Assembly: GCA_963795855.1 (NCBI GenBank)
Contig: CAWCIZ010000004.1
Location: 1-64,000 of the forward strand
Length of the DNA: 64,000 nucleotides
Reading direction: 5' to 3'
Source: Vulcanimicrobiota bacterium
GTDB lineage: Bacteria > Vulcanimicrobiota > Vulcanimicrobiia > Vulcanimicrobiales > Vulcanimicrobiaceae
Shown: positions 1-64,000 of the stretch, one piece after another
Position numbering within the stretch: position 1 is the stretch's first letter
How the letters are laid out: every line of letters starts with the position of its first letter
Notes under the pieces: model-generated
Told to the model about the DNA's origin: nothing
The model's database searches: none
Seen by the model: the letters and a program-made list of their open reading frames with translations, nothing else
Made by a program: the position numbers and the translations under genes

Positions 1-4
1 TGTT

Positions 5-601
5 TTGGATTTCTTGGTGAAGACGCCAGTTCGAGAGATTCGCGCCTTCGACGCAGATTGGTTCCACGTACATAACGCCTTCAGGTCCCCGGGAAGATTG
101 GAGTCTTCCGAGCTTGGCAAGACGAAAGCTGCCGTATATCAGGGAAGATATGAGAATTTTCGACTCGGGCTTTCAATCGGACCGAAATTCATTGATCGGT
201 CCGATGAAACGGCCTTGCGAGGCGTCACATTCGCCTTCGTGTGCGTTGACAAGGGCTCGTCGCGATCCGCGATCTTCGATTTATTAATTGCGCAAGGTAT
301 TCCGTTCATTGACGCTGGAATGGGGCTTGATCGTAAGAGAGGGCCGATCAACGGAATGCTTCGAATGACGCATTACTCTGCTGAATCAGGACCACAGACT
401 CGCGACAAAGGTTATGACCCGCTTACGGATCGCCCGGACGACGTTTACAGAACAACGATTCAAATCAGCGAGCTTAATGCGTTGAACGCATCCCTCGCCG
501 TCATTCGGTTCAAACAACTTCGAGGTTTCTACTACGAAGAAGTTTCTGACGTAAACCATTTATTTGAGATACGCGATCTCAAGATAGCAGGCGGAGAATA
601 A
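5..601 (+). CDS. ThiF/E1-like adenylyltransferase, C-terminal part (5' truncated by window)
   Basis: FDADWFHVHNAFRSPG...GKTKA...FAFVCVDKGSSR...PFIDAGMG motifs typical of the ThiF/MoeB/E1 family. Confidence 0.8.
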   Translation: MDFLVKTPVREIRAFDADWFHVHNAFRSPGRLESSELGKTKAAVYQGRYENFRLGLSIGPKFIDRSDETALRGVTFAFVCVDKGSSRSAIFDLLIAQGIPFIDAGMGLDRKRGPINGMLRMTHYSAESGPQTRDKGYDPLTDRPDDVYRTTIQISELNALNASLAVIRFKQLRGFYYEEVSDVNHLFEIRDLKIAGGE

Positions 602-604
602 CGC

Positions 605-1006
605 ATGGCAAGATTTGTGTTGCAGCATGTTCACTACATGCCAACAGAAATTGCGCCTGGTGTCCTTTACGTCTCCGAGGAATTTCGCATTGCTATCCAC
701 CTATGTGCTTGCGGATGTGGGGCAAAGATTAAGACGCCACTTGGGCCGACGGAATGGTCTATTACAGAGACCGATCGAGGTCCGAGTGTTTGGCCGTCGA
801 TAGGTAACTGGCAACAAACTTGTCAATCCCACTACGTTATTTCGCGCGGCGGAGTTAAATGGGCCGGCAAATGGACCCCCCAGCAAATCGCCGCTGGGCG
901 TCGCCGCGAGGAGGAACGGCGACGCGAATATGAAGCGACGTATAATAAGAAGCGTGGAGTCTTAGGACGGTTCTGGGATACCGTGAAGAACCTGCTTCGA
1001 TTGTGA
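605..1006 (+). CDS. DUF6527-like Cys/His protein
   Basis: PGVLYVS...HLCACGCG...PSVWPSIGNW...CQSHY; directly follows the ThiF gene. Confidence 0.7.
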   Translation: MARFVLQHVHYMPTEIAPGVLYVSEEFRIAIHLCACGCGAKIKTPLGPTEWSITETDRGPSVWPSIGNWQQTCQSHYVISRGGVKWAGKWTPQQIAAGRRREEERRREYEATYNKKRGVLGRFWDTVKNLLRL

Positions 1007-1062
1007 AACCTTTTTCAATCGAGAGGTAGCGGCCCCGAATTAACATGACGTGACTGCAAGAG

Positions 1063-1272
1063 GTGAGTATGAGTAAGGACCCGCTTTTCATCGAGCAACG
1101 CGATGATGGAAAATATGCGATAAAACGCGCAAACGCTGACCGTGCAAGCGATGTGTGCAGCACTCAGGAAGAGGCGATCGGTCGCGCAAAGGAATTAACG
1201 AATGGGCCGATCCACGTGGAGCGCGTGCGGAACACGAAAGTTGGTTCGCCCGATAAATGGCGGCGCATTTAG
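1063..1272 (+). CDS. small DUF2188-like protein
   Basis: DGKYAIKRANADRAS...TQEEAIGRAKEL pattern. Confidence 0.6.
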   Translation: MSMSKDPLFIEQRDDGKYAIKRANADRASDVCSTQEEAIGRAKELTNGPIHVERVRNTKVGSPDKWRRI

Positions 1273-1317
1273 TTCTTTCCCGGCGACGCCTAAGCTGAGT
1301 ATGTCCGCGTAGTTAAA

Positions 1318-2403
1318 ATGGAAAATGGGGATTTCTCTCCAGAGTACGAACCGTTCAACTTCGATGCGCACGCGCAGGAGGCGGTTAGCGCGTACTTAGC
1401 CGTACGAGCGCTATATGAAGATCTGGCGCGAAGCGTTGAGCACATACTCCGGGAATGTCTTAAACAGAACCATATACATGTCAACTGGGTCAACTCGCGT
1501 GCTAAGGATCCAGAAAGTTTCAGACGTAAGGCGGCGTCACCATCGAGTGATGATCCTGCAGTACCCAAATACAATGATCCACTTCGCCAAATAACCGATC
1601 TGGCCGGCGTTAGGGTAATTGCTTTTTTTAAAGGAACGTTGCCTGAGATCGACCAGATCATTAGCAGCGAGTTCGATGTACTAGAGCGTTCCGACAAGAC
1701 CGAAGCGCTGATCGAAGAGGAGCGCTTCGGCTACCAAAGCATTCACTATCTAGTGAAATTGAATGTCCCCCGACGGGACTTGCCGGAACACCGAGATTTT
1801 AAAGATGGCATCGTCGAGATTCAGGTTCGCACAATATTGCAGCACGCGTGGGCGGAAATTGAACACGACATACAATATAAGTCGACCGTAGTAATCCCCG
1901 CCGAAATTAAGCGGCGTTTTATGGCGTTGGCGGGGTTGTTGGAGCTCGCCGATCGGGAATTTCAAGACATCCATGTTGAAGATCAGCGGATTACGCGTGA
2001 AGCGCGCGAGAGCCTAACTCGAGGCGATCTTAACGTCGAAATAACACCCGATGTGCTTGAAGCTTACTTGAACGAAAATCTCGGGACGGACCGGCGGATG
2101 ACACCTACATCGTACGAGTGGGCGGCCCGTGTTCTAAAGAGCTTGGGATTCGGGACTCTAGCACAAGTAGCGAGTTGCATTGATGGATACGATGATGACC
2201 AATTGAGCCAGATTGCGGTAGCTTACAAGCAGGGGCAAACAACGCGCTTTGAACACATGCTCCTTGCTGGCATGGGAACTGTGTTCATTGAGCGGCATCC
2301 GTTCAGCAAAGAGCCGTGGTGGGAAAGCGTGCAAAGAGAATATCTTGAGAAGTTTCGAGCACATCAAATCCCTGTTCGGCAGTATGATCCACTTTCGCCA
2401 TAG
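1318..2403 (+). CDS. RelA/SpoT-domain small alarmone synthetase-like protein with C-terminal extension
   Basis: SRAKDPESFRRK, DLAGVRVI, GYQSIHY and EIQVRTILQHAWAEIEHDIQYK synthetase motifs. Confidence 0.85.
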   Translation: MENGDFSPEYEPFNFDAHAQEAVSAYLAVRALYEDLARSVEHILRECLKQNHIHVNWVNSRAKDPESFRRKAASPSSDDPAVPKYNDPLRQITDLAGVRVIAFFKGTLPEIDQIISSEFDVLERSDKTEALIEEERFGYQSIHYLVKLNVPRRDLPEHRDFKDGIVEIQVRTILQHAWAEIEHDIQYKSTVVIPAEIKRRFMALAGLLELADREFQDIHVEDQRITREARESLTRGDLNVEITPDVLEAYLNENLGTDRRMTPTSYEWAARVLKSLGFGTLAQVASCIDGYDDDQLSQIAVAYKQGQTTRFEHMLLAGMGTVFIERHPFSKEPWWESVQREYLEKFRAHQIPVRQYDPLSP

Positions 2404-2425
2404 CGAAGGCCTCCATAGATCGGAT

Positions 2426-2629
2426 TTATCCGCGAAGCCACCAAAGCGGATCGTCTTTTCGCACGTCTTGAATCATGTCGCCGGGTTGCGGCGGAGGCGG
2501 CGGCAAAGAACTCGTGCGCCGTTGGGGAAGCTCTTCGTCTATGCCATTATGGAGAGGGCGGTTGATGACGCTTGGAATTCCCAAGAGGGATCCAAAGAAC
2601 TCTACCAACGCCTCAACGATTTTCTTCAT
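2426..2629 (-). CDS. small hypothetical protein (MKKIVEALVEFF...)
   Basis: ATG preceded by AAGGAG ribosome-binding site; 67 aa. Confidence 0.4.
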   Translation of the reverse strand: MKKIVEALVEFFGSLLGIPSVINRPLHNGIDEELPQRRTSSLPPPPPQPGDMIQDVRKDDPLWWLRG

Positions 2630-3115
2630 GATGGCTCCTTTTAGATTCTCCTCTCTCTCGGTAAAGATATCAAACATTACCCTGAGAACCGGTTTCTGCC
2701 GCCGGGGACGCGTGATTCGAGTACCTGAGAGTAGCCGTTGGACGGCGGACAAACGGCGACTCCGATTTCGCGCTAAGAGCTCTGCGGTTCCGCGGCTCTG
2801 GACAGCTCTCGCAGTCCACAACCAGATCTCTATTACGTGGTTGTATGGACTTCCGTGTTGATCCGTCGAGGGTTAAAGACGTCGGCCGCTCCTTTCAGCG
2901 CGGGATTTCCGCGTTTAGCGCGATAACCGGTTGAACCAGAATGGGTTTCCACACAGATCCACTTCCCTGTCCATTGGACCGCGCCCCCACTGCCCACGAA
3001 CTAATCTACTGGAACTGGACTTCCGACCGGCGCGCCGTGGTTCAACGCCACACACGCCAACCGCTGGTTAATATAATATCGTCACAAGCGCGAGTGGCGC
3101 ACGCGTGTCAAACGC

Positions 3116-3898
3116 CTAGAGCCATCGTCTATCGATCATGCTAGCGAAGATTCCGAGTGCGCGCTGTTGGGAACTTCGACGCCGATCTGTGGCAATGGCG
3201 TATGCTTTGTCAGGAAAGGAATGGTCGAGCGCATTGAGAGCAGGGTTGGCCTTTACTGCGGACCTCATCGACTTCCACTTGGGCCAGACCGAATTTAATT
3301 CGTCGATGATGAATATCGGAATCTCGCAATTCGTGCGACATTTTATTCCGAATGCATCGCGTTCTTCGGCCGTGGCTTCGGGCGGCGCAGTGCGCGTAAA
3401 CTTCCAAGAGTATGATTCTGGAAAGTTAGATTGCTCTTCCGCCATCGTTGCAAAGAGATCTTTGAGCGTGCTGGCGTTAACAAGGCCGACGACGATGGGT
3501 GCTGCGCCTGCGAGTGACTCTAAAGCGTCACCTTGAATACGAGATTTGAGCGTCCGGCGCCAAAGTACACCAACCGCATCCGAAAAGTGGCCGGCGGCAT
3601 ATAGCGCGACGAGCCCATTGCACCAGGTGATCCCCGATAAGCGTAGCGCTTCACCGATATCCCACGCGACGAACGGACCGGGACGGAGCTTCTGATCAAT
3701 ATACCGGCGGAGCATCCGTTCCGCGTTAGCGGCGCGTCGAAGTTTCGACTTGGACTTCAGTTTGTGCACTTTGGCAAAGTTCGACGCGAGGGTGAGCATC
3801 GACACGGCCTTTCCCCGCCCCACTAGTTTGCGGAGAAATGTTGAAAACCGGACACCATGTAGCAAATTTGTCCCCGACATCCTACGGGTTCCGGGCAT
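3116..3898 (-). CDS. hypothetical protein, possible N-terminal HTH regulator divergent from the Xis-like gene
   Basis: 260-aa ORF; ERMLRRYIDQKLRPGPFVAWDIGEAL resembles an XRE-type HTH; divergent arrangement. Confidence 0.4.
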   Translation of the reverse strand: MPGTRRMSGTNLLHGVRFSTFLRKLVGRGKAVSMLTLASNFAKVHKLKSKSKLRRAANAERMLRRYIDQKLRPGPFVAWDIGEALRLSGITWCNGLVALYAAGHFSDAVGVLWRRTLKSRIQGDALESLAGAAPIVVGLVNASTLKDLFATMAEEQSNFPESYSWKFTRTAPPEATAEERDAFGIKCRTNCEIPIFIIDELNSVWPKWKSMRSAVKANPALNALDHSFPDKAYAIATDRRRSSQQRALGIFASMIDRRWL

Positions 3899-3983
3899 TG
3901 TTCCGCTTTCGAGTTGTCATCCAGCGCTTCGTTGGCGGGTTTACCGGCGCATTTCCTGCGCGCTTAAATCATGACAGGTTTAT

Positions 3984-4295
3984 ATGCAATCTGTCATCTT
4001 GCAGAGTCAGCCAAACGCCGCTATGCTCAGCCCAGGCAGTGAGGGAGATCGAATGATTACAGAATGCGACTTCCCGCACCGAACTCAACGGGATACGCTT
4101 ACGATAGGTGAAGCCGCGGAGCGCCTTGGTATAACAATTGAGCTCGCCAGAAAAGCGGCTCGCGCTGGCGACCTTCCAGCGATCAAGTTTCGCGGGCGGT
4201 TTCTGATCCTTCGCAAGCAATTCGATCGGATGTTAGAGCTCGAGGATGTCGCTGACGCTTCTGCTTTTGACGCCGCGCAAAAGGCCTCGCACTAA
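3984..4295 (+). CDS. excisionase-like HTH (HTH_17/MerR-like) DNA-binding protein
   Basis: TLTIGEAAERLGIT...ARAGDLPAIKFRGRFLI. Confidence 0.75.
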   Translation: MQSVILQSQPNAAMLSPGSEGDRMITECDFPHRTQRDTLTIGEAAERLGITIELARKAARAGDLPAIKFRGRFLILRKQFDRMLELEDVADASAFDAAQKASH

Positions 4296-4374
4296 CAGCG
4301 AGGTCTCTTATTATGTCGCGATACAGCGAGAGGAGATAGGACCAACAACTTAGCTGACGTGTTTGTCGCCTTAA

Positions 4375-4558
4375 ACCGGCCTACGACAGGCACGAAAACT
4401 AGAAAGCCTTTACGACTGGAATCGCAAGGCTTTCCTTAGGCCGGTACCGCGACTGTTCCTGAAAAGAGAGGCGCGGAACTATTGAACCTGTCCATAGGAT
4501 AGCACCTAGGGACGAGGAGGGCAACATGCTCCCTCAACTAGTCGCGCTCCAAGCGCGA
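4375..4558 (+). promoter_or_regulatory. multi-stem structured leader upstream of tnsA
   Basis: Perfect pairings 4375-4383/4437-4445, 4402-4410/4426-4434 and 4448-4454/4540-4546, the last enclosing three hairpins. Confidence 0.55.
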
Positions 4559-4636
4559 ATTAGCGACGACGTAAAGCATGGCGCTGCCCATGCTTCGGAA
4601 ACAGTTCAGGCTGCGGCCAGCGCGTATGGGCGTTAG
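4526..4636 (+). CDS. putative 36-aa leader peptide overlapping the tnsA start
   Basis: GAGGAG RBS then ATG at 4526; TAG at 4634-4636 lies just inside tnsA (ATG 4626). Confidence 0.45.
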   Translation: MLPQLVALQARISDDVKHGAAHASETVQAAASAYGR

Positions 4637-5277
4637 AAAAGTCGGGCCTAATCGGCGCAGCGTTACGGGTCACGTTCCAAGCAAGAAGAAACCAGGGCTT
4701 GTCGCGTTCGAATCAACGCTCGAACGCGATTTCATCATGCTTCTTGAATTCGATCCAGCGGTAAGAACCATAGCCGAACAGCCTATACGGGTCGTATATG
4801 ACGCCGGCAGCTACACGCCGGATTTTTATGTCGAGTTCCATGGTCGTCATGCGCAACCACTTCTAGTAGAAGTAAAATACCGCGATGACCTCTTCACGTC
4901 ATGGAAAGAGCTGCATCCGCGGTTCAGGGCGGCAATGCGATACGCTCGAACCAGCGATCGCCGTTTTAAAATTCTAACGGAATGCGAACTACGAACTACG
5001 CGGCTGCGGAACGTAAAACATCTATGGCGGTACCGCACACTTGAAGTAGATCGGGAGCTGATGTGATCGTATCGTCGCGGATCTGAAAGTTACCGGTCCA
5101 ACTACTATCGAGCAACTTCTGGAAACCATGCGTATCCAAGTAGCCGAGCGAAATGCAGTAATACCGGTAATATGGCATCTAATCGCGATCACCGTAATAT
5201 CTGCGAACCTCGATGACCAGGAGCTGACGCTGCAATCCATGATTGCAATTCAGCAGAACGAGTCAGGCCAAAGTTGA
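4626..5277 (+). pseudogene. tnsA: TnsA endonuclease (frameshift near 5062)
   Basis: MGVRKV...SVTG...FESTLERDF...EQP...YTPDF...VEVK; the C-terminal domain (VIWHLIA...NLDDQELT) continues in another frame from 5065 to the stop at 5277. Confidence 0.85.
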
Positions 5278-7052
5278 TTGCGCGGCCTGACGGTTTAACG
5301 CCAGACTCGCAGCTCGCGTCGCTCATGGAAGTACCTACTCAGGAATCGCCGCAAGATGAAATGCCCGAGGCGGCAGATCGCCCAGAACTCCCGCCTACAC
5401 ATACTATTCCGATACGCGAATGGGAAAAGGCCTGCGCACGACGTGACGCGATCCGAGCGGCCTTTGAAGCGGGTCCTCCGTATTTGCCTCATCTTCGCGA
5501 AGCGAGCGAAAAGACCGGTTGTAGCATCGCCACCCTCTATCGCCATCTTAACCGCTACAGCTACACTCGAGATACGCGTTCTCTTCTCGATCGCGGCAAG
5601 GGCGAACCGCGCCGCTCACGTCTGCATCCCAAAGTTCTGTCTATCATTCGCGAAAAGTTCCAGACGCGCTTCCTATCGGTGGAAAAGCTAAAGCCCTCAG
5701 AGATAAGTTTCGAGGTACGCGCGGAGTGTTGGCGGCAACAGTTACCTCTTCCTCACGCAAACACCGTTCGCAACCACATCCATAAAATGAGGGCGCAATT
5801 GGGTGAGCGCCGCGTTCAAATGAAACGAGGAAATAAGAAGATGGCTGAAACGATGTTTACCCCACGCCACGGCTCTTTCAATGAACACGACAGGCCAGGC
5901 GAGCTTGTCCAAATCGACCACACCAAACTTGACGTGGTACTTGTTGACGAAGATCAGCGCCTGCCCATTGGGCGCGCGTTCATCACAGTTGCGCTCGACG
6001 TTGCAACCAGAATGGTTATTGGATTGTGCATCTCATTAGACCCAGTGGGAACGCTGTCGACTGGCCTTTGTCTGTATCACGCGATGCTTCCAAAGGATGC
6101 CTGGTTGAAAGAACGTGATATCAACAACGTGTGGTCCAGCGTCGGAATGCCCGAGGCACTGCATTTTGACAACGCCAAGGAATTTCTCGGAAAGACGGTC
6201 CAACGGTTTTGCGAAGCGAATGATATTCGCATCGAGCATCGCCCTCTTGGCGTGCCGCATTACGGAGGCCATATCGAGCGACTCATCGGGACACTAAATC
6301 GCGCAATCCATAAAATTCCCGGGGCGACGTTTGCGAACATTCAGGAGCGCGGTGATTATGATTCCGAGGCATATGCGTGCATGACACTGCGAGAATGCGA
6401 AACGTACGTAGCAGAATGGATTACTGGGACGTACCATCGCCGAGTCCATGCTGGCTTGGGATGCACACCGAACGCTGCCTTCGATAGGGCGATGAACTCA
6501 CCCGATAATCCGTGCTTCGGTAAGCCACTGCCGAGCGATTTAGAAAAGGCGCGGCTTGATCTCTTGCCATGGGAGTACCGCACGGTACAAAAGACCGGCA
6601 TCACGTGGGACAAGCTCGTGTATGTCGGAGAGGTTCTCGGCCCGTATACGAATACTACCAATCCTGACGGCACAAGTAAGCAGTTCATCGTCGCTCGCGA
6701 TCCGCGAATGATCAATCAGGCGTACTTCTTTGCGCCTGATGTAAACGAGTACTATGTTCTAAAGCTTCGCAATCCGACGAGGCCGCACGTGAGCAAATGG
6801 GAATGGGACGAACTGCGCCGGCGTCTCCGCAAGGACGGAAAAGCGGACGAGGACGAGGATGCGATTTTCCAATCTCATTTCAAGCAACAGCAGATGATCG
6901 ATGCAGCGGTTTCCAAGACGAGGGGAGCGAGGCGCGAAAGAGAGCGTAAACGGCATCATGCGAAGGCCGTCATATCAGAACCGCCACGTGCCGCAGAACA
7001 AACAGAGTGGGAGACAGACGTAGAGCCGCTCGAAGGAGCGCGAGCATGGTAG
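5274..7052 (+). CDS. tnsB: TnsB/TniA DDE transposase (Mu-like)
   Basis: QIDHT, ALDVATR, HFDNAKEF and GHIERLIGT catalytic motifs; N-terminal HTH. Confidence 0.95.
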   Translation: MIARPDGLTPDSQLASLMEVPTQESPQDEMPEAADRPELPPTHTIPIREWEKACARRDAIRAAFEAGPPYLPHLREASEKTGCSIATLYRHLNRYSYTRDTRSLLDRGKGEPRRSRLHPKVLSIIREKFQTRFLSVEKLKPSEISFEVRAECWRQQLPLPHANTVRNHIHKMRAQLGERRVQMKRGNKKMAETMFTPRHGSFNEHDRPGELVQIDHTKLDVVLVDEDQRLPIGRAFITVALDVATRMVIGLCISLDPVGTLSTGLCLYHAMLPKDAWLKERDINNVWSSVGMPEALHFDNAKEFLGKTVQRFCEANDIRIEHRPLGVPHYGGHIERLIGTLNRAIHKIPGATFANIQERGDYDSEAYACMTLRECETYVAEWITGTYHRRVHAGLGCTPNAAFDRAMNSPDNPCFGKPLPSDLEKARLDLLPWEYRTVQKTGITWDKLVYVGEVLGPYTNTTNPDGTSKQFIVARDPRMINQAYFFAPDVNEYYVLKLRNPTRPHVSKWEWDELRRRLRKDGKADEDEDAIFQSHFKQQQMIDAAVSKTRGARRERERKRHHAKAVISEPPRAAEQTEWETDVEPLEGARAW

Positions 7053-7948
7053 ACAATTCGGGCGACGATCTCAACCACCTTACCGGCGAGGCTGCCGCGC
7101 AGGCGAAACTCGATAACGATACGAGGATCGCTTTAGTCCGAGAGCGCTTGTGGATTCCTACGAAGCATACCCTGCGAATTCATCGCCGACTCGAATATCT
7201 GCTGTCGCATCCAAAGACGAGCAGTATGCCGAATCTGTTGCTTGTCGGTCTCTCGGGAAGTGGCAAAACCACCCTCATAGAGGAATTCTTGGCTCGACAT
7301 CCTCGTTATGAGGACGAGGCGCAGGAATGTTCGCGTATTCCGGTCGTCTTCTGTAATGCGCCGCCCGAGCCTGACCTCGGTGGTTTTTATAATGCGATCT
7401 TGGGCGGCATGGATCTCCCCGCAGATAACAAGCGCATCGACATGCGTCGTCTCCATGTCGAAGACATGCTTGACGCCGTCCATGCGCAACTGTTAATCAT
7501 GGATGAGATTCAGCAGTTTCTCCTGGCTGGCACCAAGATGCAGCGCATCCTCCTGACGGCGCTCAAGAGTTTGAGTAATGCCCTGGACATCCCGATCGTT
7601 GCGGTTGGTACACGCGAGGCATTGAGCCTATTCGGAGAAATCGACGCACAAATCGCGCGGCGGTTCGAAAAGGATGAAATCCCCAAGCTTACGTTCATCC
7701 GCGAATTTGCCCGATTACTGAAGACCTTTGAAACCCTTATCCCGCTAAGGAAACCGTCGAACCTCACAGAGCACAGTATGGCGCTCCGGCTGTTTGAAAT
7801 GTCACGCGGCACCATCGGCCGGCTTGCCAGGACACTCTCGGAAGCGGCAGTCTTCGCAATCGAGGACGGCGACGAGCGAGTCACTCTAGAGATACTGAAG
7901 AAAGTTATGACAGCGGAAATCTACGGGTCCGGCGATCCAGCCGCATGA
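7007..7948 (+). CDS. tnsC: TnsC/TniB AAA+ ATPase
   Basis: Walker A GLSGSGKT, Walker B LLIMDEIQ, QIARRF; follows tnsB. Confidence 0.93.
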   Translation: MGDRRRAARRSASMVDNSGDDLNHLTGEAAAQAKLDNDTRIALVRERLWIPTKHTLRIHRRLEYLLSHPKTSSMPNLLLVGLSGSGKTTLIEEFLARHPRYEDEAQECSRIPVVFCNAPPEPDLGGFYNAILGGMDLPADNKRIDMRRLHVEDMLDAVHAQLLIMDEIQQFLLAGTKMQRILLTALKSLSNALDIPIVAVGTREALSLFGEIDAQIARRFEKDEIPKLTFIREFARLLKTFETLIPLRKPSNLTEHSMALRLFEMSRGTIGRLARTLSEAAVFAIEDGDERVTLEILKKVMTAEIYGSGDPAA

Positions 7949-9216
7949 GCGGCCGCAATAAGTGCCATAGCCTTCTGCTGGGACATACGGCACCGCGCGA
8001 CGACGAGCTGTTATCGTCATGGCTTGTTCGGCTCGCTGCGCAAAATCGGATGAAGCTGCACTCCTTTTGCAAGATGCTCTGGCCGGGAGCTGCGATTTGG
8101 AATCGCGACATCGATAATTCTGTTACACCGGAACTACTCGGTGTACTGGCGGAGCGAACGGGCGTCGACCTGAAGCGGGCAAGTGAGACCGCACTCAAGT
8201 CCTACGAAGGGTTCATCTTCGAGAAGCACAACCCAAACGGGACGACAATCTGGATATTACCACTGGGAATCTACCACAGAACGCGCCTTCGATTTGGATT
8301 GCACTACTGCCCCGATTGCCTCGACCAAGGGATGGTTTACTACCGTAAGATTTGGCGACTGGCGTGGAGCGTCATGTGCGTGGAGCATAACAGACCTCTT
8401 CTCGATAGGTGTAGGTGCGGCTCCCCCATCGTTTTTCATCGTGGCGACCTCGGCGATAGTCAATCGGTCGGCACAGAGCTCGGGCTAACGAAATGCCATC
8501 ATTGCAATGCTGACCTGAGGCGCCTTCAGGGCGGCGCGTGCGATATTTCGCTGACATGTGCAGCGCTCGAAACTCAAAGGACGTGTATGGCAGCCCTAAG
8601 AGATGGCTATATCACGGTAGCCGCTGAGCGCATCGAATCGGTCTTGTTCTTCGCAGGCTTTAGACAATTGCTCCAAATTCTCGCGCACGGTCGGCTCGCT
8701 GTACAACTAAGAGATGCAGGCGCTCCGTGGCGACGTTCCCTACCCGACGTCTCTTTCACAAGCGGCCGAAATTCCAATGTTGAGCGGCTTGCCGTCGAGG
8801 ATCGAACCGTGCTAATGGCTCTAGCGGGCGAGTGGCTTTGTGACTGGCCGGGATCATTCGTTACCAGCTGCAAGAAAGCCGGTTTGACCGCGACGGACAT
8901 CTGCCGCAACATGCGTTACGTGCCATACTGGCTAGCAAAGGTCGTCGACGAGCATTTCGGTTCAGGGACGTATAGTCCGTGTATCGATGAAATAGCCAGT
9001 GCAATAAGTTATCTGCGCAACCGCCAAGAGCCCACCACGAAGACGTCGGTGTCTAAGATGCTTGGAAGAACGGACGTCTTTCGAAAAAGACACTCCACTT
9101 TCTACTGGATGAGCCACAAGACGACGTTTCATCAACAATCAAAGCTGAAAGTAGGTGACGCGATATGGACTCAATATTGCCGTTTCATGCCAAACCAAAG
9201 CCCGATGAAATATTAA
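7945..9216 (+). CDS. tniQ: TniQ/TnsD-family target selector 1
   Basis: DELLSSWLVRLA, YCPDCL, WRLAWSVMCVEH and LLDRCRCG zinc-binding motifs; ATGA overlap with tnsC. Confidence 0.92.
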   Translation: MSGRNKCHSLLLGHTAPRDDELLSSWLVRLAAQNRMKLHSFCKMLWPGAAIWNRDIDNSVTPELLGVLAERTGVDLKRASETALKSYEGFIFEKHNPNGTTIWILPLGIYHRTRLRFGLHYCPDCLDQGMVYYRKIWRLAWSVMCVEHNRPLLDRCRCGSPIVFHRGDLGDSQSVGTELGLTKCHHCNADLRRLQGGACDISLTCAALETQRTCMAALRDGYITVAAERIESVLFFAGFRQLLQILAHGRLAVQLRDAGAPWRRSLPDVSFTSGRNSNVERLAVEDRTVLMALAGEWLCDWPGSFVTSCKKAGLTATDICRNMRYVPYWLAKVVDEHFGSGTYSPCIDEIASAISYLRNRQEPTTKTSVSKMLGRTDVFRKRHSTFYWMSHKTTFHQQSKLKVGDAIWTQYCRFMPNQSPMKY

Positions 9217-10310
9217 GTTCCTGGATTATTCGAATCGCCAGCGCGAATGGGCTCGCCCCCGAGTCTTTGACGTCAGAGCGCTGGGATCGCGATCTTGACT
9301 CGAATCCAGCGAAATCACTGCTGCGACGGTTAGCAGCTTTGACTGGCGCGACAGTCGCGGCAGTCGCCGCGACGACACTTGAATCCTATGAAGGGACCCT
9401 GTTCGAATCACGGTCGGACAGTTCGCTGCCGCAATGGATTTTGCCGCTCGGAATCTTCGGCGATAAACGACGCGGCTATGGTATGCAATTATGCGCTCTA
9501 TGCCTCGAAGCGGACCCGTATTTTAAAAAGGCCTGGAGACTGGCGCTTAGCGTCGCATGCTGTGAGCACCGGGTACTGCTTCGGGACCGTTGCGCTGGCT
9601 GCGGCAGACCAATTACCTATCACGACCTTCCGCGCGTTCGAAGAGCTGGACGACTGCAACCGCTCATGGCATGTCCTGGTTGCAAAAGCTTTTACACGAA
9701 CTCGAGCGGACTCGTAGCTGCTGCGCCCGACATCCTTGAAGCGCAGGGAACGCTGAATGACGCCATGGACTGCGGATTTGCAACAATCAATTCTGAGCCG
9801 GTGCATGCGTTGCTGTTCTTTCAAGGCCTCCGTAGCATGATTGGCACGATGATTACAGGTAAGCGGAGTACGGGCTTGCGCGCTGCTATTTCCCAATCCG
9901 GAACGACTGTAGCGGCGGCATCGGGTTGGCGTAAGGGCGAGCGTTTCGAATTTCTCAACGTGGAAAAGCGCGCCGAGATCTTACATTTGATTCCGCGCTT
10001 GCTGGAGGACTGGCCACACAAGTTTGTTGCTGCCTGTCGTACAGCACGAATTCGTCGGTCCGATTTGCTGAATGGATACCGTTCGGTGTCGACTATTCCG
10101 TACTGGTATGCGTGCCAGATTTCTAAAATGACCAAGGCGCAATATAGGATGAATAGCCAAGAGATTTCGGCAATACTACGCTATGCTGAGTCCCAAGACC
10201 GAGAACCGCTCGAAACGCTTCGTTCGCTATTCGGAAGCATGGGCAATCTAGGTAATCAGAAGCAACTATTCGCTAATGCCCGAGCACTAGGCTGGTGCAA
10301 AGCGAGCTGA
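9165..10310 (+). CDS. tniQ: TniQ/TnsD-family target selector 2
   Basis: PKPDEILSSWIIRIA, LCALCL, WRLALSVACCEH, LRDRCAGCG. Confidence 0.92.
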   Translation: MDSILPFHAKPKPDEILSSWIIRIASANGLAPESLTSERWDRDLDSNPAKSLLRRLAALTGATVAAVAATTLESYEGTLFESRSDSSLPQWILPLGIFGDKRRGYGMQLCALCLEADPYFKKAWRLALSVACCEHRVLLRDRCAGCGRPITYHDLPRVRRAGRLQPLMACPGCKSFYTNSSGLVAAAPDILEAQGTLNDAMDCGFATINSEPVHALLFFQGLRSMIGTMITGKRSTGLRAAISQSGTTVAAASGWRKGERFEFLNVEKRAEILHLIPRLLEDWPHKFVAACRTARIRRSDLLNGYRSVSTIPYWYACQISKMTKAQYRMNSQEISAILRYAESQDREPLETLRSLFGSMGNLGNQKQLFANARALGWCKAS

Positions 10311-10704
10311 TGTCGGAGGCCAACGCCATAACCGGTAAGCTCCGTAAGTGATAAAGGCGAGGCGGTTCCCCCCGCCGCCACGTTTCATTGAGCGCCTTGA
10401 GCAGCGCAACGCGGGCCCTCCGAGTGCCCGCGCGAAACCGTCAGATTTGCAAGATGCCAGTGACCTGGCAAAGATCTACGAAGCGGCTATATTGAACAAG
10501 TGGCCGGTATGGCCCGGTCCGGTCAATACGCCGACGTAGTCGGCGCCACTAGCGCGGCGACAATCGTCTCGAGCACTAACGGGCCAGGTCCTGCGGCGCC
10601 GAAAGGCGTCGGCGCCGCCTATTATATAACCATGACGAAATTTTTCCGGCAGCCTTCGCACCGTCAATGTCCACCATCGTTCGACGCTGGGCACTAATGA
10701 AACC

Positions 10705-10908
10705 ATGAACGCTTCAGTTCCTTCGCCGCGACCGATCTATGAAGTCATGGTAGACGATGAGCCACCAACCTTTGCGACTATCGATGCTTTGATCGAAGCA
10801 TGGGGCGATACGATCCCTGATCTCGTGGCCCAGATTTTAGACGTCCCTCTCGGCGTAAGCAGAGGCCTTATGGATTTCCCGGCCGTCAAGGTGCGACGCA
10901 TCCGGTAA
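10705..10908 (+). CDS. small hypothetical protein
   Basis: 67-aa ATG ORF co-oriented with its neighbours. Confidence 0.35.
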   Translation: MNASVPSPRPIYEVMVDDEPPTFATIDALIEAWGDTIPDLVAQILDVPLGVSRGLMDFPAVKVRRIR

Positions 10909-10946
10909 GGGCAAGTACGCGGCAATCTTAGCCGAACGCATCACCC

Positions 10947-12035
10947 ATGGCAGACAACAGCAAGAAGCATACGATCGCGCGTGCCGATCTGTACAAACGC
11001 GTATGGGCGACGCCCATTCGTACACTCGCGACAGAATTCGGAATCTCGGACGTTGGTCTACGCAAAATCTGCAAGCGACACGATATTCCGATTCCTCCGG
11101 CGGGACACTGGATGAAGGTACAGTTCGGAAAAAAGGTCCGTTGCATTCCGCTTCCGCCCCGAAGGGCCGATCAAAACGAACACATTGACATTACGGAGAC
11201 ACCGCCGAAATTCGGCGGTGTGGAGCTGCCATCTGAAATACGCGAGGCAATTGAACAAGAGCGCAGCGCGGAAGAGCCGATTGCCGTTCCTAAATCCCCC
11301 AACCCGCATCCGATTGTTCAGGCGTGGGGACCAGCGAAGCAGCCGAGTTTCGGACCACCATCGTTTACGCCCGCTGCTGAGGCCCGGAGGCGGCGAATCG
11401 CCACCGTGTTTTTTCGGGAAATCGAGAAACGCGGAGGAAAGATTGTCCAAGACGGTCTCGATCTAATTGTAACAATGTTCGGCCAAAGGTTCGAGATCAC
11501 GCTCCGAGAAAAACTGAAACAAATGCACGTGCCTCTGTCCGACAGCGACAGGCGCCTGGGCTGGAACGTCGACCGCGGATACAATACGGAGTTGCGACCT
11601 TCAGGGCTGCTTCAATTTCGAATTGACACGTACATAACCGGGGTTCAGCGCGAGTGGACGGAATCCGAAAGTAAACCACTCGAAGGGCGTATTCGAGTCA
11701 TCATTATTGGGCTGTATCTTGTTGCTGCGGCACTGAAAAGCCAGGCCGAGGAGCGTGCCGAGCGGGAGCGGCAGTGGCTCATTCAGGAGAAGCGCCGTTT
11801 AGAGGTTGAGGAGCAGCGGCGAAAAGAACGCGAGCGAGTCAAAGTGCTCATTGATGAGGCGAACGCATGGGAAAAGGCAAATAGAGTCCGCCTGTACATT
11901 ACGGCTAGAAAAAGTATTCTACGTGATGCTAGCACAACTGATGAGTGGGTTGAGTGGGCAAACCGAGTTGCGGAGTCTATAGATCCGCTTACATCAGCCT
12001 CGGCACACGGTCCATCGCCCCTAGAGGAGGACTGA
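10947..12035 (+). CDS. hypothetical mobile-element protein with N-terminal HTH and C-terminal coiled coil
   Basis: LYKRVWATPIRTLATEFGISDVGLRKICKRHDIPIPPAGHW; E/R-rich helix; W..WA...A..IDPL C-terminus. Confidence 0.7.
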   Translation: MADNSKKHTIARADLYKRVWATPIRTLATEFGISDVGLRKICKRHDIPIPPAGHWMKVQFGKKVRCIPLPPRRADQNEHIDITETPPKFGGVELPSEIREAIEQERSAEEPIAVPKSPNPHPIVQAWGPAKQPSFGPPSFTPAAEARRRRIATVFFREIEKRGGKIVQDGLDLIVTMFGQRFEITLREKLKQMHVPLSDSDRRLGWNVDRGYNTELRPSGLLQFRIDTYITGVQREWTESESKPLEGRIRVIIIGLYLVAAALKSQAEERAERERQWLIQEKRRLEVEEQRRKERERVKVLIDEANAWEKANRVRLYITARKSILRDASTTDEWVEWANRVAESIDPLTSASAHGPSPLEED

Positions 12036-12144
12036 TCCGGCGGGCTCGTTACTCGCGCGCTAAAAAAAGGCGATTCCACCTCAACAAAACACGTACTTCG
12101 TCAACAACGCACGTGCATGAGGTTGCACCACCGCTGATCACATC

Positions 12145-13231
12145 TTACGATTTCACAAGACGGATCGTTCGGTCGTTCCCATGGCGAACTTTACCCCGGC
12201 CTCCCCCGGGTAATCCCGTCACAACAAGCCCAAAAACCACCGCATCAAGATCCTCAAGATTGCATTTTAGATCGCGAGCGACGTCCGCTTTTGTTATTCC
12301 CTCGCTACGGAGCATTTGAAAAACCTTTCCAAGAACGAGCGACATTTCTGGTGACGCTGGCTCCGGCTCATCGGTGCGGTAGCCTCGCTGAGACATTTCA
12401 ACACACAGAGTGCGATAATGCCAATCCGAAATTAAGCTTTAGGGCGTGAAGGCGATACGCGAGCGCTGCTACGGAAACAATCCATTGCTTCTTCAATTGG
12501 ATCAGCGCGCTTAAACTTGGAAACACCGGGGCCCGTTCCAATATACTGCTGCGCGGCATTAAGAACGCCGAGGCGAACCGATTGGCTTCATGCTCGGCTT
12601 GTTTGCCGTGCACGCCGGCCTCTCGGTGCAGCACTAAATGTCCCAATTCGTGAGCGGCGTCAAAGCGACTATGTTCAGCGGATTTCAACGTATTCAAAAA
12701 GACAAATGGAGTCGCGTCTCTCCAGAGTGAGAAGGCGTCGACATCGGTACTCTCCGCCATCGAAAACACGCGAACACCCTTCGACTCAAGCAGATGGACG
12801 ATGTTACGTACGGCCTTTTCCCCAAGACCCCACTCATGCCGAAGGGTGATAGCTGCCGTTTCCGGGTCCTCTTGTCGAAGATCTGGCAAATCACAAGGCG
12901 GCAATGCGAAACGGCGTTCCATCCAGTCATGAAGCAGCATAGCAATTGCGCCCGACGCCAACGCGGCCTCACGCGTAGATGCCGTCATTCGAGCCAACGA
13001 GCGGAAACTGGCCGTCTCCGCGGTTGGCTCATGCAAATCGTCTCCGAAAAAGAAGTCCACCGGAAAGGTTAACGCTTCCGCAAGACGCGCGGCCGTCTCG
13101 GCCGTCGGACTATACTCGCCGCTTTCATAAGCCGAGATGGCTCGCAAGATCACACCAGCACCTTCCGCAAGGCGCGTTTTACTGTAACGTCGCTTCTTGC
13201 GGGCCACGCGAAGACGGGAAGGATTAAACAT
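12145..13231 (-). CDS. XRE-HTH + ImmA/IrrE (COG2856) zinc metallopeptidase; frameshift near 12420
   Basis: MFNPSRLRVAR HTH; RFDAAHELGHLVLH (HExxH); EANRFASAFLMP; C-terminus continues in ORF 12145..12396. Confidence 0.85.
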
Positions 13232-13235
13232 TTCG

Positions 13236-13907
13236 CTAGGCCCGGCGGCGTATGTCGATGTCCACGTCCGGACCGAAGTCGGGCTCGAATGTCTTCCTGT
13301 AAGCATCTCCATCAAACGGAATCACCGGCAAGATGATTCGCTCTTTCCAGCCGACTATTTGGCCGCTTTCGATGAACACGGGCAAAGAAAGTTCGGATCT
13401 GATTTCCTGAATATCGTTGTGAAAAAGCAGCGTCCAAGTGGCTATGTTACTGCCATCGCGGCTCGAGCGCACGGGCGCCGGCGCTGGCAAATTTGGAAAA
13501 AGTGCGATCTGTGTTGCGTTGGACGTAACATAGACTTCCGTGCACGGGCCCTTGGTGTGCTTTGTGCTAGGTGTTTCGCTCGGGATTCCAGTGCTTTCGT
13601 TGCCCGAGGAAACGCAAATCGCGATCGTACCGTTGGGATTGACCGTGGTCGGCAGCCCGTTGTCGTTATTTCGATGCCATCCCACCGCAACCAAGTGCTC
13701 GCGGAGCGCGCGAAGGGTATCGTTCCACTGATAAAATCCGTGAGCGATCGGCGCATCGTTGAGCGTCCTCGATATGCGCGATACATGGCCGGCGCGCACC
13801 GCCTCGAGTAGCGGCGCAACGCTCAAGCCCAGCCGTGCTAAGGCGATATGGACCTCACGCGGGTCCCACCAGACTGCCTCTTGCAAAGTGCAACTCCCGG
13901 GCGACAA
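13236..13907 (-). CDS. hypothetical protein upstream of the HTH-peptidase, putative toxin partner
   Basis: 223-aa ORF ending 4 bp before the peptidase start; TWTLL...EIRSELSLP...WKERIILP. Confidence 0.6.
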   Translation of the reverse strand: MSPGSCTLQEAVWWDPREVHIALARLGLSVAPLLEAVRAGHVSRISRTLNDAPIAHGFYQWNDTLRALREHLVAVGWHRNNDNGLPTTVNPNGTIAICVSSGNESTGIPSETPSTKHTKGPCTEVYVTSNATQIALFPNLPAPAPVRSSRDGSNIATWTLLFHNDIQEIRSELSLPVFIESGQIVGWKERIILPVIPFDGDAYRKTFEPDFGPDVDIDIRRRA

Positions 13908-14146
13908 CGCCCATCTACCGATTATGCTACATCATTTGATGTTGAAAAACAAGTAGACGGCTCGTTCCGTCCTCGCAGCGCCTCGGGAGTGCCGGCGCCG
14001 AGGCAATTCCGCGCACGAAAGCGCACTCCTAGACTTCCGCGGCGAGGCTCGACGGAGCACCGTATCGCCTTCGTGGGAAAATTCAAGAGGGTTTTACGAA
14101 CGCGTGAGGCGGCCTGAGGGCCGATTTCGACGGAGAAAGGAATAGC

Positions 14147-14611
14147 GTGCCGGATCCGATTGGTATGACGGCAGTACAGGAGCCGTGGCGATATGGTTTT
14201 GGCGAGGAAGGCGATCCGATCGACAGTGTCGTTGCGATCGCGTTCAAGTCGGGCGATTTGGACGCCGTGCGTGAGATGTTCCGAGACCTGGCCATTGCGA
14301 TCCGATTGCACATCCCAGAGAAGGGAGCGCCGCATTATATCGTCATGGCTACCGGCGGCGTTGCGCAGGCCGCAGAGGTGCCATCGAATATTCTTTCGCG
14401 GCTCGGAGGCATCATTGAAGTAACTACCGTGCTGGAAGCAGGCGTCGATCGATTTCAATTACCGGCTTCGCTGACAACTTGCGCTTTGATCGCAAATTTG
14501 ATCGGCATTGAGCCTGCGACGTCGTATGCGGTCCCAATGGCGTACGCTGCGGCTCCCCTCGCGCCTGCGGAAGTCGTAGCTCGTGACCGCCCGCATCAAT
14601 CCACTGATTAA
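14147..14611 (+). CDS. hypothetical protein
   Basis: 154-aa ORF with upstream AAGGA RBS. Confidence 0.4.
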   Translation: MPDPIGMTAVQEPWRYGFGEEGDPIDSVVAIAFKSGDLDAVREMFRDLAIAIRLHIPEKGAPHYIVMATGGVAQAAEVPSNILSRLGGIIEVTTVLEAGVDRFQLPASLTTCALIANLIGIEPATSYAVPMAYAAAPLAPAEVVARDRPHQSTD

Positions 14612-14644
14612 AGCTATGGCCTCGTTAATTAAAGCGCAGATCGA

Positions 14645-15658
14645 GTGGGTCGGTCACTATACGACATCGCCGACAAGCCATGGGTGGATGTTTCGCAAGC
14701 AAGCCGGCTGATATTCATGACGCTGTCGGTAGAACAGGCGCGTGCGGCGTTTCAGAACGCAATACCGCGTGGCCGCGACGAGTTTGAGAAAAAGGCCCGC
14801 GATCGGTTGCGAACCATCGCTTACGAATCAAATTATCCGCAGAAGTATCCCATCGAAGTGCTTGAAATGGCGCAGGCGGAAGTGCGCCTTCGGCACGAAA
14901 TGGCGGCACATCGCGTAAAGCAATTGCTTGACTCTGGCTGGCGGCCACATTCCGAATACGTGAGTGCGATACGCGCAACCTTCATCGATATGTTCGCTGG
15001 ATTCGACCACTGGAAGAAAGATCCGTCGTCTGATTTGTATCACCGCGTGGAAACGGCATTTAGAGAGGTCGGTCGCCACGATGAAGATCAGCAGTTGAGG
15101 CATCGCCGTGCTCTCGGTGAGGTTCAAGTAGAAGCGGCAAATGAGGCGGTTTCGGACCTCGAAATGCATGCAGGAGTACTCATGCCTTTGGTTGCCGCGT
15201 CTATAAAAAGCGACGGTTTTCCGATAATTACGGCGCCAGCAGAAGTGGAATGGAAGTACGATGTGTTTATTAGCCATGCGTCCGAGGATAAAGCGTCGTT
15301 TGTAAATGCATTGGCAAGCGCCTTGCGCGAGCGCACAGTTAACGTGTGGTTCGACGCATTTACCTTAAAATTGGGTGATAGTCTACGCGAGACGATTGAT
15401 GAGGGTTTACGCACTTCGCGGTATGGTATTGTCGTGCTCAGCAAAGCGTTTTTTGCGAAGCAATGGCCGAAGTTAGAGCTTGACGGACTAGTGGCGCGTC
15501 AGACTGGGGACGGGCAGAAAGTGATTTTGCCTGTGTGGCATGACACCTCATATGAAGACGTTGCTTCTTATAGTCCTATACTTGCGGGGCGCCTTGCCGC
15601 GAAGTCTGCAGACGGCTTAAAGAAAGTGGTTGATGATGTTCTGGAAGTGATTCGCTAA
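14645..15658 (+). CDS. C-terminal TIR domain protein
   Basis: YDVFISHASEDK...VWFD...GDSL...IDEGL..SRYGIVVLS..FF.KQW..LEL. Confidence 0.92.
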   Translation: MGRSLYDIADKPWVDVSQASRLIFMTLSVEQARAAFQNAIPRGRDEFEKKARDRLRTIAYESNYPQKYPIEVLEMAQAEVRLRHEMAAHRVKQLLDSGWRPHSEYVSAIRATFIDMFAGFDHWKKDPSSDLYHRVETAFREVGRHDEDQQLRHRRALGEVQVEAANEAVSDLEMHAGVLMPLVAASIKSDGFPIITAPAEVEWKYDVFISHASEDKASFVNALASALRERTVNVWFDAFTLKLGDSLRETIDEGLRTSRYGIVVLSKAFFAKQWPKLELDGLVARQTGDGQKVILPVWHDTSYEDVASYSPILAGRLAAKSADGLKKVVDDVLEVIR

Positions 15659-15701
15659 AGTGGCGGAAAGCAAAAAACCATATGGCTAACATCACGGAGG
15701 C

Positions 15702-16376
15702 TCAGGAGTCGCCTCCACCTTCGATGTCGTCCCACGTATAGGGATTTCCGAAAAGCGAATATCCCTGAATAAGATATTGCGGGATATCACTGTTCTCCGG
15801 AATCCACGGGCAAGCAAATAACTTTCGTATTTCCGACTCCTCGATGGCTATCTGCGGCGGAACGCCGTGCTCGCGAAGCCGGTCTATGTATTTTTCCAGC
15901 ATATCAATGGTCACGTCCAACGCCGAGTCGCGCTTGCTGTAGGCGTGCCATAAGCGTGCTTTCGGAGACCGATCGAGATGGACGTATGCTTCGTCAACGA
16001 ACGCTATTACCGCTTCAGTAGCATGTTTTATAAGGTCAATATCGGATTTGATTTCTGCATGCTGAGGCAGCCGGGAGAAGCACCGTTCAGCTAGTTGATA
16101 ATATTCGTCGATTTCCTGAAGAAGCCCAAGCAACGATGCGGCGTCTTTATGTGGCTTCACGATGCGGCGAACGAGCACGGCTGCAGCCTCGCTAAAAACC
16201 TTCACCAGGTCACCGCCGACAATGCCGCCATCGTCGTCGATATAGGGATGACTCACTAACGCCCACAACCACACTTTACGTATTTGTCGAAAATCTCTAA
16301 GCTCGACGAATGCGTCCCACAAAATTTCAAGGTCACGGCGCCATTTTTCACATTTCTGGTCGTTCACCGACTCCAC
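15702..16376 (-). CDS. hypothetical helical protein, possibly HEPN/AbiU2-like
   Basis: VRRIV...ASLLGLLQEI...FVDEAYVHLD resembles the AbiU2-type HEPN layout, but the canonical R is missing. Confidence 0.4.
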   Translation of the reverse strand: MESVNDQKCEKWRRDLEILWDAFVELRDFRQIRKVWLWALVSHPYIDDDGGIVGGDLVKVFSEAAAVLVRRIVKPHKDAASLLGLLQEIDEYYQLAERCFSRLPQHAEIKSDIDLIKHATEAVIAFVDEAYVHLDRSPKARLWHAYSKRDSALDVTIDMLEKYIDRLREHGVPPQIAIEESEIRKLFACPWIPENSDIPQYLIQGYSLFGNPYTWDDIEGGGDS

Positions 16377-16489
16377 GTCCTATTGGAGTGACGCACTTTA
16401 GACATTGTCAACACGGTCATAGCAGTGCGCGTCGTAATCTCACCTCTGCGCCTCATCGGCCCTTTCGATGCGGCGACTGTATATCGATG

Positions 16490-17599
16490 CTAGAAAGCCT
16501 CACGCTTTACATAACCAGGGCGTCCGGCGTCAACGTAACGGTATTGCTCAATCGCTCCGAGCATACGCAATGTGTCTGCTTCCAGCGGTATATTCGCAAA
16601 GCGATTGTGAAAAGCAACCAAAGGAGGATACCGCTCACTGCTACCCACAAATTCACGACGATTGTAATAGATTACGGCACTAATCCGGCGATTGCGCTGC
16701 GGGTGGAATATCCCGTCGGCGTCGCGGGACGCACCGTGTGACGTCGCGGTGTACCAGAAGCGTTCGGTGCCGAAACAGGCATCCTCAACGGTATCGACGT
16801 CCAGCCACTCCCCTACGGTTCCGTCAACGACGACAACACCTGCGCCCTCGGCAGGTAACTGTTTTACTGCATCTTTAATTGAGCGGCGCACGCGCTGCGT
16901 CTGCGTTTCATCGAAGACGTACCCCTGCTGCATCACGCCTATGTGGGCCCGGTCGCCTCGCGAACGTCCCCCGATCGCGGCACGTATGCCGTGCGCATCG
17001 AGCACACGTTTACCGCGTCCGCCGCTCGCGTGAAATTCCGAGACCATGGCTTTTATTGCTTTACCAAGCGCATGCACATCAACGTTAGGTTCTACGTCCT
17101 CCGCATCAACATGGATTCTGTATGGCAACGGCAATGTAGCTAGTTGACGCTGCAATTCCTCAATAACCGCGTTTGTATGTCGGACTTTGGCTTCATCGCG
17201 AACCTGCTTCACCTCCCACCAGGTGTGCGGCGAAGTGGCTGCACTGAACTCTGGACAGCGGCCGTTCTTCATTGTCGGTTCGAACGTGATCTCGGCACCC
17301 GCACGTGCGAGGCGCGCAGCAAGGTCGAGCTCCGTGCGAGCCGATTGGATCATTTCATATTCGGTATTGTGGAAGCGGCGCTCATACTTCCCCCACGCAC
17401 CCTTGTCCTCAAGCAGCGTTAGATCCGCGATGATACCGGCCCAGAATGCATTGACATAGTCCTCGTCGGCATCCTGGCACAACAGAAAAAGTAAATAATT
17501 GTCAATTCGCGTGCCGGTAATTTTTTCAATGAACGCATCGTCATAAAACCGGCGAAGCGGCGGAACGCGTTCAAGCGTTGCCTGCGCCCGTTGGAGCAA
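16490..17599 (-). CDS. hypothetical protein, PD-(D/E)XK-like fold
   Basis: TELDLA...FEP...CPEF...WWEVK; KDAVKQLP...GVVVVD; ISAVI...HN.FA. Confidence 0.5.
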   Translation of the reverse strand: MLQRAQATLERVPPLRRFYDDAFIEKITGTRIDNYLLFLLCQDADEDYVNAFWAGIIADLTLLEDKGAWGKYERRFHNTEYEMIQSARTELDLAARLARAGAEITFEPTMKNGRCPEFSAATSPHTWWEVKQVRDEAKVRHTNAVIEELQRQLATLPLPYRIHVDAEDVEPNVDVHALGKAIKAMVSEFHASGGRGKRVLDAHGIRAAIGGRSRGDRAHIGVMQQGYVFDETQTQRVRRSIKDAVKQLPAEGAGVVVVDGTVGEWLDVDTVEDACFGTERFWYTATSHGASRDADGIFHPQRNRRISAVIYYNRREFVGSSERYPPLVAFHNRFANIPLEADTLRMLGAIEQYRYVDAGRPGYVKREAF

Positions 17600-17845
17600 C
17601 GTCGGGCGATCGTGGAGCTCCCAGGTCTTGAAGCGTTATGACATTACTCATAAAAAAGTGCTCCACCGCGGCCACGCGAATCGGGAGAGGGGTCGGGCGG
17701 CATAGGGCCCGCGGTCGCCCAGGATGCGGGACAGGTTGGTTATATTCCGTATCTTGTCAGTATGGTGAATATGGCGTATATTGCCTATGGGCGAGTATAT
17801 CACCCCAGGCTGCTTTTCGCACAAGAAAGGTCAACAACTCGGCCT

Positions 17846-18766
17846 ATGAATCCCACCGAGGTCGAATTCGCCGTCAAAGCGCTGATCTCCAAGCCGTATG
17901 ACCCTGCGACCTTTGCATATGATCTAATCGCCATCTACAACACGCCGAAGATCACGGTGGGCAAGCTTAAAAGTGGCCAGACCAACGTCGCTACAGCGCG
18001 GGGTGATCTACTCTGGAAGAAGCATCTGTTCTTCCGTCCGGCCGCGTCTACTGATGACGTGGCGGCCGTCGCCGACGCTTTGGCTTCGGATGCGCTGACG
18101 AAAAAATATAAGCCGCGCTTCGTCCTCGTTACTAATGGTGAACAAGTCCACGTGCGAGACCTTACACTGGACGAAACGTGTAATACCGAATTTGCTCGCC
18201 TAGATGAGTCGTCGGATTTTTTGGGGCCACTAGCCGGCTTCGAACGCCGCGCCGCTGCCGTCGAACACCCGGCGACGGTGAAAGCGACCAAACGTCTCGC
18301 AAAACTTTATGACGCGATTCTTGCGGCCAATCCGACGTGGAGCGACGGCAATCACACACATGAGTTGAACCTGTTTATGACCCGTATCCTTTTCTGCCTT
18401 TATGCGGAAGATACCGGCATCTTTGATACGCCGCAGATTTTTTCTAATACAGTCGCACAGTATACGAAAGAAGATGGTAGCGACGTCTGCGCCCCTGTTA
18501 GATCGCCTGTTCCGTGTAATGAATGTCCCCGAATGGAACAGGGCGCCGGCTATCCCCAAGATCGAGGCTCGCTTTCCGTTCGTAAATGGCAGCTTGTTTG
18601 AGGCTACGCTCCCGATACCAGAGTTCAATCGTACGGCTCGGCGGCTCTTCCTCGAGTGTGGCGAACTCGATTGGAAAACAATCAACACGGACATTTTCGG
18701 TTCGATGATTCAAACGATTGCCGAGCCGGGGTCGCGAGGCGACCTAGGCATGCATTATACGAGCAT
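17846..18766 (+). pseudogene. MmeI-like/YeeA type IIL RM methyltransferase, N-terminal remnant truncated by IS3
   Basis: LNLFMTRILFCLYAEDTGIF, FPFVNGSLF and DW..IN.DIFGSMIQ...LGMHYTS, then the IS end; frameshift near 18490. Confidence 0.88.
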
Positions 18767-18806
18767 TGAAGTTGCCCGGCTCTCGTGGAGAGTTTTAGAT
18801 TGGAAA

Positions 18807-19649
18807 TCACGCCGCGGTTTCCCGCTCATATGCGGCGGGAGAGCGGTAGCCCAGAGCTGAGTGGCGACGATGCCGATTGTACCAGCCCTCGATGAAGTCG
18901 AAGATAGCAAGTTCGGCTTCCTTATGCGTGCGGAACCGGTTCCGATCGAGTAGTTCGCATTCGAGCGTCGCATTGAAGCTCTCGCACATCGCGTTGTCGT
19001 AGCAATCACCAACTGAACCCATCGACGGACGAACTCCAGCTTCCCGGCACCGAGATCCGAAAGCAATCGAGGTGTATTGCGTTCCTTGATCGGAATGATG
19101 AATGACGCTTTCGGGCCTACGACGTTCAATCGCCATGTTGAGCGCATCGAGTACAAGTTGCGTGCGCATGTTCGAGCTCATTGCATAGCCGACGATTCGG
19201 CGGCTAAACGCGTCGAGAACGACTGCAAGAAACAAGAACCCGGCGTAGGTTGGGATGTACGTGATATCAGCAACCCACAGTTTGTCTGGTGCGTTAGCGA
19301 TGAATTTTCGATCGACAAGATCCGGTGCGGGTCGAGCATCTCGATCACGCACGGTCGTCCGAACGCCCTTACGGCGGCTTGCGCCTACGAGATTTCGCTC
19401 GTTCATGAGTCGCGCAAGTCGGTCGTTGCTCAGGGTAATGCCCTCGTCTTTCAACTCGGCCTTGATGCGTGGTCGACCGTACGTGTTGCGAGAGCGTCGA
19501 TGAATTGCCTCGATGCGATCACCAAGTTCAATGTCGCGCCGCGCTTGCGCTGACGGTGGACGATTGAGCCACGCATAGTACCCGCTGGCGGAGACCTCCA
19601 GAACCCGGCACATCGTGGAAATGTGGAATTTGGCCTGGTAGCTCTTCAC
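18807..19649 (-). CDS. IS3 transposase OrfB (rve integrase core)
   Basis: WVADITYI, HHSDQGTQY, DNAMCESF, YNRHRRHSALG. Confidence 0.95.
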   Translation of the reverse strand: MKSYQAKFHISTMCRVLEVSASGYYAWLNRPPSAQARRDIELGDRIEAIHRRSRNTYGRPRIKAELKDEGITLSNDRLARLMNERNLVGASRRKGVRTTVRDRDARPAPDLVDRKFIANAPDKLWVADITYIPTYAGFLFLAVVLDAFSRRIVGYAMSSNMRTQLVLDALNMAIERRRPESVIHHSDQGTQYTSIAFGSRCREAGVRPSMGSVGDCYDNAMCESFNATLECELLDRNRFRTHKEAELAIFDFIEGWYNRHRRHSALGYRSPAAYERETAA

Positions 19650-19963
19650 GAGTCGGAAGATTTCTTGGGGATCACGTCGGTCTCCCGAGCAAACCAGGCC
19701 GCGGCTTTTGACAAGATTTCATTCTCGATCGTGAGTCGCTTGTTTTCACGTCGAAGTTTCGAGAGTTCTGCTCGTTCTTCGCTGGTCAATCCGTCGGTGC
19801 GCTTGCCAGTATCGAGATCGACCTGCTTTTCCCAATTGCGAATCGTTTGTGGTGCAAGCTCGAATTCGGCGGCCAACTCATCTATGCGGCGACCGGTACG
19901 CAGCAGTTCAAGAACTTTATGCCGGAAGTCCGGCGGGTAGGAGTGCGGACGCTTTTTGCCCAT
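19646..19963 (-). CDS. IS3 transposase OrfA
   Basis: YPPDFRH...LAAEFEL..QTIRNW HTH; LRRENKRL..ENEILSKAAAWFA. Confidence 0.92.
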   Translation of the reverse strand: MGKKRPHSYPPDFRHKVLELLRTGRRIDELAAEFELAPQTIRNWEKQVDLDTGKRTDGLTSEERAELSKLRRENKRLTIENEILSKAAAWFARETDVIPKKSSDS

Positions 19964-20017
19964 TGGTGGACCCTTCTCCGCCAAAGCGGAAGTGTCCACG
20001 AGAGCCGGGCAACTTCA

Positions 20018-21325
20018 CTTGGCATTGGATATCACTTTTATAGTGGGTCCTATTTAGAGGCCATCGATGAGGTCCTCGATACAACGAAAAAAACGATCAT
20101 CCACATCCCCAACGTTAACTCCGCGGAAACGCCGATGGAAAAGACCCGCCAAGTCGATACCATGCTCGAAAAAATGGCTGGCGGCGACTCGAGTTTTGTT
20201 GAACGCAACGCTACCACGGGCTTCTATCACGTTACTTGCCCGGACGGCCGCCTACTAAAAGTAGCAGATCTCGTCGACGATAGCCCTTATCGCGAACAGG
20301 TGCTCGAAAGTTTGCGCAGCGTTGAGCATCGCGAGGACTTGGACCTGATCATTGCGTTAGGTATGGCGAAGGAAGGCTTCGATTGGGTGTGGTGTGAGCA
20401 TGTCCTGACGGTAGGCTATCGCAACTCGATGACCGAGGTGATCCAAATAATCGGTCGAGCGACGCGCGACGCCGAGGGCAAAACGCATGCACAGTTTACG
20501 AATCTCGTCGCAGAACCGGTCGATGACCGCGCCGTTGTGGTAGACGCCGTCAATAACATGCTGAAGGCGATCTCGTGTGCGTTAATTATGGAGCAAGTAC
20601 TTGCGCCAAACTTTAACTTTCAAACTCGAACGCCCGATGCTGCCCCTGAAGTCCCCGGCCCGGGCGTTCCGATCGAGATTCGTGGCTTGCAGGAGCCGTC
20701 AACCGACCGGGTGCGCGATATCGTACAAGATCAGCTCGATGAGTTAAAGGTACACGTCCTAAATGATCCGCATATCCAAACGGCGATTATCCATCCTGAC
20801 GCGTTTACGCCGGCGGAAATTAATACGGTGCTTATTCCGCGTGTTATCGAACGCACGTATCCGGAGCTAACAGACGAGGAAGCGAATCAAGTCAGGCATG
20901 CACTTTTGCTTGACATTAATTTCAAGAACGCGGTCGCGCCGGATCCATCTGCTCCAGGGACCGCTACAGCAGATGAAATTGAAACGCGGCGCGAAGGTGA
21001 AAATGTTCTCATCAAGCTCGCAAAAAGATTTGTCAACCTCGACGAGCTGTCCATTGACCTGATCGACAGCATTAACCCCTTCGAACACGCCTACGAAATC
21101 TTGGCGAAACATCTTGATGAGCGCGTGCTGCGCACAATTCACAGCACCGTAGTCGCCGGCCGGTTACCCATGAGTGATGAAGAAGCGGCGCAGTTGTGGC
21201 CGTCCATAAAGGCATTCGTTTTCAGCCGCGAGCGGGAGCCGAACCTCAACGCACAAGATCCAAGGGAGCAGCGCCTCGCGCATGGTCTCGCGATCATCCG
21301 CGCTGCCAGGAGGGCAGCTGAACGT
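20018..21325 (+). pseudogene. YeeB-like SF2 helicase, C-terminal remnant (N-terminus lost at the IS)
   Basis: KKTIIHIPNVNS, IIALGMAKEGFDW, QIIGRATRD; no Walker A present. Confidence 0.8.
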
Positions 21326-22564
21326 ATGAAGGACAGAAGCTCGCCCTTTGCGGCAATTTTTGCGGAGGACGATGAACTCGGATTGCTCGCTAGTAAGCGT
21401 TCCGCTCCCGGTTCTTCGACCGAAGACGAGATAACCGTTGCGCAGTTTGAAGCGATTAATGCTTTCGTCGACGAGAATGGGATTCTCCCGGGTTCGACCG
21501 ATGGTGGGCGGGAACCAGGCCTGAACGAGTATACTCTCGAGGCGTATCTCGATGCATTCCGCAACGGCATTGCGTACCATAGTCTTCTGGCCCCACACGA
21601 TCGCCATGGATTGCTCACGAAATCCGGCGCTAACCGGATGCCGGCTACCCTGTCCGAAATCATCGCGTCGAACGATCCGCTCCTCGAATCCGCCGAGCAG
21701 ATTTTTGCATTGCATCATGTTGCCGCTGCAAGCTCCTCGAAACTGAAGCCAGACGAAATCGCTAAACGGCGACCGTGCGAGCATTTCGAGCAGTACGCCC
21801 CGATTTTTGCGATGTTGAACGCGGAGCTCGCGAGCGGTCTGCGCATTACGAAACGTTTCGAACGCGAAGGGAGTATTGTTCCCGGCGCTGCCTTTATCCT
21901 GAATGGAATCATCGCGTATGTAGCGGACGTAAGCAGCCCGCAGCGGCGTGGCAAAGAAACCGACGCGCGTACCCGAGTTATCTTCGACAACGGAATGGAA
22001 AGTAATCATCTTCTGCGCTCGTTCGCGCGAGTGTTGTACGAAGATGATAACGGCAGACAAATAATCGAGGCGGCGCCGTCCGTCGCTGGACCGTTGTTTA
22101 CCGGCGCTGATCCTGTGGGTGGCCCTCTTTTTACAGGGGAGGCGCAACGTGGCAGTCCGGAAGATCGCTATACCGGCAACATCTACGTCGTCGAAAGCCT
22201 ATCCACTGAACCCAGTATTGCAGCGCTCCGCGGCCGTCTTTTCAAAATTGGCTTTACTACGCAACAAGTTGAAAAACGGCTTGCGACCGTTCAAGTCGAT
22301 CCGACGTTCTTGCTCGCTCCCGTCCGCATCGTAACTGTATTTGAAACGGTGAACCTCAATCCGAAAAAACTCGAGCAGCTGATTCACCATTTCTTTGGCC
22401 ATGCGCAGCTTCAAGTTGATGTGTTACTCGGTCGTAAGGTGACCCCGCGGGAGTGGTTTGTTGTTCCTATCGAACTGGTGCGCGAAGCCATAAATCGCAT
22501 ACTCGATGGAACAATCCTGAACTATCGCTATGACCATATCAGCCGCAAGATTGTGCCGCGCTAA
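21326..22564 (+). CDS. YeeC-like GIY-YIG/T5orf172 protein (in frame with the upstream helicase remnant)
   Basis: DDELGLL N-terminus, R.RVIFDNGMES, GNIYVV...FKIGFT...VEKRL, P.KLE.LIH.FF, PREWF; own AGGAGG RBS. Confidence 0.85.
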   Translation: MKDRSSPFAAIFAEDDELGLLASKRSAPGSSTEDEITVAQFEAINAFVDENGILPGSTDGGREPGLNEYTLEAYLDAFRNGIAYHSLLAPHDRHGLLTKSGANRMPATLSEIIASNDPLLESAEQIFALHHVAAASSSKLKPDEIAKRRPCEHFEQYAPIFAMLNAELASGLRITKRFEREGSIVPGAAFILNGIIAYVADVSSPQRRGKETDARTRVIFDNGMESNHLLRSFARVLYEDDNGRQIIEAAPSVAGPLFTGADPVGGPLFTGEAQRGSPEDRYTGNIYVVESLSTEPSIAALRGRLFKIGFTTQQVEKRLATVQVDPTFLLAPVRIVTVFETVNLNPKKLEQLIHHFFGHAQLQVDVLLGRKVTPREWFVVPIELVREAINRILDGTILNYRYDHISRKIVPR

Positions 22565-22585
22565 CCCGCTTCAGAGAGCAAAACT

Positions 22586-22810
22586 ATGAGAACGTTCAGC
22601 AAACGCAGAGAACCCGAAGTTGGCGCGACAGGTGGCGCTCATAAAAAAGCCACATACACGCTTCCGCCGGACGTGTTGAGCGCGATCGAAGAACACTGGC
22701 GGTTCCATCAAACGCTCGCCTCGCGGCTAGCGGATAGTAAAAGCGAGTACGTAGCCGATCTAATTCGCCGAGATGCAGCCGAAAAGGTACGAACGGGAAG
22801 AAAACGCTAG
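22586..22810 (+). CDS. small ribbon-helix-helix-like protein
   Basis: KATYTLPPDVLSAIE...SKSEYVADLIRR strand-helix-helix pattern. Confidence 0.5.
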   Translation: MRTFSKRREPEVGATGGAHKKATYTLPPDVLSAIEEHWRFHQTLASRLADSKSEYVADLIRRDAAEKVRTGRKR

Positions 22811-22826
22811 GGCGAAGGGACGCAAA

Positions 22827-23276
22827 GTGGACTCAAATTTCGCTCTCTTAATCGTTTTCGGCGATCTCGCGGTTGGTACAAAGAAACTTGCGGCAAGCAC
22901 AATCTACAAATATCTTACAGATGGGCGGGTGTGGTTTGTGGCCCGGAAACCGAGCTTTGCAGAAGCAGGGATGCCAATAGTATTTTACCAGAGCGGCATG
23001 GGCTTCCGAGGGACAGCCGTCCTAGAATCGATTACACCGGCCACCGATAACGATATTAAGAAATACTCAATGGTTCCACTATCGATGTACCGATTTAAAG
23101 TGACACTCCGCGATTTCGAAATGTTTACTTCGCCGGAAGATGCGCGGCCGCTTCTTAAAGCGCTTTCGTTCGTTGCAAACAAGGTGTATTGGGGGCACTC
23201 CTTTCGGATATCGCCGCGTCGGATACCGATGAGCGATTATCGGATGATTGTGGATGCGGTGCAACAAAGTGTTTGA
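22827..23276 (+). CDS. EVE/PUA-like domain protein
   Basis: G.PIVFYQSG.GF.G.A...L.FV.NK.YWG..FR..PR.IP..DY..I. Confidence 0.65.
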   Translation: MDSNFALLIVFGDLAVGTKKLAASTIYKYLTDGRVWFVARKPSFAEAGMPIVFYQSGMGFRGTAVLESITPATDNDIKKYSMVPLSMYRFKVTLRDFEMFTSPEDARPLLKALSFVANKVYWGHSFRISPRRIPMSDYRMIVDAVQQSV

Positions 23277-23290
23277 CGTGGGCGTGTCTT

Positions 23291-23986
23291 TTAAGCCGCA
23301 CGCCCCCGCACCGCCTTAATAATTCGATCGAATCCCGGAACGTTGTTCCGTGTCACATAACCTGACTGGGCGGAATTGGCTCGCAAGTAATCATACTCTG
23401 CAAGCTGTGGAACCGCTTTGCGAAGGGCCGATTCCGAGCGCATAAGCAAAATTTCTGCACCTCGCTCCATCGCCGACCGAAGGTGCTCGATGACAAATTT
23501 CTGGGATGGAACGGTGCAGAGCATTTTATAGCTTTTTGAGTGATACGGAAAATAGTCCATCACTAACAAGTTGTTTGCCAGCTGCCCTTGATCGCAATAG
23601 TTTAGGAGTTCCCTCAGGTGGCGATTCCAATACTCACCCCCAGGACTGTTCCGAAATGCAGGATCGAGAAAGAAGAAAGGGTAGCGCAGTGGACGCTGGG
23701 CGAAGTTATTCCGGTACGCATCTTGTAACGCGATGCTGTTTGCGTGCCACCAATCATCGTTGAAGGTTCCGTTTGTTGCCGGCGGCGTGTAGCCGGGATT
23801 GAGATAAATCATCACAAAAGGCGCGTTCAAATCGCCGATAAAGGGGTCCGGCAATAATTGCAGCTGATACCCATATTCACGGCGCTCCACTTCGTTTAGG
23901 CTCGCATTTGCCGCGAGCACCGCGTCACGGTCTTCTGGCAGCACGTACGGTGGCTGCTTTGGTAATCTCGTCCAGGGATTTTCCAT
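23291..23986 (-). CDS. hypothetical protein, possible UDG-like fold
   Basis: LPDPFIGDLNAPFVMIYLNPG and FPYHS motifs. Confidence 0.5.
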   Translation of the reverse strand: MENPWTRLPKQPPYVLPEDRDAVLAANASLNEVERREYGYQLQLLPDPFIGDLNAPFVMIYLNPGYTPPATNGTFNDDWWHANSIALQDAYRNNFAQRPLRYPFFFLDPAFRNSPGGEYWNRHLRELLNYCDQGQLANNLLVMDYFPYHSKSYKMLCTVPSQKFVIEHLRSAMERGAEILLMRSESALRKAVPQLAEYDYLRANSAQSGYVTRNNVPGFDRIIKAVRGRAA

Positions 23987-24494
23987 GCTCCCTCCGCTGG
24001 AAGCGCGTGGACCTTGAACATACTGCGGTCGCAGCAAAAACGCAAACTTTTTCAAGAATTGAATTGCGTGTTCGCAAATCCGAAATACGAGATGTAAAAA
24101 TGCATATTAAGCCGTCTACGTATATGTAACAAATGTGGTTGCTAGGTCGCCCAATTTTGGCGTTTCAACAGAAGGTACGCATGGGCCCATGCGCCGTAAT
24201 TGACGAGCGCGCCTTGAAGCAACGGCCCCTCGTCCGAATGCATGAGGAACCACATCGTGTCGAGGTCAAATATGTCCATCGCACTCTTTAGTGCCCGCAC
24301 ATATAGCGAAGAGGACATATCGCTAGCAGGTGGATGGTGCTGGTGCAATCACCTCCTTGAGTACGCCTTCACGATAAAGCCAAGGGGAGACGAGGATGGG
24401 GCGGTCCAATCCTTGCAGCTGATGGAAAACGCATGCCAAGGGAGTCGCCGGCGAAAAGATGCACCCCCATGGGTGAGGCCCCTTTTGTGAATTC

Positions 24495-24800
24495 GAGGTG
24501 CCCCTTTCGATATCTAAGAAGTCGGGCGTATATGTATTCAGGATCGCTGAGCAGATTATGTACGTAGGCAAAAGCGGCAAAAAACCGCGGGCTACGCAAA
24601 CGCCTCCTCGAATATCACCGTATCTGCGGTCGGCAATCTTTCATGGGCGGACCGCGAACAACATGCTACGTTAACGCGCAGATTATAAGCACGCGAGCAG
24701 CGGCGATCAAATAAATGTTTACATCCTAAAGACTAGTGAATTCGAGGCGATCGAGCGCGAAATGATTCATGGCTTCTGCCATCCGCCATGGAACTTGGAC
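24495..24800 (+). pseudogene. GIY-YIG nuclease, frameshifted (missed by the ORF track)
   Basis: SGVYVFRIAEQIMYVGKSG; after a shift GLRKRLLEY; then IEREMI...PPWN. Confidence 0.65.
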
Positions 24801-24920
24801 TGGTGCGAGACTTGTGGGTTCAAAAACAAGACAGGCTTGGTCTATCCTGCCGCCACCCGGCTCGCATCCAAAAGTGCAAAAAGCGATTTGAGAGTCTGCC
24901 GGACAAGATTTCTGGCATGA

Positions 24921-26988
24921 CTAATTATTTACGAGCCCCGATTTCCAAAATAAGGCAGGTGGTACACGATAATACCGGTCCGTTACCTTTTCGTAGTACT
25001 CAGCTGATGCTTCGCCTTTTGCTGGATCGTATCCGATAATCAAGCGCTTCTTGATTTGCGGGCCGCCAGCGTGTGAAATCCCATGCAAAAAAGTATCTCT
25101 TGAGCCGATGGAATCGTGATTCGCATTCAGAACCACCGTTATAGCCCAGGCACCATCCCCGCCGGTAACCGTGAAGTCGGTCGGTCGAGCATTCGCCGTA
25201 GGAATGCGCTCTCGGATCGTTTCTGCGAGTTCGTCGCGCGAATCAGTTCCCAGCGCCAGGAGATCACAAACTGCGTGTGACCAGTTCGGCTGCCCGCGGT
25301 GTGCGAGGCCCCTGATCAAGTCCTGAAGTTCTGTCGGAACAGCCTGGTGCGGCGGATCTGCACTTGTGCGGCGTACATAATGGTCGTCCAGCACGTCGGT
25401 GTATCCGCTCGGAACAAGCGTCGTAATATCTTCCTCATCGACCGGCCATAAGTCATTATGCGTAAGATACAAGCCTAACAGGTCGATCTCGTCAAACGTT
25501 AGGATCCGTTCATCGGTGAGCGAGCTTAAACGCATGCGCATGTACTGCCGAAACTGTCCGGGAAGATTCAGCGCGTCGCCGATGATCATGAGATCCGTCA
25601 AGGAGATCACCCACGTTGGTTCTCCTGTCATATAGCCGTGTCTCTGCATCGCGGCTGCTGCCGTGCCCAGTACGCCCACGGTATCCAACGTCACGACCAG
25701 CCGCATCAGCTCGCGGATTTTCCCCGCCAAAGTAAGTGCTACCGTTCCGTGCTCGTCCTCGAACGTACGGCCACCCTGCGCTATGTATGCTTGTGTGCGC
25801 AGAGACTGATTGTGTCCTTCGGTAATGATGTCAGCCACATTCGCATCCAACCTCCCCGCGCCACCACGTAGCGCCGGCGGAGTAAACGCGCCAGCCTTCC
25901 CCTCGATAATAAAGACGGCGTCGTCCGCCTTACGTACGACGTCGCCTTCAACGCGTTCGCCTTCGGATGTATAATAGGCGCCGATTACACCATAACCGCC
26001 CGGCATCAATTGGTTGAGAATACGGTCTGACTCTTGTTCGACCCATTTGCCACGATGTGCTACATACGTGTGCCAGAAACCGTGGGCAGCTCGACGCGGT
26101 AACGTCCGGATTGATGAGGTCCTCGATACCGCCCTGCATGGACGGAAATAACAGGTCCAGGTTGGGGACGAAATAGCGGCCATCGCCAATCGCTAGAATT
26201 GGCTTCTGTCTAAGGATGCTGAACGGTGAGGGCAAGAGCGCGTGCTGATCCGCCTCGCCGCGTCGCAGCGCAAACGCGCCCAGGATTCGTTCCACGTTTG
26301 CAAGAGCGCGCCCGGCGCCGGCCGCAAGTCGATCGGCGGTGAACGAGAAATATTCGCCGAGCATCGCAAAGTGAAGATCAACGTCCTCCTGGTTGTTGAT
26401 TGACTTGGCGTCATTTCTGAAACGGGTGAAGTCGTCAGTACGCATCCGATACAGTGCCGAGAAGCACGCAATAACGTCTTCGATTTCGAAGCCACAACCA
26501 TTAATGAGCTGCGCAGTGTATGTACCAAACAGACCGCGCAGAATTTGCTCCTGATGTACCTGGTAGGCAGGCACACGCATCCGAAGACCCGTCAGCCGCA
26601 GGCGATGAATCAGCTCAGCACGATCGTGAGCGTCCGTCGCGAGACGTTGCTCAGTGAAGTAGTAGCCCTCTATGTTGAAAAACAGGGCGCCAATGCGGTC
26701 GAAGATGTCTTCGACAACTGCGCCGGTTACCGGATTCGTGAATTCCGCATCCGCTTGTTCACGCCAATACACAAGTGCTGCGTACTCGGCAAAGGGCATC
26801 TCGTACGAGCCCGATCCGATGTATCTGGTGGCTGCCTTTGCTACGAGGTTACCAAGCATTGGAAGCGCCGCATAGCGTAGCAACTCGGCCTGTAATTCGT
26901 CGGCTGCTGCGTCGACTTGCTCGCGTGTAACGGGCGGGAAGATCTGCTCTACAATGTCGGTATCTTCATCCGTGGACATAGCATCCAC
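24921..26988 (-). CDS. NERD/PD-(D/E)XK nuclease-domain protein split by a frameshift near 26100
   Basis: Overlapping ORFs 25948..26988 and 24921..26189; RGKWVE...EGDVV...FIIEGK; FDEIDLLGLYL. Confidence 0.6.
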
Positions 26989-27091
26989 AACAGCCGCGTG
27001 GTGCGCAGCGTTGCTTCAGAAAGGCTTGTTCGGTCGACCGCGTCCCTCTCTCCCGTTTATTCACAAGGATACTGGCGCTTACTTTTCACCA

Positions 27092-27117
27092 AAGGGGCAC
27101 GCAGCAACGTGCCCCTT
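27092..27117. terminator. GC-rich hairpin downstream of the small peptide ORF
   Basis: AAGGGGCACG/CGTGCCCCTT perfect 10-bp stem; weak U-tract. Confidence 0.45.
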
Positions 27118-27130
27118 CAGATCTCGTACT

Positions 27131-27295
27131 CTATTTGTTTGCCTCGCTCGCAACCGGCGGTTCTTCGGGCTTACAGGTGACGGTGATGCGGTTACCGATG
27201 GAAATGTCGCCGATGCTAACAAGCGTGACGTGCTTTTGGAGCAGACGTACCGCGATGATCATTACGAGCGAGAGGAGGAAGGTTGCGGACACCAC
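27131..27295 (-). CDS. 54-aa peptide with one hydrophobic segment (not in the ORF track)
   Basis: AAGGAGG RBS 8 nt before GTG; VVSATFLLSLVMIIAVRLLQKH... Confidence 0.55.
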   Translation of the reverse strand: MVSATFLLSLVMIIAVRLLQKHVTLVSIGDISIGNRITVTCKPEEPPVASEANK

Positions 27296-27460
27296 GATTG
27301 GTGCCTCCTTGAATAAAACGAACGAACGTCGAAGGTCTGAGGTTCGTCCCTGATGTCCCGAGGCTATCGGGACGATCTTACTACCGTCGATGAAATCGAC
27401 GGCGGCTCGCGCGTAAACGGGTGAGCCCTTACAGGTAGTGTACCATGCTGACGCAAGCCG

Positions 27461-28426
27461 CTACGAGCGGCGGTTGAAGCGTAACGGTGGTTCCCCCGGC
27501 TGCTGAATAACGATGGTCTCGTAGCGGGCGTCCGTAATCGTGCCAATGAGGCGATTGGCGATGGGCTCCAGACCGCCGCGGGCATCAAAGTGAAGGTCGA
27601 CATCGAGCAACAGCCAGAGTGGCGTGCAAGTTGCGGGATAGCGCTCCGCCTTCTGAATCTTTTTCTGGAGGCGTTCGAGGAGCGTTCGTTCGAGCATGTG
27701 ACGTCGGCCATGAAATGCCGGCAGCTCAATGGGGCGCGCCGTCTGCGCGTTGCACGGTTTGTACCGCACCCACGCCTTGAGCGCACGGAGCAGCGGAAAC
27801 TGCTGCGCTTGGACCGTGTGCGCCGGCGTATCGCCATCGATTGTATGGGACAGCGCGACGATTTCCGCGGCGAGTGCTTGGGACGTAAAAGTGCGGTCGA
27901 GGTCGTCATCCGTCAGGCGATCCAAACGGATGACGAACATTCCGCCCTCGAAGACTGCTCGAAGGCGCGCATCGTTGGCTGTTGCGGCATCGGCGAGAAT
28001 GTTTGCGTCGTCGATGGCCAGGGAGAAGCGCGTAGCCGCCGGGTCCATCACCATCGCTTGTTCGATGAACAGCTTGCGGCCATCGCGGAAGAGCACTGTA
28101 ATATCGGGTGCGTCGCCGCGCACGATGTTTTGGACCTCGCTCGCGAGCCCGAGATCAACCAGCATTGCAGCAGTAGCGCGGGCTTCTACGAAACTTGTGG
28201 CATACCAAGCGGAGCCGGGCTTTCGGAGCTCCGCCTTGCGGGCGCCGAGAGGAATGCCGTCGATGACCACATCGTCGATTCGGCGATCCCGCTCGACATC
28301 GGTCATCCGCATACCGATGGCCCCGACCGCGCTTGTAAACATTTCGCGAATTTCGTCGCCAGTGTGTTCCGTGAAATGCTTAGGTGTACGGGCCACAGAG
28401 CTGAACCGTTCGATGCGTCGGACCAT
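27461..28426 (-). CDS. hypothetical protein, PD-(D/E)XK-like
   Basis: FVE...GDAPDI...LFIEQ; KKIQKAERY...LWLLL. Confidence 0.5.
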   Translation of the reverse strand: MVRRIERFSSVARTPKHFTEHTGDEIREMFTSAVGAIGMRMTDVERDRRIDDVVIDGIPLGARKAELRKPGSAWYATSFVEARATAAMLVDLGLASEVQNIVRGDAPDITVLFRDGRKLFIEQAMVMDPAATRFSLAIDDANILADAATANDARLRAVFEGGMFVIRLDRLTDDDLDRTFTSQALAAEIVALSHTIDGDTPAHTVQAQQFPLLRALKAWVRYKPCNAQTARPIELPAFHGRRHMLERTLLERLQKKIQKAERYPATCTPLWLLLDVDLHFDARGGLEPIANRLIGTITDARYETIVIQQPGEPPLRFNRRS

Positions 28427-28553
28427 AGGCCCGCTGCAACAGCGCCAAGACCCATGGGGCTTTACTTAATTAGTCGATTTGACAGCGCGTTGCTTAGTGA
28501 ACGAGTGTTTCATGGCGCTCCGAGTAAAAAAGCATTACAGCATTGACGCAGTA

Positions 28554-28628
28554 TTAGATACGGGCGCAACTGGGCGAGGTTGGATACGGATCGGCCCTTT
28601 TAGATACAGATCAAGCGTGTTTAGATAC
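28554..28628 (+). repeat. four direct repeats of TT(A/G)GATAC
   Basis: Copies start at 28554, 28580, 28600 and 28621. Confidence 0.7.
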
Positions 28629-28851
28629 AGCAAGGCAAGCGGGCCGAGCCATCGTCCCAATGCGGACACAAAACATCGAGAACGCCTAGCTGACTAGCCC
28701 CAAACTGCGACGCGCCACGTGCCGAGCACGATACTCGTCCACTACATCTGCCATGGCAGTTTATGAACGATAGCGCTTTCCCGAATATTCCCTAGCGGCG
28801 TTGTGCAACGAATTGCGCTTGCCGCGTGTCATGCTTACATAACCAACCGAC

Positions 28852-30090
28852 ATGATTTCACTGCCACGACTAATCATCGACAAATCTGCGCTTCAGATGT
28901 TGCGCGCGGACCTTATTGACGAGCTTACTAAGTGGCTCACGCCGGTTCTGACGCCGACGCTGCTGCGCGAGATCATCGGCAACCTCAGTAAAGAGCACAC
29001 GCCCCGGAAGGGCAAAATGCCGCCGCAGGACGTACTACGAGCGCTCGCGCGCAAACTCAAGAGTAGCGGCGCGGCGATTCCCGTCAGCTTTACGAAGCTC
29101 GCCCTCAACGACATTCTCGGTGATACGATCGAGATGAATGGCTTTTCCGTTCCTGTGGATTCCACTGCGGGGAACGTGCACGCAAAGGGCGGCATGCTGA
29201 TGGTCGATGGAACGCTTCAGCAACAGATGTTCGCGCGGTGGGAGGCCGGCGACTTTTCCGATGGTGATCGGGTCATGGCGCATGCGTGGCGAAGCGGCGT
29301 GGCTCAAGTGGACTACGCTCAAATCAGTAAGCATGCCAAGACGTTCGTCGCGAAATACGCAGACGGTGCCAAGGCGATTGAGAACGTGATTGCCGCCGTC
29401 GATGTCGCGTTGTGCGATCCTGATATGGACACCCAGCTGTATCTTATGGCGCTTCTTCTTGCGCTGCTGAAAGGACGCCCCACCGACGCAGGAGTGTTCG
29501 GTCAAACGTTCTTAACAAGCCCCGGCACAACGCTGCGCACTTTCGCGCCATATGCGAGCGGCGTATTGCGCGTTTATCTCGTCTTCGCGGCCTGCGTTCG
29601 GCTCGGAATCGTGAAGCGTGACGCAAACAGCGTCGCCGATCTACAGTATCTCTTTTACACACCGTTTGCTACGGGCTTTGTATCGAACGACGCGTTGCAC
29701 CAGCGGTTGTTTCCTGCAGCTGCGGGAAAGGCTGCGTTTATCAAAGGCGACGCATTGAAAGCGGATTTACAGCAACGCAAAGCATGGCGTGACTCGCTGA
29801 GCTTCGATGAGTGGTCTGCGCACCGCGCTCAGTACGGCATTTACCCGAAAGAATTTCCAAATTCGCCTATCAACGATATTTGGGCGCGGACGTTGGCACC
29901 GGGATTTGAAGCACCGAGGCCGATTGAGCGGACAGAGCCGGAACGATTGAACAGTATTAACAACGATCCGCAGTTCCGACACATGGTTGAAGCGATGCGG
30001 CAATTGCAAGAAGAGTCACGCGCTCGAAAACGCCCTGAGACCACTGCTTGGCCCTTCGGTGCTGTCCCGGAGGATCCAACGCCGATGTAG
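28852..30090 (+). CDS. hypothetical protein, possible PIN-like nuclease fold
   Basis: LIIDKSALQ N-terminal Asp, LLREI, ADLQYLFY..F..GFVSND. Confidence 0.55.
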   Translation: MISLPRLIIDKSALQMLRADLIDELTKWLTPVLTPTLLREIIGNLSKEHTPRKGKMPPQDVLRALARKLKSSGAAIPVSFTKLALNDILGDTIEMNGFSVPVDSTAGNVHAKGGMLMVDGTLQQQMFARWEAGDFSDGDRVMAHAWRSGVAQVDYAQISKHAKTFVAKYADGAKAIENVIAAVDVALCDPDMDTQLYLMALLLALLKGRPTDAGVFGQTFLTSPGTTLRTFAPYASGVLRVYLVFAACVRLGIVKRDANSVADLQYLFYTPFATGFVSNDALHQRLFPAAAGKAAFIKGDALKADLQQRKAWRDSLSFDEWSAHRAQYGIYPKEFPNSPINDIWARTLAPGFEAPRPIERTEPERLNSINNDPQFRHMVEAMRQLQEESRARKRPETTAWPFGAVPEDPTPM

Positions 30091-30445
30091 CAGAGACCAG
30101 AATTCGAAGTTGGATGTCAGGGGCGCCGCTGAAGTGGTCCCAAATGGCAGCGGCGCCGCACAGTTAGTATTCAATCTGCCCGCGTCAACAGTCGAGAGGT
30201 GTCATTCGTCCAGTCATGCGCGTGAATAAAACGGAGGTGACGATGCTTCTTGGTCGCAGCGCGCTTGGCGAGTTATCTATAGGAGACGGGCGTAGCCATT
30301 GAGCTCCGAGAGCACGCGTATTTGCGCAGGCACCATGAAGTTGTGGCGCATTTGGATGATGTGTTCGTGACCAGGTGGACCAAAATAGAATAGGTCAAGG
30401 ATGGCGCAATCGTCGCGGTCAGGGCTCGGATAGCACTCGCCACGT

Positions 30446-30643
30446 TCAAATATGCCGCGCAGGCTCTGGATGTTCGCAGTCTTCGTCGTCCCAAATGATC
30501 TGTTTTTGAGCGTTGGTCCTTAGGCGCTCCAGAAGCCCTTCCGCGCCGGGAGCGGGCTTGAACTCGATTTTCGAGCGGTATGTAACCCGATCTCGATCCC
30601 GGGTGATTTCTGGGTGAAGGTCGGCGGCTTCATCAATCATCAC
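30446..30643 (-). CDS. small acidic hypothetical peptide
   Basis: Start overlaps the stop of the preceding ORF. Confidence 0.4.
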   Translation of the reverse strand: MMIDEAADLHPEITRDRDRVTYRSKIEFKPAPGAEGLLERLRTNAQKQIIWDDEDCEHPEPARHI

Positions 30644-30827
30644 GTCGACCTTTATCAGGCGCAGCCTTTTCTACCTTATCGCGATCGACCAATCCCGGAC
30701 GTCCAAACGGATCGTGATCATTCAGGCCAGATGTGATCCGGTCCCGCGCGACCGTGCCAGGCCTTTCAAAGTCCGAGGCCTGAGCCGTCGGACTTGTCGG
30801 CTCTGTGTCGCCGCTATTCTCTGTCAT
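30633..30827 (-). CDS. small acidic peptide with two F-x-(K/R)-PG-x-V-x-RD repeats
   Basis: DFERPGTVARD and PFGRPGLVDRD. Confidence 0.5.
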   Translation of the reverse strand: MTENSGDTEPTSPTAQASDFERPGTVARDRITSGLNDHDPFGRPGLVDRDKVEKAAPDKGRRDD

Positions 30828-30936
30828 CGTCTTTACCGTCTTTACCGCTTGCATCGCTGGGTTTCCAACCTTCGGTAAGTGGGTCGCGCCCGACCGGGCC
30901 CGGCTTTTCGAAGTCTTGGTCGTCGCTGCCGTTCAT
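30814..30936 (-). CDS. small acidic peptide with one F-x-(K/R)-PG-x-V-x-RD motif
   Basis: DFEKPGPVGRD; ATGA overlap with the upstream membrane gene. Confidence 0.5.
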   Translation of the reverse strand: MNGSDDQDFEKPGPVGRDPLTEGWKPSDASGKDGKDDDRE

Positions 30937-31667
30937 CGTGTTGTCTCCATGCATGCGAGATTTACGGTACCATTCGCCATAAGACGTCCGGAACACTTCG
31001 TGAGCGTAGGTGTGTTGCGGGGTGCCGTCGCGACAAGAATTAGGAAATTCGTTAGCAACAGCGAGGCGCCGACCACTATTAGTAGCGTTGCAACGAAAAT
31101 AAAACGACCTTTGCGCCTGAGGATAGGAGTGAGGCCCAGCGTTATCTCTTGCCATGCTTCGATCATCCGGCGCGCGACGCGTCCGCGATTCGCAGAATCG
31201 GCCAACACGGGGACGGAATTAAACATCGTAATCGCTGGAATGTCGGTTTCTATCGGACGCAGGGACTGTAAAAGCAGAATAAGGCTTGCAAAAAAGCAAA
31301 TCGCAGATACAACCAACAGTGGCGTCAGTACGACATGCAACCCGCCTGTGAAGCCAGCAAAGAGCGCGAAAAGGCTCGCGCCACCGCCGAGGAGCGCAAC
31401 GAGTTTCTGCGCCTTATCATCTAAAGTGTCGTAAGCGCTGTGTTTTCGATCGTATAGATCGCGAGCGATGTCCAGTAAGAGCGTCGCCGTTTCGTGCGAA
31501 GTAATTCTACCGCTCTCAGCACCGAGGTCCTCGTACGTCTTTCGGCGCTCAGCGGGTGACGCAGTTTCTTCAGTCGTGCCTACGTCAACTGCGGATAGAT
31601 ATCGGTAGCCCACAAGTGCGCCGACCACAAGGACAACGCCGGCAAATATCCACTGAAGCGTCCACAT
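30933..31667 (-). CDS. multi-pass membrane protein (resembles Pycsar/SLATT-type TM effectors)
   Basis: Four hydrophobic segments; LDDKAQKLVALLG before a TM hairpin; RRKGRFI before the last TM. Confidence 0.6.
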   Translation of the reverse strand: MWTLQWIFAGVVLVVGALVGYRYLSAVDVGTTEETASPAERRKTYEDLGAESGRITSHETATLLLDIARDLYDRKHSAYDTLDDKAQKLVALLGGGASLFALFAGFTGGLHVVLTPLLVVSAICFFASLILLLQSLRPIETDIPAITMFNSVPVLADSANRGRVARRMIEAWQEITLGLTPILRRKGRFIFVATLLIVVGASLLLTNFLILVATAPRNTPTLTKCSGRLMANGTVNLACMETTR

Positions 31668-31672
31668 CGGAA

Positions 31673-33148
31673 TTACAGGATTTCGCCGGCATCGTGTGCG
31701 ACTGTAAAGCGTTCCACGACTCGACTAGGTCCAAGCCCTTCCCCCGCGTAGGTGTAACGCTGCGATGCGTCGGGACCGTGTGCGGTAAGAGGTCCCGTTT
31801 GTTCTATGCGCACGCCGTCATCGGTTTCATACTGCGCGATGATAGCGGCAAACTGTGGTCGCTGCGTGCGAAGCGCCGCCCGTTCGTATAGCAAATTTAC
31901 GGATAGTCCCCCGTCGCCGCGCGTAACCGTTCCAAGCCGGGCAATATCGGAGACGTTGCTCGCGAAAATGCGAACTCGGTTCGCCGCAAGATTCGTCTCG
32001 TTCCGCAGCGTGCCGGAGAGAGACACCTCATTGTTCCCCCCATACTGCGTGTCTACACGAAGCTGGAGACGTGGCAGTTTCACGCTTTGTTGTTCGGTCG
32101 GCCGTTCAAGGACGGCGAGGTATTGATCGACATAACCGGGCCGCGGTCCGATCGATACGATTTGCCAACCGTTTTCCATTCGTTCGTAGATCATCGTACG
32201 AGCTTGCTGCTCGAGTGGCTCGTTCCCCGTCATATTCAACTGTATGGGAACAAACTCGTACTCGTAGCGTCTTTTCACGTCAACTCCCTCGATGGCGGCG
32301 ATAAATGCGATAAACTCGCGGGCAATTTCGTCAGGGTCTTGAATCTCAAATCCGGCTTCGCGCGCCTCGCGTGCAAGTTCCGGCCGCCACAGCGCCGGCA
32401 TCGCAAAGATCGGCGGCCAATTCTTGTGGTGCGGGCGTCGACCGAATTCCGCAATCGCCGTCGCTCGCAGGCGTCGAAGGCTCAGTTTCAATGAGCGATC
32501 AGATCGCATGATGAGGACATCTAAAACGTCACGGTGTCGGCGGTTGATGTAATCCGGGCGATCGGGTTCCGTCGCCCCATGGAGTCTATGCGCAATTTGG
32601 ATATACGGATCGAGCAGTGGCACGCGAAGCGGCCCTGGCAGGCCCAGAACGGTAAGCACGCTTGCCGTCTCAAACGTCACCGGTGTTTCGTAGTTGGCGT
32701 CGTTGAGGTCAACGTCTAAAGTGCCGAAGGCACGGCCTTTGTATTGTATTCGAACCTCGATGCGATGGGCGTTTGCATTTGCTAAATAGAGCGTCGTGCC
32801 GCGGACGAATGTGAAACCGTCAAGGCCTAGTTCAAGAACGCGATCAAATACCGATAGGAGATCTTCGCCTTCCGCGACGATACCAATGTCGACATCACCC
32901 GATGCACGCGCTCGAATGCCAAAACGCAGTTCCATCGCCATGCCGCCCTTTGCAATATAAATCGGGATGATGCCGCGTTCACGTGCACGATCAAGCAGCG
33001 CAAAAAGCAGTTCGCTCTTGACGCGCTGCTGTAAACGCGCCGGCGTAAGGCCATGTTCATGGGCGTAGGCGTTTATGCGGGAGAATAAATTACCGACGTT
33101 ACCCGGCGGACGAAGATTGCGTCTCTCGGGGCGCAGCGGATCAGGCAT
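31673..33148 (-). CDS. AbiEii nucleotidyltransferase toxin with C-terminal extension
   Basis: IAKGGMAMELRF...RASGDVD; QIAHRLH; RHRDVLD. Confidence 0.85.
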   Translation of the reverse strand: MPDPLRPERRNLRPPGNVGNLFSRINAYAHEHGLTPARLQQRVKSELLFALLDRARERGIIPIYIAKGGMAMELRFGIRARASGDVDIGIVAEGEDLLSVFDRVLELGLDGFTFVRGTTLYLANANAHRIEVRIQYKGRAFGTLDVDLNDANYETPVTFETASVLTVLGLPGPLRVPLLDPYIQIAHRLHGATEPDRPDYINRRHRDVLDVLIMRSDRSLKLSLRRLRATAIAEFGRRPHHKNWPPIFAMPALWRPELAREAREAGFEIQDPDEIAREFIAFIAAIEGVDVKRRYEYEFVPIQLNMTGNEPLEQQARTMIYERMENGWQIVSIGPRPGYVDQYLAVLERPTEQQSVKLPRLQLRVDTQYGGNNEVSLSGTLRNETNLAANRVRIFASNVSDIARLGTVTRGDGGLSVNLLYERAALRTQRPQFAAIIAQYETDDGVRIEQTGPLTAHGPDASQRYTYAGEGLGPSRVVERFTVAHDAGEIL

Positions 33149-33686
33149 TCATCAGCTCGTACGGCAGCGTGATCTTGCGTTCGCGCGCATCTCGAAGTGC
33201 ATCCGCGAGGACGACAGAATCGCCCAGCGCCGCGATATCAAGAAGCGTTCGCTGTGGGGTTGTCACTGGAAGGCTGTCCACATACGTCACTTCATGCGGC
33301 TTCAGGTCAGCGCGGTGTACGACTAGCGACCGCGGCAACACCCTGTTGATGCGAAGGGCGCTGGGGACCGTGATATGGGTGTTGGGCGGATTAGCATCGG
33401 ACAAGTGGTGGAGCCGCAGCGCCGTGTAGTGTGTCAGCGTCCCAAAGACTTTGGCTCGTGCTTGGGGCCACAGTACGGCCTCCCAAAGGTGCGCATTCTC
33501 GGATACTGTGGGATAGCGAGCGAGCCGATAGACTCCTCGAGAGACGCGCGTAAGCGCTCCCCGCCTGGCCGCCTTTCCTAGCGTAGTAGCAGATACGTCC
33601 TCTTCGGCAGCCTGGGCGGCAGAGAAATAACCGTCCTGACCCTCAGCCAACTCGTAGAGGCGGTTGGCAATCACTTCCCGCGGCAT
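33141..33686 (-). CDS. AbiEi type IV TA antitoxin
   Basis: LAEGQDGYFSAAQA...RVSRGVYRL...THYTAL...LPVTTPQRTLLD. Confidence 0.9.
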   Translation of the reverse strand: MPREVIANRLYELAEGQDGYFSAAQAAEEDVSATTLGKAARRGALTRVSRGVYRLARYPTVSENAHLWEAVLWPQARAKVFGTLTHYTALRLHHLSDANPPNTHITVPSALRINRVLPRSLVVHRADLKPHEVTYVDSLPVTTPQRTLLDIAALGDSVVLADALRDARERKITLPYELMNA

Positions 33687-33804
33687 TGCACAAATTATAC
33701 CATAAAGGCTGGTTATGAGCACCGAACCTAACGCCAAGCCAGCCATTAAAGGTTGTTTTGCGCAGAAGCCGACCTGCGAGTTCCGTCTTGGGCAGAGCCG
33801 ATGG

Positions 33805-33910
33805 CCGCTAGTCGGGTTTTTCGGCCGGCCGTAAGGGACCCGCAAGGGGGCGACGGGCGGTGTGGGCATCACTCGACCCGCCTAGCGGGGGGTTGTGCTA
33901 CGTAACCCCC
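33805..33910 (+). ncRNA. putative structured RNA/DNA element
   Basis: 13-bp closing stem with one mismatch (33805-33817/33876-33888) enclosing GTAA and GCAA tetraloop hairpins, followed by a GGGGGTT/AACCCCC hairpin. Confidence 0.4.
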
Positions 33911-34705
33911 TCCCAGCAACCTTCGCTTGGTTCGCGGTACGCCCTTGAACTTGCCTATGAGGCCCGGCGAATGGGGACGACTGTCTGCCGCTGCTTGTCT
34001 TCAAGAATAGCGTTTACGCTGGAGCGCATGGTCTGCGCGTCCACACATATTTGTCGATAATGCCCCGAACGCAAAATCTACCAGCGTTGTAGCTGATCTT
34101 GCTCTTTCGTGAGCTGGGACCGCAAATCGTTCGCGGTCTTCAGCCACGCACTCAAGCGGCGTTCGAAATTCTGTCCGTCACGAACTTGAACAGGTTCGCT
34201 GAGCCGCAGTCGATTTGCGCGCTCGACGCCTTCGCCAGTGCGAGTTCGACGTGTACTTCCCGAATGACGTGCAGAAGGCTGACGAGCGCAGCTGGACGCA
34301 CGAGCAGCACATCGCCCTCGCACTTGATACCACCTCGAAGCCGCGGCGTTTGCCGTCGCTGACGAGGAGCGTATATTGTGCCTTGCGTTCACGCTTGGCG
34401 CTACTGGCCTGCCGAATGAACCCTGGTGTTATCGTTAAGTCTCAATACGAGCTGGGTAGCGAAACGGATTTCAAATGCCGCCCTTTCAGAGAAACCATAG
34501 TGAGGACGCGAACTGGTGCCCGCGCAATGCTCGGCTATTCGTTCCGCAAGGTTGAGTCCGTCGGCGCGTTCGATAGTATCACGACGCCTTGGCCGCTCGA
34601 ATAATCGACGGCAAGAGGCCTTGTGCCAATCCTTATCGCTCGATGAATGGGCGGGCGCGGCACCGGATCCTGCATGAACGCACCAAAAGTTTGAGGGACG
34701 CGGCG

Positions 34706-35167
34706 CTAACTAACGATTTGCGGTGCCGCCGCATCGGTTATGCCATGGGCGGCTTGAATTTCCAGCGCTCTCGCGACGGCTTGTGAATCCTCGTTAGCGT
34801 CAATCTCGACGATCTTGCCCCATCGCATTTTGATGACGTGAACGCCGTGGTTCTCGTACGGCGATCCGTCGGCGAGTGTGTCCGCGTTCGTCCATCGCAC
34901 AATGATCGTGGTATCGTGCGGAAGGCCGAACACCCAGACATCGCGGACAGTCAGTTTCATGGTTGGCCCGCAGCGTTCGAGACGTTGAAGCCACCGACCT
35001 AGAGCGTTACGGTCATGCCGTGTGCCACCGAGCGCATGGGAACCACCAAAGCGGTGGACGACATTGGGCACGCAATCTTTCAGCAAGGAACCAAAATCGC
35101 GCTGATTGACGCGTTCAAAATTTTGCTTAGCGATTCGCCGAACGACGGCATGGTATGGATTAAGCAT
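34706..35167 (-). CDS. SnoaL/NTF2-like protein
   Basis: HRFGGSHALGGTRH...YENHGVHVI.MRWGK...EDSQ. Confidence 0.85.
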   Translation of the reverse strand: MLNPYHAVVRRIAKQNFERVNQRDFGSLLKDCVPNVVHRFGGSHALGGTRHDRNALGRWLQRLERCGPTMKLTVRDVWVFGLPHDTTIIVRWTNADTLADGSPYENHGVHVIKMRWGKIVEIDANEDSQAVARALEIQAAHGITDAAAPQIVS

Positions 35168-35249
35168 CAACGTGATAGCTCCATCTAAGAGCCGTATCGG
35201 CGGCATCGGGCGCTTGCGCCCGTCCCGTATGCACTTCGCCGTATGCGGT

Positions 35250-35759
35250 CTAGGGACCAACAGAGGGGTCCCGACTGTTTACTTGCGTTTCCCGCAAACG
35301 CAAGATCAGGTTCATCTTCAGCTCGCCGTCTACAACACCGCCCCCGTGAAACCCGTGACGCCGATAAAGGGCGGTCGCATGCGCGTTGTGTGGAACGACG
35401 TCCAACTGCACTTGGTTGATCGATTGCGAGCGTGACCATTGCACGACCGCGTCAACGAGAGCATCGCCGATGCCCTGACCGCGAGCAAACGGCGCGACCC
35501 ACATCGAGATAAGTTCGACGACTTTTTCAGAGGACGGCTCAGTGGCGCTCACGATGCCGGCAGGCGTATCGTTCAGCAAGGCGAGGAGATTGAAAGGAAC
35601 CTCGGTCAATCGCCGGCGCCATCGTTTTTCGGTGTGGCGGTCGGCTTGCCACTCCGACAACGTGGATCCGTAAGCGTAGGGCGCTGCGCGGAGCGCCCGC
35701 AGCCGCATTTCGCGCCAATCGCGCCAATCGTCGGGACCGAGCGCCCTGATTGAGATCAT
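35250..35759 (-). CDS. GNAT acetyltransferase
   Basis: LISMWVAPFARGQGIGDAL...N..A.ALYRRHGF. Confidence 0.9.
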   Translation of the reverse strand: MISIRALGPDDWRDWREMRLRALRAAPYAYGSTLSEWQADRHTEKRWRRRLTEVPFNLLALLNDTPAGIVSATEPSSEKVVELISMWVAPFARGQGIGDALVDAVVQWSRSQSINQVQLDVVPHNAHATALYRRHGFHGGGVVDGELKMNLILRLRETQVNSRDPSVGP

Positions 35760-35849
35760 TTCCACGCCGCCGCGCGCGTCTCGCCCCGCGCTTCGCTCGC
35801 TTCGTCCCACTCTTGTTATATTGACCAGGCGGCGCGCACTATACTGCTC

Positions 35850-36340
35850 TTGATGAAACAATTCGCAGTGACGCTCGTGCTTCTGCTTTTGGTACGACCG
35901 GATTTGGTTAGCGCTGCAGGATCGCAAAGCGGCGCAGTGTTAGCGCCGCTGGAAGCATTCGCAGTGAAATTCAATTCGGGCGACGTGACCTTCCCGTCGG
36001 CCGCGTACACTGACGACTGCACGACCATCGACGAGTTCGCGCCGTTCAGTTGGGACGGAAACGGTTCGATCCGTACGTGGTATCGAGACACGATCGGCAG
36101 CCGCTCGCCGGAGGCGCAAAAACGCTTTGCCGCACACAAGTTTGTATTAAAGATCGAAGCCCCGCTTACCGTTCACGGTGAGGGCAGTACAGCATACATC
36201 GTCGCACCCGCATTGCTCTGGTACACTCGAGCCGGGGTCCGCCGTTTGCAGCATTTGGAGTGGGTGGTACAGGAAGTCAACACGACGGAGGGATGGCGGA
36301 TCAAGGCCAAGCCTGGGCGCTTCGCGACGATTCGCCGGTG
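35850..36340 (+). CDS. secreted NTF2-like protein (3' end uncertain, probable frameshift)
   Basis: Signal peptide; IDEFAPFSW.G; AYIVAP; GWRI. The rest of the ORF overlaps a better minus-strand gene. Confidence 0.6.
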
Positions 36341-36400
36341 GAGCAACGTTGACGCCCTCGCAATCGACGATGGCGAGCGCCGCATGCCCCACTTAGTGTT

Positions 36401-36868
36401 TTACCCGCGTGATCGCGAGGTAGGCACCTCAGCGGTGCTAGAGCGCGGCGTTACGAGCACGACAACCGTAGCCACCGTCGTCAGCAGGGCAACGGCGGCT
36501 ACAATTGAGACACCTGTCACGAACAACGGTGCTGTGCAGAACCGGGCTTGGCGCATGAGTACGACTATGGCGATCGGCAGCGACAGAAGCGCCAGATTGT
36601 CCACGACCAGTAGAGTATTACGTGCCCATCGTGGCGCCATGGTCGACGCTGCGGTAACCCAGCAGCTCACCGCAAGCGGAATTAATAGCACGCCGACGAG
36701 AACGTGGTTCAACAGCGTCGGAGGCAGCGCGAGCGAGTACGTTTTCCGCGGCGCCCCGGCTAAGAGTCCCGCAATGTCGGGCGTGGCGATGAGATGAACG
36801 GCCGCCAGTAATAGGAGCAGTATGGACACGATTCTCAAAACGAGTTGGGCGGCGCGGACGGGTCTCAA
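36401..36868 (-). CDS. membrane protein
   Basis: Four hydrophobic helices; AAGGGGG RBS. Confidence 0.6.
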   Translation of the reverse strand: MRPVRAAQLVLRIVSILLLLLAAVHLIATPDIAGLLAGAPRKTYSLALPPTLLNHVLVGVLLIPLAVSCWVTAASTMAPRWARNTLLVVDNLALLSLPIAIVVLMRQARFCTAPLFVTGVSIVAAVALLTTVATVVVLVTPRSSTAEVPTSRSRG

Positions 36869-37201
36869 ATGCGGCCCCCTTCAGAGGATCCATAGTGACG
36901 ACGCGAACCGGTGGCCCGCACAATGCTTCGTTATTCGTTCTACTGACGTTAAGTCCGCCGCCACGGTCGATAGCGTCCCGACGCCTTCGCCTCTCTAACG
37001 GTCGACGCTAAAAACGCTTGAAGCCCGCGTTGCGGTGCGAACGAAAGCAGGGTCGGCACCGCTTCCATATTGAGATCGTCCTTACGTCGAGGCTTACCGC
37101 CGCTTCCGAACGCCAACGCCCTTTACAAGGAGCCAAATCATCATCACGATCTCCGCAGCCGCTCCAAACACCTCAATCGCAAATGGTAAAATTGGTTTCG
37201 G

Positions 37202-38047
37202 ATGCGGGTTCTAATACTTGGGGGTGCCGGCGCAATCGGTCACTATGTTGAGCGCGAGCTTGCCGAGCGCGGACACGAGCTCACGGTAGTTCACCGTGGG
37301 ACCCGTCCCGTATGTCCGGGGACCCGCGCTGTTTTGCTTGATCTAAATTGGATGCCTAAAAACGTACCTGCCGCATTGCGCGAGGATTATGATGTCGTCG
37401 TGCACATGATCGCGATGACGCAGAAGGACGCCGACATCGCGACACGTTTGATCGCCGGACGCTGCGATCACGTCGTTGTGGTAAGCAGTTGCGATGTGTA
37501 TCTCGCGTATGGGCGATTTATCAGGACCGAGCCTGGGCCATCACAAAGAGCACCGATCGACGAATCGTGCGCGCTTCGAACTCGCCGCTATCCGTATCGT
37601 GTGCCTGGTCGCGTCGGTTCATTCGACGACTACGATAAGATCGTCGTCGAAAACGCCTTTCGGCGCGCTGAAGGTTTGACCGCAACCGTTTTACGCCTTG
37701 CAAAAGTGTATGGGCGGGAGACAAACCGCGACTTTTCCACCGTTCTGCGATTTGCTCATCAACCGAAATGGCGGTGGACGCATTGTTACGTCGAAAATGC
37801 CGGCGCAGCCATAGCTGCTGCAAGCACAGACCCTCGTGCGCGCGGAGAAACATACAACATCGGCGAGGAGCGAACACCCACTGTTGAAGAGCGTCTAAGA
37901 TTGTTGCCTCAGATGCCAAGACAGGTTCCCGACGTCGAAAAGGACTTTTCGCAAGACCTCCATTTTAGTTCAGATCGTTTGCGACGTGAGTTAGATTTCA
38001 ACGATCCCGTTACCGTGGCTGACGCGATATCTCGTACGGTATCGTGA
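37202..38047 (+). CDS. NAD-dependent epimerase/dehydratase
   Basis: MRVLILGGAGAIG, SSCDVY, YDK. Confidence 0.9.
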   Translation: MRVLILGGAGAIGHYVERELAERGHELTVVHRGTRPVCPGTRAVLLDLNWMPKNVPAALREDYDVVVHMIAMTQKDADIATRLIAGRCDHVVVVSSCDVYLAYGRFIRTEPGPSQRAPIDESCALRTRRYPYRVPGRVGSFDDYDKIVVENAFRRAEGLTATVLRLAKVYGRETNRDFSTVLRFAHQPKWRWTHCYVENAGAAIAAASTDPRARGETYNIGEERTPTVEERLRLLPQMPRQVPDVEKDFSQDLHFSSDRLRRELDFNDPVTVADAISRTVS

Positions 38048-38167
38048 GCCAAGTTTAGTTTTCGCGTGCGCTTCACAAATCGGTTGGACAGAGGCCTTTG
38101 TCCTCGACCCCGCAAGTGCGGAACTGTCGCCATAATATCGTCGCTGCGTTATCGTCTGAAGCCGGTC

Positions 38168-38464
38168 CTATTCTCTCTTGAACGCGACAATATATGGGTG
38201 AATCTCGTAACGAAGGAGCCCCTGGATGATTGTTTGATCCGTTGCGAGGATCTTTTCGAGTTCTTCCTTTGAGGGCGCAGTATATACGGCGAGGCCACCG
38301 CGATCATCGAGAAACGGGCCGCCAAAAACGAGCTTCCCGCCCGCATGTTGCGCCGCCAAAAAGTCGCGATGGTGATACACATCGGCTTGCGCGTGGAACG
38401 GTTTTTCCTCATCCCAATTTGGCCCGCGAACGTACACGACAGCAAACGTATGATCGTCGCTCAT
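38168..38464 (-). CDS. YciI-family protein
   Basis: H..FL.....GKLVFGGPFLDD.GG. Confidence 0.85.
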   Translation of the reverse strand: MSDDHTFAVVYVRGPNWDEEKPFHAQADVYHHRDFLAAQHAGGKLVFGGPFLDDRGGLAVYTAPSKEELEKILATDQTIIQGLLRYEIHPYIVAFKRE

Positions 38465-39258
38465 GCTGCGTCCCATGCCTCCTTGCCGCGCTCGACATAC
38501 GCCTTTAGGCCGTCTTCGAGCAGTGTACCCCACCCGCCACGATACATGTCAACCATAGCCTTGTCGTAAATCCCCATCACCGTGTGCGAGAGCGTAAGAA
38601 GTGCTCCACCCTCGGAAGCGGTTATTTCGAACTGTATCGTTCCGAAGATGCATCCGCCCATGCCCATCGAGCCCTCGATGCATAAAAGCGAAGGCGGTTC
38701 AACGCGTGTCACGATGCCATAAAGTCGCTCGCAATGTGCGTGTATCTCGACCAAACGTCCGCCGGCCGCCGGCTCAAGACGGAGATCCGGTCGTCCATTA
38801 TGGTCATAGGTAACGTGGGACCACCAGCGGGCGACATTTTTTGTGAGCGCATCAAAGACTTTCTCGGGGGGAACAGACAAGTTGACGGTCTGAACGATTT
38901 CGTCGCTGGAAATCGCGGTGTTGGCCGGTGCTGTTGACACAATATCTCCTTCGACAATGGCTCCGAATTTGGAGAGCGAAGCTGCCCAGAGTTGCTGGAA
39001 AGGTGTTAGCCATCGTTCGTAAATGGAACGAAGCGGCGCAGCGTTTATGTAGTTCCAACGTTCGCGTCCTTTGCGGCGCACGGTTATCAGTCGCGCATCC
39101 TCAAGGACGTCTAAATGCTTCATGATGGCGGTGCGCGATATCGCAAAGCGCGCGCACAACGCTCCTGTCGTTCGCGGACCCGCCCGAAGAAGGTCGAGCA
39201 GCCGACGGCGCGTGGGATCGGCTAGGGCGCTCCAGACCGCCGAGTCGTTCTTAGTCAC
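38461..39258 (-). CDS. ArsR HTH + SRPBCC fusion regulator
   Basis: ALADPTRRRLLDLL...KHLDVLE; PPEKVFDALT..V..WW. Confidence 0.9.
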   Translation of the reverse strand: MTKNDSAVWSALADPTRRRLLDLLRAGPRTTGALCARFAISRTAIMKHLDVLEDARLITVRRKGRERWNYINAAPLRSIYERWLTPFQQLWAASLSKFGAIVEGDIVSTAPANTAISSDEIVQTVNLSVPPEKVFDALTKNVARWWSHVTYDHNGRPDLRLEPAAGGRLVEIHAHCERLYGIVTRVEPPSLLCIEGSMGMGGCIFGTIQFEITASEGGALLTLSHTVMGIYDKAMVDMYRGGWGTLLEDGLKAYVERGKEAWDAA

Positions 39259-39424
39259 GAGACCGCTCTATGCTAACATGCGGAGACACTATATGCAACC
39301 CACAGGTGACATATTATTCTTTCACGAATGATTTGCTGCAGCGCTGAACTGTTGCATTATGAGGCAACGGGCTGACAGCGGCACGCACACCATTCGTGAC
39401 TGCAACCGGGAAAGGGTAATTGAT

Positions 39425-39859
39425 ATGACCGATCGTTGGAGGTTTTTACGTGGAGTCTGTGCACTCGCCATCCTCCTGGGCGCTGCTAGCCTTCAGCGTT
39501 CCGCTGCTGCAATGCCGGCGCCTTGCATGGGCCTCGCCGCTGGAACCCAAACAGTTACGGTGATTAACCCATCGAGATATCTTCGAAACGTACATGGAAA
39601 CGCGAAGGGTCCCTCCGTTGCATGCCTCGCTTCTGCATACAACCAGTCAGTGATGTTCGTTCGGCTCGACCAACCCATGCGTCACGCGTCGCCGCAGGAC
39701 GCCGTTGCCGTAATCGAGAGCGGATCAGGCGTGATAGGCGTAGGACCTTCGAGATACGCGGTAGGGCCTGGTAGTGTCGTACTGATGGCAAAGGGTGTCG
39801 AACACACAATGACCCCGACGCCGCGAATGACCGCAATCGTGGTAATGCTTGCGAAATAA
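39425..39859 (+). CDS. secreted cupin-like protein
   Basis: Signal peptide; VIESGSG...VGPGSVVLMAKGVEH. Confidence 0.6.
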   Translation: MTDRWRFLRGVCALAILLGAASLQRSAAAMPAPCMGLAAGTQTVTVINPSRYLRNVHGNAKGPSVACLASAYNQSVMFVRLDQPMRHASPQDAVAVIESGSGVIGVGPSRYAVGPGSVVLMAKGVEHTMTPTPRMTAIVVMLAK

Positions 39860-40120
39860 GCACGTCGGCGGAATTTTTCCGCACGGGCTACGGCGCCACA
39901 TGCGTAAAGTTAAACATGCGAATTGCGTACGCGACGGTACGAGAAGACTTGACCGGCGGCGACGTGCACAGGTGCGGCTCCAATACGTCTTTGATGTCGC
40001 AGCGCCGGCTATCGCAACAAGATAACCTTCACCGGGGAGCTTGCGCAAAATTCTCCCAGCACGGCAAAGAAGCGCGAACTCTTCGGCTAATCGGTCCGCA
40101 TTACCACAGGAAGACTCTAC

Positions 40121-40726
40121 ATGAAATCGTTGCGACCAATCGTCCTCGAAGGCTATGGCGTTGCGCTCGAGCCTATGCGCTCCGATCACGCCGTCGGCCT
40201 CGCTTCGGCGGCCGCCGACGGTCAGTTATGGAACCTGCGGTTCACGTACGTTCCTTCGCCTGACCAAACGGAAGAATATATTGCACGTGCCCTTAAAGAA
40301 CAGGATGCGGGTCACATGCTTCCATGGGTCGTGCGCGACGCCGCATCCGGAGGCGTCATCGGAAGCACGCGCTACCACGACGTCGTCCCGGATTCAGAAC
40401 GCGTCGAGATTGGTTACACGTGGTACGCACTTCGCTATCAATCTACGCATGTCAATCCCGCGTGCAAATTACTGCTGATGCGTCACGCCTTTGAGACGCT
40501 GGAGTGCCGGGTCGTGGGGCTGCGTACGGACATTGAAAATAGCCGGTCGCAACGCGCCATCGAAAAACTTGGTGCCAAAAAAGACGGCGTCATCAGGCAT
40601 TTGGGATTGCGCAAGGATGGAACGGTGCGTGACACCGTCATGTATAGCATTCTGTCTTCTGAATGGCCGGGCGTAAAGTCACTACTCGAGCAACGCCTGA
40701 AAAACTCGCGATCACGCGCCTGCTGA
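40121..40726 (+). CDS. RimJ/RimL-type GNAT acetyltransferase
   Basis: IGSTRY...VEIGYTW...N.RSQRAIEKLGAKKDG..R. Confidence 0.92.
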   Translation: MKSLRPIVLEGYGVALEPMRSDHAVGLASAAADGQLWNLRFTYVPSPDQTEEYIARALKEQDAGHMLPWVVRDAASGGVIGSTRYHDVVPDSERVEIGYTWYALRYQSTHVNPACKLLLMRHAFETLECRVVGLRTDIENSRSQRAIEKLGAKKDGVIRHLGLRKDGTVRDTVMYSILSSEWPGVKSLLEQRLKNSRSRAC

Positions 40727-41851
40727 AGCCGCCTCAAGCGCCTGGGCGATGTCGGACCACAAGTCGTCGACGTCCTCTAGACCAATTGCTACGCGAAGAA
40801 GATTGCCGGGTGTTTTTGTAGCCGGTCCTTCGATCGACGCTCGATGTTCGATCAGGCTCTCAGGGCCGCCAAAGCTCGTCGCGCGCTGAAAAAGGCGAAC
40901 GGCTCCGGCAACGCGTATTGCCTCGGTTTCCGTTCCGCGGACCAGAAAAGAAAACACGGAGCCGAGGCCGCTCATTTGCCGAAGCGCGAGCTCGTTGTAC
41001 GGACTGCTTTCCAGTCCTGGATGCAGAACCTCTTGCACGTTCGGATGCTTTACAAGTCTTTGCGCGAGAATAAGCGCGGAAGTCGATTGGTGCCGGACCC
41101 GAACGGGAAGCGTTGCCAGGCCGCGCGACGCCAACCAGCAATTGAACGGTGAAGGTACGGCGCCAAAAGATTTTTGCAAGCTGCGGACTGCCGCCCAGTG
41201 GTCTGATTTCTCGCGAGTTATGATGATGCCGCCTTGAGCATCGTGATGTCCGTTCACGTACTTCGTCGTTGAGTGCACGACCATATCGGCCCCGTGAGCC
41301 AGTGGTTGTTGAAATAGCGGAGTGGCAAGTGAGTTGTCGCAGACGAGTAAAGCGCCGTACGCGCGGGCGATTTGTGAAATCGCGCCGATGTCGGCAATCT
41401 GCAGCATGGGATTCGACGGCGTTTCGATGAAGACAACGCGCGTATTTTGCTGCACATGATCAGCAACGTTTTGCACGTTCGTCGCGTCGACCAGCGAAAC
41501 GTTCAAGCCCCAGACACGGAAATGTGAGACCAAGGCGTCGCGAACGCCAAAATAAATGTCTTCTGAGACTACAACGTGATCTCCGGGTTTCAAACTTTGA
41601 AAGATAGCGAGGGCGGCGGCCATGCCACTAGCGAAAGCCGCGCCGTCGACCCCCCCTTCTAGAGCCGCCATACGTCGCTCGAGTTCGCTTCGATTCGGAT
41701 TGCCTTCGCGGCCATAGTCGAACCCGTAAGGGAACGTGCCGTCAGATGAACGCCGAAATGTCGTTGAAAGTACCATCGGCTCGGCTACGGCACCGTAGTG
41801 ATATGCGCTCTCACCCTCACCGTGTACAAACTTTGTATCGGGATGTGTCAT
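40712..41851 (-). CDS. cystathionine gamma-synthase/beta-lyase family PLP enzyme
   Basis: YGREGNPN, FASGMAA, ETPSNP, HSTTKYVNGH, SFGGPESL. Confidence 0.93.
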   Translation of the reverse strand: MTHPDTKFVHGEGESAYHYGAVAEPMVLSTTFRRSSDGTFPYGFDYGREGNPNRSELERRMAALEGGVDGAAFASGMAAALAIFQSLKPGDHVVVSEDIYFGVRDALVSHFRVWGLNVSLVDATNVQNVADHVQQNTRVVFIETPSNPMLQIADIGAISQIARAYGALLVCDNSLATPLFQQPLAHGADMVVHSTTKYVNGHHDAQGGIIITREKSDHWAAVRSLQKSFGAVPSPFNCWLASRGLATLPVRVRHQSTSALILAQRLVKHPNVQEVLHPGLESSPYNELALRQMSGLGSVFSFLVRGTETEAIRVAGAVRLFQRATSFGGPESLIEHRASIEGPATKTPGNLLRVAIGLEDVDDLWSDIAQALEAASAGA

Positions 41852-41861
41852 GACCACCACC

Positions 41862-42990
41862 TCAGGGTCTTCCGCGTTGCGAAGCATTGTCCACGGCTGC
41901 CGTAAGCGATGCGATAACGGGATCGTAAATTGCCGGATTGTCGCTGTGCGCCGCCGACCAATGCGCCTGTTCCAGCGCGTTTGCATCGTACACGTTTCGA
42001 GCTTCAAGCGATGCACCACGATCGATGAGAAAGCGTACCATATCGGATTCCGCACCGATTGCGGCCCAGTGAAGCGCGGTTTGTCCATGGTGAAGGCTGT
42101 TAATCTCAACGCCGTGCGCCAGAAGAACGTTGACCACATTTATATGGCCGTATTCGCAGGCCCACGCGAATGCATAGCTCGAGCTGCTCGTTTGTCGCCC
42201 CGCGCGCAAGGAATGTTTCTACAAGGTCCGCTCTGCCTACACCGGCGGCGCTTTCGAGATCCAATGTCGCACCCTGATCTGCCAGGAATTGCGCCGCCGC
42301 TTTTCTTCCGTTTCGCAAGGCGCTCAGGAGCGGGTTGCTGCATCCTGGAGGCCCGTCTATTGCAGCGCCAGCGGTGAGCAACGCGTGCATCAGCGGGATC
42401 TGAACGCCCGTACGAGCCGGATGGACGCTGCTTGCAACTAGGCTTAACGTCGTGGACGCCCCATAAATATTTGCAACAGCGTCAACATACGCGCCGGCGG
42501 CAAATAGTAGGCTTACGATCTCAACAATATTCGGTGGTGTTTTTTGTCGATAGTCCTCGATGCCGTTCGCGCCGGCATAATGCAGCAATGTTGCGCGATG
42601 CGCTCGCGTCGAATGCTCGTGAACCAACTGTGGAGTCTTGCGAAGCAATTCTGCCAATGCCTTGCTATCACCGACGGAAATTGCATCTGCAGCTAACTCA
42701 AACGCCGCAACGGTTGTGTTTGCAGCGCGCAGTGCCTCGATGTGCGCTGCAAACCTCGGCCAGCTTTCAAATCCGTGCTCCCGGGCGATAACCAGTTGCG
42801 CGTCCGAGAGCGCGACATTATCGCGGTAGTCTTTGGAATCGGGCGCACTATCACGCGGGTGGAATGCCTTGAACCGAATGAGCGCGTCCGATTCGGAGGC
42901 ACGGAACGATTTCAGGAGATCCTTTGCCTGCTTCTTATAGTGGTCCAGATGCGGACGAGGTGGCACCGGGCGCAGATCTGTGAATGTCAT
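41862..42990 (-). CDS. ankyrin-repeat protein with LDHYKKQAK N-terminal domain (frameshift near 42180)
   Basis: PHLDHYKKQAK...AQLVIAREHGFESW; TLLHY; GQTALHWAA continues in ORF 41862..42209. Confidence 0.85.
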
Positions 42991-43135
42991 GAACGAACTC
43001 GCTTTCGTGTAACGCGCCTGTAGTCCGCACGTAATCAGGCTGAAAGAAGTTCGTTAAGCATGTTGATGCGTCAAAGATGGGCACGGCCCTTTCCGCGGAC
43101 TGGCGGCGCTCTTTGGCGCTCCTGCCCAGTATACC
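42991..43135 (-). promoter_or_regulatory. structured 5' leader and extended -10 promoter of the ankyrin gene
   Basis: TGGTATACT on the minus strand near 43128-43136; stems 43022-43028/43095-43101 and 42992-42999/43048-43055. Confidence 0.5.
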
Positions 43136-43200
43136 AAATAGCAAGCCGCTGTGGGTACTAGCGGCTTGACAAGGCGTGTCAAAAAGATGAAGATGTATTC

Positions 43201-43584
43201 ATGTTTAGGCTGAACGCGTTCGCTTGGGGGCTAGGGATCTGGCTGGTTGCGACGATCGCGCTGCGTTTTATCGGCCAATTCGTATTGCGCCCGAACAACC
43301 CGCTGCTCGTCATCGCGCTATTCCTTGGTGGCTTTGCGATTATGGCCGCCTTTACGCGGATGATTTGCTTACGTTTGGCCATCCCACGCGATGATTGGCC
43401 GGCGGCGGCGGTCTGCCTGGCACTGCCTACGCTACTGCTCGATCCATTCTCGTCAGCGTTCTTCCGTTCGGTGTTCCCCAACATCAACGCCGACGCCGCG
43501 GGCATATTTGGTGGCTGGATGCTGTGCTGTTGCGCCGGCGCGCTAGTCGCGGTGCTGCGCCGCTCGGCATCGCTCGCGGTTTGA
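43201..43584 (+). CDS. DUF5367-like membrane protein
   Basis: IWLVATIALRFIGQ...LPTLLLD...FPN...FGGW. Confidence 0.7.
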   Translation: MFRLNAFAWGLGIWLVATIALRFIGQFVLRPNNPLLVIALFLGGFAIMAAFTRMICLRLAIPRDDWPAAAVCLALPTLLLDPFSSAFFRSVFPNINADAAGIFGGWMLCCCAGALVAVLRRSASLAV

Positions 43585-44204
43585 TCGCTCGGCCGGCTTT
43601 ATTAAGACGCGCCGACCTTCCATCGGCGCCGCGCCAGCAGCGAAGTTGCCGCAGAAAGAACGCCATTATCGAGTCGGCACTCGAAGAACTCTCCGCGAAG
43701 GGCTACGCTGCAACGACCGTTGCGGATATCACCACACGCGCCGGGGTTCCCATAGGTACGTTCTATCTGCACTTTCGTTCGAAGGAGCAGTTGCTGCTGT
43801 TCTTGATGGACGAATTCTTGAGCCGTGTCGATGCCTTGACGTTCCCGGTCGATCCGCAGAACATACGTGCATCACTCGGTGAGGCGATTCGCCGTGCGTT
43901 TACGAGTGAACGCGCCTACGCGCGCGTGTACCAAGCATGGCGTGAAGCGGCGACCAGCGATGCTAAACTGGCGCGAAAGCAGCGCCGCATCGAGCGATGG
44001 AGTCGCGGGCGCCTCAAAGGATTGTTGGACCGATTCAAGGATCTTCCCGGCGCACGCAGCGGGATCGAGACCTCTACGCTCGCTGAGCTCTTCGATCGAC
44101 TTTTTTGGATGCTGTTGCGTGAACGTTGGGCCCGCGAAGCCGACCTCGACCGCTTATTAGCGGCAGCTACGGATCTAGTCTACCGCGTCGTATTTCACGA
44201 CTAG
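43581..44204 (+). CDS. TetR-family regulator
   Basis: KGYAATTVADI..RAGV..GTFYLHFRSKEQL. Confidence 0.9.
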   Translation: MIARPALLRRADLPSAPRQQRSCRRKNAIIESALEELSAKGYAATTVADITTRAGVPIGTFYLHFRSKEQLLLFLMDEFLSRVDALTFPVDPQNIRASLGEAIRRAFTSERAYARVYQAWREAATSDAKLARKQRRIERWSRGRLKGLLDRFKDLPGARSGIETSTLAELFDRLFWMLLRERWAREADLDRLLAAATDLVYRVVFHD

Positions 44205-44707
44205 TGCGGCCGTTTCGTTTATAGCAACGCTGGGCCTGAAGCGCGGTAAAGGCGCCATATCCGGCGTCTGCAGTGTAAGCGCGCGCGACGTTTCTCCCTG
44301 CAGTGTGTCAATACTCGGACATGCTGGAGTTTCAGGCAAAGGCGCGAACATTTCCATGAAATGCGAGCAAGGAATAGTACTTGATTCTTTATGAGAGGCG
44401 CTGATGACCGGATCTAACGGCCACGAGTGCAGTTGGTCCCGGACGTGGGTCTGTGTTGTTCTTGCCATGATGATGGTCAGCGGCCGCAGCGCGGCCGCGG
44501 CTACTGACAATTCACGCGATGCAGCACGGCAATGACTTGCCCCTTGGTTCGCGTGCTACTGCTCCACCGATTGCAGGTAGATAACGTCTTCGGCATGCAT
44601 TACGACGCAACGCCATATACGACAATCACGCACTATTTGAAGACGTTCGCAGGGCGGTGATCTTACAGACTGCAGGATTGCGACAGCGATCGTTCAAATA
44701 GTTTTGA

Positions 44708-46333
44708 ATGAACAAATTGCGCGTTGCCTTGCTGGGCTTGGCTCCCTGCATTCTTTTGCTAACCGCTTTGGGGATGGCGGCGCACGTGAAGGCGCAGGAC
44801 CGCGCCGCCCTTCGCCTCAACTTGCGCGTGAACGCGTACGGGGTACAAGGCTCCGGCACCATTATCGTAGACCCGGCGACAGGATGGTTCGTCCGACGTT
44901 TCGTCGCTGGTCCCGCGTCCGAATCAGAGGGGTGGGATGGCGCGCACGCCTGGCGCGGCGATGCGACGGGCATGCCGAGAGTGCAGTCTGATGCCGGAGA
45001 AATCCACGAGATCGTTGGCTGGTCTCAAGCGTTGAAGCGTGCGCTGCAAGACCGCGCCGCGCACGCATCCAGCAACAGCTCGCAAGACACGGTAGCAGTT
45101 GCCTTTACCGGGTTCTCTGCATTTGGCCGTTATCACATACCGTCTGTAATCACCGCGCATTCGACCGCCAACGGTAACTGGTATGCGGACGTTACCCACG
45201 TCGAGCGCGTCGGCGTAACGAACTCTATGTTCGCACCTCCACAGGTGCCACATGATTCCGCAATAATCGGATCATCGACGACGGTGCCCATCCACGTCTT
45301 GGCCGGCACTCCGTCAGTGGACGTACGCGTGAACGGCAGGACGCTGAAAATGTACCTCGATAGCGGCGGCCAAAACGTGTTGAGCGATTCGGCGGCGAAG
45401 CGGATCGGTCTAACCATCGTCGGCAATGCCAGCGTCAGCGGCGGCGGAGGCGTCGCGGCCACGCGGTTCGCAACCGCCCAACGGGTGCAAGTGGGCAACG
45501 CCACGATGTACCGTCAACCATACCTCATTTTGCCGGACAGCGCGCTCGCACCCGCCGACGGGATAATCGGCTATGAAATGTTTGCGCGCTATGCCGCGAA
45601 GGTCGACGCAATCCAAAGCGCGCTAACCCTCGCGAAAACCGATAGCGTCTACGGACAGCCTGAAAAGGTTGCAACGATGGGCTACATCGATCGGCAGCCG
45701 GAATTAAACGGCGCGATCGACGCGATTCGCGGCAAAGTTACTCTTGACACCGGCAGTTCTTTTACCGCTCAAGTTTCCGCCTCGACTGTAGCGACGCACG
45801 AATTAGTCAATACGCTGCACGCTCGAATAACCGTCGGCGGACGAGGCGTGGGCGGACGATATCCCCTTTATATGGTGCGCGCCCATTCTCTCGTCGTCGG
45901 GCCGGCGAGCATTGGCGATCCGTTGCTGTACTTGTTGACCAAACCAGGGATTTGGAACGGGCGCTTCGCTCCGATCTCAAATATCGGCTTCGCAACACTG
46001 CGTCGCTGGATTTTGATTTTCGATTATCCAGACTCACGCATTCAATTACGCCCTGGTGGAGATGATTCCGGCAACACTGTTCACGACCACTCTGGAATCA
46101 TACTTGGTGTGAAGGGCAGCCGTCTAATTGCAGCCAGCGTTCTAGGTGGCACGCCAGCGTGGAATGCCGGCGTGCGCGACGGCGACGTTCTTGCGACGGT
46201 CGACGGCAAGCCGGTAACGGCCGCGGACTTCAGATCGATACGGCACCTCCTTCGCGGAAGTCCGGGTCAAAAAGTGACCATTGCGGCGGACGGACACGCC
46301 CCCGTGGCGATCGTCCTTGAGCAATACTTATAA
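44708..46333 (+). CDS. secreted aspartyl protease with PDZ domain
   Basis: Signal peptide; YLDSGG and TLDTGS; GIIG; C-terminal PAWNAGVRDGDV..VDGK. Confidence 0.88.
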   Translation: MNKLRVALLGLAPCILLLTALGMAAHVKAQDRAALRLNLRVNAYGVQGSGTIIVDPATGWFVRRFVAGPASESEGWDGAHAWRGDATGMPRVQSDAGEIHEIVGWSQALKRALQDRAAHASSNSSQDTVAVAFTGFSAFGRYHIPSVITAHSTANGNWYADVTHVERVGVTNSMFAPPQVPHDSAIIGSSTTVPIHVLAGTPSVDVRVNGRTLKMYLDSGGQNVLSDSAAKRIGLTIVGNASVSGGGGVAATRFATAQRVQVGNATMYRQPYLILPDSALAPADGIIGYEMFARYAAKVDAIQSALTLAKTDSVYGQPEKVATMGYIDRQPELNGAIDAIRGKVTLDTGSSFTAQVSASTVATHELVNTLHARITVGGRGVGGRYPLYMVRAHSLVVGPASIGDPLLYLLTKPGIWNGRFAPISNIGFATLRRWILIFDYPDSRIQLRPGGDDSGNTVHDHSGIILGVKGSRLIAASVLGGTPAWNAGVRDGDVLATVDGKPVTAADFRSIRHLLRGSPGQKVTIAADGHAPVAIVLEQYL

Positions 46334-46348
46334 ACGCCGGAGGCAAAG

Positions 46349-46999
46349 ATGAAGTCCGCAAAAACGAAGCCGACGCGCTCAAACGCTGCCACGGTCGGCC
46401 GGCCGCCCAAGCCAAAGCCGGCGCGAACGGCGGCTACGGGCGACGGATCGCCGCTGTTGAATGAGATGGTGCTGCCGGACCTCGATACGCTACGATTGTT
46501 GAGTGACGGCTTGCGACATCGAATTGTGTCATTGCTGATACAGGAGCCGCTGACGGTAACGGACTTGGCAAAGAGGCTCAGAGTAAAACGTACCGCGCTG
46601 TATTACCATGTTGAACTGCTTGAGCGCCACGGATTGGTGCGCGTCGACTCAAAACGCCCTGTCGGCAGCACCACAGAGCAGACGTATCGAGCCGTAGCCC
46701 GGCATTTTCGCGTCGATAGATCGGTGCTTTCGAGTTCTTCGAGCGACGTCAACACGACGCAAGCGGCCATAATCGAAAGTGCGGCGGCCGACCTGATGAC
46801 CATCGCGAATAACGCCAATGGTAATCCCCTCGTGGCGCGAACGTTTATTCGATTGGACCAATCCACTTACGTGCGGCTTTGCGCAGACATTAGGCACCTG
46901 CTCGAGGAGTACGAACGCGCTCAATCTGATCGCGGCGAACCCTTCGAGATTGCGTTGGCAGTCTTCCCAATTCACGATGCTGCCAACTCTTCTGCGTGA
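46349..46999 (+). CDS. ArsR-like winged-HTH regulator
   Basis: LR.RIVSLL...TVTDLAKRL......YYHV.LLE..GLV. Confidence 0.85.
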   Translation: MKSAKTKPTRSNAATVGRPPKPKPARTAATGDGSPLLNEMVLPDLDTLRLLSDGLRHRIVSLLIQEPLTVTDLAKRLRVKRTALYYHVELLERHGLVRVDSKRPVGSTTEQTYRAVARHFRVDRSVLSSSSSDVNTTQAAIIESAAADLMTIANNANGNPLVARTFIRLDQSTYVRLCADIRHLLEEYERAQSDRGEPFEIALAVFPIHDAANSSA

Positions 47000-47059
47000 G
47001 TGTTGGCAGGCGCATGTCGAAGCGCCCTGAGGTAGCGAACGCTCAAGAAAGAGGAAAAA

Positions 47060-47425
47060 ATGCTCATAACGACGCAGCTCCGCACTACCGATCTCGAGGA
47101 ATCAATCCGCTTCTACACAACCAAACTCGGACTGGCGCTCGAGTTCCGCTACGAAGACTTCTACGCCGGTATCCGCGCCGGCAACGCGATCTTTCATCTA
47201 AAACTCGCCGATGAAAAAGATCCGTCAATCGATTTCGTCCAGGGAGGCGAGCATTTCCATCTCTACCTTGAGACCGACGATGCGCATGCCATGATCGAGC
47301 AACTACGCAAAAACGGCGTCCGCATCGTCAAAGACCCCGCCGACACGCCATGGGGCATGCGCGAGCTCGTTATCCACGATGATCAAGGACACACCATCTA
47401 CGTCGGACAGCGACTGGCTCCATGA
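47060..47425 (+). CDS. VOC/glyoxalase-family protein
   Basis: DLEESIRFY..KLG; DTPWGMRE..I.D.QG. Confidence 0.9.
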   Translation: MLITTQLRTTDLEESIRFYTTKLGLALEFRYEDFYAGIRAGNAIFHLKLADEKDPSIDFVQGGEHFHLYLETDDAHAMIEQLRKNGVRIVKDPADTPWGMRELVIHDDQGHTIYVGQRLAP

Positions 47426-47709
47426 CTAAACCCACTCGCGGCAAGTAGATGCAGAATCAGGCTGCGCGAAGCTGATGCGCATCGACGTTACGGCACGGCG
47501 GACGATGCCGGGAAAAGCGCCTAGTACGGCGCATGCGGTCAGGCGTTGTTGAAGACGCTGCGACGCCGAAGCTGTGACCGTGTGCGATCGATTATCGTTG
47601 CAACGAGTCTCCCGCAACGGCGCGATTGGCGCTGAACACTGCAAAACGCTCCGGGCCTCGTTCCGTATGTGTGGGAGTTCGAAGCAAGTCTGCGCGCGCC
47701 GTTCCAATC

Positions 47710-47826
47710 TCAAGGCAAGAAGCGCGCCAAGTCCTCGCAATACGTACGCCCTGACCGCAGGCGCGCACCGTTTCGAAGAATAACGACATACTCGCCGTGA
47801 GCCCACGGCTCAAGCCGAAAAATTCG
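47710..47826 (-). pseudogene. 3' fragment of a LytTR regulator (diverged copy of 49821-49938)
   Basis: Encodes RIFRLEPWAHGEYVVILRNGARLRSGRTYCEDLARFLP*. Confidence 0.85.
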
Positions 47827-48182
47827 CCGGTTGCTACTACGCAGTCGCGCTGAAGAACCGCCTGGGCTGGGACGATGCCTTGGGCGTTTGGGGCGTGCAC
47901 GGCGTCGGCGGCGTACCGGGCATTATCTTGCTCGGCGTGTTTGCAACGACGGCGTGGAATCCAGCCAGCGCAAACGGCTTGCTGTTCGGCGGCGCCGGGT
48001 TCTTCGGGAAACAGGTCGCCGCTGCGGTGTTCTGCAGCGCCTGGGCGTTCGTATTTAGGTACGGAATGCTTTGGCTGATAAGCCGCGTTACCGTAACCAA
48101 GGTCGATCGTGAGACCGAAGAACGCGGACTGGATATGGGGCTGCATGGCGAGGAGGCGTATCCGCTGGGGATTTATCTGTAG
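47826..48182 (+). pseudogene. amtB: ammonium transporter, 3' fragment
   Basis: CYYAVALKNRLGWDDALGVWGVHGVGG...EERGLD..LHGEEAY; no 5' part. Confidence 0.88.
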
Positions 48183-48220
48183 TTCGGAACGCGTTTGGTC
48201 GGGCTCTATCGCCGTTTATT

Positions 48221-48631
48221 TCAGGACTCGCGCTCGGACAGGTGCTTATCGCATTCGGCTATCCCCGCTTGAACGCCCACTGTTTTGTAGATTTCGCGTG
48301 TCCGCATCCAAATCGAATGAGCATCTCGGCCGAGGAGTTCAACGAGCAAGGCATAGCCGCGCAACGCATTGCCATGATCGAGATCAGTGCGCTCGGGATG
48401 GGCTTCGTACACCGCGAGCGCTCGTTCGTAATACGGCAGCGCTTCTTCAATCTTAGATTGGCCGCGCAAGATGTCGCCAACGTGGCGCAACGCGTGCGCT
48501 TCCCGAAGTGAATCTCCGTCATCGGCGAAAAGCTCCGCGGCACGCCGGTACGCGTCGATAGAGCCGGCAATATCGCCGTTACGGCGGGCGTTGTACGCCT
48601 GAGCGGCTAGGGAATCTGCTTCCGCGTTCAC
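48221..48631 (-). CDS. TPR-repeat protein
   Basis: AHALRHVGDI...EEALPYYERALA. Confidence 0.8.
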   Translation of the reverse strand: MNAEADSLAAQAYNARRNGDIAGSIDAYRRAAELFADDGDSLREAHALRHVGDILRGQSKIEEALPYYERALAVYEAHPERTDLDHGNALRGYALLVELLGRDAHSIWMRTREIYKTVGVQAGIAECDKHLSERES

Positions 48632-48936
48632 GCCTAGACGTTAGCACAATTGCCATAAGGGAGTCCATTATGCATATCCGGCGGGCGTAATATACTTGAC
48701 GACAGCAGCCTAAAGCGGTAGGAGCGAACTGCCGCACGGTCTGAAGCATGGTCTCTGGAATCGGCTGCTTGTCCATGCGGTGCCGATCCCTTGGAGCCAC
48801 AGTCTGTGGTGCACTTCGTAAGTCAGCGAAAAGCCTAGTATAGCGCCCCAGAATAGAACGCCTAGCGCCGATATTAAACGTCTTCCCCGTCATGGCATCA
48901 TCTTCGGCTACAGACACGCGATTTTTTGGTATAGGC

Positions 48937-49320
48937 TCAGTGCGCTTTTGCTTGGTGCAGATAAACCCGGTTCCCGTCTGGGTCCGTAACCATCGATACA
49001 AAGCAAATCGGTGTTTCGTATGGTTCGGTCGATTCAACACCGCATCGAGCAAGGTGCATCCGCATGGCGTCCAGATCGCTGACTTCAAGGGCTAGCGACT
49101 CGGCATTGCCGGGTGTGCCCGCCTGCTCAAACGTGCCGATCCCGAACGTCGTTCCATCCACGTCAAACTCGATCCACTTGTTTGCCGCCCCAGCTTCACC
49201 AACGGGTTCGGTTTGCAACAATCCGAGGACGTCGCGAAAAAATGCGGCGGAGCGCTGCATGTCTGAAACGGGATACATGATGAACGCGATACCAGATACA
49301 GACATCGTGCTCTCCTTCAT
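48937..49320 (-). CDS. VOC/glyoxalase-family protein
   Basis: PVSDMQRS..FF.DVLG; V.DPDGN...LH. Confidence 0.9.
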   Translation of the reverse strand: MKESTMSVSGIAFIMYPVSDMQRSAAFFRDVLGLLQTEPVGEAGAANKWIEFDVDGTTFGIGTFEQAGTPGNAESLALEVSDLDAMRMHLARCGVESTEPYETPICFVSMVTDPDGNRVYLHQAKAH

Positions 49321-49356
49321 ACATAAGCGGCGGCCTCAGTCGCTGCCGTAAAATAT

Positions 49357-49620
49357 TCAGTGGAACACACCAAATTCCAGCCCATAGCGAGTTTGAATCA
49401 GCCCCGTTGCCGAAACGTGCGACCACTCGAACCGAAGCACACCGCCGTTTCCGAAACGGTACGCCGGCGTAAGGGTTTGCGAAGTTGCGCTGCTGCCCGG
49501 GCCAAAACCGACGAGATCGGCGTTTGCGCTCGAGTCGGAAGCCGAGCTTGCGTTGCGAGCATCCTCGTAACGAAACGAAATACTCCACGGTGGTGAGAAC
49601 GCCACGTCCCAAGCAACACC
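49357..49620 (-). pseudogene. outer-membrane beta-barrel (porin-like) 3' fragment
   Basis: WSISFRYE...GPGSSA...TLTPAYRF...LRFEWS...QTRYGLEFGVFH*. Confidence 0.55.
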
Positions 49621-49634
49621 TCCGCGGCGGCGTG

Positions 49635-49800
49635 CTCGTACTGAAGAGGTCATCGCTCGAGTCGTTGCGCAAGGTGAGGCATTTTTCGCGCGACGACGTG
49701 GCGCGGCATGCGCGCCATGCGTGTGAGCGTATTGAATTGGCGTACGACCGATCACGACGTACATCGCGCCGTAGGGGCCATCGCCGATGCGCTCCAGTAG
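49635..49800 (+). pseudogene. PLP-dependent decarboxylase, 3' fragment
   Basis: VIARVVAQGEAFF...TTWRGMRAMRVSVLNWRTTDHDVHRAVGAI. Confidence 0.7.
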
Positions 49801-49820
49801 CAAATCCGCCGTTAGCGCCT

Positions 49821-50582
49821 TTAAGGCAAAAAGCGCGCTAACTCCTCGCTGTAGGTACGCCCTGACCGCAAACGTGTTCCGTTACGAAGAATGACGACAT
49901 ACTCGCCGTGGGCCCATGGCTCAAGCCGAAAAATTCGATCGCAGTTCACGGCGATAGACCGATGAATGCGAATGAAGCCGGCTGACTCCAAGCGGCCTAC
50001 AAGGTCGGAGAGCGTCTCACGTACTCGCACTTCCGCGTTACCGCTATGCAGAACCGTGTAATTGCCCTCACTTTCCAGCCAATCGATGTCCGACACATTA
50101 ATGAATTCAATGCCGTCGCCGCTGCGGAAGCTCAAACGTTCGAGGTTGCGGCGATCACTTAGTATTTGGAGCAAACGATCGAGCCGAGGGTCCGGTGCGG
50201 ACGGTGCAACGCCCAAGAGCCGCTCTCTCGCACGGCGGACGCTTTCATTCAAGCGAGTCGCGTCGTATGGCTTTAGCAGATAGTCCAGAGCACTGACTTC
50301 AAACGCGCGCAGGGCGTACTTATCGTATGCGGTAACAAAGATTACTGCCGGCGGGCGTTCTTCTGGGCCGAGCGAGGTAACGACATCGAAGCCGGTGAGA
50401 CGCGGCATCTGAACGTCAAGGAACAGCAGATCCGGACGCAACGCAGGAATCTTTTCGAGCGCCTCGCGGCCGTCAGCAGCCTCACCGACGATCTCGATAT
50501 CGCCGACATCAAGCAGCATGTGGCGCAAACGCCCTCGCGCCGCTTCTTCGTCGTCCACAATCAGCGCGCGTAGCGCCTTCAT
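49821..50582 (-). CDS. LytTR-family response regulator
   Basis: LIVDDE, FLDVQMP, FVTAYD, DYLLKP; FIRIHRS. Confidence 0.95.
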   Translation of the reverse strand: MKALRALIVDDEEAARGRLRHMLLDVGDIEIVGEAADGREALEKIPALRPDLLFLDVQMPRLTGFDVVTSLGPEERPPAVIFVTAYDKYALRAFEVSALDYLLKPYDATRLNESVRRARERLLGVAPSAPDPRLDRLLQILSDRRNLERLSFRSGDGIEFINVSDIDWLESEGNYTVLHSGNAEVRVRETLSDLVGRLESAGFIRIHRSIAVNCDRIFRLEPWAHGEYVVILRNGTRLRSGRTYSEELARFLP

Positions 50583-51700
50583 CGGCCGTTTCCAGCCGCC
50601 CGCCGGGGTAACTCGACGGTCACTGCTGTGCCGCCTTCGGGTCGGTTGGCGATTGTTAGAGACGCAAGCGCGCCATACATTTGCTCTAACCGCCGGCGCG
50701 TGTGGCCGATACCAATGCCCTCGCGCAGGGGTATGTCGAGGCTCAAGCCCTTCCCGTTGTCCACGACGTCTAAGCGCAGGCGGTCCCGCTCAGTTCGCGC
50801 ACTAACGGTAATTGCGATCGACGAGCGCCCCGAGTCCATGCCATGACGCACGCTGTTTTCTACCAGGGGTTGAAGCAGAAAATGCGGCACTCGCTCGTTC
50901 AGCACATCGTCGGACATGTCGACGTTAATCGAAAGGCTCTTGCCGAAACGCATGCGCATGATGTCTCTGTAGCGTTCGAGAAAATCCGCCTCCGCGGCCA
51001 GATGCACTTCCTGCGCATCGCTGTCGAGAGCCATGCGAAGCATTTCGCTCAAACGAATCAGCATTTGCTCCGCAGCGTCAGCATCGGTTCGAACGAGCGA
51101 CGCAATGGCGTTGAGCGTATTGAACAAGAAATGCGGGCTCAGTTGCGACCGGAGCGCTTCTAACTGCGCCTGCGATAATTGCGCTTCCAGGCGCGATGCA
51201 CGCAATTGCCGCTCTTGCGCAACGCGCGAGTGCTCGATTGCGGCGATCACGGCGAGAGTTGCGAGGTTTCCCATCGACACGGAATAGAAGTCATTTACAA
51301 TTCCGAACCAGTATGAATAATTCGAATGAAAAATGGCATTCTCGAGCGGAATGTACATCGCATACTTCGCGAACAGTCCAATGACGATGGCGCCTGTGTA
51401 AATCGCCGTTGTGGTGAGCGTGCCAAGCCGGGCTCGCGCAACGCGACGAACTAACAGTACGTACGGCAGGGTAAGCAGCGCACATGTGCCCCAGTCGAGT
51501 GCCGTTTCACCCCAAATCAAGCCCCAGCGCACCGGCAGCTTTTGGTACATGGCGGAGAAGCCCCACTGCGCGGCGCGCAGCGACGTAACGATTCCCCATC
51601 CGACGATCCAGAACAGGGTTTCTTTCAAGATGACGTTAGCGTTCGATCGAGCGGTTTTGCTCACAGTTCCATCATCCGAAAAGGTATCGCATGGCGCCAC
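50579..51700 (-). CDS. LytS-type sensor histidine kinase
   Basis: TM helices; QLSPHFLFNTLN, LQPLVENSVRHG, DNGKG. Confidence 0.95.
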   Translation of the reverse strand: MAPCDTFSDDGTVSKTARSNANVILKETLFWIVGWGIVTSLRAAQWGFSAMYQKLPVRWGLIWGETALDWGTCALLTLPYVLLVRRVARARLGTLTTTAIYTGAIVIGLFAKYAMYIPLENAIFHSNYSYWFGIVNDFYSVSMGNLATLAVIAAIEHSRVAQERQLRASRLEAQLSQAQLEALRSQLSPHFLFNTLNAIASLVRTDADAAEQMLIRLSEMLRMALDSDAQEVHLAAEADFLERYRDIMRMRFGKSLSINVDMSDDVLNERVPHFLLQPLVENSVRHGMDSGRSSIAITVSARTERDRLRLDVVDNGKGLSLDIPLREGIGIGHTRRRLEQMYGALASLTIANRPEGGTAVTVELPRRAAGNGR

Positions 51701-53856
51701 GCATCTGGGACGAACCGGCCCTAGGGTGGGGTAGACCGCACCTCGGCCTGCGGCTCACCCCTCTGGCGTGCCCGTCTGCCACAAAACGGTATCGCGGGAT
51801 CCCAGTCGGCGTTAGACTGCAGCACATGTTCACGATAACAGTACCCGCCACAGCTCCGCCGCTGGCACCCTCAGGTCCAGCCGTAGGGTGGAACTTGGCT
51901 GCCAACGCGCCGCTTACGTGGGATGTCGACCATCGCGGCCGAGCAGGCGAAGCAACCGTAGCGCGTATTGCTACCGATGGCCGGTACATCTACGTTCGGT
52001 TCGATGCAACGCAGAGTGAGCCTATCGCCGCAGCACAACACAGCAACGATGTCGGACAGGGCAACGATGATGCGGTTTGGATAGATCTAGCGCCCGAAGG
52101 GCTGCGCGGATATTCCTATCAGTTTCAGGCCACGCCGAACGGCACACACTATGCGTTATCGACCGAGAATACTTCGTATTCGCCGAATTGGGAATCGTAC
52201 GGAAAGATCGGCTCGGGCGGCTACACAGTCACGATGAAGATTCCGCTCACTGTCATTCGCGGGGTTCACGCCGGCGAGTGGCTTGTGCAGTTCGTGCGTT
52301 ACGTCCACGCCACGGGCGCCCATTTTGTGTGGAGTTACGATGCCGCGCAAACGAATCCGGACGACTTCGCGCGCGCCGGCCACGCGGTCATGCCAGCGGC
52401 CATCGTAACATCGCTTCGGCGCCCGTCGCCGCGCGTGGCGCTGTACACGCTTGCAAATGCAACGACGCCGGCTTATGGCGGCACCACGTCGCGGTCTGGG
52501 GTTGATCTATCAGTACCGGTGACCCCGACCGCCTCATTTTACGCAACCTTTCATCCGGACAATTCCAACGTCGAGCTCGATCAGCAATCAATTTCGCCGA
52601 CCGTGTACCAGCGGTACTACAGTGAAGTACGCCCGTTCTTTACGCAGGCCGCGAACTTTTACGACACATTCAACTGCAATAACTGCGTGAACGAATCGAA
52701 TCTTTATACGCCCGCGATTCCAACCCCGCGGGAGGGTTATGCGCTGGAAGGCAAGCAGGGATATTTCGGTTTCGCTGCGTTTGATTCGCTCAGCAACGCC
52801 CGCAGCGATACGGCTAGCGTCTTAGACTATAACTCGCCGGACATGCGGTGGTCGGCAACCATTCAGCACGTCGGCGTCGCGATGCCGGGCCTGGTCGACA
52901 ATTCCACTGCCACGAGTGTTTCGTACTATGACCTCAAGCATGTTGGTCTTTACGCCGACGCTGGAACGGACGCGGGGACCAACGTTCTGAATGGCAGCCA
53001 AGCCCAGTGGTACGATGCCGGCGCGGACTGGGCAAGCAAGACCTTCGGCATTTATGGAGCGGTCCGCAAAGTCGGCGAGTACTATAATCCGGTCGACGGC
53101 TTCATCTCGCACCCCGGCATCGCCGGCTACGGTCTCTATGCCGCAAAAATCTTCGACTTCAGCGGCAGTTCTATCTTGGAATCCGCGGGTGTATCCGGGT
53201 TCTTTAGCCGATACCAGGGGCCCAGCGGCGGTCAAGCACAAAGTGGGAACAATCTTACATTCGACGTGCTCAGCAAGAGCGGCATCGACTTGCAACTATT
53301 GAGCGGCTCAAATTATTGGCGCTTCGGGAATGTCCTCGAGCCGATATCGCAAAATGGCGGCTTTTCGCTCACGTTCCATAGTGGCTTGCAAACGAATAAC
53401 CCGGGCTCCTTTCCGTATCACGGTTCCTCAACAACGCCGACCCAAATTCAGTTTTATACTGGACGTTATGGGCTCGGTCGACTCAATACGTGGTATCGCA
53501 CATCGACCATGCGCGCGGGTGATCACGGTCTATTGACGCTGGCCATCGATGACACCGACCAGAGCATTCCAGGCGGGCAACGCAATGTGCAGTGGTTTGA
53601 TAGTCTGAGCTACGCCTATCAGATCAGCGCGAATTCGTCACTTGCCGTCGGGCTGAGGCGGATAATTGGCTATGCGCCGACGCCAAACGGCGGTGGAAAC
53701 TGTGCAGGCGCATGCAGCAACATCTCGCTGGCATATCATTTGCGCTTGAACAGCAACGAGTTATATATGTCATATGGCGACCCCAATACACTGAGCACCG
53801 TCCCGCAGTTGCTATTTAAGATGATTTTTTACGCAGGCGGCCAGAAGGGAACCTAA
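51691..53856 (+). CDS. large exported protein, CBM9-like N-terminus and probable beta-barrel (DUF5916-like); start uncertain
   Basis: YIYVRF...DDAVWIDL...YQF..TPNG; HPD.SNVELD...E.RPFF; alternating aromatic strands. Confidence 0.7.
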   Translation: MAPRIWDEPALGWGRPHLGLRLTPLACPSATKRYRGIPVGVRLQHMFTITVPATAPPLAPSGPAVGWNLAANAPLTWDVDHRGRAGEATVARIATDGRYIYVRFDATQSEPIAAAQHSNDVGQGNDDAVWIDLAPEGLRGYSYQFQATPNGTHYALSTENTSYSPNWESYGKIGSGGYTVTMKIPLTVIRGVHAGEWLVQFVRYVHATGAHFVWSYDAAQTNPDDFARAGHAVMPAAIVTSLRRPSPRVALYTLANATTPAYGGTTSRSGVDLSVPVTPTASFYATFHPDNSNVELDQQSISPTVYQRYYSEVRPFFTQAANFYDTFNCNNCVNESNLYTPAIPTPREGYALEGKQGYFGFAAFDSLSNARSDTASVLDYNSPDMRWSATIQHVGVAMPGLVDNSTATSVSYYDLKHVGLYADAGTDAGTNVLNGSQAQWYDAGADWASKTFGIYGAVRKVGEYYNPVDGFISHPGIAGYGLYAAKIFDFSGSSILESAGVSGFFSRYQGPSGGQAQSGNNLTFDVLSKSGIDLQLLSGSNYWRFGNVLEPISQNGGFSLTFHSGLQTNNPGSFPYHGSSTTPTQIQFYTGRYGLGRLNTWYRTSTMRAGDHGLLTLAIDDTDQSIPGGQRNVQWFDSLSYAYQISANSSLAVGLRRIIGYAPTPNGGGNCAGACSNISLAYHLRLNSNELYMSYGDPNTLSTVPQLLFKMIFYAGGQKGT

Positions 53857-53968
53857 CATGGCTCAAGTGCCAGCGCGTTGCATGCAAGGGGGCGATGCTG
53901 CGCCGTTTCGACAAATTCAGCTCGTGCGATCCTATGACCGACGTGCGCGTTCGTCGCGGATGGGAAAG

Positions 53969-54055
53969 CGGGAGCGTTGTCCAGAGATGCCGACCTTGAT
54001 TCGCTTGCTAATGGCGGCAACGGATCTCGTCTACCACGCCGTTTTTCACGACTAG
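53969..54055 (+). pseudogene. 3' fragment of a TetR gene (diverged copy of 44118-44204)
   Basis: Encodes ...LLMAATDLVYHAVFHD* versus LLAAATDLVYRVVFHD*. Confidence 0.8.
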
Positions 54056-54175
54056 TGCCGTCCGCCATAGCGCGGAATCTTACGGCGACGATCTCGACGG
54101 CTGCACGCTCCTCCGACGTCGCTCCCGATACCCTTCGCAGCGATCGGCGCTTAAGGGCTTCCACGATAGACAGAA

Positions 54176-54743
54176 TTAGCCATGAGTCTCCAAAAGTCGC
54201 GCAAACAGGTTCATTGCTTTGCCGACTCGCGCGCGGTCGCTCGTTGCGCAGAGATCGAGGAGCAATCCGCGCGTCACGGCAAGGAGCAGCGTTGCCTCTA
54301 TGGTGCTAGTCTTCGGGCTGGCACCAAACCGTTCCGTAAGCTGCTGCCAGTAGGCTAGCGGATCTTCGAGGACTCCAGGGTAGTCGTTTGGATTTCGGAG
54401 CGCCAACGCGTACAGCTCGAGAATGAGTCGCTCGGCCGGCCGCGCTCGCGGTGCACTCAAGCGCTGCCACTGCCACCGCAAGAATTCGGGCAATGTGTGG
54501 CGTTTATTGCTCGCGGTCATCCACGCTTGGATGCGAGAGTCGCCAAGATCGCGCAGGCGCGCGAGGATCTGGCGCATGAGAGACTTCGCGCGAGCCGAAG
54601 TGGTAAATGAGCATGCGCGCATTTGTACGCAGCGCCTTGGCTAAGGTGCGAAGAGTGAGATCGTGCATCCCATGCGAGATAACGTAATCGACGGCTTGAT
54701 CGCACAGCTTTTCGCGGATATCCGGATTCGGCGGTCTGGCCAC
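54176..54743 (-). CDS. TetR-family regulator (frameshift near 54590)
   Basis: VARPPNP...HGMHDLTLRTLAKAL.TNARMLIYHFGS; VTRGLLLDL in ORF 54176..54622. Confidence 0.85.
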
Positions 54744-54761
54744 GAAAGTTCCTCCCTTGCT

Positions 54762-54789
54762 AGTTATTGTAACACCTGTTACAATAACT
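54762..54789. promoter_or_regulatory. palindromic TetR-type operator
   Basis: AGTTATTGTAACA-CC-TGTTACAATAACT, perfect 13-bp arms between divergent genes. Confidence 0.8.
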
Positions 54790-54804
54790 GTCAGGAGAAC
54801 GACC

Positions 54805-55431
54805 ATGGAAAAGGTCATGGCTATCGCGCTTGTTGCGCTTTTACTTTCGGATGCTGCGACGAGTTCGGCGGCCTCGTCGACGGCGCAAACGGGGTCATCT
54901 CTTGAGGCCAAAAACAAAGCCGTCGCGATGCGGGTGTTTGACGAGATTTTCAATCAAGGCAGGTTCCGGGTTGCCGACGCAATCTACGGTAGCGATTTCG
55001 TAAATCACGGACTACACAAGAATTTCGACCTCGCCGAGGATCAGGCTGCGGTTCGCTGGGAGAAGGCAGTCGTTCCGGATTTGAAGATCACTGTCACTCG
55101 AATAGTAGCCGAGGGCGATTTGGTTTCGGTGGTGTGGACGGCGCGCGGGTCCAACACCGCATCGATTCTCGGCCTACCGGTGACTGGACTGAGCATCGAG
55201 GAGCCCGGTATCACCGTGTGGCGGATCGTCGATGGAAAGATTCGTGAGGAATGGACTTCATTCGACGAGATGCTGATCGTCCGAGAGATTATTGCGCAGT
55301 TGAGATGGCCATTGTTCGGACTTCTCGTCGGACTCGTCCTTCTTAGTTTGATGGGTTATAGGTTGGTCCGAAAGCTGCGGGTGATGCGTTTTATGCGTCG
55401 AGCGCGATCAAAGTCAAGTCTTACCATGTAG
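54805..55431 (+). CDS. SnoaL-like ester cyclase with signal peptide and C-terminal TM
   Basis: NKAV..RVFDEIFNQG, VAEGDLV, WRIVDGKIREEW. Confidence 0.85.
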   Translation: MEKVMAIALVALLLSDAATSSAASSTAQTGSSLEAKNKAVAMRVFDEIFNQGRFRVADAIYGSDFVNHGLHKNFDLAEDQAAVRWEKAVVPDLKITVTRIVAEGDLVSVVWTARGSNTASILGLPVTGLSIEEPGITVWRIVDGKIREEWTSFDEMLIVREIIAQLRWPLFGLLVGLVLLSLMGYRLVRKLRVMRFMRRARSKSSLTM

Positions 55432-55469
55432 ATTTTTCGCCGTAATTCTTTTTTTTGGCGAGTCGTAAA

Positions 55470-56195
55470 TCATAGGACCGCGACCGCGCTCACGATCAAC
55501 TCTCGCATTTTGAGAGCGATAGCGGGATACAGGTGCGGGAACACTGCAAGGGCTGCCAAGGCGATCAGCGCGACGTATGGACTAAACCACACAAAGTACG
55601 CCGAGCGCAGCACGAAGTTCACCGGCCCTCTACCGAACATCATCCGTGCGACCGTAACCGCCTCGTGAGTTCGTGCATTCAGTGGCACAACGTCGAACCA
55701 GGGAAGTTCGCGACCCATCGAGCGGTAATGCAGATGGTCCGCCTGGGTTGCTTGCAACCATGGACACAGCGTGTCCCGACCAAACGTGAAGAAGAAGCAT
55801 AAGCGTCGGCGCCGTTTCCAAACGTCGCTCTTGATGTATGAAAGATACTCGGGCGAAAACGAAGGGACGCGCGTTTGCGCGATCGTTCGGGCACTCACGC
55901 CAAAGGCCGCAAATAAGATCAGTAGTCCACCGCTGGCTACGAAGAACAAAGCTGTCACGCGGCTAGTATCGGCCGGTTCTGTTATGGGCTGGCGCCGGTA
56001 TCTGCACTGCGCACAGACTGCTAGGCTGCTATACATCAGCCTAGCAGCGGCTGACAGTCCGTTTACAGCCCTTAGGACACGCTCGTGGTTCGCCTGGCGC
56101 TGCAAAGCCGCCCCTTTTGCCAGGGCGCCCCGAACACGCTGCCGATACTCGGAAGAGGCATGAACTCCAATTTCGCGTTCTACGAGCGGCGCCAA
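55470..56195 (-). CDS. membrane protein with degenerate HNH-like domain (start uncertain)
   Basis: YLSYIKSDVWKRRR...ADHLHYRSMGRE...DVVPLNARTH between TM helices. Confidence 0.55.
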   Translation of the reverse strand: MAPLVEREIGVHASSEYRQRVRGALAKGAALQRQANHERVLRAVNGLSAAARLMYSSLAVCAQCRYRRQPITEPADTSRVTALFFVASGGLLILFAAFGVSARTIAQTRVPSFSPEYLSYIKSDVWKRRRRLCFFFTFGRDTLCPWLQATQADHLHYRSMGRELPWFDVVPLNARTHEAVTVARMMFGRGPVNFVLRSAYFVWFSPYVALIALAALAVFPHLYPAIALKMRELIVSAVAVL

Positions 56196-56357
56196 GGAAA
56201 TCGTACACGTGCGTCGTTTGCAGAATACCCGAAAGAGCTTTGCTCCATCGAATTAGATCTGGACTTGAGACGGTGCTTAAATACGTGCGATTATGACGAC
56301 TTTCGCGCAAGTGTCGGAGATGATATGTGATTTGTTAAGTTAAGCCACCCATGGCGC

Positions 56358-56423
56358 ATTTCTCAACGGTAGGTCGATTTCTCACCGCTAAGTGTCGTTT
56401 CTCAAAGTTAAGTGTTTCTTACA
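56358..56423 (-). repeat. transposon end: three TnsB-binding-like repeats + terminal TGTAAGAA (minus strand)
   Basis: (A/G)TTTCTCA at 56358, 56377 and 56397 (19-20 bp period); end ...GTTTCTTACA at 56423. Confidence 0.85.
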
Positions 56424-57286
56424 CCGCCGCCTACCAGCGCGGGCTGGCTGATCGTGTGATGCGGGAATCTGAACGGACGCGCGCGGACGATGCCGGGTCG
56501 AATGCCCAGCAGTCCGGCAACGCTGTAGATTTTGGTGACTTCCAGCGCCTCGGCCGACGACATGGGTGGAAGAATCGACGGCAGCCGCCGCGCGAGCATC
56601 GTTTTGCCGCAACCCGGCGGCCCGACGAAGAGTACGTTGTGCCCGCCTGCTGCCGCGATCTCCAATGCGCGCTTGCGCTCCGCTTTGCCCGCGCACGTCG
56701 GCAAAGTCGCCGTAAAAGCATTCGTCCGACGGCGCAGATGCCGGAACGAGGCCGCCGGGAAGCGCCATTTTTCCCGCTGCCCTGAATGACCGAAACCGCC
56801 GACTGCAATGAATCGATCGGCGTACAGCTCGATGCCTTCCACCAGCGCGGCTTCCTCCGCGTTGTCGGCCGGAACGATGAGTTTCGTAAAGCCGGCATTG
56901 CGCGCGCCGAGCACCATCGGCAAAATACCGTTGACCGGGCGGAGGGCGCCGTCGAGCGCGAGTTCGCCCAGCGCGCAGAAACTTTGAAGTGAGAGCCGGT
57001 CGATTTGCTCGTCGATTGCCATGAGCGCAAGCGCGATCGGCAGATCGAACGACGGGCCTTCTTTTCGCACGTCCGCGGGAGAGAGATTCACGAGCAATCG
57101 GCCTGCCGGAAACGCAAAGCCCGAGTTAAAAATGGCCGAGCGAACGCGCTCGCGAGCCTCGTTCAGCGCGCGGTCGGGAAGGCCGATGATGGCAATTGCG
57201 GGCGTGCCCGGCGAGCTGTCCGCTTCGACCCGTACGATATAGCCGTCGATTCCGAACATGGCGGCCGAAAAGGCAAGTGACAGCAC
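56424..57286 (-). pseudogene. comM: ComM/YifB Mg-chelatase-like ATPase, 5' part, interrupted by the transposon
   Basis: GLPD...E.RERVRSA, NLSPADVRKEG..FDLPIA, GELALDG, GPPGCGKTMLARRL, PFRFPHHTIS..ALVGGG, then transposon sequence and a stop; local compensating frameshifts near 56690-56820. Confidence 0.95.
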
Positions 57287-57406
57287 GCGCTGCTATCACG
57301 CTTTGCGTTCCCTCCCGAAACGGATTAGGGCGAAAGCACTAGTGCGTCTTCTCAAGTTCGTAACACAGCGACCGCACAATTTCTTTACAAGCAAGGGGGC
57401 GGACAC

Positions 57407-58195
57407 ATGCAGTCAAGCAGAGAGGCGGGCCGGTGGGACCGCCAAAAGGCGAGGGAGGCTCTGCAGCGCTTTGCGGCGGCTCGTCGACGCGGTGTTCGCG
57501 ATGCGGAATACGAGCAGCTGCGCAGCGACGTCGTCGTGGCCCACTGGAACCTGGTGCGGTACCTCGCCTTGAAATTCGCGAACCGCGGCGAACCGCTCGA
57601 CGATCTTATGCAGGTCGGCATGCTCGCCTTAATCAAGGCGCTCGACCGCTTCGATCTCGACCGCGGCGTCGAGTTCATGACGTACGCAGCGCCCACTATC
57701 ATAGGCGAAATCAAACGCTATTTCCGCGACAAGGGCTGGGTGCTCAAGGTGCCGCGGCGGCTGCAGGAGTTGAATTCGGCGATTGCGCGCGCCATCGAGC
57801 ATCTGACGGTCGAAATGGGTCGTCCGCCCACGGCCGCGGATCTCGCGCGGCATCTGCACGCCACCGAAGAAGAAGTTCTCGAAGCGCAGGAAAGCGCGCG
57901 TGCGTACCGCGTCGTGTCGTTGGATGCGGCGGTTGTGAACGACGACCAGAGCCGGCGCTCTCTCGACCGCTACGTTGGAGCGGCGGACGCCCACCTCACG
58001 GAATTCGAGAACGCGTCGTACATCGGTCAGGCGTTGGATCATCTCAACCGTCACGAGCGCACGATCGTGTACTGGCGCTTTTACGAAAGTTTACCGCAGG
58101 CGGAAATTGCGCGCCGTCTCAACGTCTCGCAAATGCACGTCTCGCGCGTCCAGTACAAGGCGCTGCGAAAGATGCGTCAAGTACTCGTACAGTAG
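57407..58195 (+). CDS. SigB/SigF/SigG-family sigma factor
   Basis: DDLMQVG..ALIKA.DRFD..RGVEF.TYA.PTI.GEIKRYFRD; SQMHVSR. Confidence 0.95.
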   Translation: MQSSREAGRWDRQKAREALQRFAAARRRGVRDAEYEQLRSDVVVAHWNLVRYLALKFANRGEPLDDLMQVGMLALIKALDRFDLDRGVEFMTYAAPTIIGEIKRYFRDKGWVLKVPRRLQELNSAIARAIEHLTVEMGRPPTAADLARHLHATEEEVLEAQESARAYRVVSLDAAVVNDDQSRRSLDRYVGAADAHLTEFENASYIGQALDHLNRHERTIVYWRFYESLPQAEIARRLNVSQMHVSRVQYKALRKMRQVLVQ

Positions 58196-58265
58196 CGGTT
58201 CGGCAACAGGCGCCGCTCTCGCGCGAGCCGAACTGGAGCGCGGAGTTTTTCGTAAGAGGCGCCGC

Positions 58266-60062
58266 ATGCACTTAACCGCGCTCGATTGGGTCATTATCGT
58301 CGTTTCGGTCGGCATCATGTTCGTGCCGGCCATCGTGCTTGCGCGGCGCGCGAGCAAAAACACGGCGGAGTTTTTTGCAGCGGGGCGGCAAGCACCGTGG
58401 TGGCTCATCGGCATCTCGCTCGTGGCGACGACGTTCAGCACCGATACGCCGAATCTCGTGACCAACATCGTGCGTCAGGGCGGCGTCGCCGGGAACTGGC
58501 AGTGGTGGGCGTTTCTCCTGACCGGCATGGCGACGGTGTTCTTCTATGCGCGGCTTTGGCGGCGCAGCGGCGTGCTGACCGATCTCGAGTTCTACGAAGC
58601 GCGCTATTCCGGTAAAGCGGCATCCTTCGTTCGCGGATTCCGCGCCGTCTATCTCGGGCTGTTTTTCAACTGCGTCATCATCGGAAGCGTCAGTTTGGCC
58701 GCATCGAAGATTGCGGGAATTCTGTTCGGCATTCCGCAGTGGGAGACGCTCGTCGTCGGCGGTTTGTTTCCCGTCGTGTTCGCGTCGATGTCGGGCTTGT
58801 GGGGCGTGATGGTGACGGACATGATTCAATTTTCCATCACGATGAGCAGCGCGTTCGCGGCGGCATACTTTGCCGTCAAGTTGCCGCAGATCGGCGGCCT
58901 GCACGGACTGTTTGCGCACATCGCGCAAACGCATCCGCAGTACCTGAGCATTCTGCCGAATTTCGCCGACTGGAAAACGAGCGCCGCGATATTCATCATT
59001 CCGCTCACCGTCGCTTGGTGGTCGTCCTGGTATCCCGGTGCCGAGCCGGGCGGCGGCAGCTATGTCGCGCAGCGAATGCTCTCGGCGAAAACGGAACGCG
59101 ATTCGGTCTTCGGGACACTGCTGTTCCAGGCGGCGCATTACGCGCTTCGGCCGTGGCCGTGGATCGTCGTTGCGCTGGCTTCGATGATCGTGTATCCGAG
59201 CGTCGGCGACATCGCGCGAAGTTTTCCGCACGTGCAGCACAAGTTGCTCGGCGACGACATCGCCTATCCCGCGATGCTCACGTTCCTTCCCGCTGGTTTT
59301 GCGGGCTTCATGGTTGCGGGGCTTTTCGCGGCGTATCGTTCTACGCTGGAAACGCATTTGAATTGGGGAACGTCCTACCTGGTCCACGACTTGTATCGCC
59401 GCTTCATCGGTCCGGGACGCAGCGAAAAGCACTACGTCTTTGTGGGACGCGTCGTCACCGTGTTGATCATGATTGCCGCAGGTTTGACGACGACGCTGCT
59501 GGACAATGCGAAGGAAGCCTTCGATCTGCTCTTGTCCATCGGCGCCGGAACGGGCCTGGTCTATCTGCTGCGCTGGTTCTGGTGGCGAATCAACGCTTGG
59601 ACGGAAGTGAGCGCAATGGCGGCGTCGTTTTTGGTTTCGGCAACGTTCTTCGCCCTCGCGAAAACCGGACATGCTGTCGAGGACAGCACCGTGCTGTTGA
59701 CGACCGTGGCCATTACCACGGTGGTTTGGGTCGCGACGACGTTCTTCACGCCCCCCGTGGACGAGACGACTCTCGACGCCTTCTACCTGAAAGTGCGGCC
59801 CGCGGGACCGGGCTGGGAGCGGGTTCGTCGCCGAACCGGCGGCGCACCATCGGCGGACAGCCTTCCCCAGGGTCTTCTCGGGTGGGTGCTCGGTCTGGTG
59901 TCGATCTACTCGGCCCTGTTCGGGACCGGTGCATACCTGTACGGCAACTGGACGCAAGCCGTCGTCTATACGGTGGTCTTCGTCGCAAGTGTGACGTGCT
60001 TAGTGCGACTCACGTCATCGACGTGGGGCTCGCGCGCGCCCGCAGCCGAGGTCCCGGCCTAA
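58266..60062 (+). CDS. sodium:solute symporter family protein
   Basis: FF.AGR.APWW..G.SLVATTFSTDTP; GGGSYVAQRM; many TM helices. Confidence 0.95.
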   Translation: MHLTALDWVIIVVSVGIMFVPAIVLARRASKNTAEFFAAGRQAPWWLIGISLVATTFSTDTPNLVTNIVRQGGVAGNWQWWAFLLTGMATVFFYARLWRRSGVLTDLEFYEARYSGKAASFVRGFRAVYLGLFFNCVIIGSVSLAASKIAGILFGIPQWETLVVGGLFPVVFASMSGLWGVMVTDMIQFSITMSSAFAAAYFAVKLPQIGGLHGLFAHIAQTHPQYLSILPNFADWKTSAAIFIIPLTVAWWSSWYPGAEPGGGSYVAQRMLSAKTERDSVFGTLLFQAAHYALRPWPWIVVALASMIVYPSVGDIARSFPHVQHKLLGDDIAYPAMLTFLPAGFAGFMVAGLFAAYRSTLETHLNWGTSYLVHDLYRRFIGPGRSEKHYVFVGRVVTVLIMIAAGLTTTLLDNAKEAFDLLLSIGAGTGLVYLLRWFWWRINAWTEVSAMAASFLVSATFFALAKTGHAVEDSTVLLTTVAITTVVWVATTFFTPPVDETTLDAFYLKVRPAGPGWERVRRRTGGAPSADSLPQGLLGWVLGLVSIYSALFGTGAYLYGNWTQAVVYTVVFVASVTCLVRLTSSTWGSRAPAAEVPA

Positions 60063-60199
60063 AAACCGTCGACTTCTCCACATCGCTCACAGGGCTGCGG
60101 CGTGCCGCTGTGGATAGTGCCGTCGTCGACGCAAAGCCGAAGAGGCGCTCGAGCAGCCCATAGTTAACCCCCGTCCGAATACTTTCGAGGAGCCGTATA

Positions 60200-61168
60200 T
60201 TGAAGAACTTCCGCCCGCTCATCGCCGCCGCGTGCGCAGCGGCCCTGTTGGCCGCCTGCTCGTCGAATTCGAGTTCGAAATCGTCTTCCGGCACCGCCGG
60301 CAGCCCTGCTTCGGGCCCCTCCGGCCCGGCGGCGAAAACGATCGGCGTTTCGATTCAAGACCTGGAAGCGCAGTTCTACCAGCAAATGGAAGCCGGCATG
60401 CAGTCGGAGGCCAAGAAGTACAACTACCGTCTCAGCTTCGTCGATGCCAACCGCGACAGTTCCAAACAGCAGTCGCAAGTGGAAGATTTCATCTCGAAGA
60501 GAGTCGACGCGATCGTGCTTACGCCGTACGACTCGCAAGCGATAGGCAGTGCAATCGCGGAAGCGAACCAAGCCAAGATTCCGGTCTTCACCGCCGACAT
60601 TGCGAACGCAAGCAAACAGGGCAAGGTCGTCGCTCACGTTGCTTCCGATAACGTGCAGGGCGGCGAGATGGCGGCCTCGCTGATGTGCAAAGCGATCGGC
60701 GGTTCGGGCGAGATTGCGATTCTCGACGAGCCGGAAGTCACGAGCGTGCAGGATCGCGTCAAAGGCTTCAAAGCCGGTATCGCGCAGAAGTGTCCGAACG
60801 CGAAGATCGTTGCGGAAGTGGATTCCGGCGGAACGCGCGACAAAGCGAACTCCGACATGAGCGACATTCTGCAGGCGCACAAGAATCTCAAAGGCGTCTT
60901 CGGCATCAACGACGACACGGCTTTGGGAGCGGCGACGGCGATTCGCGCGGCAGCCGTTTCCAACATTGCAGTCGTCGGATACGATGCGACGCCTGAAGCG
61001 CGCACCGCAATCAGAAACGGTCAGATGTACGGCGACGCGATTCAGTACCCCGAAAAAATCGGCGCGCTGACGATCGACGCGATCCATGACTATTTCAGCG
61101 GAAAGAAAGTGCCGGCGCGCATAGCCGTGCCGGTCGGCACGTTTACCAAGGCGGACGCGACCAAGTAG
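60200..61168 (+). CDS. sugar ABC transporter substrate-binding lipoprotein (RbsB-like)
   Basis: Lipobox LAAC; SDNVQGG; IND..ALGA; VVGYDA. Confidence 0.93.
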   Translation: MKNFRPLIAAACAAALLAACSSNSSSKSSSGTAGSPASGPSGPAAKTIGVSIQDLEAQFYQQMEAGMQSEAKKYNYRLSFVDANRDSSKQQSQVEDFISKRVDAIVLTPYDSQAIGSAIAEANQAKIPVFTADIANASKQGKVVAHVASDNVQGGEMAASLMCKAIGGSGEIAILDEPEVTSVQDRVKGFKAGIAQKCPNAKIVAEVDSGGTRDKANSDMSDILQAHKNLKGVFGINDDTALGAATAIRAAAVSNIAVVGYDATPEARTAIRNGQMYGDAIQYPEKIGALTIDAIHDYFSGKKVPARIAVPVGTFTKADATK

Positions 61169-62678
61169 TTGGAACGCTCCGGCACACCGCTGCTCGAAAT
61201 GCGCGACATCGGGAAAAGCTTTCCCGGTGTTCGCGCCCTTAACGGCGTCACGCTCGATTTGCGCGCGGGCGAAGTGCTCGCGCTCGTCGGTGAGAACGGC
61301 GCGGGCAAATCGACGCTGATGAAAATTTTGGCAGGTGCGCAACCCGCCGACCAGGGCGAGATTTTCGTGGACGGAAAGGCGGCCGGCGTTCTGCTCGCCG
61401 CGCAAAGCCGAAGAACTCGGCGTCGGCATGATCTATCAGGAATTCAACCTCGTTCCGACGCTGAATGCGATCGACAACATCGTGCTGGGTTACGAACCGT
61501 CGAGCGGACCGTTCATCAACGAACGGGCCGCGCGCGAACGGGCGACGGGCGTCTTCGCGGAACTCGGCATCACGCTGCCGCTGAACGTCGAGGCCGCGCA
61601 GCTCTCGGTCGCGCAGCAGCAGATGATCGAGATAGCCAAAGTGCTTTCGCGCCACGCTCGCATCATCGTGATGGACGAGCCGAGCGCCGCGCTCACCGAT
61701 CGCGAGATCGATCGCTTGTTCGCGATCATCAAAGCGCTCAAAGCCAAAGGCACCGGCATCATCTACATCTCCCACCGGCTCGAGGAATTGCCGCGAATCG
61801 CGGATCGCGTGACCGTGATGCGTGACGGCCGCGTCATCGAAACGCGGACGATTGGCGATTTCACGCCGGACGACATCGTGCGAGCGATGGTCGGGCGCCG
61901 CCTGGATGCGCATTTTCCGGACTTGCCGCCCGTTGCGCCGGAGGCGCCCGTCGCGCTTTGCGTGCGCGCGTTGTCCCGCCCGCCGCGCGTGAACGGCGTT
62001 TCGTTCGAGGTCCGCCGCGGCGAGATCGTGGGCCTCGCCGGCCTGGTTGGAGCGGGGCGAACCGAGATCGTTCGCGCGATCGCGGGTGCCGACACGCCGG
62101 CTTCAGGCGAGATCGAGATAGAAGGCAGCACCCTTCGCGCGCGCAATCCGCGTGACGGCATTTCCGCGGGCATCGCGTTCATCACCGAGGATCGCAAAGC
62201 GCAAGGCCTCGTTCTCGGCATGAGCGTGCGCGAAAACGTCACGCTCGCGCACCTCGGACAGTTCGTCAATCGCGAATTGCTGATCGACCAAAGCAAAGAG
62301 GAAGACGTCACCGACCAGTACATCGAGGAACTGCGCATACGCACGCCCAGCGCCGAACAAACCGTTAGAAATCTTTCGGGCGGAAACCAGCAAAAGGTCG
62401 TCCTGGCGAAATGGCTTCTGGGCAAAGCCAAAATCTTTCTTTTCGACGAGCCGACACGCGGCATCGACGTAGGCGCGAAAGCCGAAATTTACAACCTCAT
62501 GGTCAAACTCGTGCAGGGCGGCGCGGCAATCGTCATGGTGAGCAGCGAACTGCCCGAAGTGCTTGGCATGTCGCACCGCATCCTCGTGATTCGCGACGGC
62601 CGCATCGCGCGCGAACTCTCGCGCGCCGAAGCAACACCCGACGCGGTGATCGCCGCGGCCACCGGAGCAGCCGCATAA
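61169..62678 (+). CDS. sugar ABC transporter ATP-binding protein (RbsA-like; frameshift near 61380)
   Basis: [10 protein letters not shown] in ORF 61169; [14 protein letters not shown] and [12 protein letters not shown] in ORF 61335. Confidence 0.93.
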
Positions 62679-63730
62679 TGCAAGAAGCACGGGTTCAAGC
62701 CGAACTCACGCAAAACCTCAAGGAAGAAAAACAGAAGCAGACGCGCGCGTACTGGATTCGCGTCGGTGCGGCGATCGCGCTGCTCGTCGTCATCGCGCTC
62801 CTCGTCAACGTCGCTTCGAAAGGCTCGTTCCTCGAGCCGCGCAACATCATCAACGTCCTGCGCCAGATCACGTACGGCTGCATCCTGGCCGTCGGCGAAA
62901 CGTTCGTAATCATCACCGCAGGCATCGACCTCTCCGTCGGCTCGCTGGTTTCGCTCAGCGGCGTCGTTATGGCGATGTTCGCAAACTCGCTGCACGTCGG
63001 CGGTCTGCCGCTGGTCGTCGCAACGTTATGCATCGGTCTCGCGCTCGGCGCGGCAGCCGGTTTCGTCAACGCCGTCCCGGTCGTCAAACTGAATTTGCCG
63101 CCTTTCATCACGACGCTCGCGATGATGCTCATCGCCGAAGGGTTGTCGTTCAAACTTTCGCACGGGCGTCCCGTGCCGCTGAACAGCCCGGACTTTCAAA
63201 ATACCGGCATCGGTTTTTTCTTGGGCCAACTGTTTACCAGTTTGCATCTGCCGGGCTTGCCGAACCCCGTCATTTGGATGATCGTCATCGTGATCGGCTG
63301 TTCCGTGCTGCTCATGCGCACCAAGTTCGGGCGCTATGTCTTTGCGCTCGGCGGCAACGAGGAAGCCGCGCGACTAGCGGGCGTTAACGTCGCGCGAGTG
63401 AAAACGATGGTGTACGTCATCAGCGGCATGTGCGCGGCGGTAGCCGGCTTCTTGCTCATGGCGCTGTTTTCATCGGGATCTCCGCAGACCGGAACGGGCG
63501 ACGAAATGCTGGAAGCCATCGCCGCCGTCGTGGTCGGCGGCACGAGCCTGATGGGCGGCCGCGGCACGATTGTGGGTACGTTCTTCGGCGCACTGCTGAT
63601 CGGTATGCTCTATAACGTGATGAACCTCATCGGCATCGAATCCTACACGCAAAAGATCGTCCTCGGCGCGGTCATTCTGCTCGCGGTCGTGATCGACGAA
63701 CTGCGCAAGCGGTACCTGCGCAAGGCTTGA
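62678..63730 (+). CDS. sugar ABC transporter permease (RbsC-like)
   Basis: [39 protein letters not shown]. Confidence 0.95.
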
Positions 63731-63738
63731 GCCGGCAG

Positions 63739-64000
63739 ATGGCGACGCATGCCGGCGAAGCCCAGCCGCACGAGCCGGTTCGGGCGCGCCGCAATCGCAC
63801 GGAACCGCTCAGCGCGCTCTCGCTCGCCGCGCTCGGCGTGGTGTTCGGCGACATCGGCACGAGCCCGCTGTATGCGTTCCAGCAATGTTTCACCGGAGAG
63901 TTTCCGGCAGCGGTCACGCCGCACAACGTGCTGGGCATTCTCTCGCTGATATTTTGGGCGCTGATCATCGTGGTGTGTGTCAAATACGTCGGCTTTCTGC
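63739..64000 (+). CDS. kup: KUP/HAK/KT potassium transporter, 5' part
   Basis: [18 protein letters not shown]. Confidence 0.93.

Follow-up and report, generated by a model that had tools for sequence, protein, structure and literature searches.

A structured leader ahead of tnsA in a comM-inserted Tn7-like transposon, and opposite-strand signals for a putative antisense RNA

What is the role of the strongly structured leader that lies between an HTH_17 gene (4053-4295) and the tnsA-tnsB-tniB-tniQ-tniQ operon of a Tn7-like transposon? The timing of transposase production in such elements is poorly known. The stretch of DNA analysed here (the window: 64,000 nucleotides) is the first 64 kb of contig C4 in genome G000. 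A preliminary description had proposed an RNA switch controlling translation of the operon. The idea proved right in part: the leader is conserved and covarying, with a sequestered ribosome-binding site (RBS) and a coupled upstream ORF (uORF), but a promoter and a terminator on the minus strand had been missed, and it is these which explain the invariant bases of the leader.

The host element has the TnsA, TnsB, TnsC and TniQ core and the comM insertion of Tn6022-like comM-targeting Tn7-like transposons. The comM gene is split into halves at C4:56420-57289 and C5:91024-91635, with one transposon end beside each; the end in the window (56350..56421) has three TTTCTCA repeats and a terminal ACA and adjoins the 5' half of comM, and the second end lies with the other half on C5 near 91630. 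The motif TGAGAAA/TTTCTCA is present in three copies per end and is absent from 4290-4640, so the leader stems were ruled out as transposon end or TnsB-binding sites. On the plus strand, tnsA (4626..5277; PF08722, E 3e-14, and PF08721, E 0.003, in a second frame) is followed by tnsB (TniA), tnsC (TniB) and two tniQ genes (5274..10310; Pfam domain scan). The tnsA frame is broken near 5064 (5050-5080), leaving an N-terminal part of 146 codons (4626-5066) and a C-terminal domain in another frame to 5277; the homologues are unbroken, at 220-233 aa. A crude frameshift check of 14 other G000 loci (3,977 aa) found none, although a nearby MmeI gene is broken, and either a true lesion or an assembly error is possible.

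Upstream, gene X (3116..3898, minus strand) diverges from the HTH_17 gene (4053..4295, plus strand; excisionase/AlpA-like, PF12728, E 2e-8). The gene X protein matched no Pfam family, and yielded 0 matches in the Atlas and 0 in Foldseek at E <= 0.001; its structure model was confident (pLDDT 88) and all-helical, with an XRE-like N-terminal fold and an unassigned C-terminal part, and its top structural matches were XRE/phage repressors, at a middling level (best Z 7.8, rmsd 2.3, 79 aligned). On this model it is probably a CI-like repressor. The family is present in 47 of 348 genomes, and a search of 1.84 billion representatives gave 215 relatives at E <= 0.001; gene X lies opposite HTH_17 in many loci, and translations suggest replication-type genes downstream in some of them. 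An inverted repeat between the two divergent genes (3971..3997) is a candidate operator, and is overlapped by a promoter-like site on the minus strand. A terminator-like hairpin, T-rich on both strands, is located at the HTH_17 stop (4278..4314). Just after it is an 8-codon ORF, MSRYSERR (4313-4339), which was not seen there in the homologues examined.

The leader is a real, conserved element. It extends over about 4359-4535 of the window and folds better than shuffled sequence on both strands (z -3.33 and -3.26); the segment 4358-4540 gave z of -4.66 (plus) and -4.01 (minus), 4537-4636 was at background (z -0.73), and one of 92 background windows of 180 nt reached z <= -3. Eight homologues were found, all from the window's bacterial family, and the nine members are kin, a single family. 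Three are of the tnsA type (the window and loci L008 and L009), and the other six precede an unrelated SWIM/DDE-type transposase, DDE being confirmed by Pfam in L010 and L039 only and the remaining SWIM/DDE calls judged from translations. With six of nine members outside tnsA operons, and no leader at 16 of the 19 full tnsA loci across 348 family genomes (the leader is present at three), the element is not specific to tnsA; many of the leaderless tnsA genes directly adjoin transposon end repeats.

Searching 401 genomes of the phylum at the DNA level returned three other members, matching 4394-4537 only. Covariance model R1 added L050 and L039 (58 sources), and L129 and L132 (44 sources); model R2 added L201 as its only strong new match (46.6 bits, 91 genomes) and gave nothing below E 0.03 on a set of 98 loci. 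The three best HTH_17 homologues among the 401 genomes are the three loci with the closest leader homologues. Identity among the tnsA loci is 74-86% in the leader, 58-66% in HTH_17 and tnsA and 25-42% in the uORF body. On a TnsA tree the leader needs two changes, and 36 of 500 shuffles were as low, so that a single origin was neither shown nor refuted (the leaderless L002, with its row in the alignment and tree, comes from unpublished genome G048). The closest leaderless TnsA relatives are L182 and L005 (~440-790, minus strand); by eye, the divergent ORF of L005 reads XRE-like, which suggests regulator swapping within one TnsA clade.

As to known families, Rfam 15 gave no gathering-score match in the window, and none to the plus-strand element at E <= 10 (four loci) or E <= 5 (six more); resemblances to T-box, c-di-GMP, pistol and HDV-like RNAs were considered and found no Rfam match. 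No match to the window leader turned up in plasmids or phages. Three viral pattern scans yielded 17, 1 and 3 matches, of which 0 passed model R1, and protein-anchored scans of viral contigs found nothing; a metagenome scan found two tnsA loci, both without the leader RNA. A genome-wide pattern scan gave 23 matches, comprising two true members and 21 that were negative with R1; the pattern fits only the four closest members, so distant relatives may exist elsewhere.

Transposases with a SWIM-like N-terminal zinc finger and a DDE_Tnp_1 domain form a group seen at L039 (1897-3144), L010 (1740-2714), L050 (2080-3144), L167, L168, L171-L175 and L201, and are often preceded by a small SWIM gene. The phrase 'SWIM zinc finger' had 0 occurrences in the top-ranked papers of one literature search.

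On the plus strand, the two perfect 9-bp stems described previously were confirmed (4375-4383/4437-4445 and 4402-4410/4426-4434). The element starts about 16 nt earlier than had been claimed, with a P0 hairpin (4359-4368/4384-4393; 4359..4393) whose loop holds the 5' arm of the outer stem, 4375-4383. The 3' arm (4437..4445) falls within the span of the predicted antisense RNA. Pairing of the arms is kept, with changing sequence, in 8 of 8 members and in a held-out member, and because the 5' arm occupies or borders on an upstream hairpin loop (in the window, L050, L039, L129 and L132), the outer stem probably pairs as a pseudoknot with that loop. A nested stem is cheaper than the pseudoknot in two of eight members (L008 and L010); against random partners the arm helix was good in five of eight and weak in L008 (36/275), L009 (22/276) and L050 (80/275). 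Because MAFFT placed the 5' arm wrongly, P0 and the arm helix stand outside models R1 and R2 and were scored by script.

Downstream of the arms are the P3 hairpin, CCGCG/CGCGG with a variable loop (4447..4476; 7 G.U versus 1 A.C cells on the plus strand), a single-stranded linker (4477..4487), which is a candidate ribosome standby site and the predicted target of the antisense 5' end, and the P4 and P5 hairpins (4487..4535), which sequester the Shine-Dalgarno sequence (SD) and the ATG at 4526. The linker has an unpaired probability of 0.69, which goes up to 0.86 when the pseudoknot arms are blocked, an opening that is clear in 3 of 8 members only. The SD, with an unpaired probability of 0.14, is sequestered as had been described, but not in the GAGGG/CCCTC register (probability 0); the hairpin folds instead as GAGG/CCUC plus GGGCA/UGCUC. 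P3 and P4 together favour the plus strand (13 G.U versus 4 A.C cells). In homologues, 19 of 32 leader pairs change on both sides versus 3-7 in slid controls, a count drawn from related sequences in an alignment (A9) fitted to the model, with one spurious partial row and with P3 double changes largely from one row; structural conservation, a check that the preliminary description had called for, is supported.

That description had also closed a multiway junction with the stem CGCGACT (4448-4454)/AGTCGCG (4540-4546). The letters are present, but the stem has an ensemble probability of 0 and a cost of 6.6 kcal/mol, and a conserved pairing, CCGCG (4447-4451)/CGCGG (4472-4476), takes its place. The junction is at most a minor conformer; 7, 6 and 5 of the 7 closing pairs are Watson-Crick in the three tnsA loci, and 4-5 of 7 in the other five members. 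Since in those tnsA loci the conformer is 3-7 kcal/mol less stable than the minimum, and since compensatory changes preserve it in L008, it may represent an off state specific to that clade. The hairpin described as its competitor (TCGCGCT/AGCGCGA, 4542-4558) is present.

On the minus strand, the P4 loop together with the bases that follow the SD spells out a sigma70-type promoter (4496..4524): a -35 box TTGCCC (4524-4519), a 17-nt spacer with a TG extension, and a -10 box TATCCT (4501-4496). All nine members share the TTG and TAnnnT without change, with only the middle bases varying; the spacer is 17 in six members and 18 in three, and the TG is kept in eight of nine. With a score built on general consensus weights and written after the motif was seen, this site was the best on the minus strand within 330 nt after HTH_17 in all six members tested, each beating 40 of 40 shuffles, and the same site was found in L129 and L132. 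After removal of duplicate loci and of loci with <250 nt downstream, p <= 0.025 was reached by 0 of 31 HTH-only control loci and by 8 of the 20 other loci that have X and HTH_17. The bare pattern is rare, at 0.03 occurrences per 330 nt in G000. Across 6.1 million positions of that genome there are 111 sites with a score >= 12; 55% of these fall in the 17% of sequence that is non-coding, and 32 of 111 lie upstream of genes (vs 13%). Minus-strand sites scoring equally (>= 12) lie upstream of 2 of 18 leaderless tnsA genes. A stock scanner listed neither the promoter (8/12 matches) nor the P2 terminator. Locus L201, found after the reading had been fixed, has the promoter, an 8-bp arm pairing and an ATGA-coupled SWIM uORF; the promoter was found in 0 of 5 weak R2 matches. 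A C4/P4-CI-type RNA, considered by eye, was dropped, its supposed 'loop' being the -10 box.

P2, the inner of the two 9-bp stems (GAAAGCC/GGCTTTC, 4402..4434), belongs with this promoter: over eight members its plus-strand cells include 11 A.C versus 1 G.U, which on the minus strand would be G.U pairs, and a U-rich tail runs on the minus strand to about 4393. For both reasons P2 is read as a minus-strand hairpin, and most simply as an intrinsic terminator of that strand, though other bases interrupt the U-tails, which in L009, L129 and L201 are weak. Promoter and terminator together predict an antisense RNA of ~95 nt (+1 A at 4489, to ~4395; 4395..4489, minus strand), with a 5' hairpin domain followed by the terminator. 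Its predicted length is 92-99 nt in 8 of 8 members, with +1 A in seven, and the 5' domain keeps its own closing stem in all eight. Both signals are present opposite the leader in 9 of 9 members; one stretch of ~130 nt has promoter and terminator on one strand and structures and RBS on the other. From these sequence signals we consider it very likely that the antisense RNA is made.

Could the plus strand act alone? The leader would then be a sense-only RNA switch, as in the preliminary description, alternating between pseudoknot and alternative stems under the influence of ribosomes terminating on HTH_17, of HTH_17 protein or of a ligand and so setting access to the RBS, and the minus-strand promoter would be incidental. 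In its favour, P3, P4 and the arm helix have a G.U bias on the plus strand, no more than ~25 nt separate the HTH_17 stop from P0 in L008, L050, L039 and L129, and the closing-stem conformer is compensated in L008. However, the invariant TTG, TG and TAnnnT at 17-18 nt and the minus-strand bias of P2 are left unexplained, and Rfam riboswitches gave no match; we regard this reading as unlikely.

Another use of the backwards promoter would be to express the repressor. Lambda P_RE is an establishment promoter of this kind, from which transcription here would read through P2, antisense to HTH_17, into gene X, the short RNA being merely an attenuated product. The geometry (repressor leftward, HTH_17 rightward, promoter pointing back), the XRE-like fold of gene X, the imperfect P2 U-tails and the promoter-like sites in the 8 of 20 other X and HTH_17 loci are all consistent with it. 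Nevertheless, a second two-way terminator-like hairpin (4278-4314) stands in the path, and L010 lacks X, L132 lacks an HTH_17 match and L201 lacks both, while all three retain promoter and terminator; the plus-strand covariation is also left unexplained. We consider an establishment promoter improbable, a little more so than the switch.

Between the leader and the transposase genes lies the uORF. In the window it encodes 36 aa (4526..4636, plus strand) and overlaps tnsA (ATG at 4626) by 11 nt; the GAGGAG at 4514-4519, the ATG at 4526 and the end at 4636 are all present as originally described. The uORF is no indel artefact, as L008 has the same -1 overlap with tnsA at the end of a 49-codon uORF. 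In all members the uORF starts just after the -35 box. Its anti-SD pairing is strong in the window (-10.6 kcal/mol, against -2.0 for tnsA) and ranges from -6 to -11 kcal/mol in eight members scored; leaderless tnsA genes, too, often have a weak SD (4 of the 9 parsed fell short of -4 kcal/mol), and the tnsA SD of L008 scores -6.3. In seven of nine members the uORF joins the next gene by overlap, direct abutment or fusion, and gaps of 4 and 8 nt separate the two in the others; the overlap is equal in the window and L008, the junction is ATGA or TAGATG in four, and in L009 the uORF is fused in frame with TnsA, with a TTG start. ORFs of 77-96 aa at the uORF position in L050, L129, L132 and L201 are SWIM-like, and the uORF is by sequence probably the remnant of a small SWIM zinc-finger gene: across members it ranges from 8 to 96 aa, in the window it has decayed to 36, and its sequence is unconserved. 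As these comparisons indicate, it is translation of the uORF that is conserved, not the peptide.

We therefore favour, with reasonable though not high confidence, a model of antisense control over a coupled leader ORF, carried in a repressor/HTH_17 cassette. The leader would be part of an mRNA that comes from the repressor/HTH_17 switch and continues across the uORF into tnsABC-tniQ. From the backwards sigma70 promoter in P4/P5, whose signals are seen, an antisense RNA of ~95 nt would be transcribed and end at the P2 terminator; it would pair with the leader from P2 to the foot of P4 and so repress translation of the uORF. Because the uORF has the strong RBS and overlaps tnsA, tnsA would be repressed along with it, the geometry of coupling being plain and its effect predicted. 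That the antisense RNA represses the downstream genes we think likely. Its +1 at 4489 leaves both the SD (4514-4519) and the tnsA ATG (4626) uncovered, and since it ends ~25 nt short of the SD it must act indirectly; constrained nested folding found no direct switch of SD accessibility, either on antisense binding (0.26 to 0.25) or with the pseudoknot (0.14 to 0.13). The most likely route would be for the antisense RNA to strip the P0-loop pseudoknot of its 3' arm and to cover the linker needed for 30S loading, a proposal we make only tentatively; alternatively, RNase III may cut the sense/antisense duplex. Indirect action of this sort has precedents in the pseudoknot competition of IncI1 plasmids, the pseudoknot-dependent translation of timPR and the blocked standby site of tisB. 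The outcome would be a threshold, in which leaky read-through gives no transposase and derepression out-titrates the antisense RNA.

If the SD stays uncovered and its predicted access unchanged, the backwards promoter might instead act by transcriptional interference, or its RNA by triggering termination within the leader (pT181-like attenuation), with no effect on translation; P2 also has short U-runs on the plus strand in L050 and L039. Against this, no conserved plus-strand terminator lies downstream, P4 and P5 having no U-tail, and the closing stem in the antisense 5' domain is kept in 8 of 8 members, which suggests that the RNA itself matters, so we hold this reading to be very unlikely. 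Least probable is a type I toxin-antitoxin pair in which the uORF would be the toxin: a short ORF, a sequestered RBS and an antisense RNA are also combined in timPR and tisB/IstR-1, according to the accessible parts of PMC11228461 and PMC6690012, but the uORF encodes no hydrophobic helix (best 19-residue hydropathy 0.16, 1.17 and -0.19), varies from 8 to 96 aa with unconserved sequence and is fused to TnsA in L009.

By analogy, the leader of the favoured antisense model resembles plasmid antisense/leader-peptide control and RNA-OUT/art200, and is a member of neither. In the accessible portions of the papers cited, IncI1/IncB plasmids (ColIb-P9 Inc-repY-repZ; pMU720 RNAI-repB-repA) have an antisense RNA transcribed opposite the leader and a coupled leader ORF (PMC8053102, PMC10724649), and in IncI1 a pseudoknot competes with antisense binding (PMC8053102). 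The transposon leader is alike in its opposite-strand antisense signals and its coupled leader ORF, and its conserved arm pairing may form a comparable pseudoknot. It is unlike them in that the controlled genes are TnsA or SWIM/DDE transposase operons, with no replication initiator, and in that 70-140 nt separate the pseudoknot from the SD downstream; neither Rfam nor plasmid sequences gave a match. Inc antisense RNAs target a hairpin loop, whereas the RNA predicted here would cover the downstream arm. In IncI2 (AS RNA-repR-repA), as excerpted from PMC8053102, the RNA is ~108 nt and the 19-aa RepR overlaps the repA start, and that paper reports no pseudoknot for IncI2. Like IncI2 and plasmid R1 (CopA-tap-repA), the leader is predicted to have an antisense RNA of ~100 nt and repression through a coupled leader peptide; unlike them, it has another target and sequence and follows a repressor/HTH_17 switch.

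Among transposons, the accessible text of PMC4513863 describes art200 of IS200 as 90 nt and places the tnpA SD in a stem-loop. As with art200 and RNA-OUT of IS10, the RNA here would be cis-antisense to a transposase mRNA leader, 9 of 9 members lying before a transposase operon; those RNAs, however, overlap the translation start of the transposase, whereas the RNA predicted here ends ~25 nt before the uORF SD, and the leader is internal, >4.3 kb from the element end. Translation in timPR depends on a pseudoknot (PMC11228461 and PMC13000454, in part), and in tisB/IstR-1 the sRNA blocks a standby site needed for the sequestered RBS (PMC6690012, in part). Unlike these toxin systems, the RNA here is fully cis-complementary and the product is no membrane peptide. 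The host element is like the Tn6022/AbaR-like comM-targeting Tn7-like transposons in having tnsA, tniA, tniB, tniQ and the comM insertion, as far as the excerpted PMC11406308 covers them, and unlike them in that tnsA is internal, behind a repressor/HTH_17/antisense cassette. The same CAST review names co-opted transcription regulators, and the word 'antisense' occurs in it 0 times; literature searches, with mostly open-access coverage, returned nothing relevant on antisense or leader control of Tn7-like elements.

With gene X opposite HTH_17 in many loci, and replication-type genes downstream in some, the cassette looks like an integrative-element switch that two transposase types have reused. 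In a bolder and rather doubtful extension, a portable cassette (repressor, HTH_17, pseudoknotted leader, antisense promoter and uORF) would have moved from SWIM/DDE to Tn7-like elements, its ~95-nt RNA acting in trans against the pseudoknot so that resident copies silence incoming ones. If true, this would amount to plasmid-style RNA copy-number control or immunity, with specificity from the variable P3 loop. As it stands, the locus offers a putative RNA-level brake that can be tested at exact coordinates, together with nine natural variants of a new RNA family; it is narrow, being confined to one bacterial family, and the control logic is already known from plasmids.

Several further observations were made at these loci. 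Shorter units after HTH_17, having a hairpin and a backwards promoter-like site and no full leader, were seen at L045 (~1750-1870), L047, L032, L033, L035, L036, L081 and L118, and may be simpler antisense units. In L010, where gene X is absent, four tandem repeats of ~14 nt and three of ~19 nt lie upstream of HTH_17 (965-1125) and are possibly end or operator sites. Tn7-like elements usually make a five-base target duplication; at the comM ends (window 56421 and C5 ~91627) only four bases, CCGC, are duplicated. Cargo at 2-2403, 12398-15658 and 31673-33148 is defence-like, with ThiF with DUF6527, RelA/SpoT, HTH_3-IrrE, TIR and AbiEii domains. The MmeI-like gene (17762-22564) is frameshifted and is also split by an inserted element (18807-19999), which we take to resemble IS3; an unbroken MmeI/helicase pair lies in L058.

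Follow-up and report, generated by a model that had tools for sequence, protein, structure and literature searches.

A Tn7-like transposon with two TniQ genes belongs to a family found at the Tn6022 site in comM, mostly without TnsF

We analysed a 64,000-nucleotide stretch of DNA (hereafter the window) and found that it carries tnsABC and two tniQ genes of a complete, ~58.2-kb Tn7-like transposon, which sits within the DNA-uptake gene comM of its source genome (G000) and for which we located both ends. The element belongs to a widespread TnsABC-TniQ(-TnsE) family that, judging from sequence comparison, probably reaches the comM site of Tn6022 without TnsF, through binding of comM DNA by TniQ1; TniQ1 alone would most likely select the target. 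The novelty lies in this widespread, TnsF-free way of reaching the Tn6022 site, and the missing TnsF, common to a large family, is the unusual feature. A first-pass annotation of the window had stressed its dual TniQ. Both genes are present, but the emphasis was misplaced, as dual TniQ is common and polyphyletic (998 loci in the part of Faure 2023 cited here).

Results

A complete element inserted in comM

The order read at first pass, tnsABC followed by two tniQ genes, is borne out by Pfam matches. The features are as follows (window positions unless contig C5 is named).

C5:91626, end B: TGT plus three repeats of end A's TGAGAAA motif, adjoining the comM 3' half
1..601, (+), cargo ORF running on from C5
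3116..3898, (-), 260-aa gene of no assigned family, divergent from tnsA
3984..4295, (+), excisionase-like HTH_17 gene upstream of tnsA, common to G043 and G227
4626..5277, (+), tnsA (PF08722), N part to 5066 and C part 5062-5277
5274..7052, (+), tnsB, DDE transposase
7007..7948, (+), tnsC, TniB-family AAA+ ATPase (PF05621, E 1e-46)
7945..9216, (+), tniQ1, probable comM selector (PF06527, E 1.5e-23), true stop probably 9158
9165..10310, (+), tniQ2, accessory paralogue (PF06527, E 5.4e-25)
10947..56363, no single strand, cargo in which no target-selector gene was found
56364..56423, (-), end A, tnsA-distal: TGT terminus at 56423 and three contiguous putative TnsB sites
56404, 56384 and 56365, TGAGAAA cores of end A, putative TnsB sites
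56424..57286, (-), comM 5' part (PF13541/PF01078 matches)

The element has the TGT...ACA ends with repeated, putative TnsB sites expected of a Tn7-like transposon, and the TGAGAAA motif of end A recurs at the element ends in G043 and G227. Insertion is at the conserved Tn6022 site and in the fixed orientation of the Tn6022 family, cutting comM at the codons for ALVGGG between ALVGG and the final G. The comM 5' part ends in GGCGG, one copy of the target duplication, and the other flank reads GCGG, giving a duplication of 4 bp (GCGG) in this indel-rich assembly; it is 5 bp in eight relatives (G227, G369, G400, G043, L149, L164, L171 and L206). End B and the comM 3' half, identified by PF13335, are on C5, 1.8 kb ahead of window base 1. 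C5 joins the window's contig (C4) by a 3-base overlap and by one reading frame running from C5's last bases into window base 1. The two comM halves rejoin in frame. With both ends found and a comM half on either side, the proposal that the element homes in comM stands.

It is scarcely credible that the comM-adjacent end comes from another transposase, the case that the first-pass annotation had said would count against it, or that the arrangement is an assembly artefact. End A and tniQ2 are indeed 46 kb apart, one-base shifts are numerous in the assembly, and the short duplication and contig overlap add to the doubt. Against this, both ends share the TGAGAAA repeat, comM is restored in frame, G000 (86% complete) has one tnsABC only, and close relatives have the same anatomy; in G227 it is all on a single contig, where the end motif recurs and the duplication is 5 bp.

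One of the shifts, near 5063, breaks tnsA, which is intact at 227-233 aa in orthologues. Another, near 9100, most likely explains the 423-aa length of TniQ1 and its 52-nt overlap with tniQ2, both earlier taken at face value. Read in the other frame, the gene has an orthologue-like tail and ends at 9158, leaving 6 nt to tniQ2. Orthologues of tniQ1 end clear of tniQ2, at about 380-400 aa.

Among collected loci, the 260-aa gene has homologues solely in the dual-TniQ elements G043 and G227 (tblastn); it matched no Pfam family and nothing in the Atlas, and a protein search returned itself alone. The cargo contains an RmrA/RmrT pair, a TIR protein, a T5orf172 helicase, AbiEi/ii, regulators, small enzymes and an MmeI-type restriction enzyme broken by an IS. 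We rejected the 362-aa ORF 3' of tniQ2 (10947-12035) as a selector: it is missing from G043, G227, G369 and G400, with one short match among metagenome loci and zero among genome loci.

Relatives interrupt comM at the same codons

Relatives were found by an alignment scan of genome contigs, a single-protein scan having found none; a viral-contig scan yielded no member of the TniQ1 family. Of 159 TniQ1-family loci fetched, 66, spread over eight named phyla, have comM interrupted at the same GGG codons, mostly in the same orientation. These represent 63 distinct loci at 95% TniQ identity and 42 at 60%. The junction lies 15-21 nt before PGE in 44 of the 47 scored, and 17-18 nt in 29. Of the 73 loci that include tnsA and 1 kb or more of sequence upstream, 25 show no split at this comM site, a hand-corrected count that covers fetched DNA only.

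Nearly all of the comM-site loci (62/66) have a single TniQ and no TnsF; three have a TniQ-TnsF fusion and one a second TniQ. Fusions arose at least twice in the family (L152; L077/L160), at this same site. Two single-TniQ elements from the window's host family (G369 and G400) interrupt comM at identical codons, in the same orientation and with 5-bp duplications, and their TniQs are 41-44% identical to TniQ1 versus 31-34% to TniQ2. Recognition of comM by one TniQ, an option raised at first pass, fits these data.

TniQ length varies among these relatives: 14 of the 66 comM-site TniQs are 360 aa or shorter, and TniQs of 323-358 aa without the last helix-turn-helix (HTH) insert at the same site. 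The terminal HTH as the only specificity domain was rejected on this account. We also rejected the YHR motif as comM-specific, as it is kept in Acidobacterial elements whose one YHR-type and one YHR-less TniQ adjoin a different gene. A codon-wobble analysis of 38 target copies gave no clear bound motif. The tails of ~520-aa TniQs look recombinase-like by eye, yet no integrase family matched them.

Searches for other target selectors

The first-pass annotation had seen no TnsF, TnsE or Cas and had named a tnsF or Cas effector elsewhere in the element as what would overturn it; searches of the whole element found none. TnsF was absent from the element and from G000 by tblastn, phmmer and a 40-sequence profile (best E 0.26; positive control E 1e-198), and the profile had no match in G043, G227, G369 or G400 either. 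Searched whole, 43 of 46 host genomes, including eight isolate assemblies, gave no TnsF match, although most are incomplete MAGs and a partner beyond the reach of sequence profiles would escape detection. Matches in the other three correspond to two fusions and one neighbouring Tn6022-type element. PADLOC over 107 ORFs gave TniQ, TnsB and TnsC models plus weak generic HTH and TPR-like matches, with no Cas effector; no CRISPR-like array or Rfam match was found in the element, and no PF00589 tyrosine recombinase inside any of five elements. A TnsF- and Cas-independent, and in that sense distinct, route to comM is thus supported.

All-against-all clustering of 6193 ORFs returned one widely shared non-tns gene, a homologue of Tn6022 Orf4/TnsE (hhalign 97.4%, E 1.2e-11). 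Its profile matched no solved structure and Pfam TnsE_C weakly (1 of 26 members, E 0.058). By profile, TnsE was found in 38 of the 46 host genomes, whereas none of the four dual-clade genomes (G000, G043, G227 and G247) gave a match. Complete comM elements without a TnsE homologue, such as L149 and G369, rule it out as the comM selector. The mutual exclusion of TnsE and TniQ2 amounts to a single evolutionary event, and G369 has neither.

TniQ1 is the conserved copy and TniQ2 a divergent accessory

TniQ1 consists of a TniQ core and a small terminal HTH (residues ~344-383), which has a weak, TetR-like structural match (Z 5.5, rmsd 1.5, 40 residues); a Foldseek search with the TniQ1 model ranked TnsD first (8v32, E 1.6e-4, TM 0.34). 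It is 32.6% identical to TniQ2 over 368 aa. TniQ2 keeps the zinc-finger cysteines and lacks H111, R112 and R166, conserved in 97%, 100% and 94% of the family, respectively. Of 109 family-conserved positions, dual-clade TniQ1s keep 92-95 and TniQ2s 70-77. TniQ1s of this clade nest among single TniQs (support 98-99), and TniQ2 copies form a single long-branched clade (support 99).

The dual clade comprises G000, G043, G227 and G247. All four elements have the two tniQ genes side by side with open frames, and three are inserted in comM; in G247, TniQ1 has lost the H111/R112/R166 motif and comM is intact. Five TniQ2 copies, 30-45% identical to the window's, retain every zinc-finger cysteine in open frames of 336-407 aa. 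Their C-termini vary, that of G043 being replaced by a transposase-type HTH (PF01527, E 2e-9). A predicted TniQ1-TniQ2 complex (score 0.00, mark 0.32) says nothing for or against binding.

TniQ2 is a fast-evolving accessory of one small clade. The blocks cited as distinctive of the pair (SYEG..FE, WILPLGI, FF.G.R and PYW) turned out to be family-wide TniQ-core motifs, also present in single-TniQ relatives, and so do not by themselves demonstrate local duplication. On tandem duplication the trees diverge: a duplication-constrained TniQ tree is 6.5 lnL better and not rejected (AU p=0.655), but free trees separate TniQ1 from TniQ2.

Discussion

In the mechanism we favour, TniQ1 itself would bind comM DNA, probably over the stretch PGEISLA...VLFLDE (Walker B) on the side of the tnsA-proximal end, and recruit the TnsC ring, which would position TnsAB; insertion would thereby fall 17-18 bp before the PGE codon. 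Recognition would lie largely in the ~330-aa TniQ core, because the site is also used by short members that lack the last HTH.

An unlikely alternative is that TniQ1 serves as an adaptor and depends on a DNA-binding partner at comM, from the host or acting in trans: either a host protein or TnsF from a Tsy or Tn6022 element present at insertion. Precedent lies in Tn6022, where, according to the portions cited here of PMC10293859 and PMC11014353 (2023-24), TnsABC and TniQ (371 aa, similar in size) cannot reach comM without TnsF, and the part of Faure 2023 cited here suggests that short TniQs may recruit a partner in trans. TniQs without the last HTH reach the site, and TnsF was fused more than once within this very family. 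However, host genomes are nearly all negative for TnsF, the Tn6022-type TniQ shares just 20-25% identity and is without the family's YHR/FHR residues, and a rare helper poorly explains a site kept across eight named phyla. A TniQ1-TniQ2 heterodimer as comM selector, also put forward at first pass, is far less probable still. Adjacent, open tniQ genes in four elements, three of them in comM, would suit it, but it is not needed, because nearly all comM-site relatives, G369 and G400 included, have one TniQ at the same codons, and TniQ1 is placed among single TniQs with far more of the conserved positions than TniQ2.

With comM most likely left to TniQ1 alone, TniQ2 is probably dispensable there, an optional extra in this element. 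The suggestion that it gives an alternative pathway fits the data, and TniQ2 may replace TnsE as a second targeting pathway. We give roughly even weight to a scenario in which it was gained once in the ancestor of G000, G043, G227 and G247, probably by duplication, is unneeded for comM and serves a second route in place of TnsE. Somewhat doubtful is the idea that TniQ2 is instead a regulator, competing for TnsC, or a slowly decaying duplicate. Its long branches and variable C-termini are compatible with this, none of the dual-clade elements turned up at a defined second site, and two TniQ-family proteins interfere mutually in McCAST and PmcCAST (PMC9881144, the portion cited). But open frames and cysteines kept at 30-45% identity imply selection, and the Acidobacterial pairs adjoin a different gene.

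The Tn6022/AbaR family (Acinetobacter resistance islands) has TnsABC, TniQ, TnsF and TnsE and uses the same comM codons; a TniQ plus free-TnsF element (G459) adjoins a comM 3' half, matching ours in position and orientation. Shared traits are the TGT ends, the 5-bp duplication (in relatives), a TniB-type TnsC and, in most TniQ1-family members, an Orf4/TnsE homologue on the opposite strand. In contrast, TnsF, encoded in Tn6022 in an operon with tniQ, is missing here and in most relatives, and the window element lacks TnsE (orf4) and has a second TniQ. Identity to A. baumannii Tn6022 proteins is 32% for TnsB, 33% for TnsC and 23% for TniQ; TnsB is 50-53% identical to those of G227/G043 and 32% to Tn6022-type TnsB. 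The TnsB tree, with one Tn6022 reference, separates the window element from Tn6022. A TnsC tree with a TniB outgroup as root places Tn6022 within TnsF-less elements (support 92), but with AU p=0.239.

Other systems share single traits. Dual TniQ/TnsD elements (Tn7017, I-B CASTs and parE elements) likewise have two tandem TniQ-core genes, probably from local duplication, but here both copies are about 380-405 aa rather than large and small, Cas is lacking and the home site is within comM. As TnsD of Tn7 does at glmS, a single TniQ-family protein would pick a conserved coding sequence with fixed offset and orientation; the target differs, insertion is inside the gene, the C-terminal region is far shorter and identity is 14%. 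Tsy and comM-targeting type I-B1 CASTs share the target gene, but Tsy uses an active tyrosine recombinase with TnsF and the CASTs a crRNA, neither of which was found in the window element. The fusion SCZ64694, in the part of Faure 2023 used here, resembles L152 and L077/L160 in architecture, and such fusions make up just 3/66 comM loci of the TniQ1 family.

More tentatively, a lone ~330-400-aa TniQ reading comM directly might be the usual state, and possibly the ancestral one, across a Tn7-like radiation that spans multiple phyla, with TnsF (free in Tn6022, fused in few lineages) a later add-on, the TniQ core retuned to a second comM position and another gene, and a duplicate TniQ here replacing TnsE as selector for a second target. 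For a large TnsF-less family to occupy these codons, there must be either a compact site-specific system of four genes or a host partner yet to be discovered. Its existence would change the order of events proposed for target-selector capture and, for mapping specificity, offer natural TniQ variants that differ in target; comM inactivation by transposons would extend well beyond Acinetobacter.

A complete Tn7-like element with two TniQ genes interrupts comM

The window forms the start of contig C4 of the host genome (G000; 3.06 Mb, 86% complete), and its first base is joined by a second contig, C5. The element is laid out as follows:

4626-10310: tnsA, tnsB, tnsC and two TniQ ORFs (ORF and Pfam matches)
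57286-56424, minus strand: 5' part of comM, immediately adjoined by TGT and a set of three TGAGAAA repeats
C5: 3' part of comM, adjoined by TGT (C5:91626) and a further three TGAGAAA-type repeats

The end of C5 continues in frame into window base 1, giving an element of ~58.2 kb with both ends located; the element is real and complete. The first-pass annotation would have been refuted by a comM-adjacent end belonging to a different transposase; TGT and three repeats of one motif are present at both ends. The rejoined comM halves read in frame as a 26-residue stretch, and the target duplication is 4 bp as read in the window. Because tnsA, tniQ1, comM and other genes show one-base shifts, we infer that these are assembly errors. 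Two overlapping tniQ genes had been described after tnsABC; there are indeed two, with products 32.6% identical over 368 aa, but in an alternative frame tniQ1 stops at 9158 with a tail like that of its orthologues, so that the two genes no longer overlap.

A Tn6022-type element carried by an A. baumannii plasmid supplied the reference TnsB, TnsC, TniQ, TnsF and Orf4; TnsF and Orf4/TnsE, both annotated as hypothetical in that record, were labeled by gene position and size as in the published papers. A TnsF profile was built from 40 of 119 homologues (identity to the first row 22-63%, with three recombinase-length forms among them). Run against all six reading frames of G000, it gave no match (best E 0.26; control E 1e-198), and no tyrosine recombinase was found inside the element. 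PADLOC was applied to 107 ORFs (three from C5, the others of at least 115 aa from the window part) and Pfam to 80; the cargo genes identified have roles in defence and metabolism, and no Cas effector was among them. Neither a CRISPR-like array nor an Rfam RNA was found in the element. The initial impression that TnsF and Cas were absent held in these searches.

Within the cargo, an MmeI-type restriction gene (17762-20017) is disrupted by an IS3-family element, whose inverted repeats of 28 nt lie at 18767-18794 and 19990-20017. The tnsA-proximal end (L002:19171-20000 plus window 1-1006) holds a ubiquitin-like conjugation cassette, an operon of multi-ubiquitin, DUF6791, an ORF that we take by eye to be E1/ThiF-like, and DUF6527. 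Upstream of tnsA, a divergent pair of a 260-aa gene and an excisionase-like HTH gene (3116-4295), seen among the loci compared only in the dual-TniQ elements of G000, G043 and G227, could possibly provide a regulator or a TniQ2 partner.

A family of elements shares the comM site

TniQ1 matched 9 of the 348 genomes of the host's family at E 1e-20. G227 and G043 have the dual arrangement, end motif and comM codons of the window, with 5-bp duplications; the G043 junction (L044:1290-1320) has ~10 additional G/C-rich bases between duplication and comM frame, possibly the scar of an earlier insertion. G369 and G400 carry a single TniQ, nearer TniQ1, at the same codons and in the same orientation; the gene that follows it is on the other strand. 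The dual element of G247 is degraded and lies at a contig edge. In this genome comM is intact, as it is in G113, G137 and G193, whose TniQs are more distant.

For the wider family, alignment scans supplied 159 loci: the 80 top-ranking metagenome matches out of 465, and 79 loci drawn from the 80 top-ranking genome matches out of 292. A script flagged split comM in 68. On manual inspection L186 was dropped for its intact junction, L102 and L153 were dropped for insertion elsewhere, and L176 was added. The gene is thus split at the main site in 66 of the 159 best-match loci (63 distinct at 95% TniQ identity, 42 at 60%). Many of the remaining best-match loci do not extend far enough to include an end; of the 73 loci in the whole set that contain tnsA and 1 kb or more of upstream sequence, 48 have the split. 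The 66 loci come from Pseudomonadota (32), Acidobacteriota, Bacteroidota, Vulcanimicrobiota, Verrucomicrobiota, Deinococcota, Binatota and Saccharimonadota, with 22 lacking a phylum label. The junction lies 15-21 nt upstream of the PGE codon in 44 of 47 scored loci, and three loci (L159, L166, L167) have the opposite orientation. One comM-inserted element contains an intact second comM copy (L064:12142-13665), and in another tniQ is reversed relative to tnsABC (L057:2352-7367).

A TniQ-TnsF fusion occurs in 3 of the 66 loci and a second TniQ in one. TnsF was found in 3 of 46 host genomes searched whole: two are fusions, and that of G459 belongs to a neighbouring TniQ+TnsF element with the family's site and orientation. 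Clustering of 6193 ORFs (at least 80 aa) gave a single widely common non-tns gene, a ~620-aa homologue of Tn6022 Orf4/TnsE, matched in 38 of the 46 genomes; the four genomes of the dual clade (G000, G043, G227, G247) gave no match. L149, from an isolate assembly, has both ends and a 349-aa TniQ, with neither TnsE nor TnsF. The window element has the same target site as Tn6022 and, by gene content, falls outside that group.

Full-text literature searches, which covered few subscription papers, turned up no account of a comM-inserting family that lacks TnsF. Elements of this kind may already appear in the Peters reviews of 2014 and 2019. The supplementary figures of Faure 2023 may also show them; that study counts 998 dual TniQ loci, which are polyphyletic (PMC10293859). 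The routes to comM given in the available text of other papers are Tn6022, crRNA-guided CASTs and recombinase elements (PMC11406308, PMC9881144, PMC11837452); comM is named among TniQ/TnsD sites in general terms (PMC10201428), yifB is marked as a TniQ-recognised feature (bioRxiv 154229), and a term search of the available text of PMC8649781 and bioRxiv 2025.07.27.667033 gave no mention of comM.

Variant sites and variant TniQ proteins

Five loci (L102, L126, L150, L153, L200), read at their tnsA-proximal ends, occupy a second comM position in the same orientation, just upstream of the KE(S/G)GRFDL codons near residue 75. They form a separate clade (TnsB support 100), and two of them, L102 and L153, have an insertion at the main site too. 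In L152:9989-12016, L160/L077, L083 and L091/L169, a core of the TniQ1 family is joined to a TnsF-like region (675 and ~930-940 aa) with an additional integrase N-terminal domain; the L152 and L077/L160 fusions sit at the comM site. A ~520-aa subgroup at comM (L089, L105, L174, L178, L183 and kin) has a 150-aa tail matching no known Pfam family. Acidobacterial loci (L135, L142, L144, L148, L151, L069, L162) adjoin not comM but a gene that, judged by eye, would encode an RNA methyltransferase. Five Acidobacterial loci have a second, larger TniQ with an altered motif; this dual state, with the motif kept in one copy and lost in the other and five loci adjoining the methyltransferase-like gene, is separate from that of the dual clade.

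TniQ1 as a candidate selector of comM

The AlphaFold2 model of TniQ1 (pLDDT 87) structurally matches TnsD and CAST TniQ. There is a weak match (Z 5.5) between residues 344-383 and TetR-type HTHs, and this terminal HTH is missing in short family TniQs at the same comM site. Dual-clade TniQ1 proteins keep 92-95 of 109 family-conserved positions and TniQ2 proteins 70-77, the latter without H111, R112 and R166. In quick-search trees (123 of 182 rows, and 45 chosen rows), the TniQ2 copies form one clade with long branches. A tree holding them with their TniQ1 partners was slightly better than the free tree; the tandem duplication proposed at first pass is thus allowed by this comparison but not shown. 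TnsB of G000, G043, G227 and L052 forms one clade (support 100), indicating that this dual state arose once.

In Tn7-like transposition TnsAB carries out the excision and joining steps, and in Tn7 it is the tnsA-proximal end that is turned toward the bound site. Judging from sequence, we think it reasonably likely that TniQ1 selects comM directly, and its binding site would probably lie on the side of the Walker B codons. TnsF also binds at these codons (PMC10293859), and TnsC sets the spacing of the insertion from the bound selector (PMC11014353). Selection might instead need a trans-acting or host partner, which we consider unlikely. For AjTn6022, TnsF is essential (PMC10293859); TnsABC and TniQ have been reported as insufficient, and A. 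baumannii Tn6022 elements in comM universally have orf3/tnsF (PMC11014353). The first-pass annotation proposed that comM might be read either by one TniQ or by a heterodimer. An obligate TniQ1-TniQ2 heterodimer is very improbable, since the single-TniQ elements of G369 and G400 use the same comM codons in the same orientation, and recognition by one TniQ is the alternative favoured.

The suggestion that the second TniQ may provide another target pathway fared less clearly: the absence of TnsE from the dual clade, a single evolutionary event, leaves the chances evenly balanced that TniQ2 serves as a second pathway in its place. The TnsF-free family is the main finding and the dual TniQ a lesser point. 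Anatomy, site, orientation and absences are direct observations, and by analogy the element would reach the Tn6022 site through direct selection of the TnsD type.
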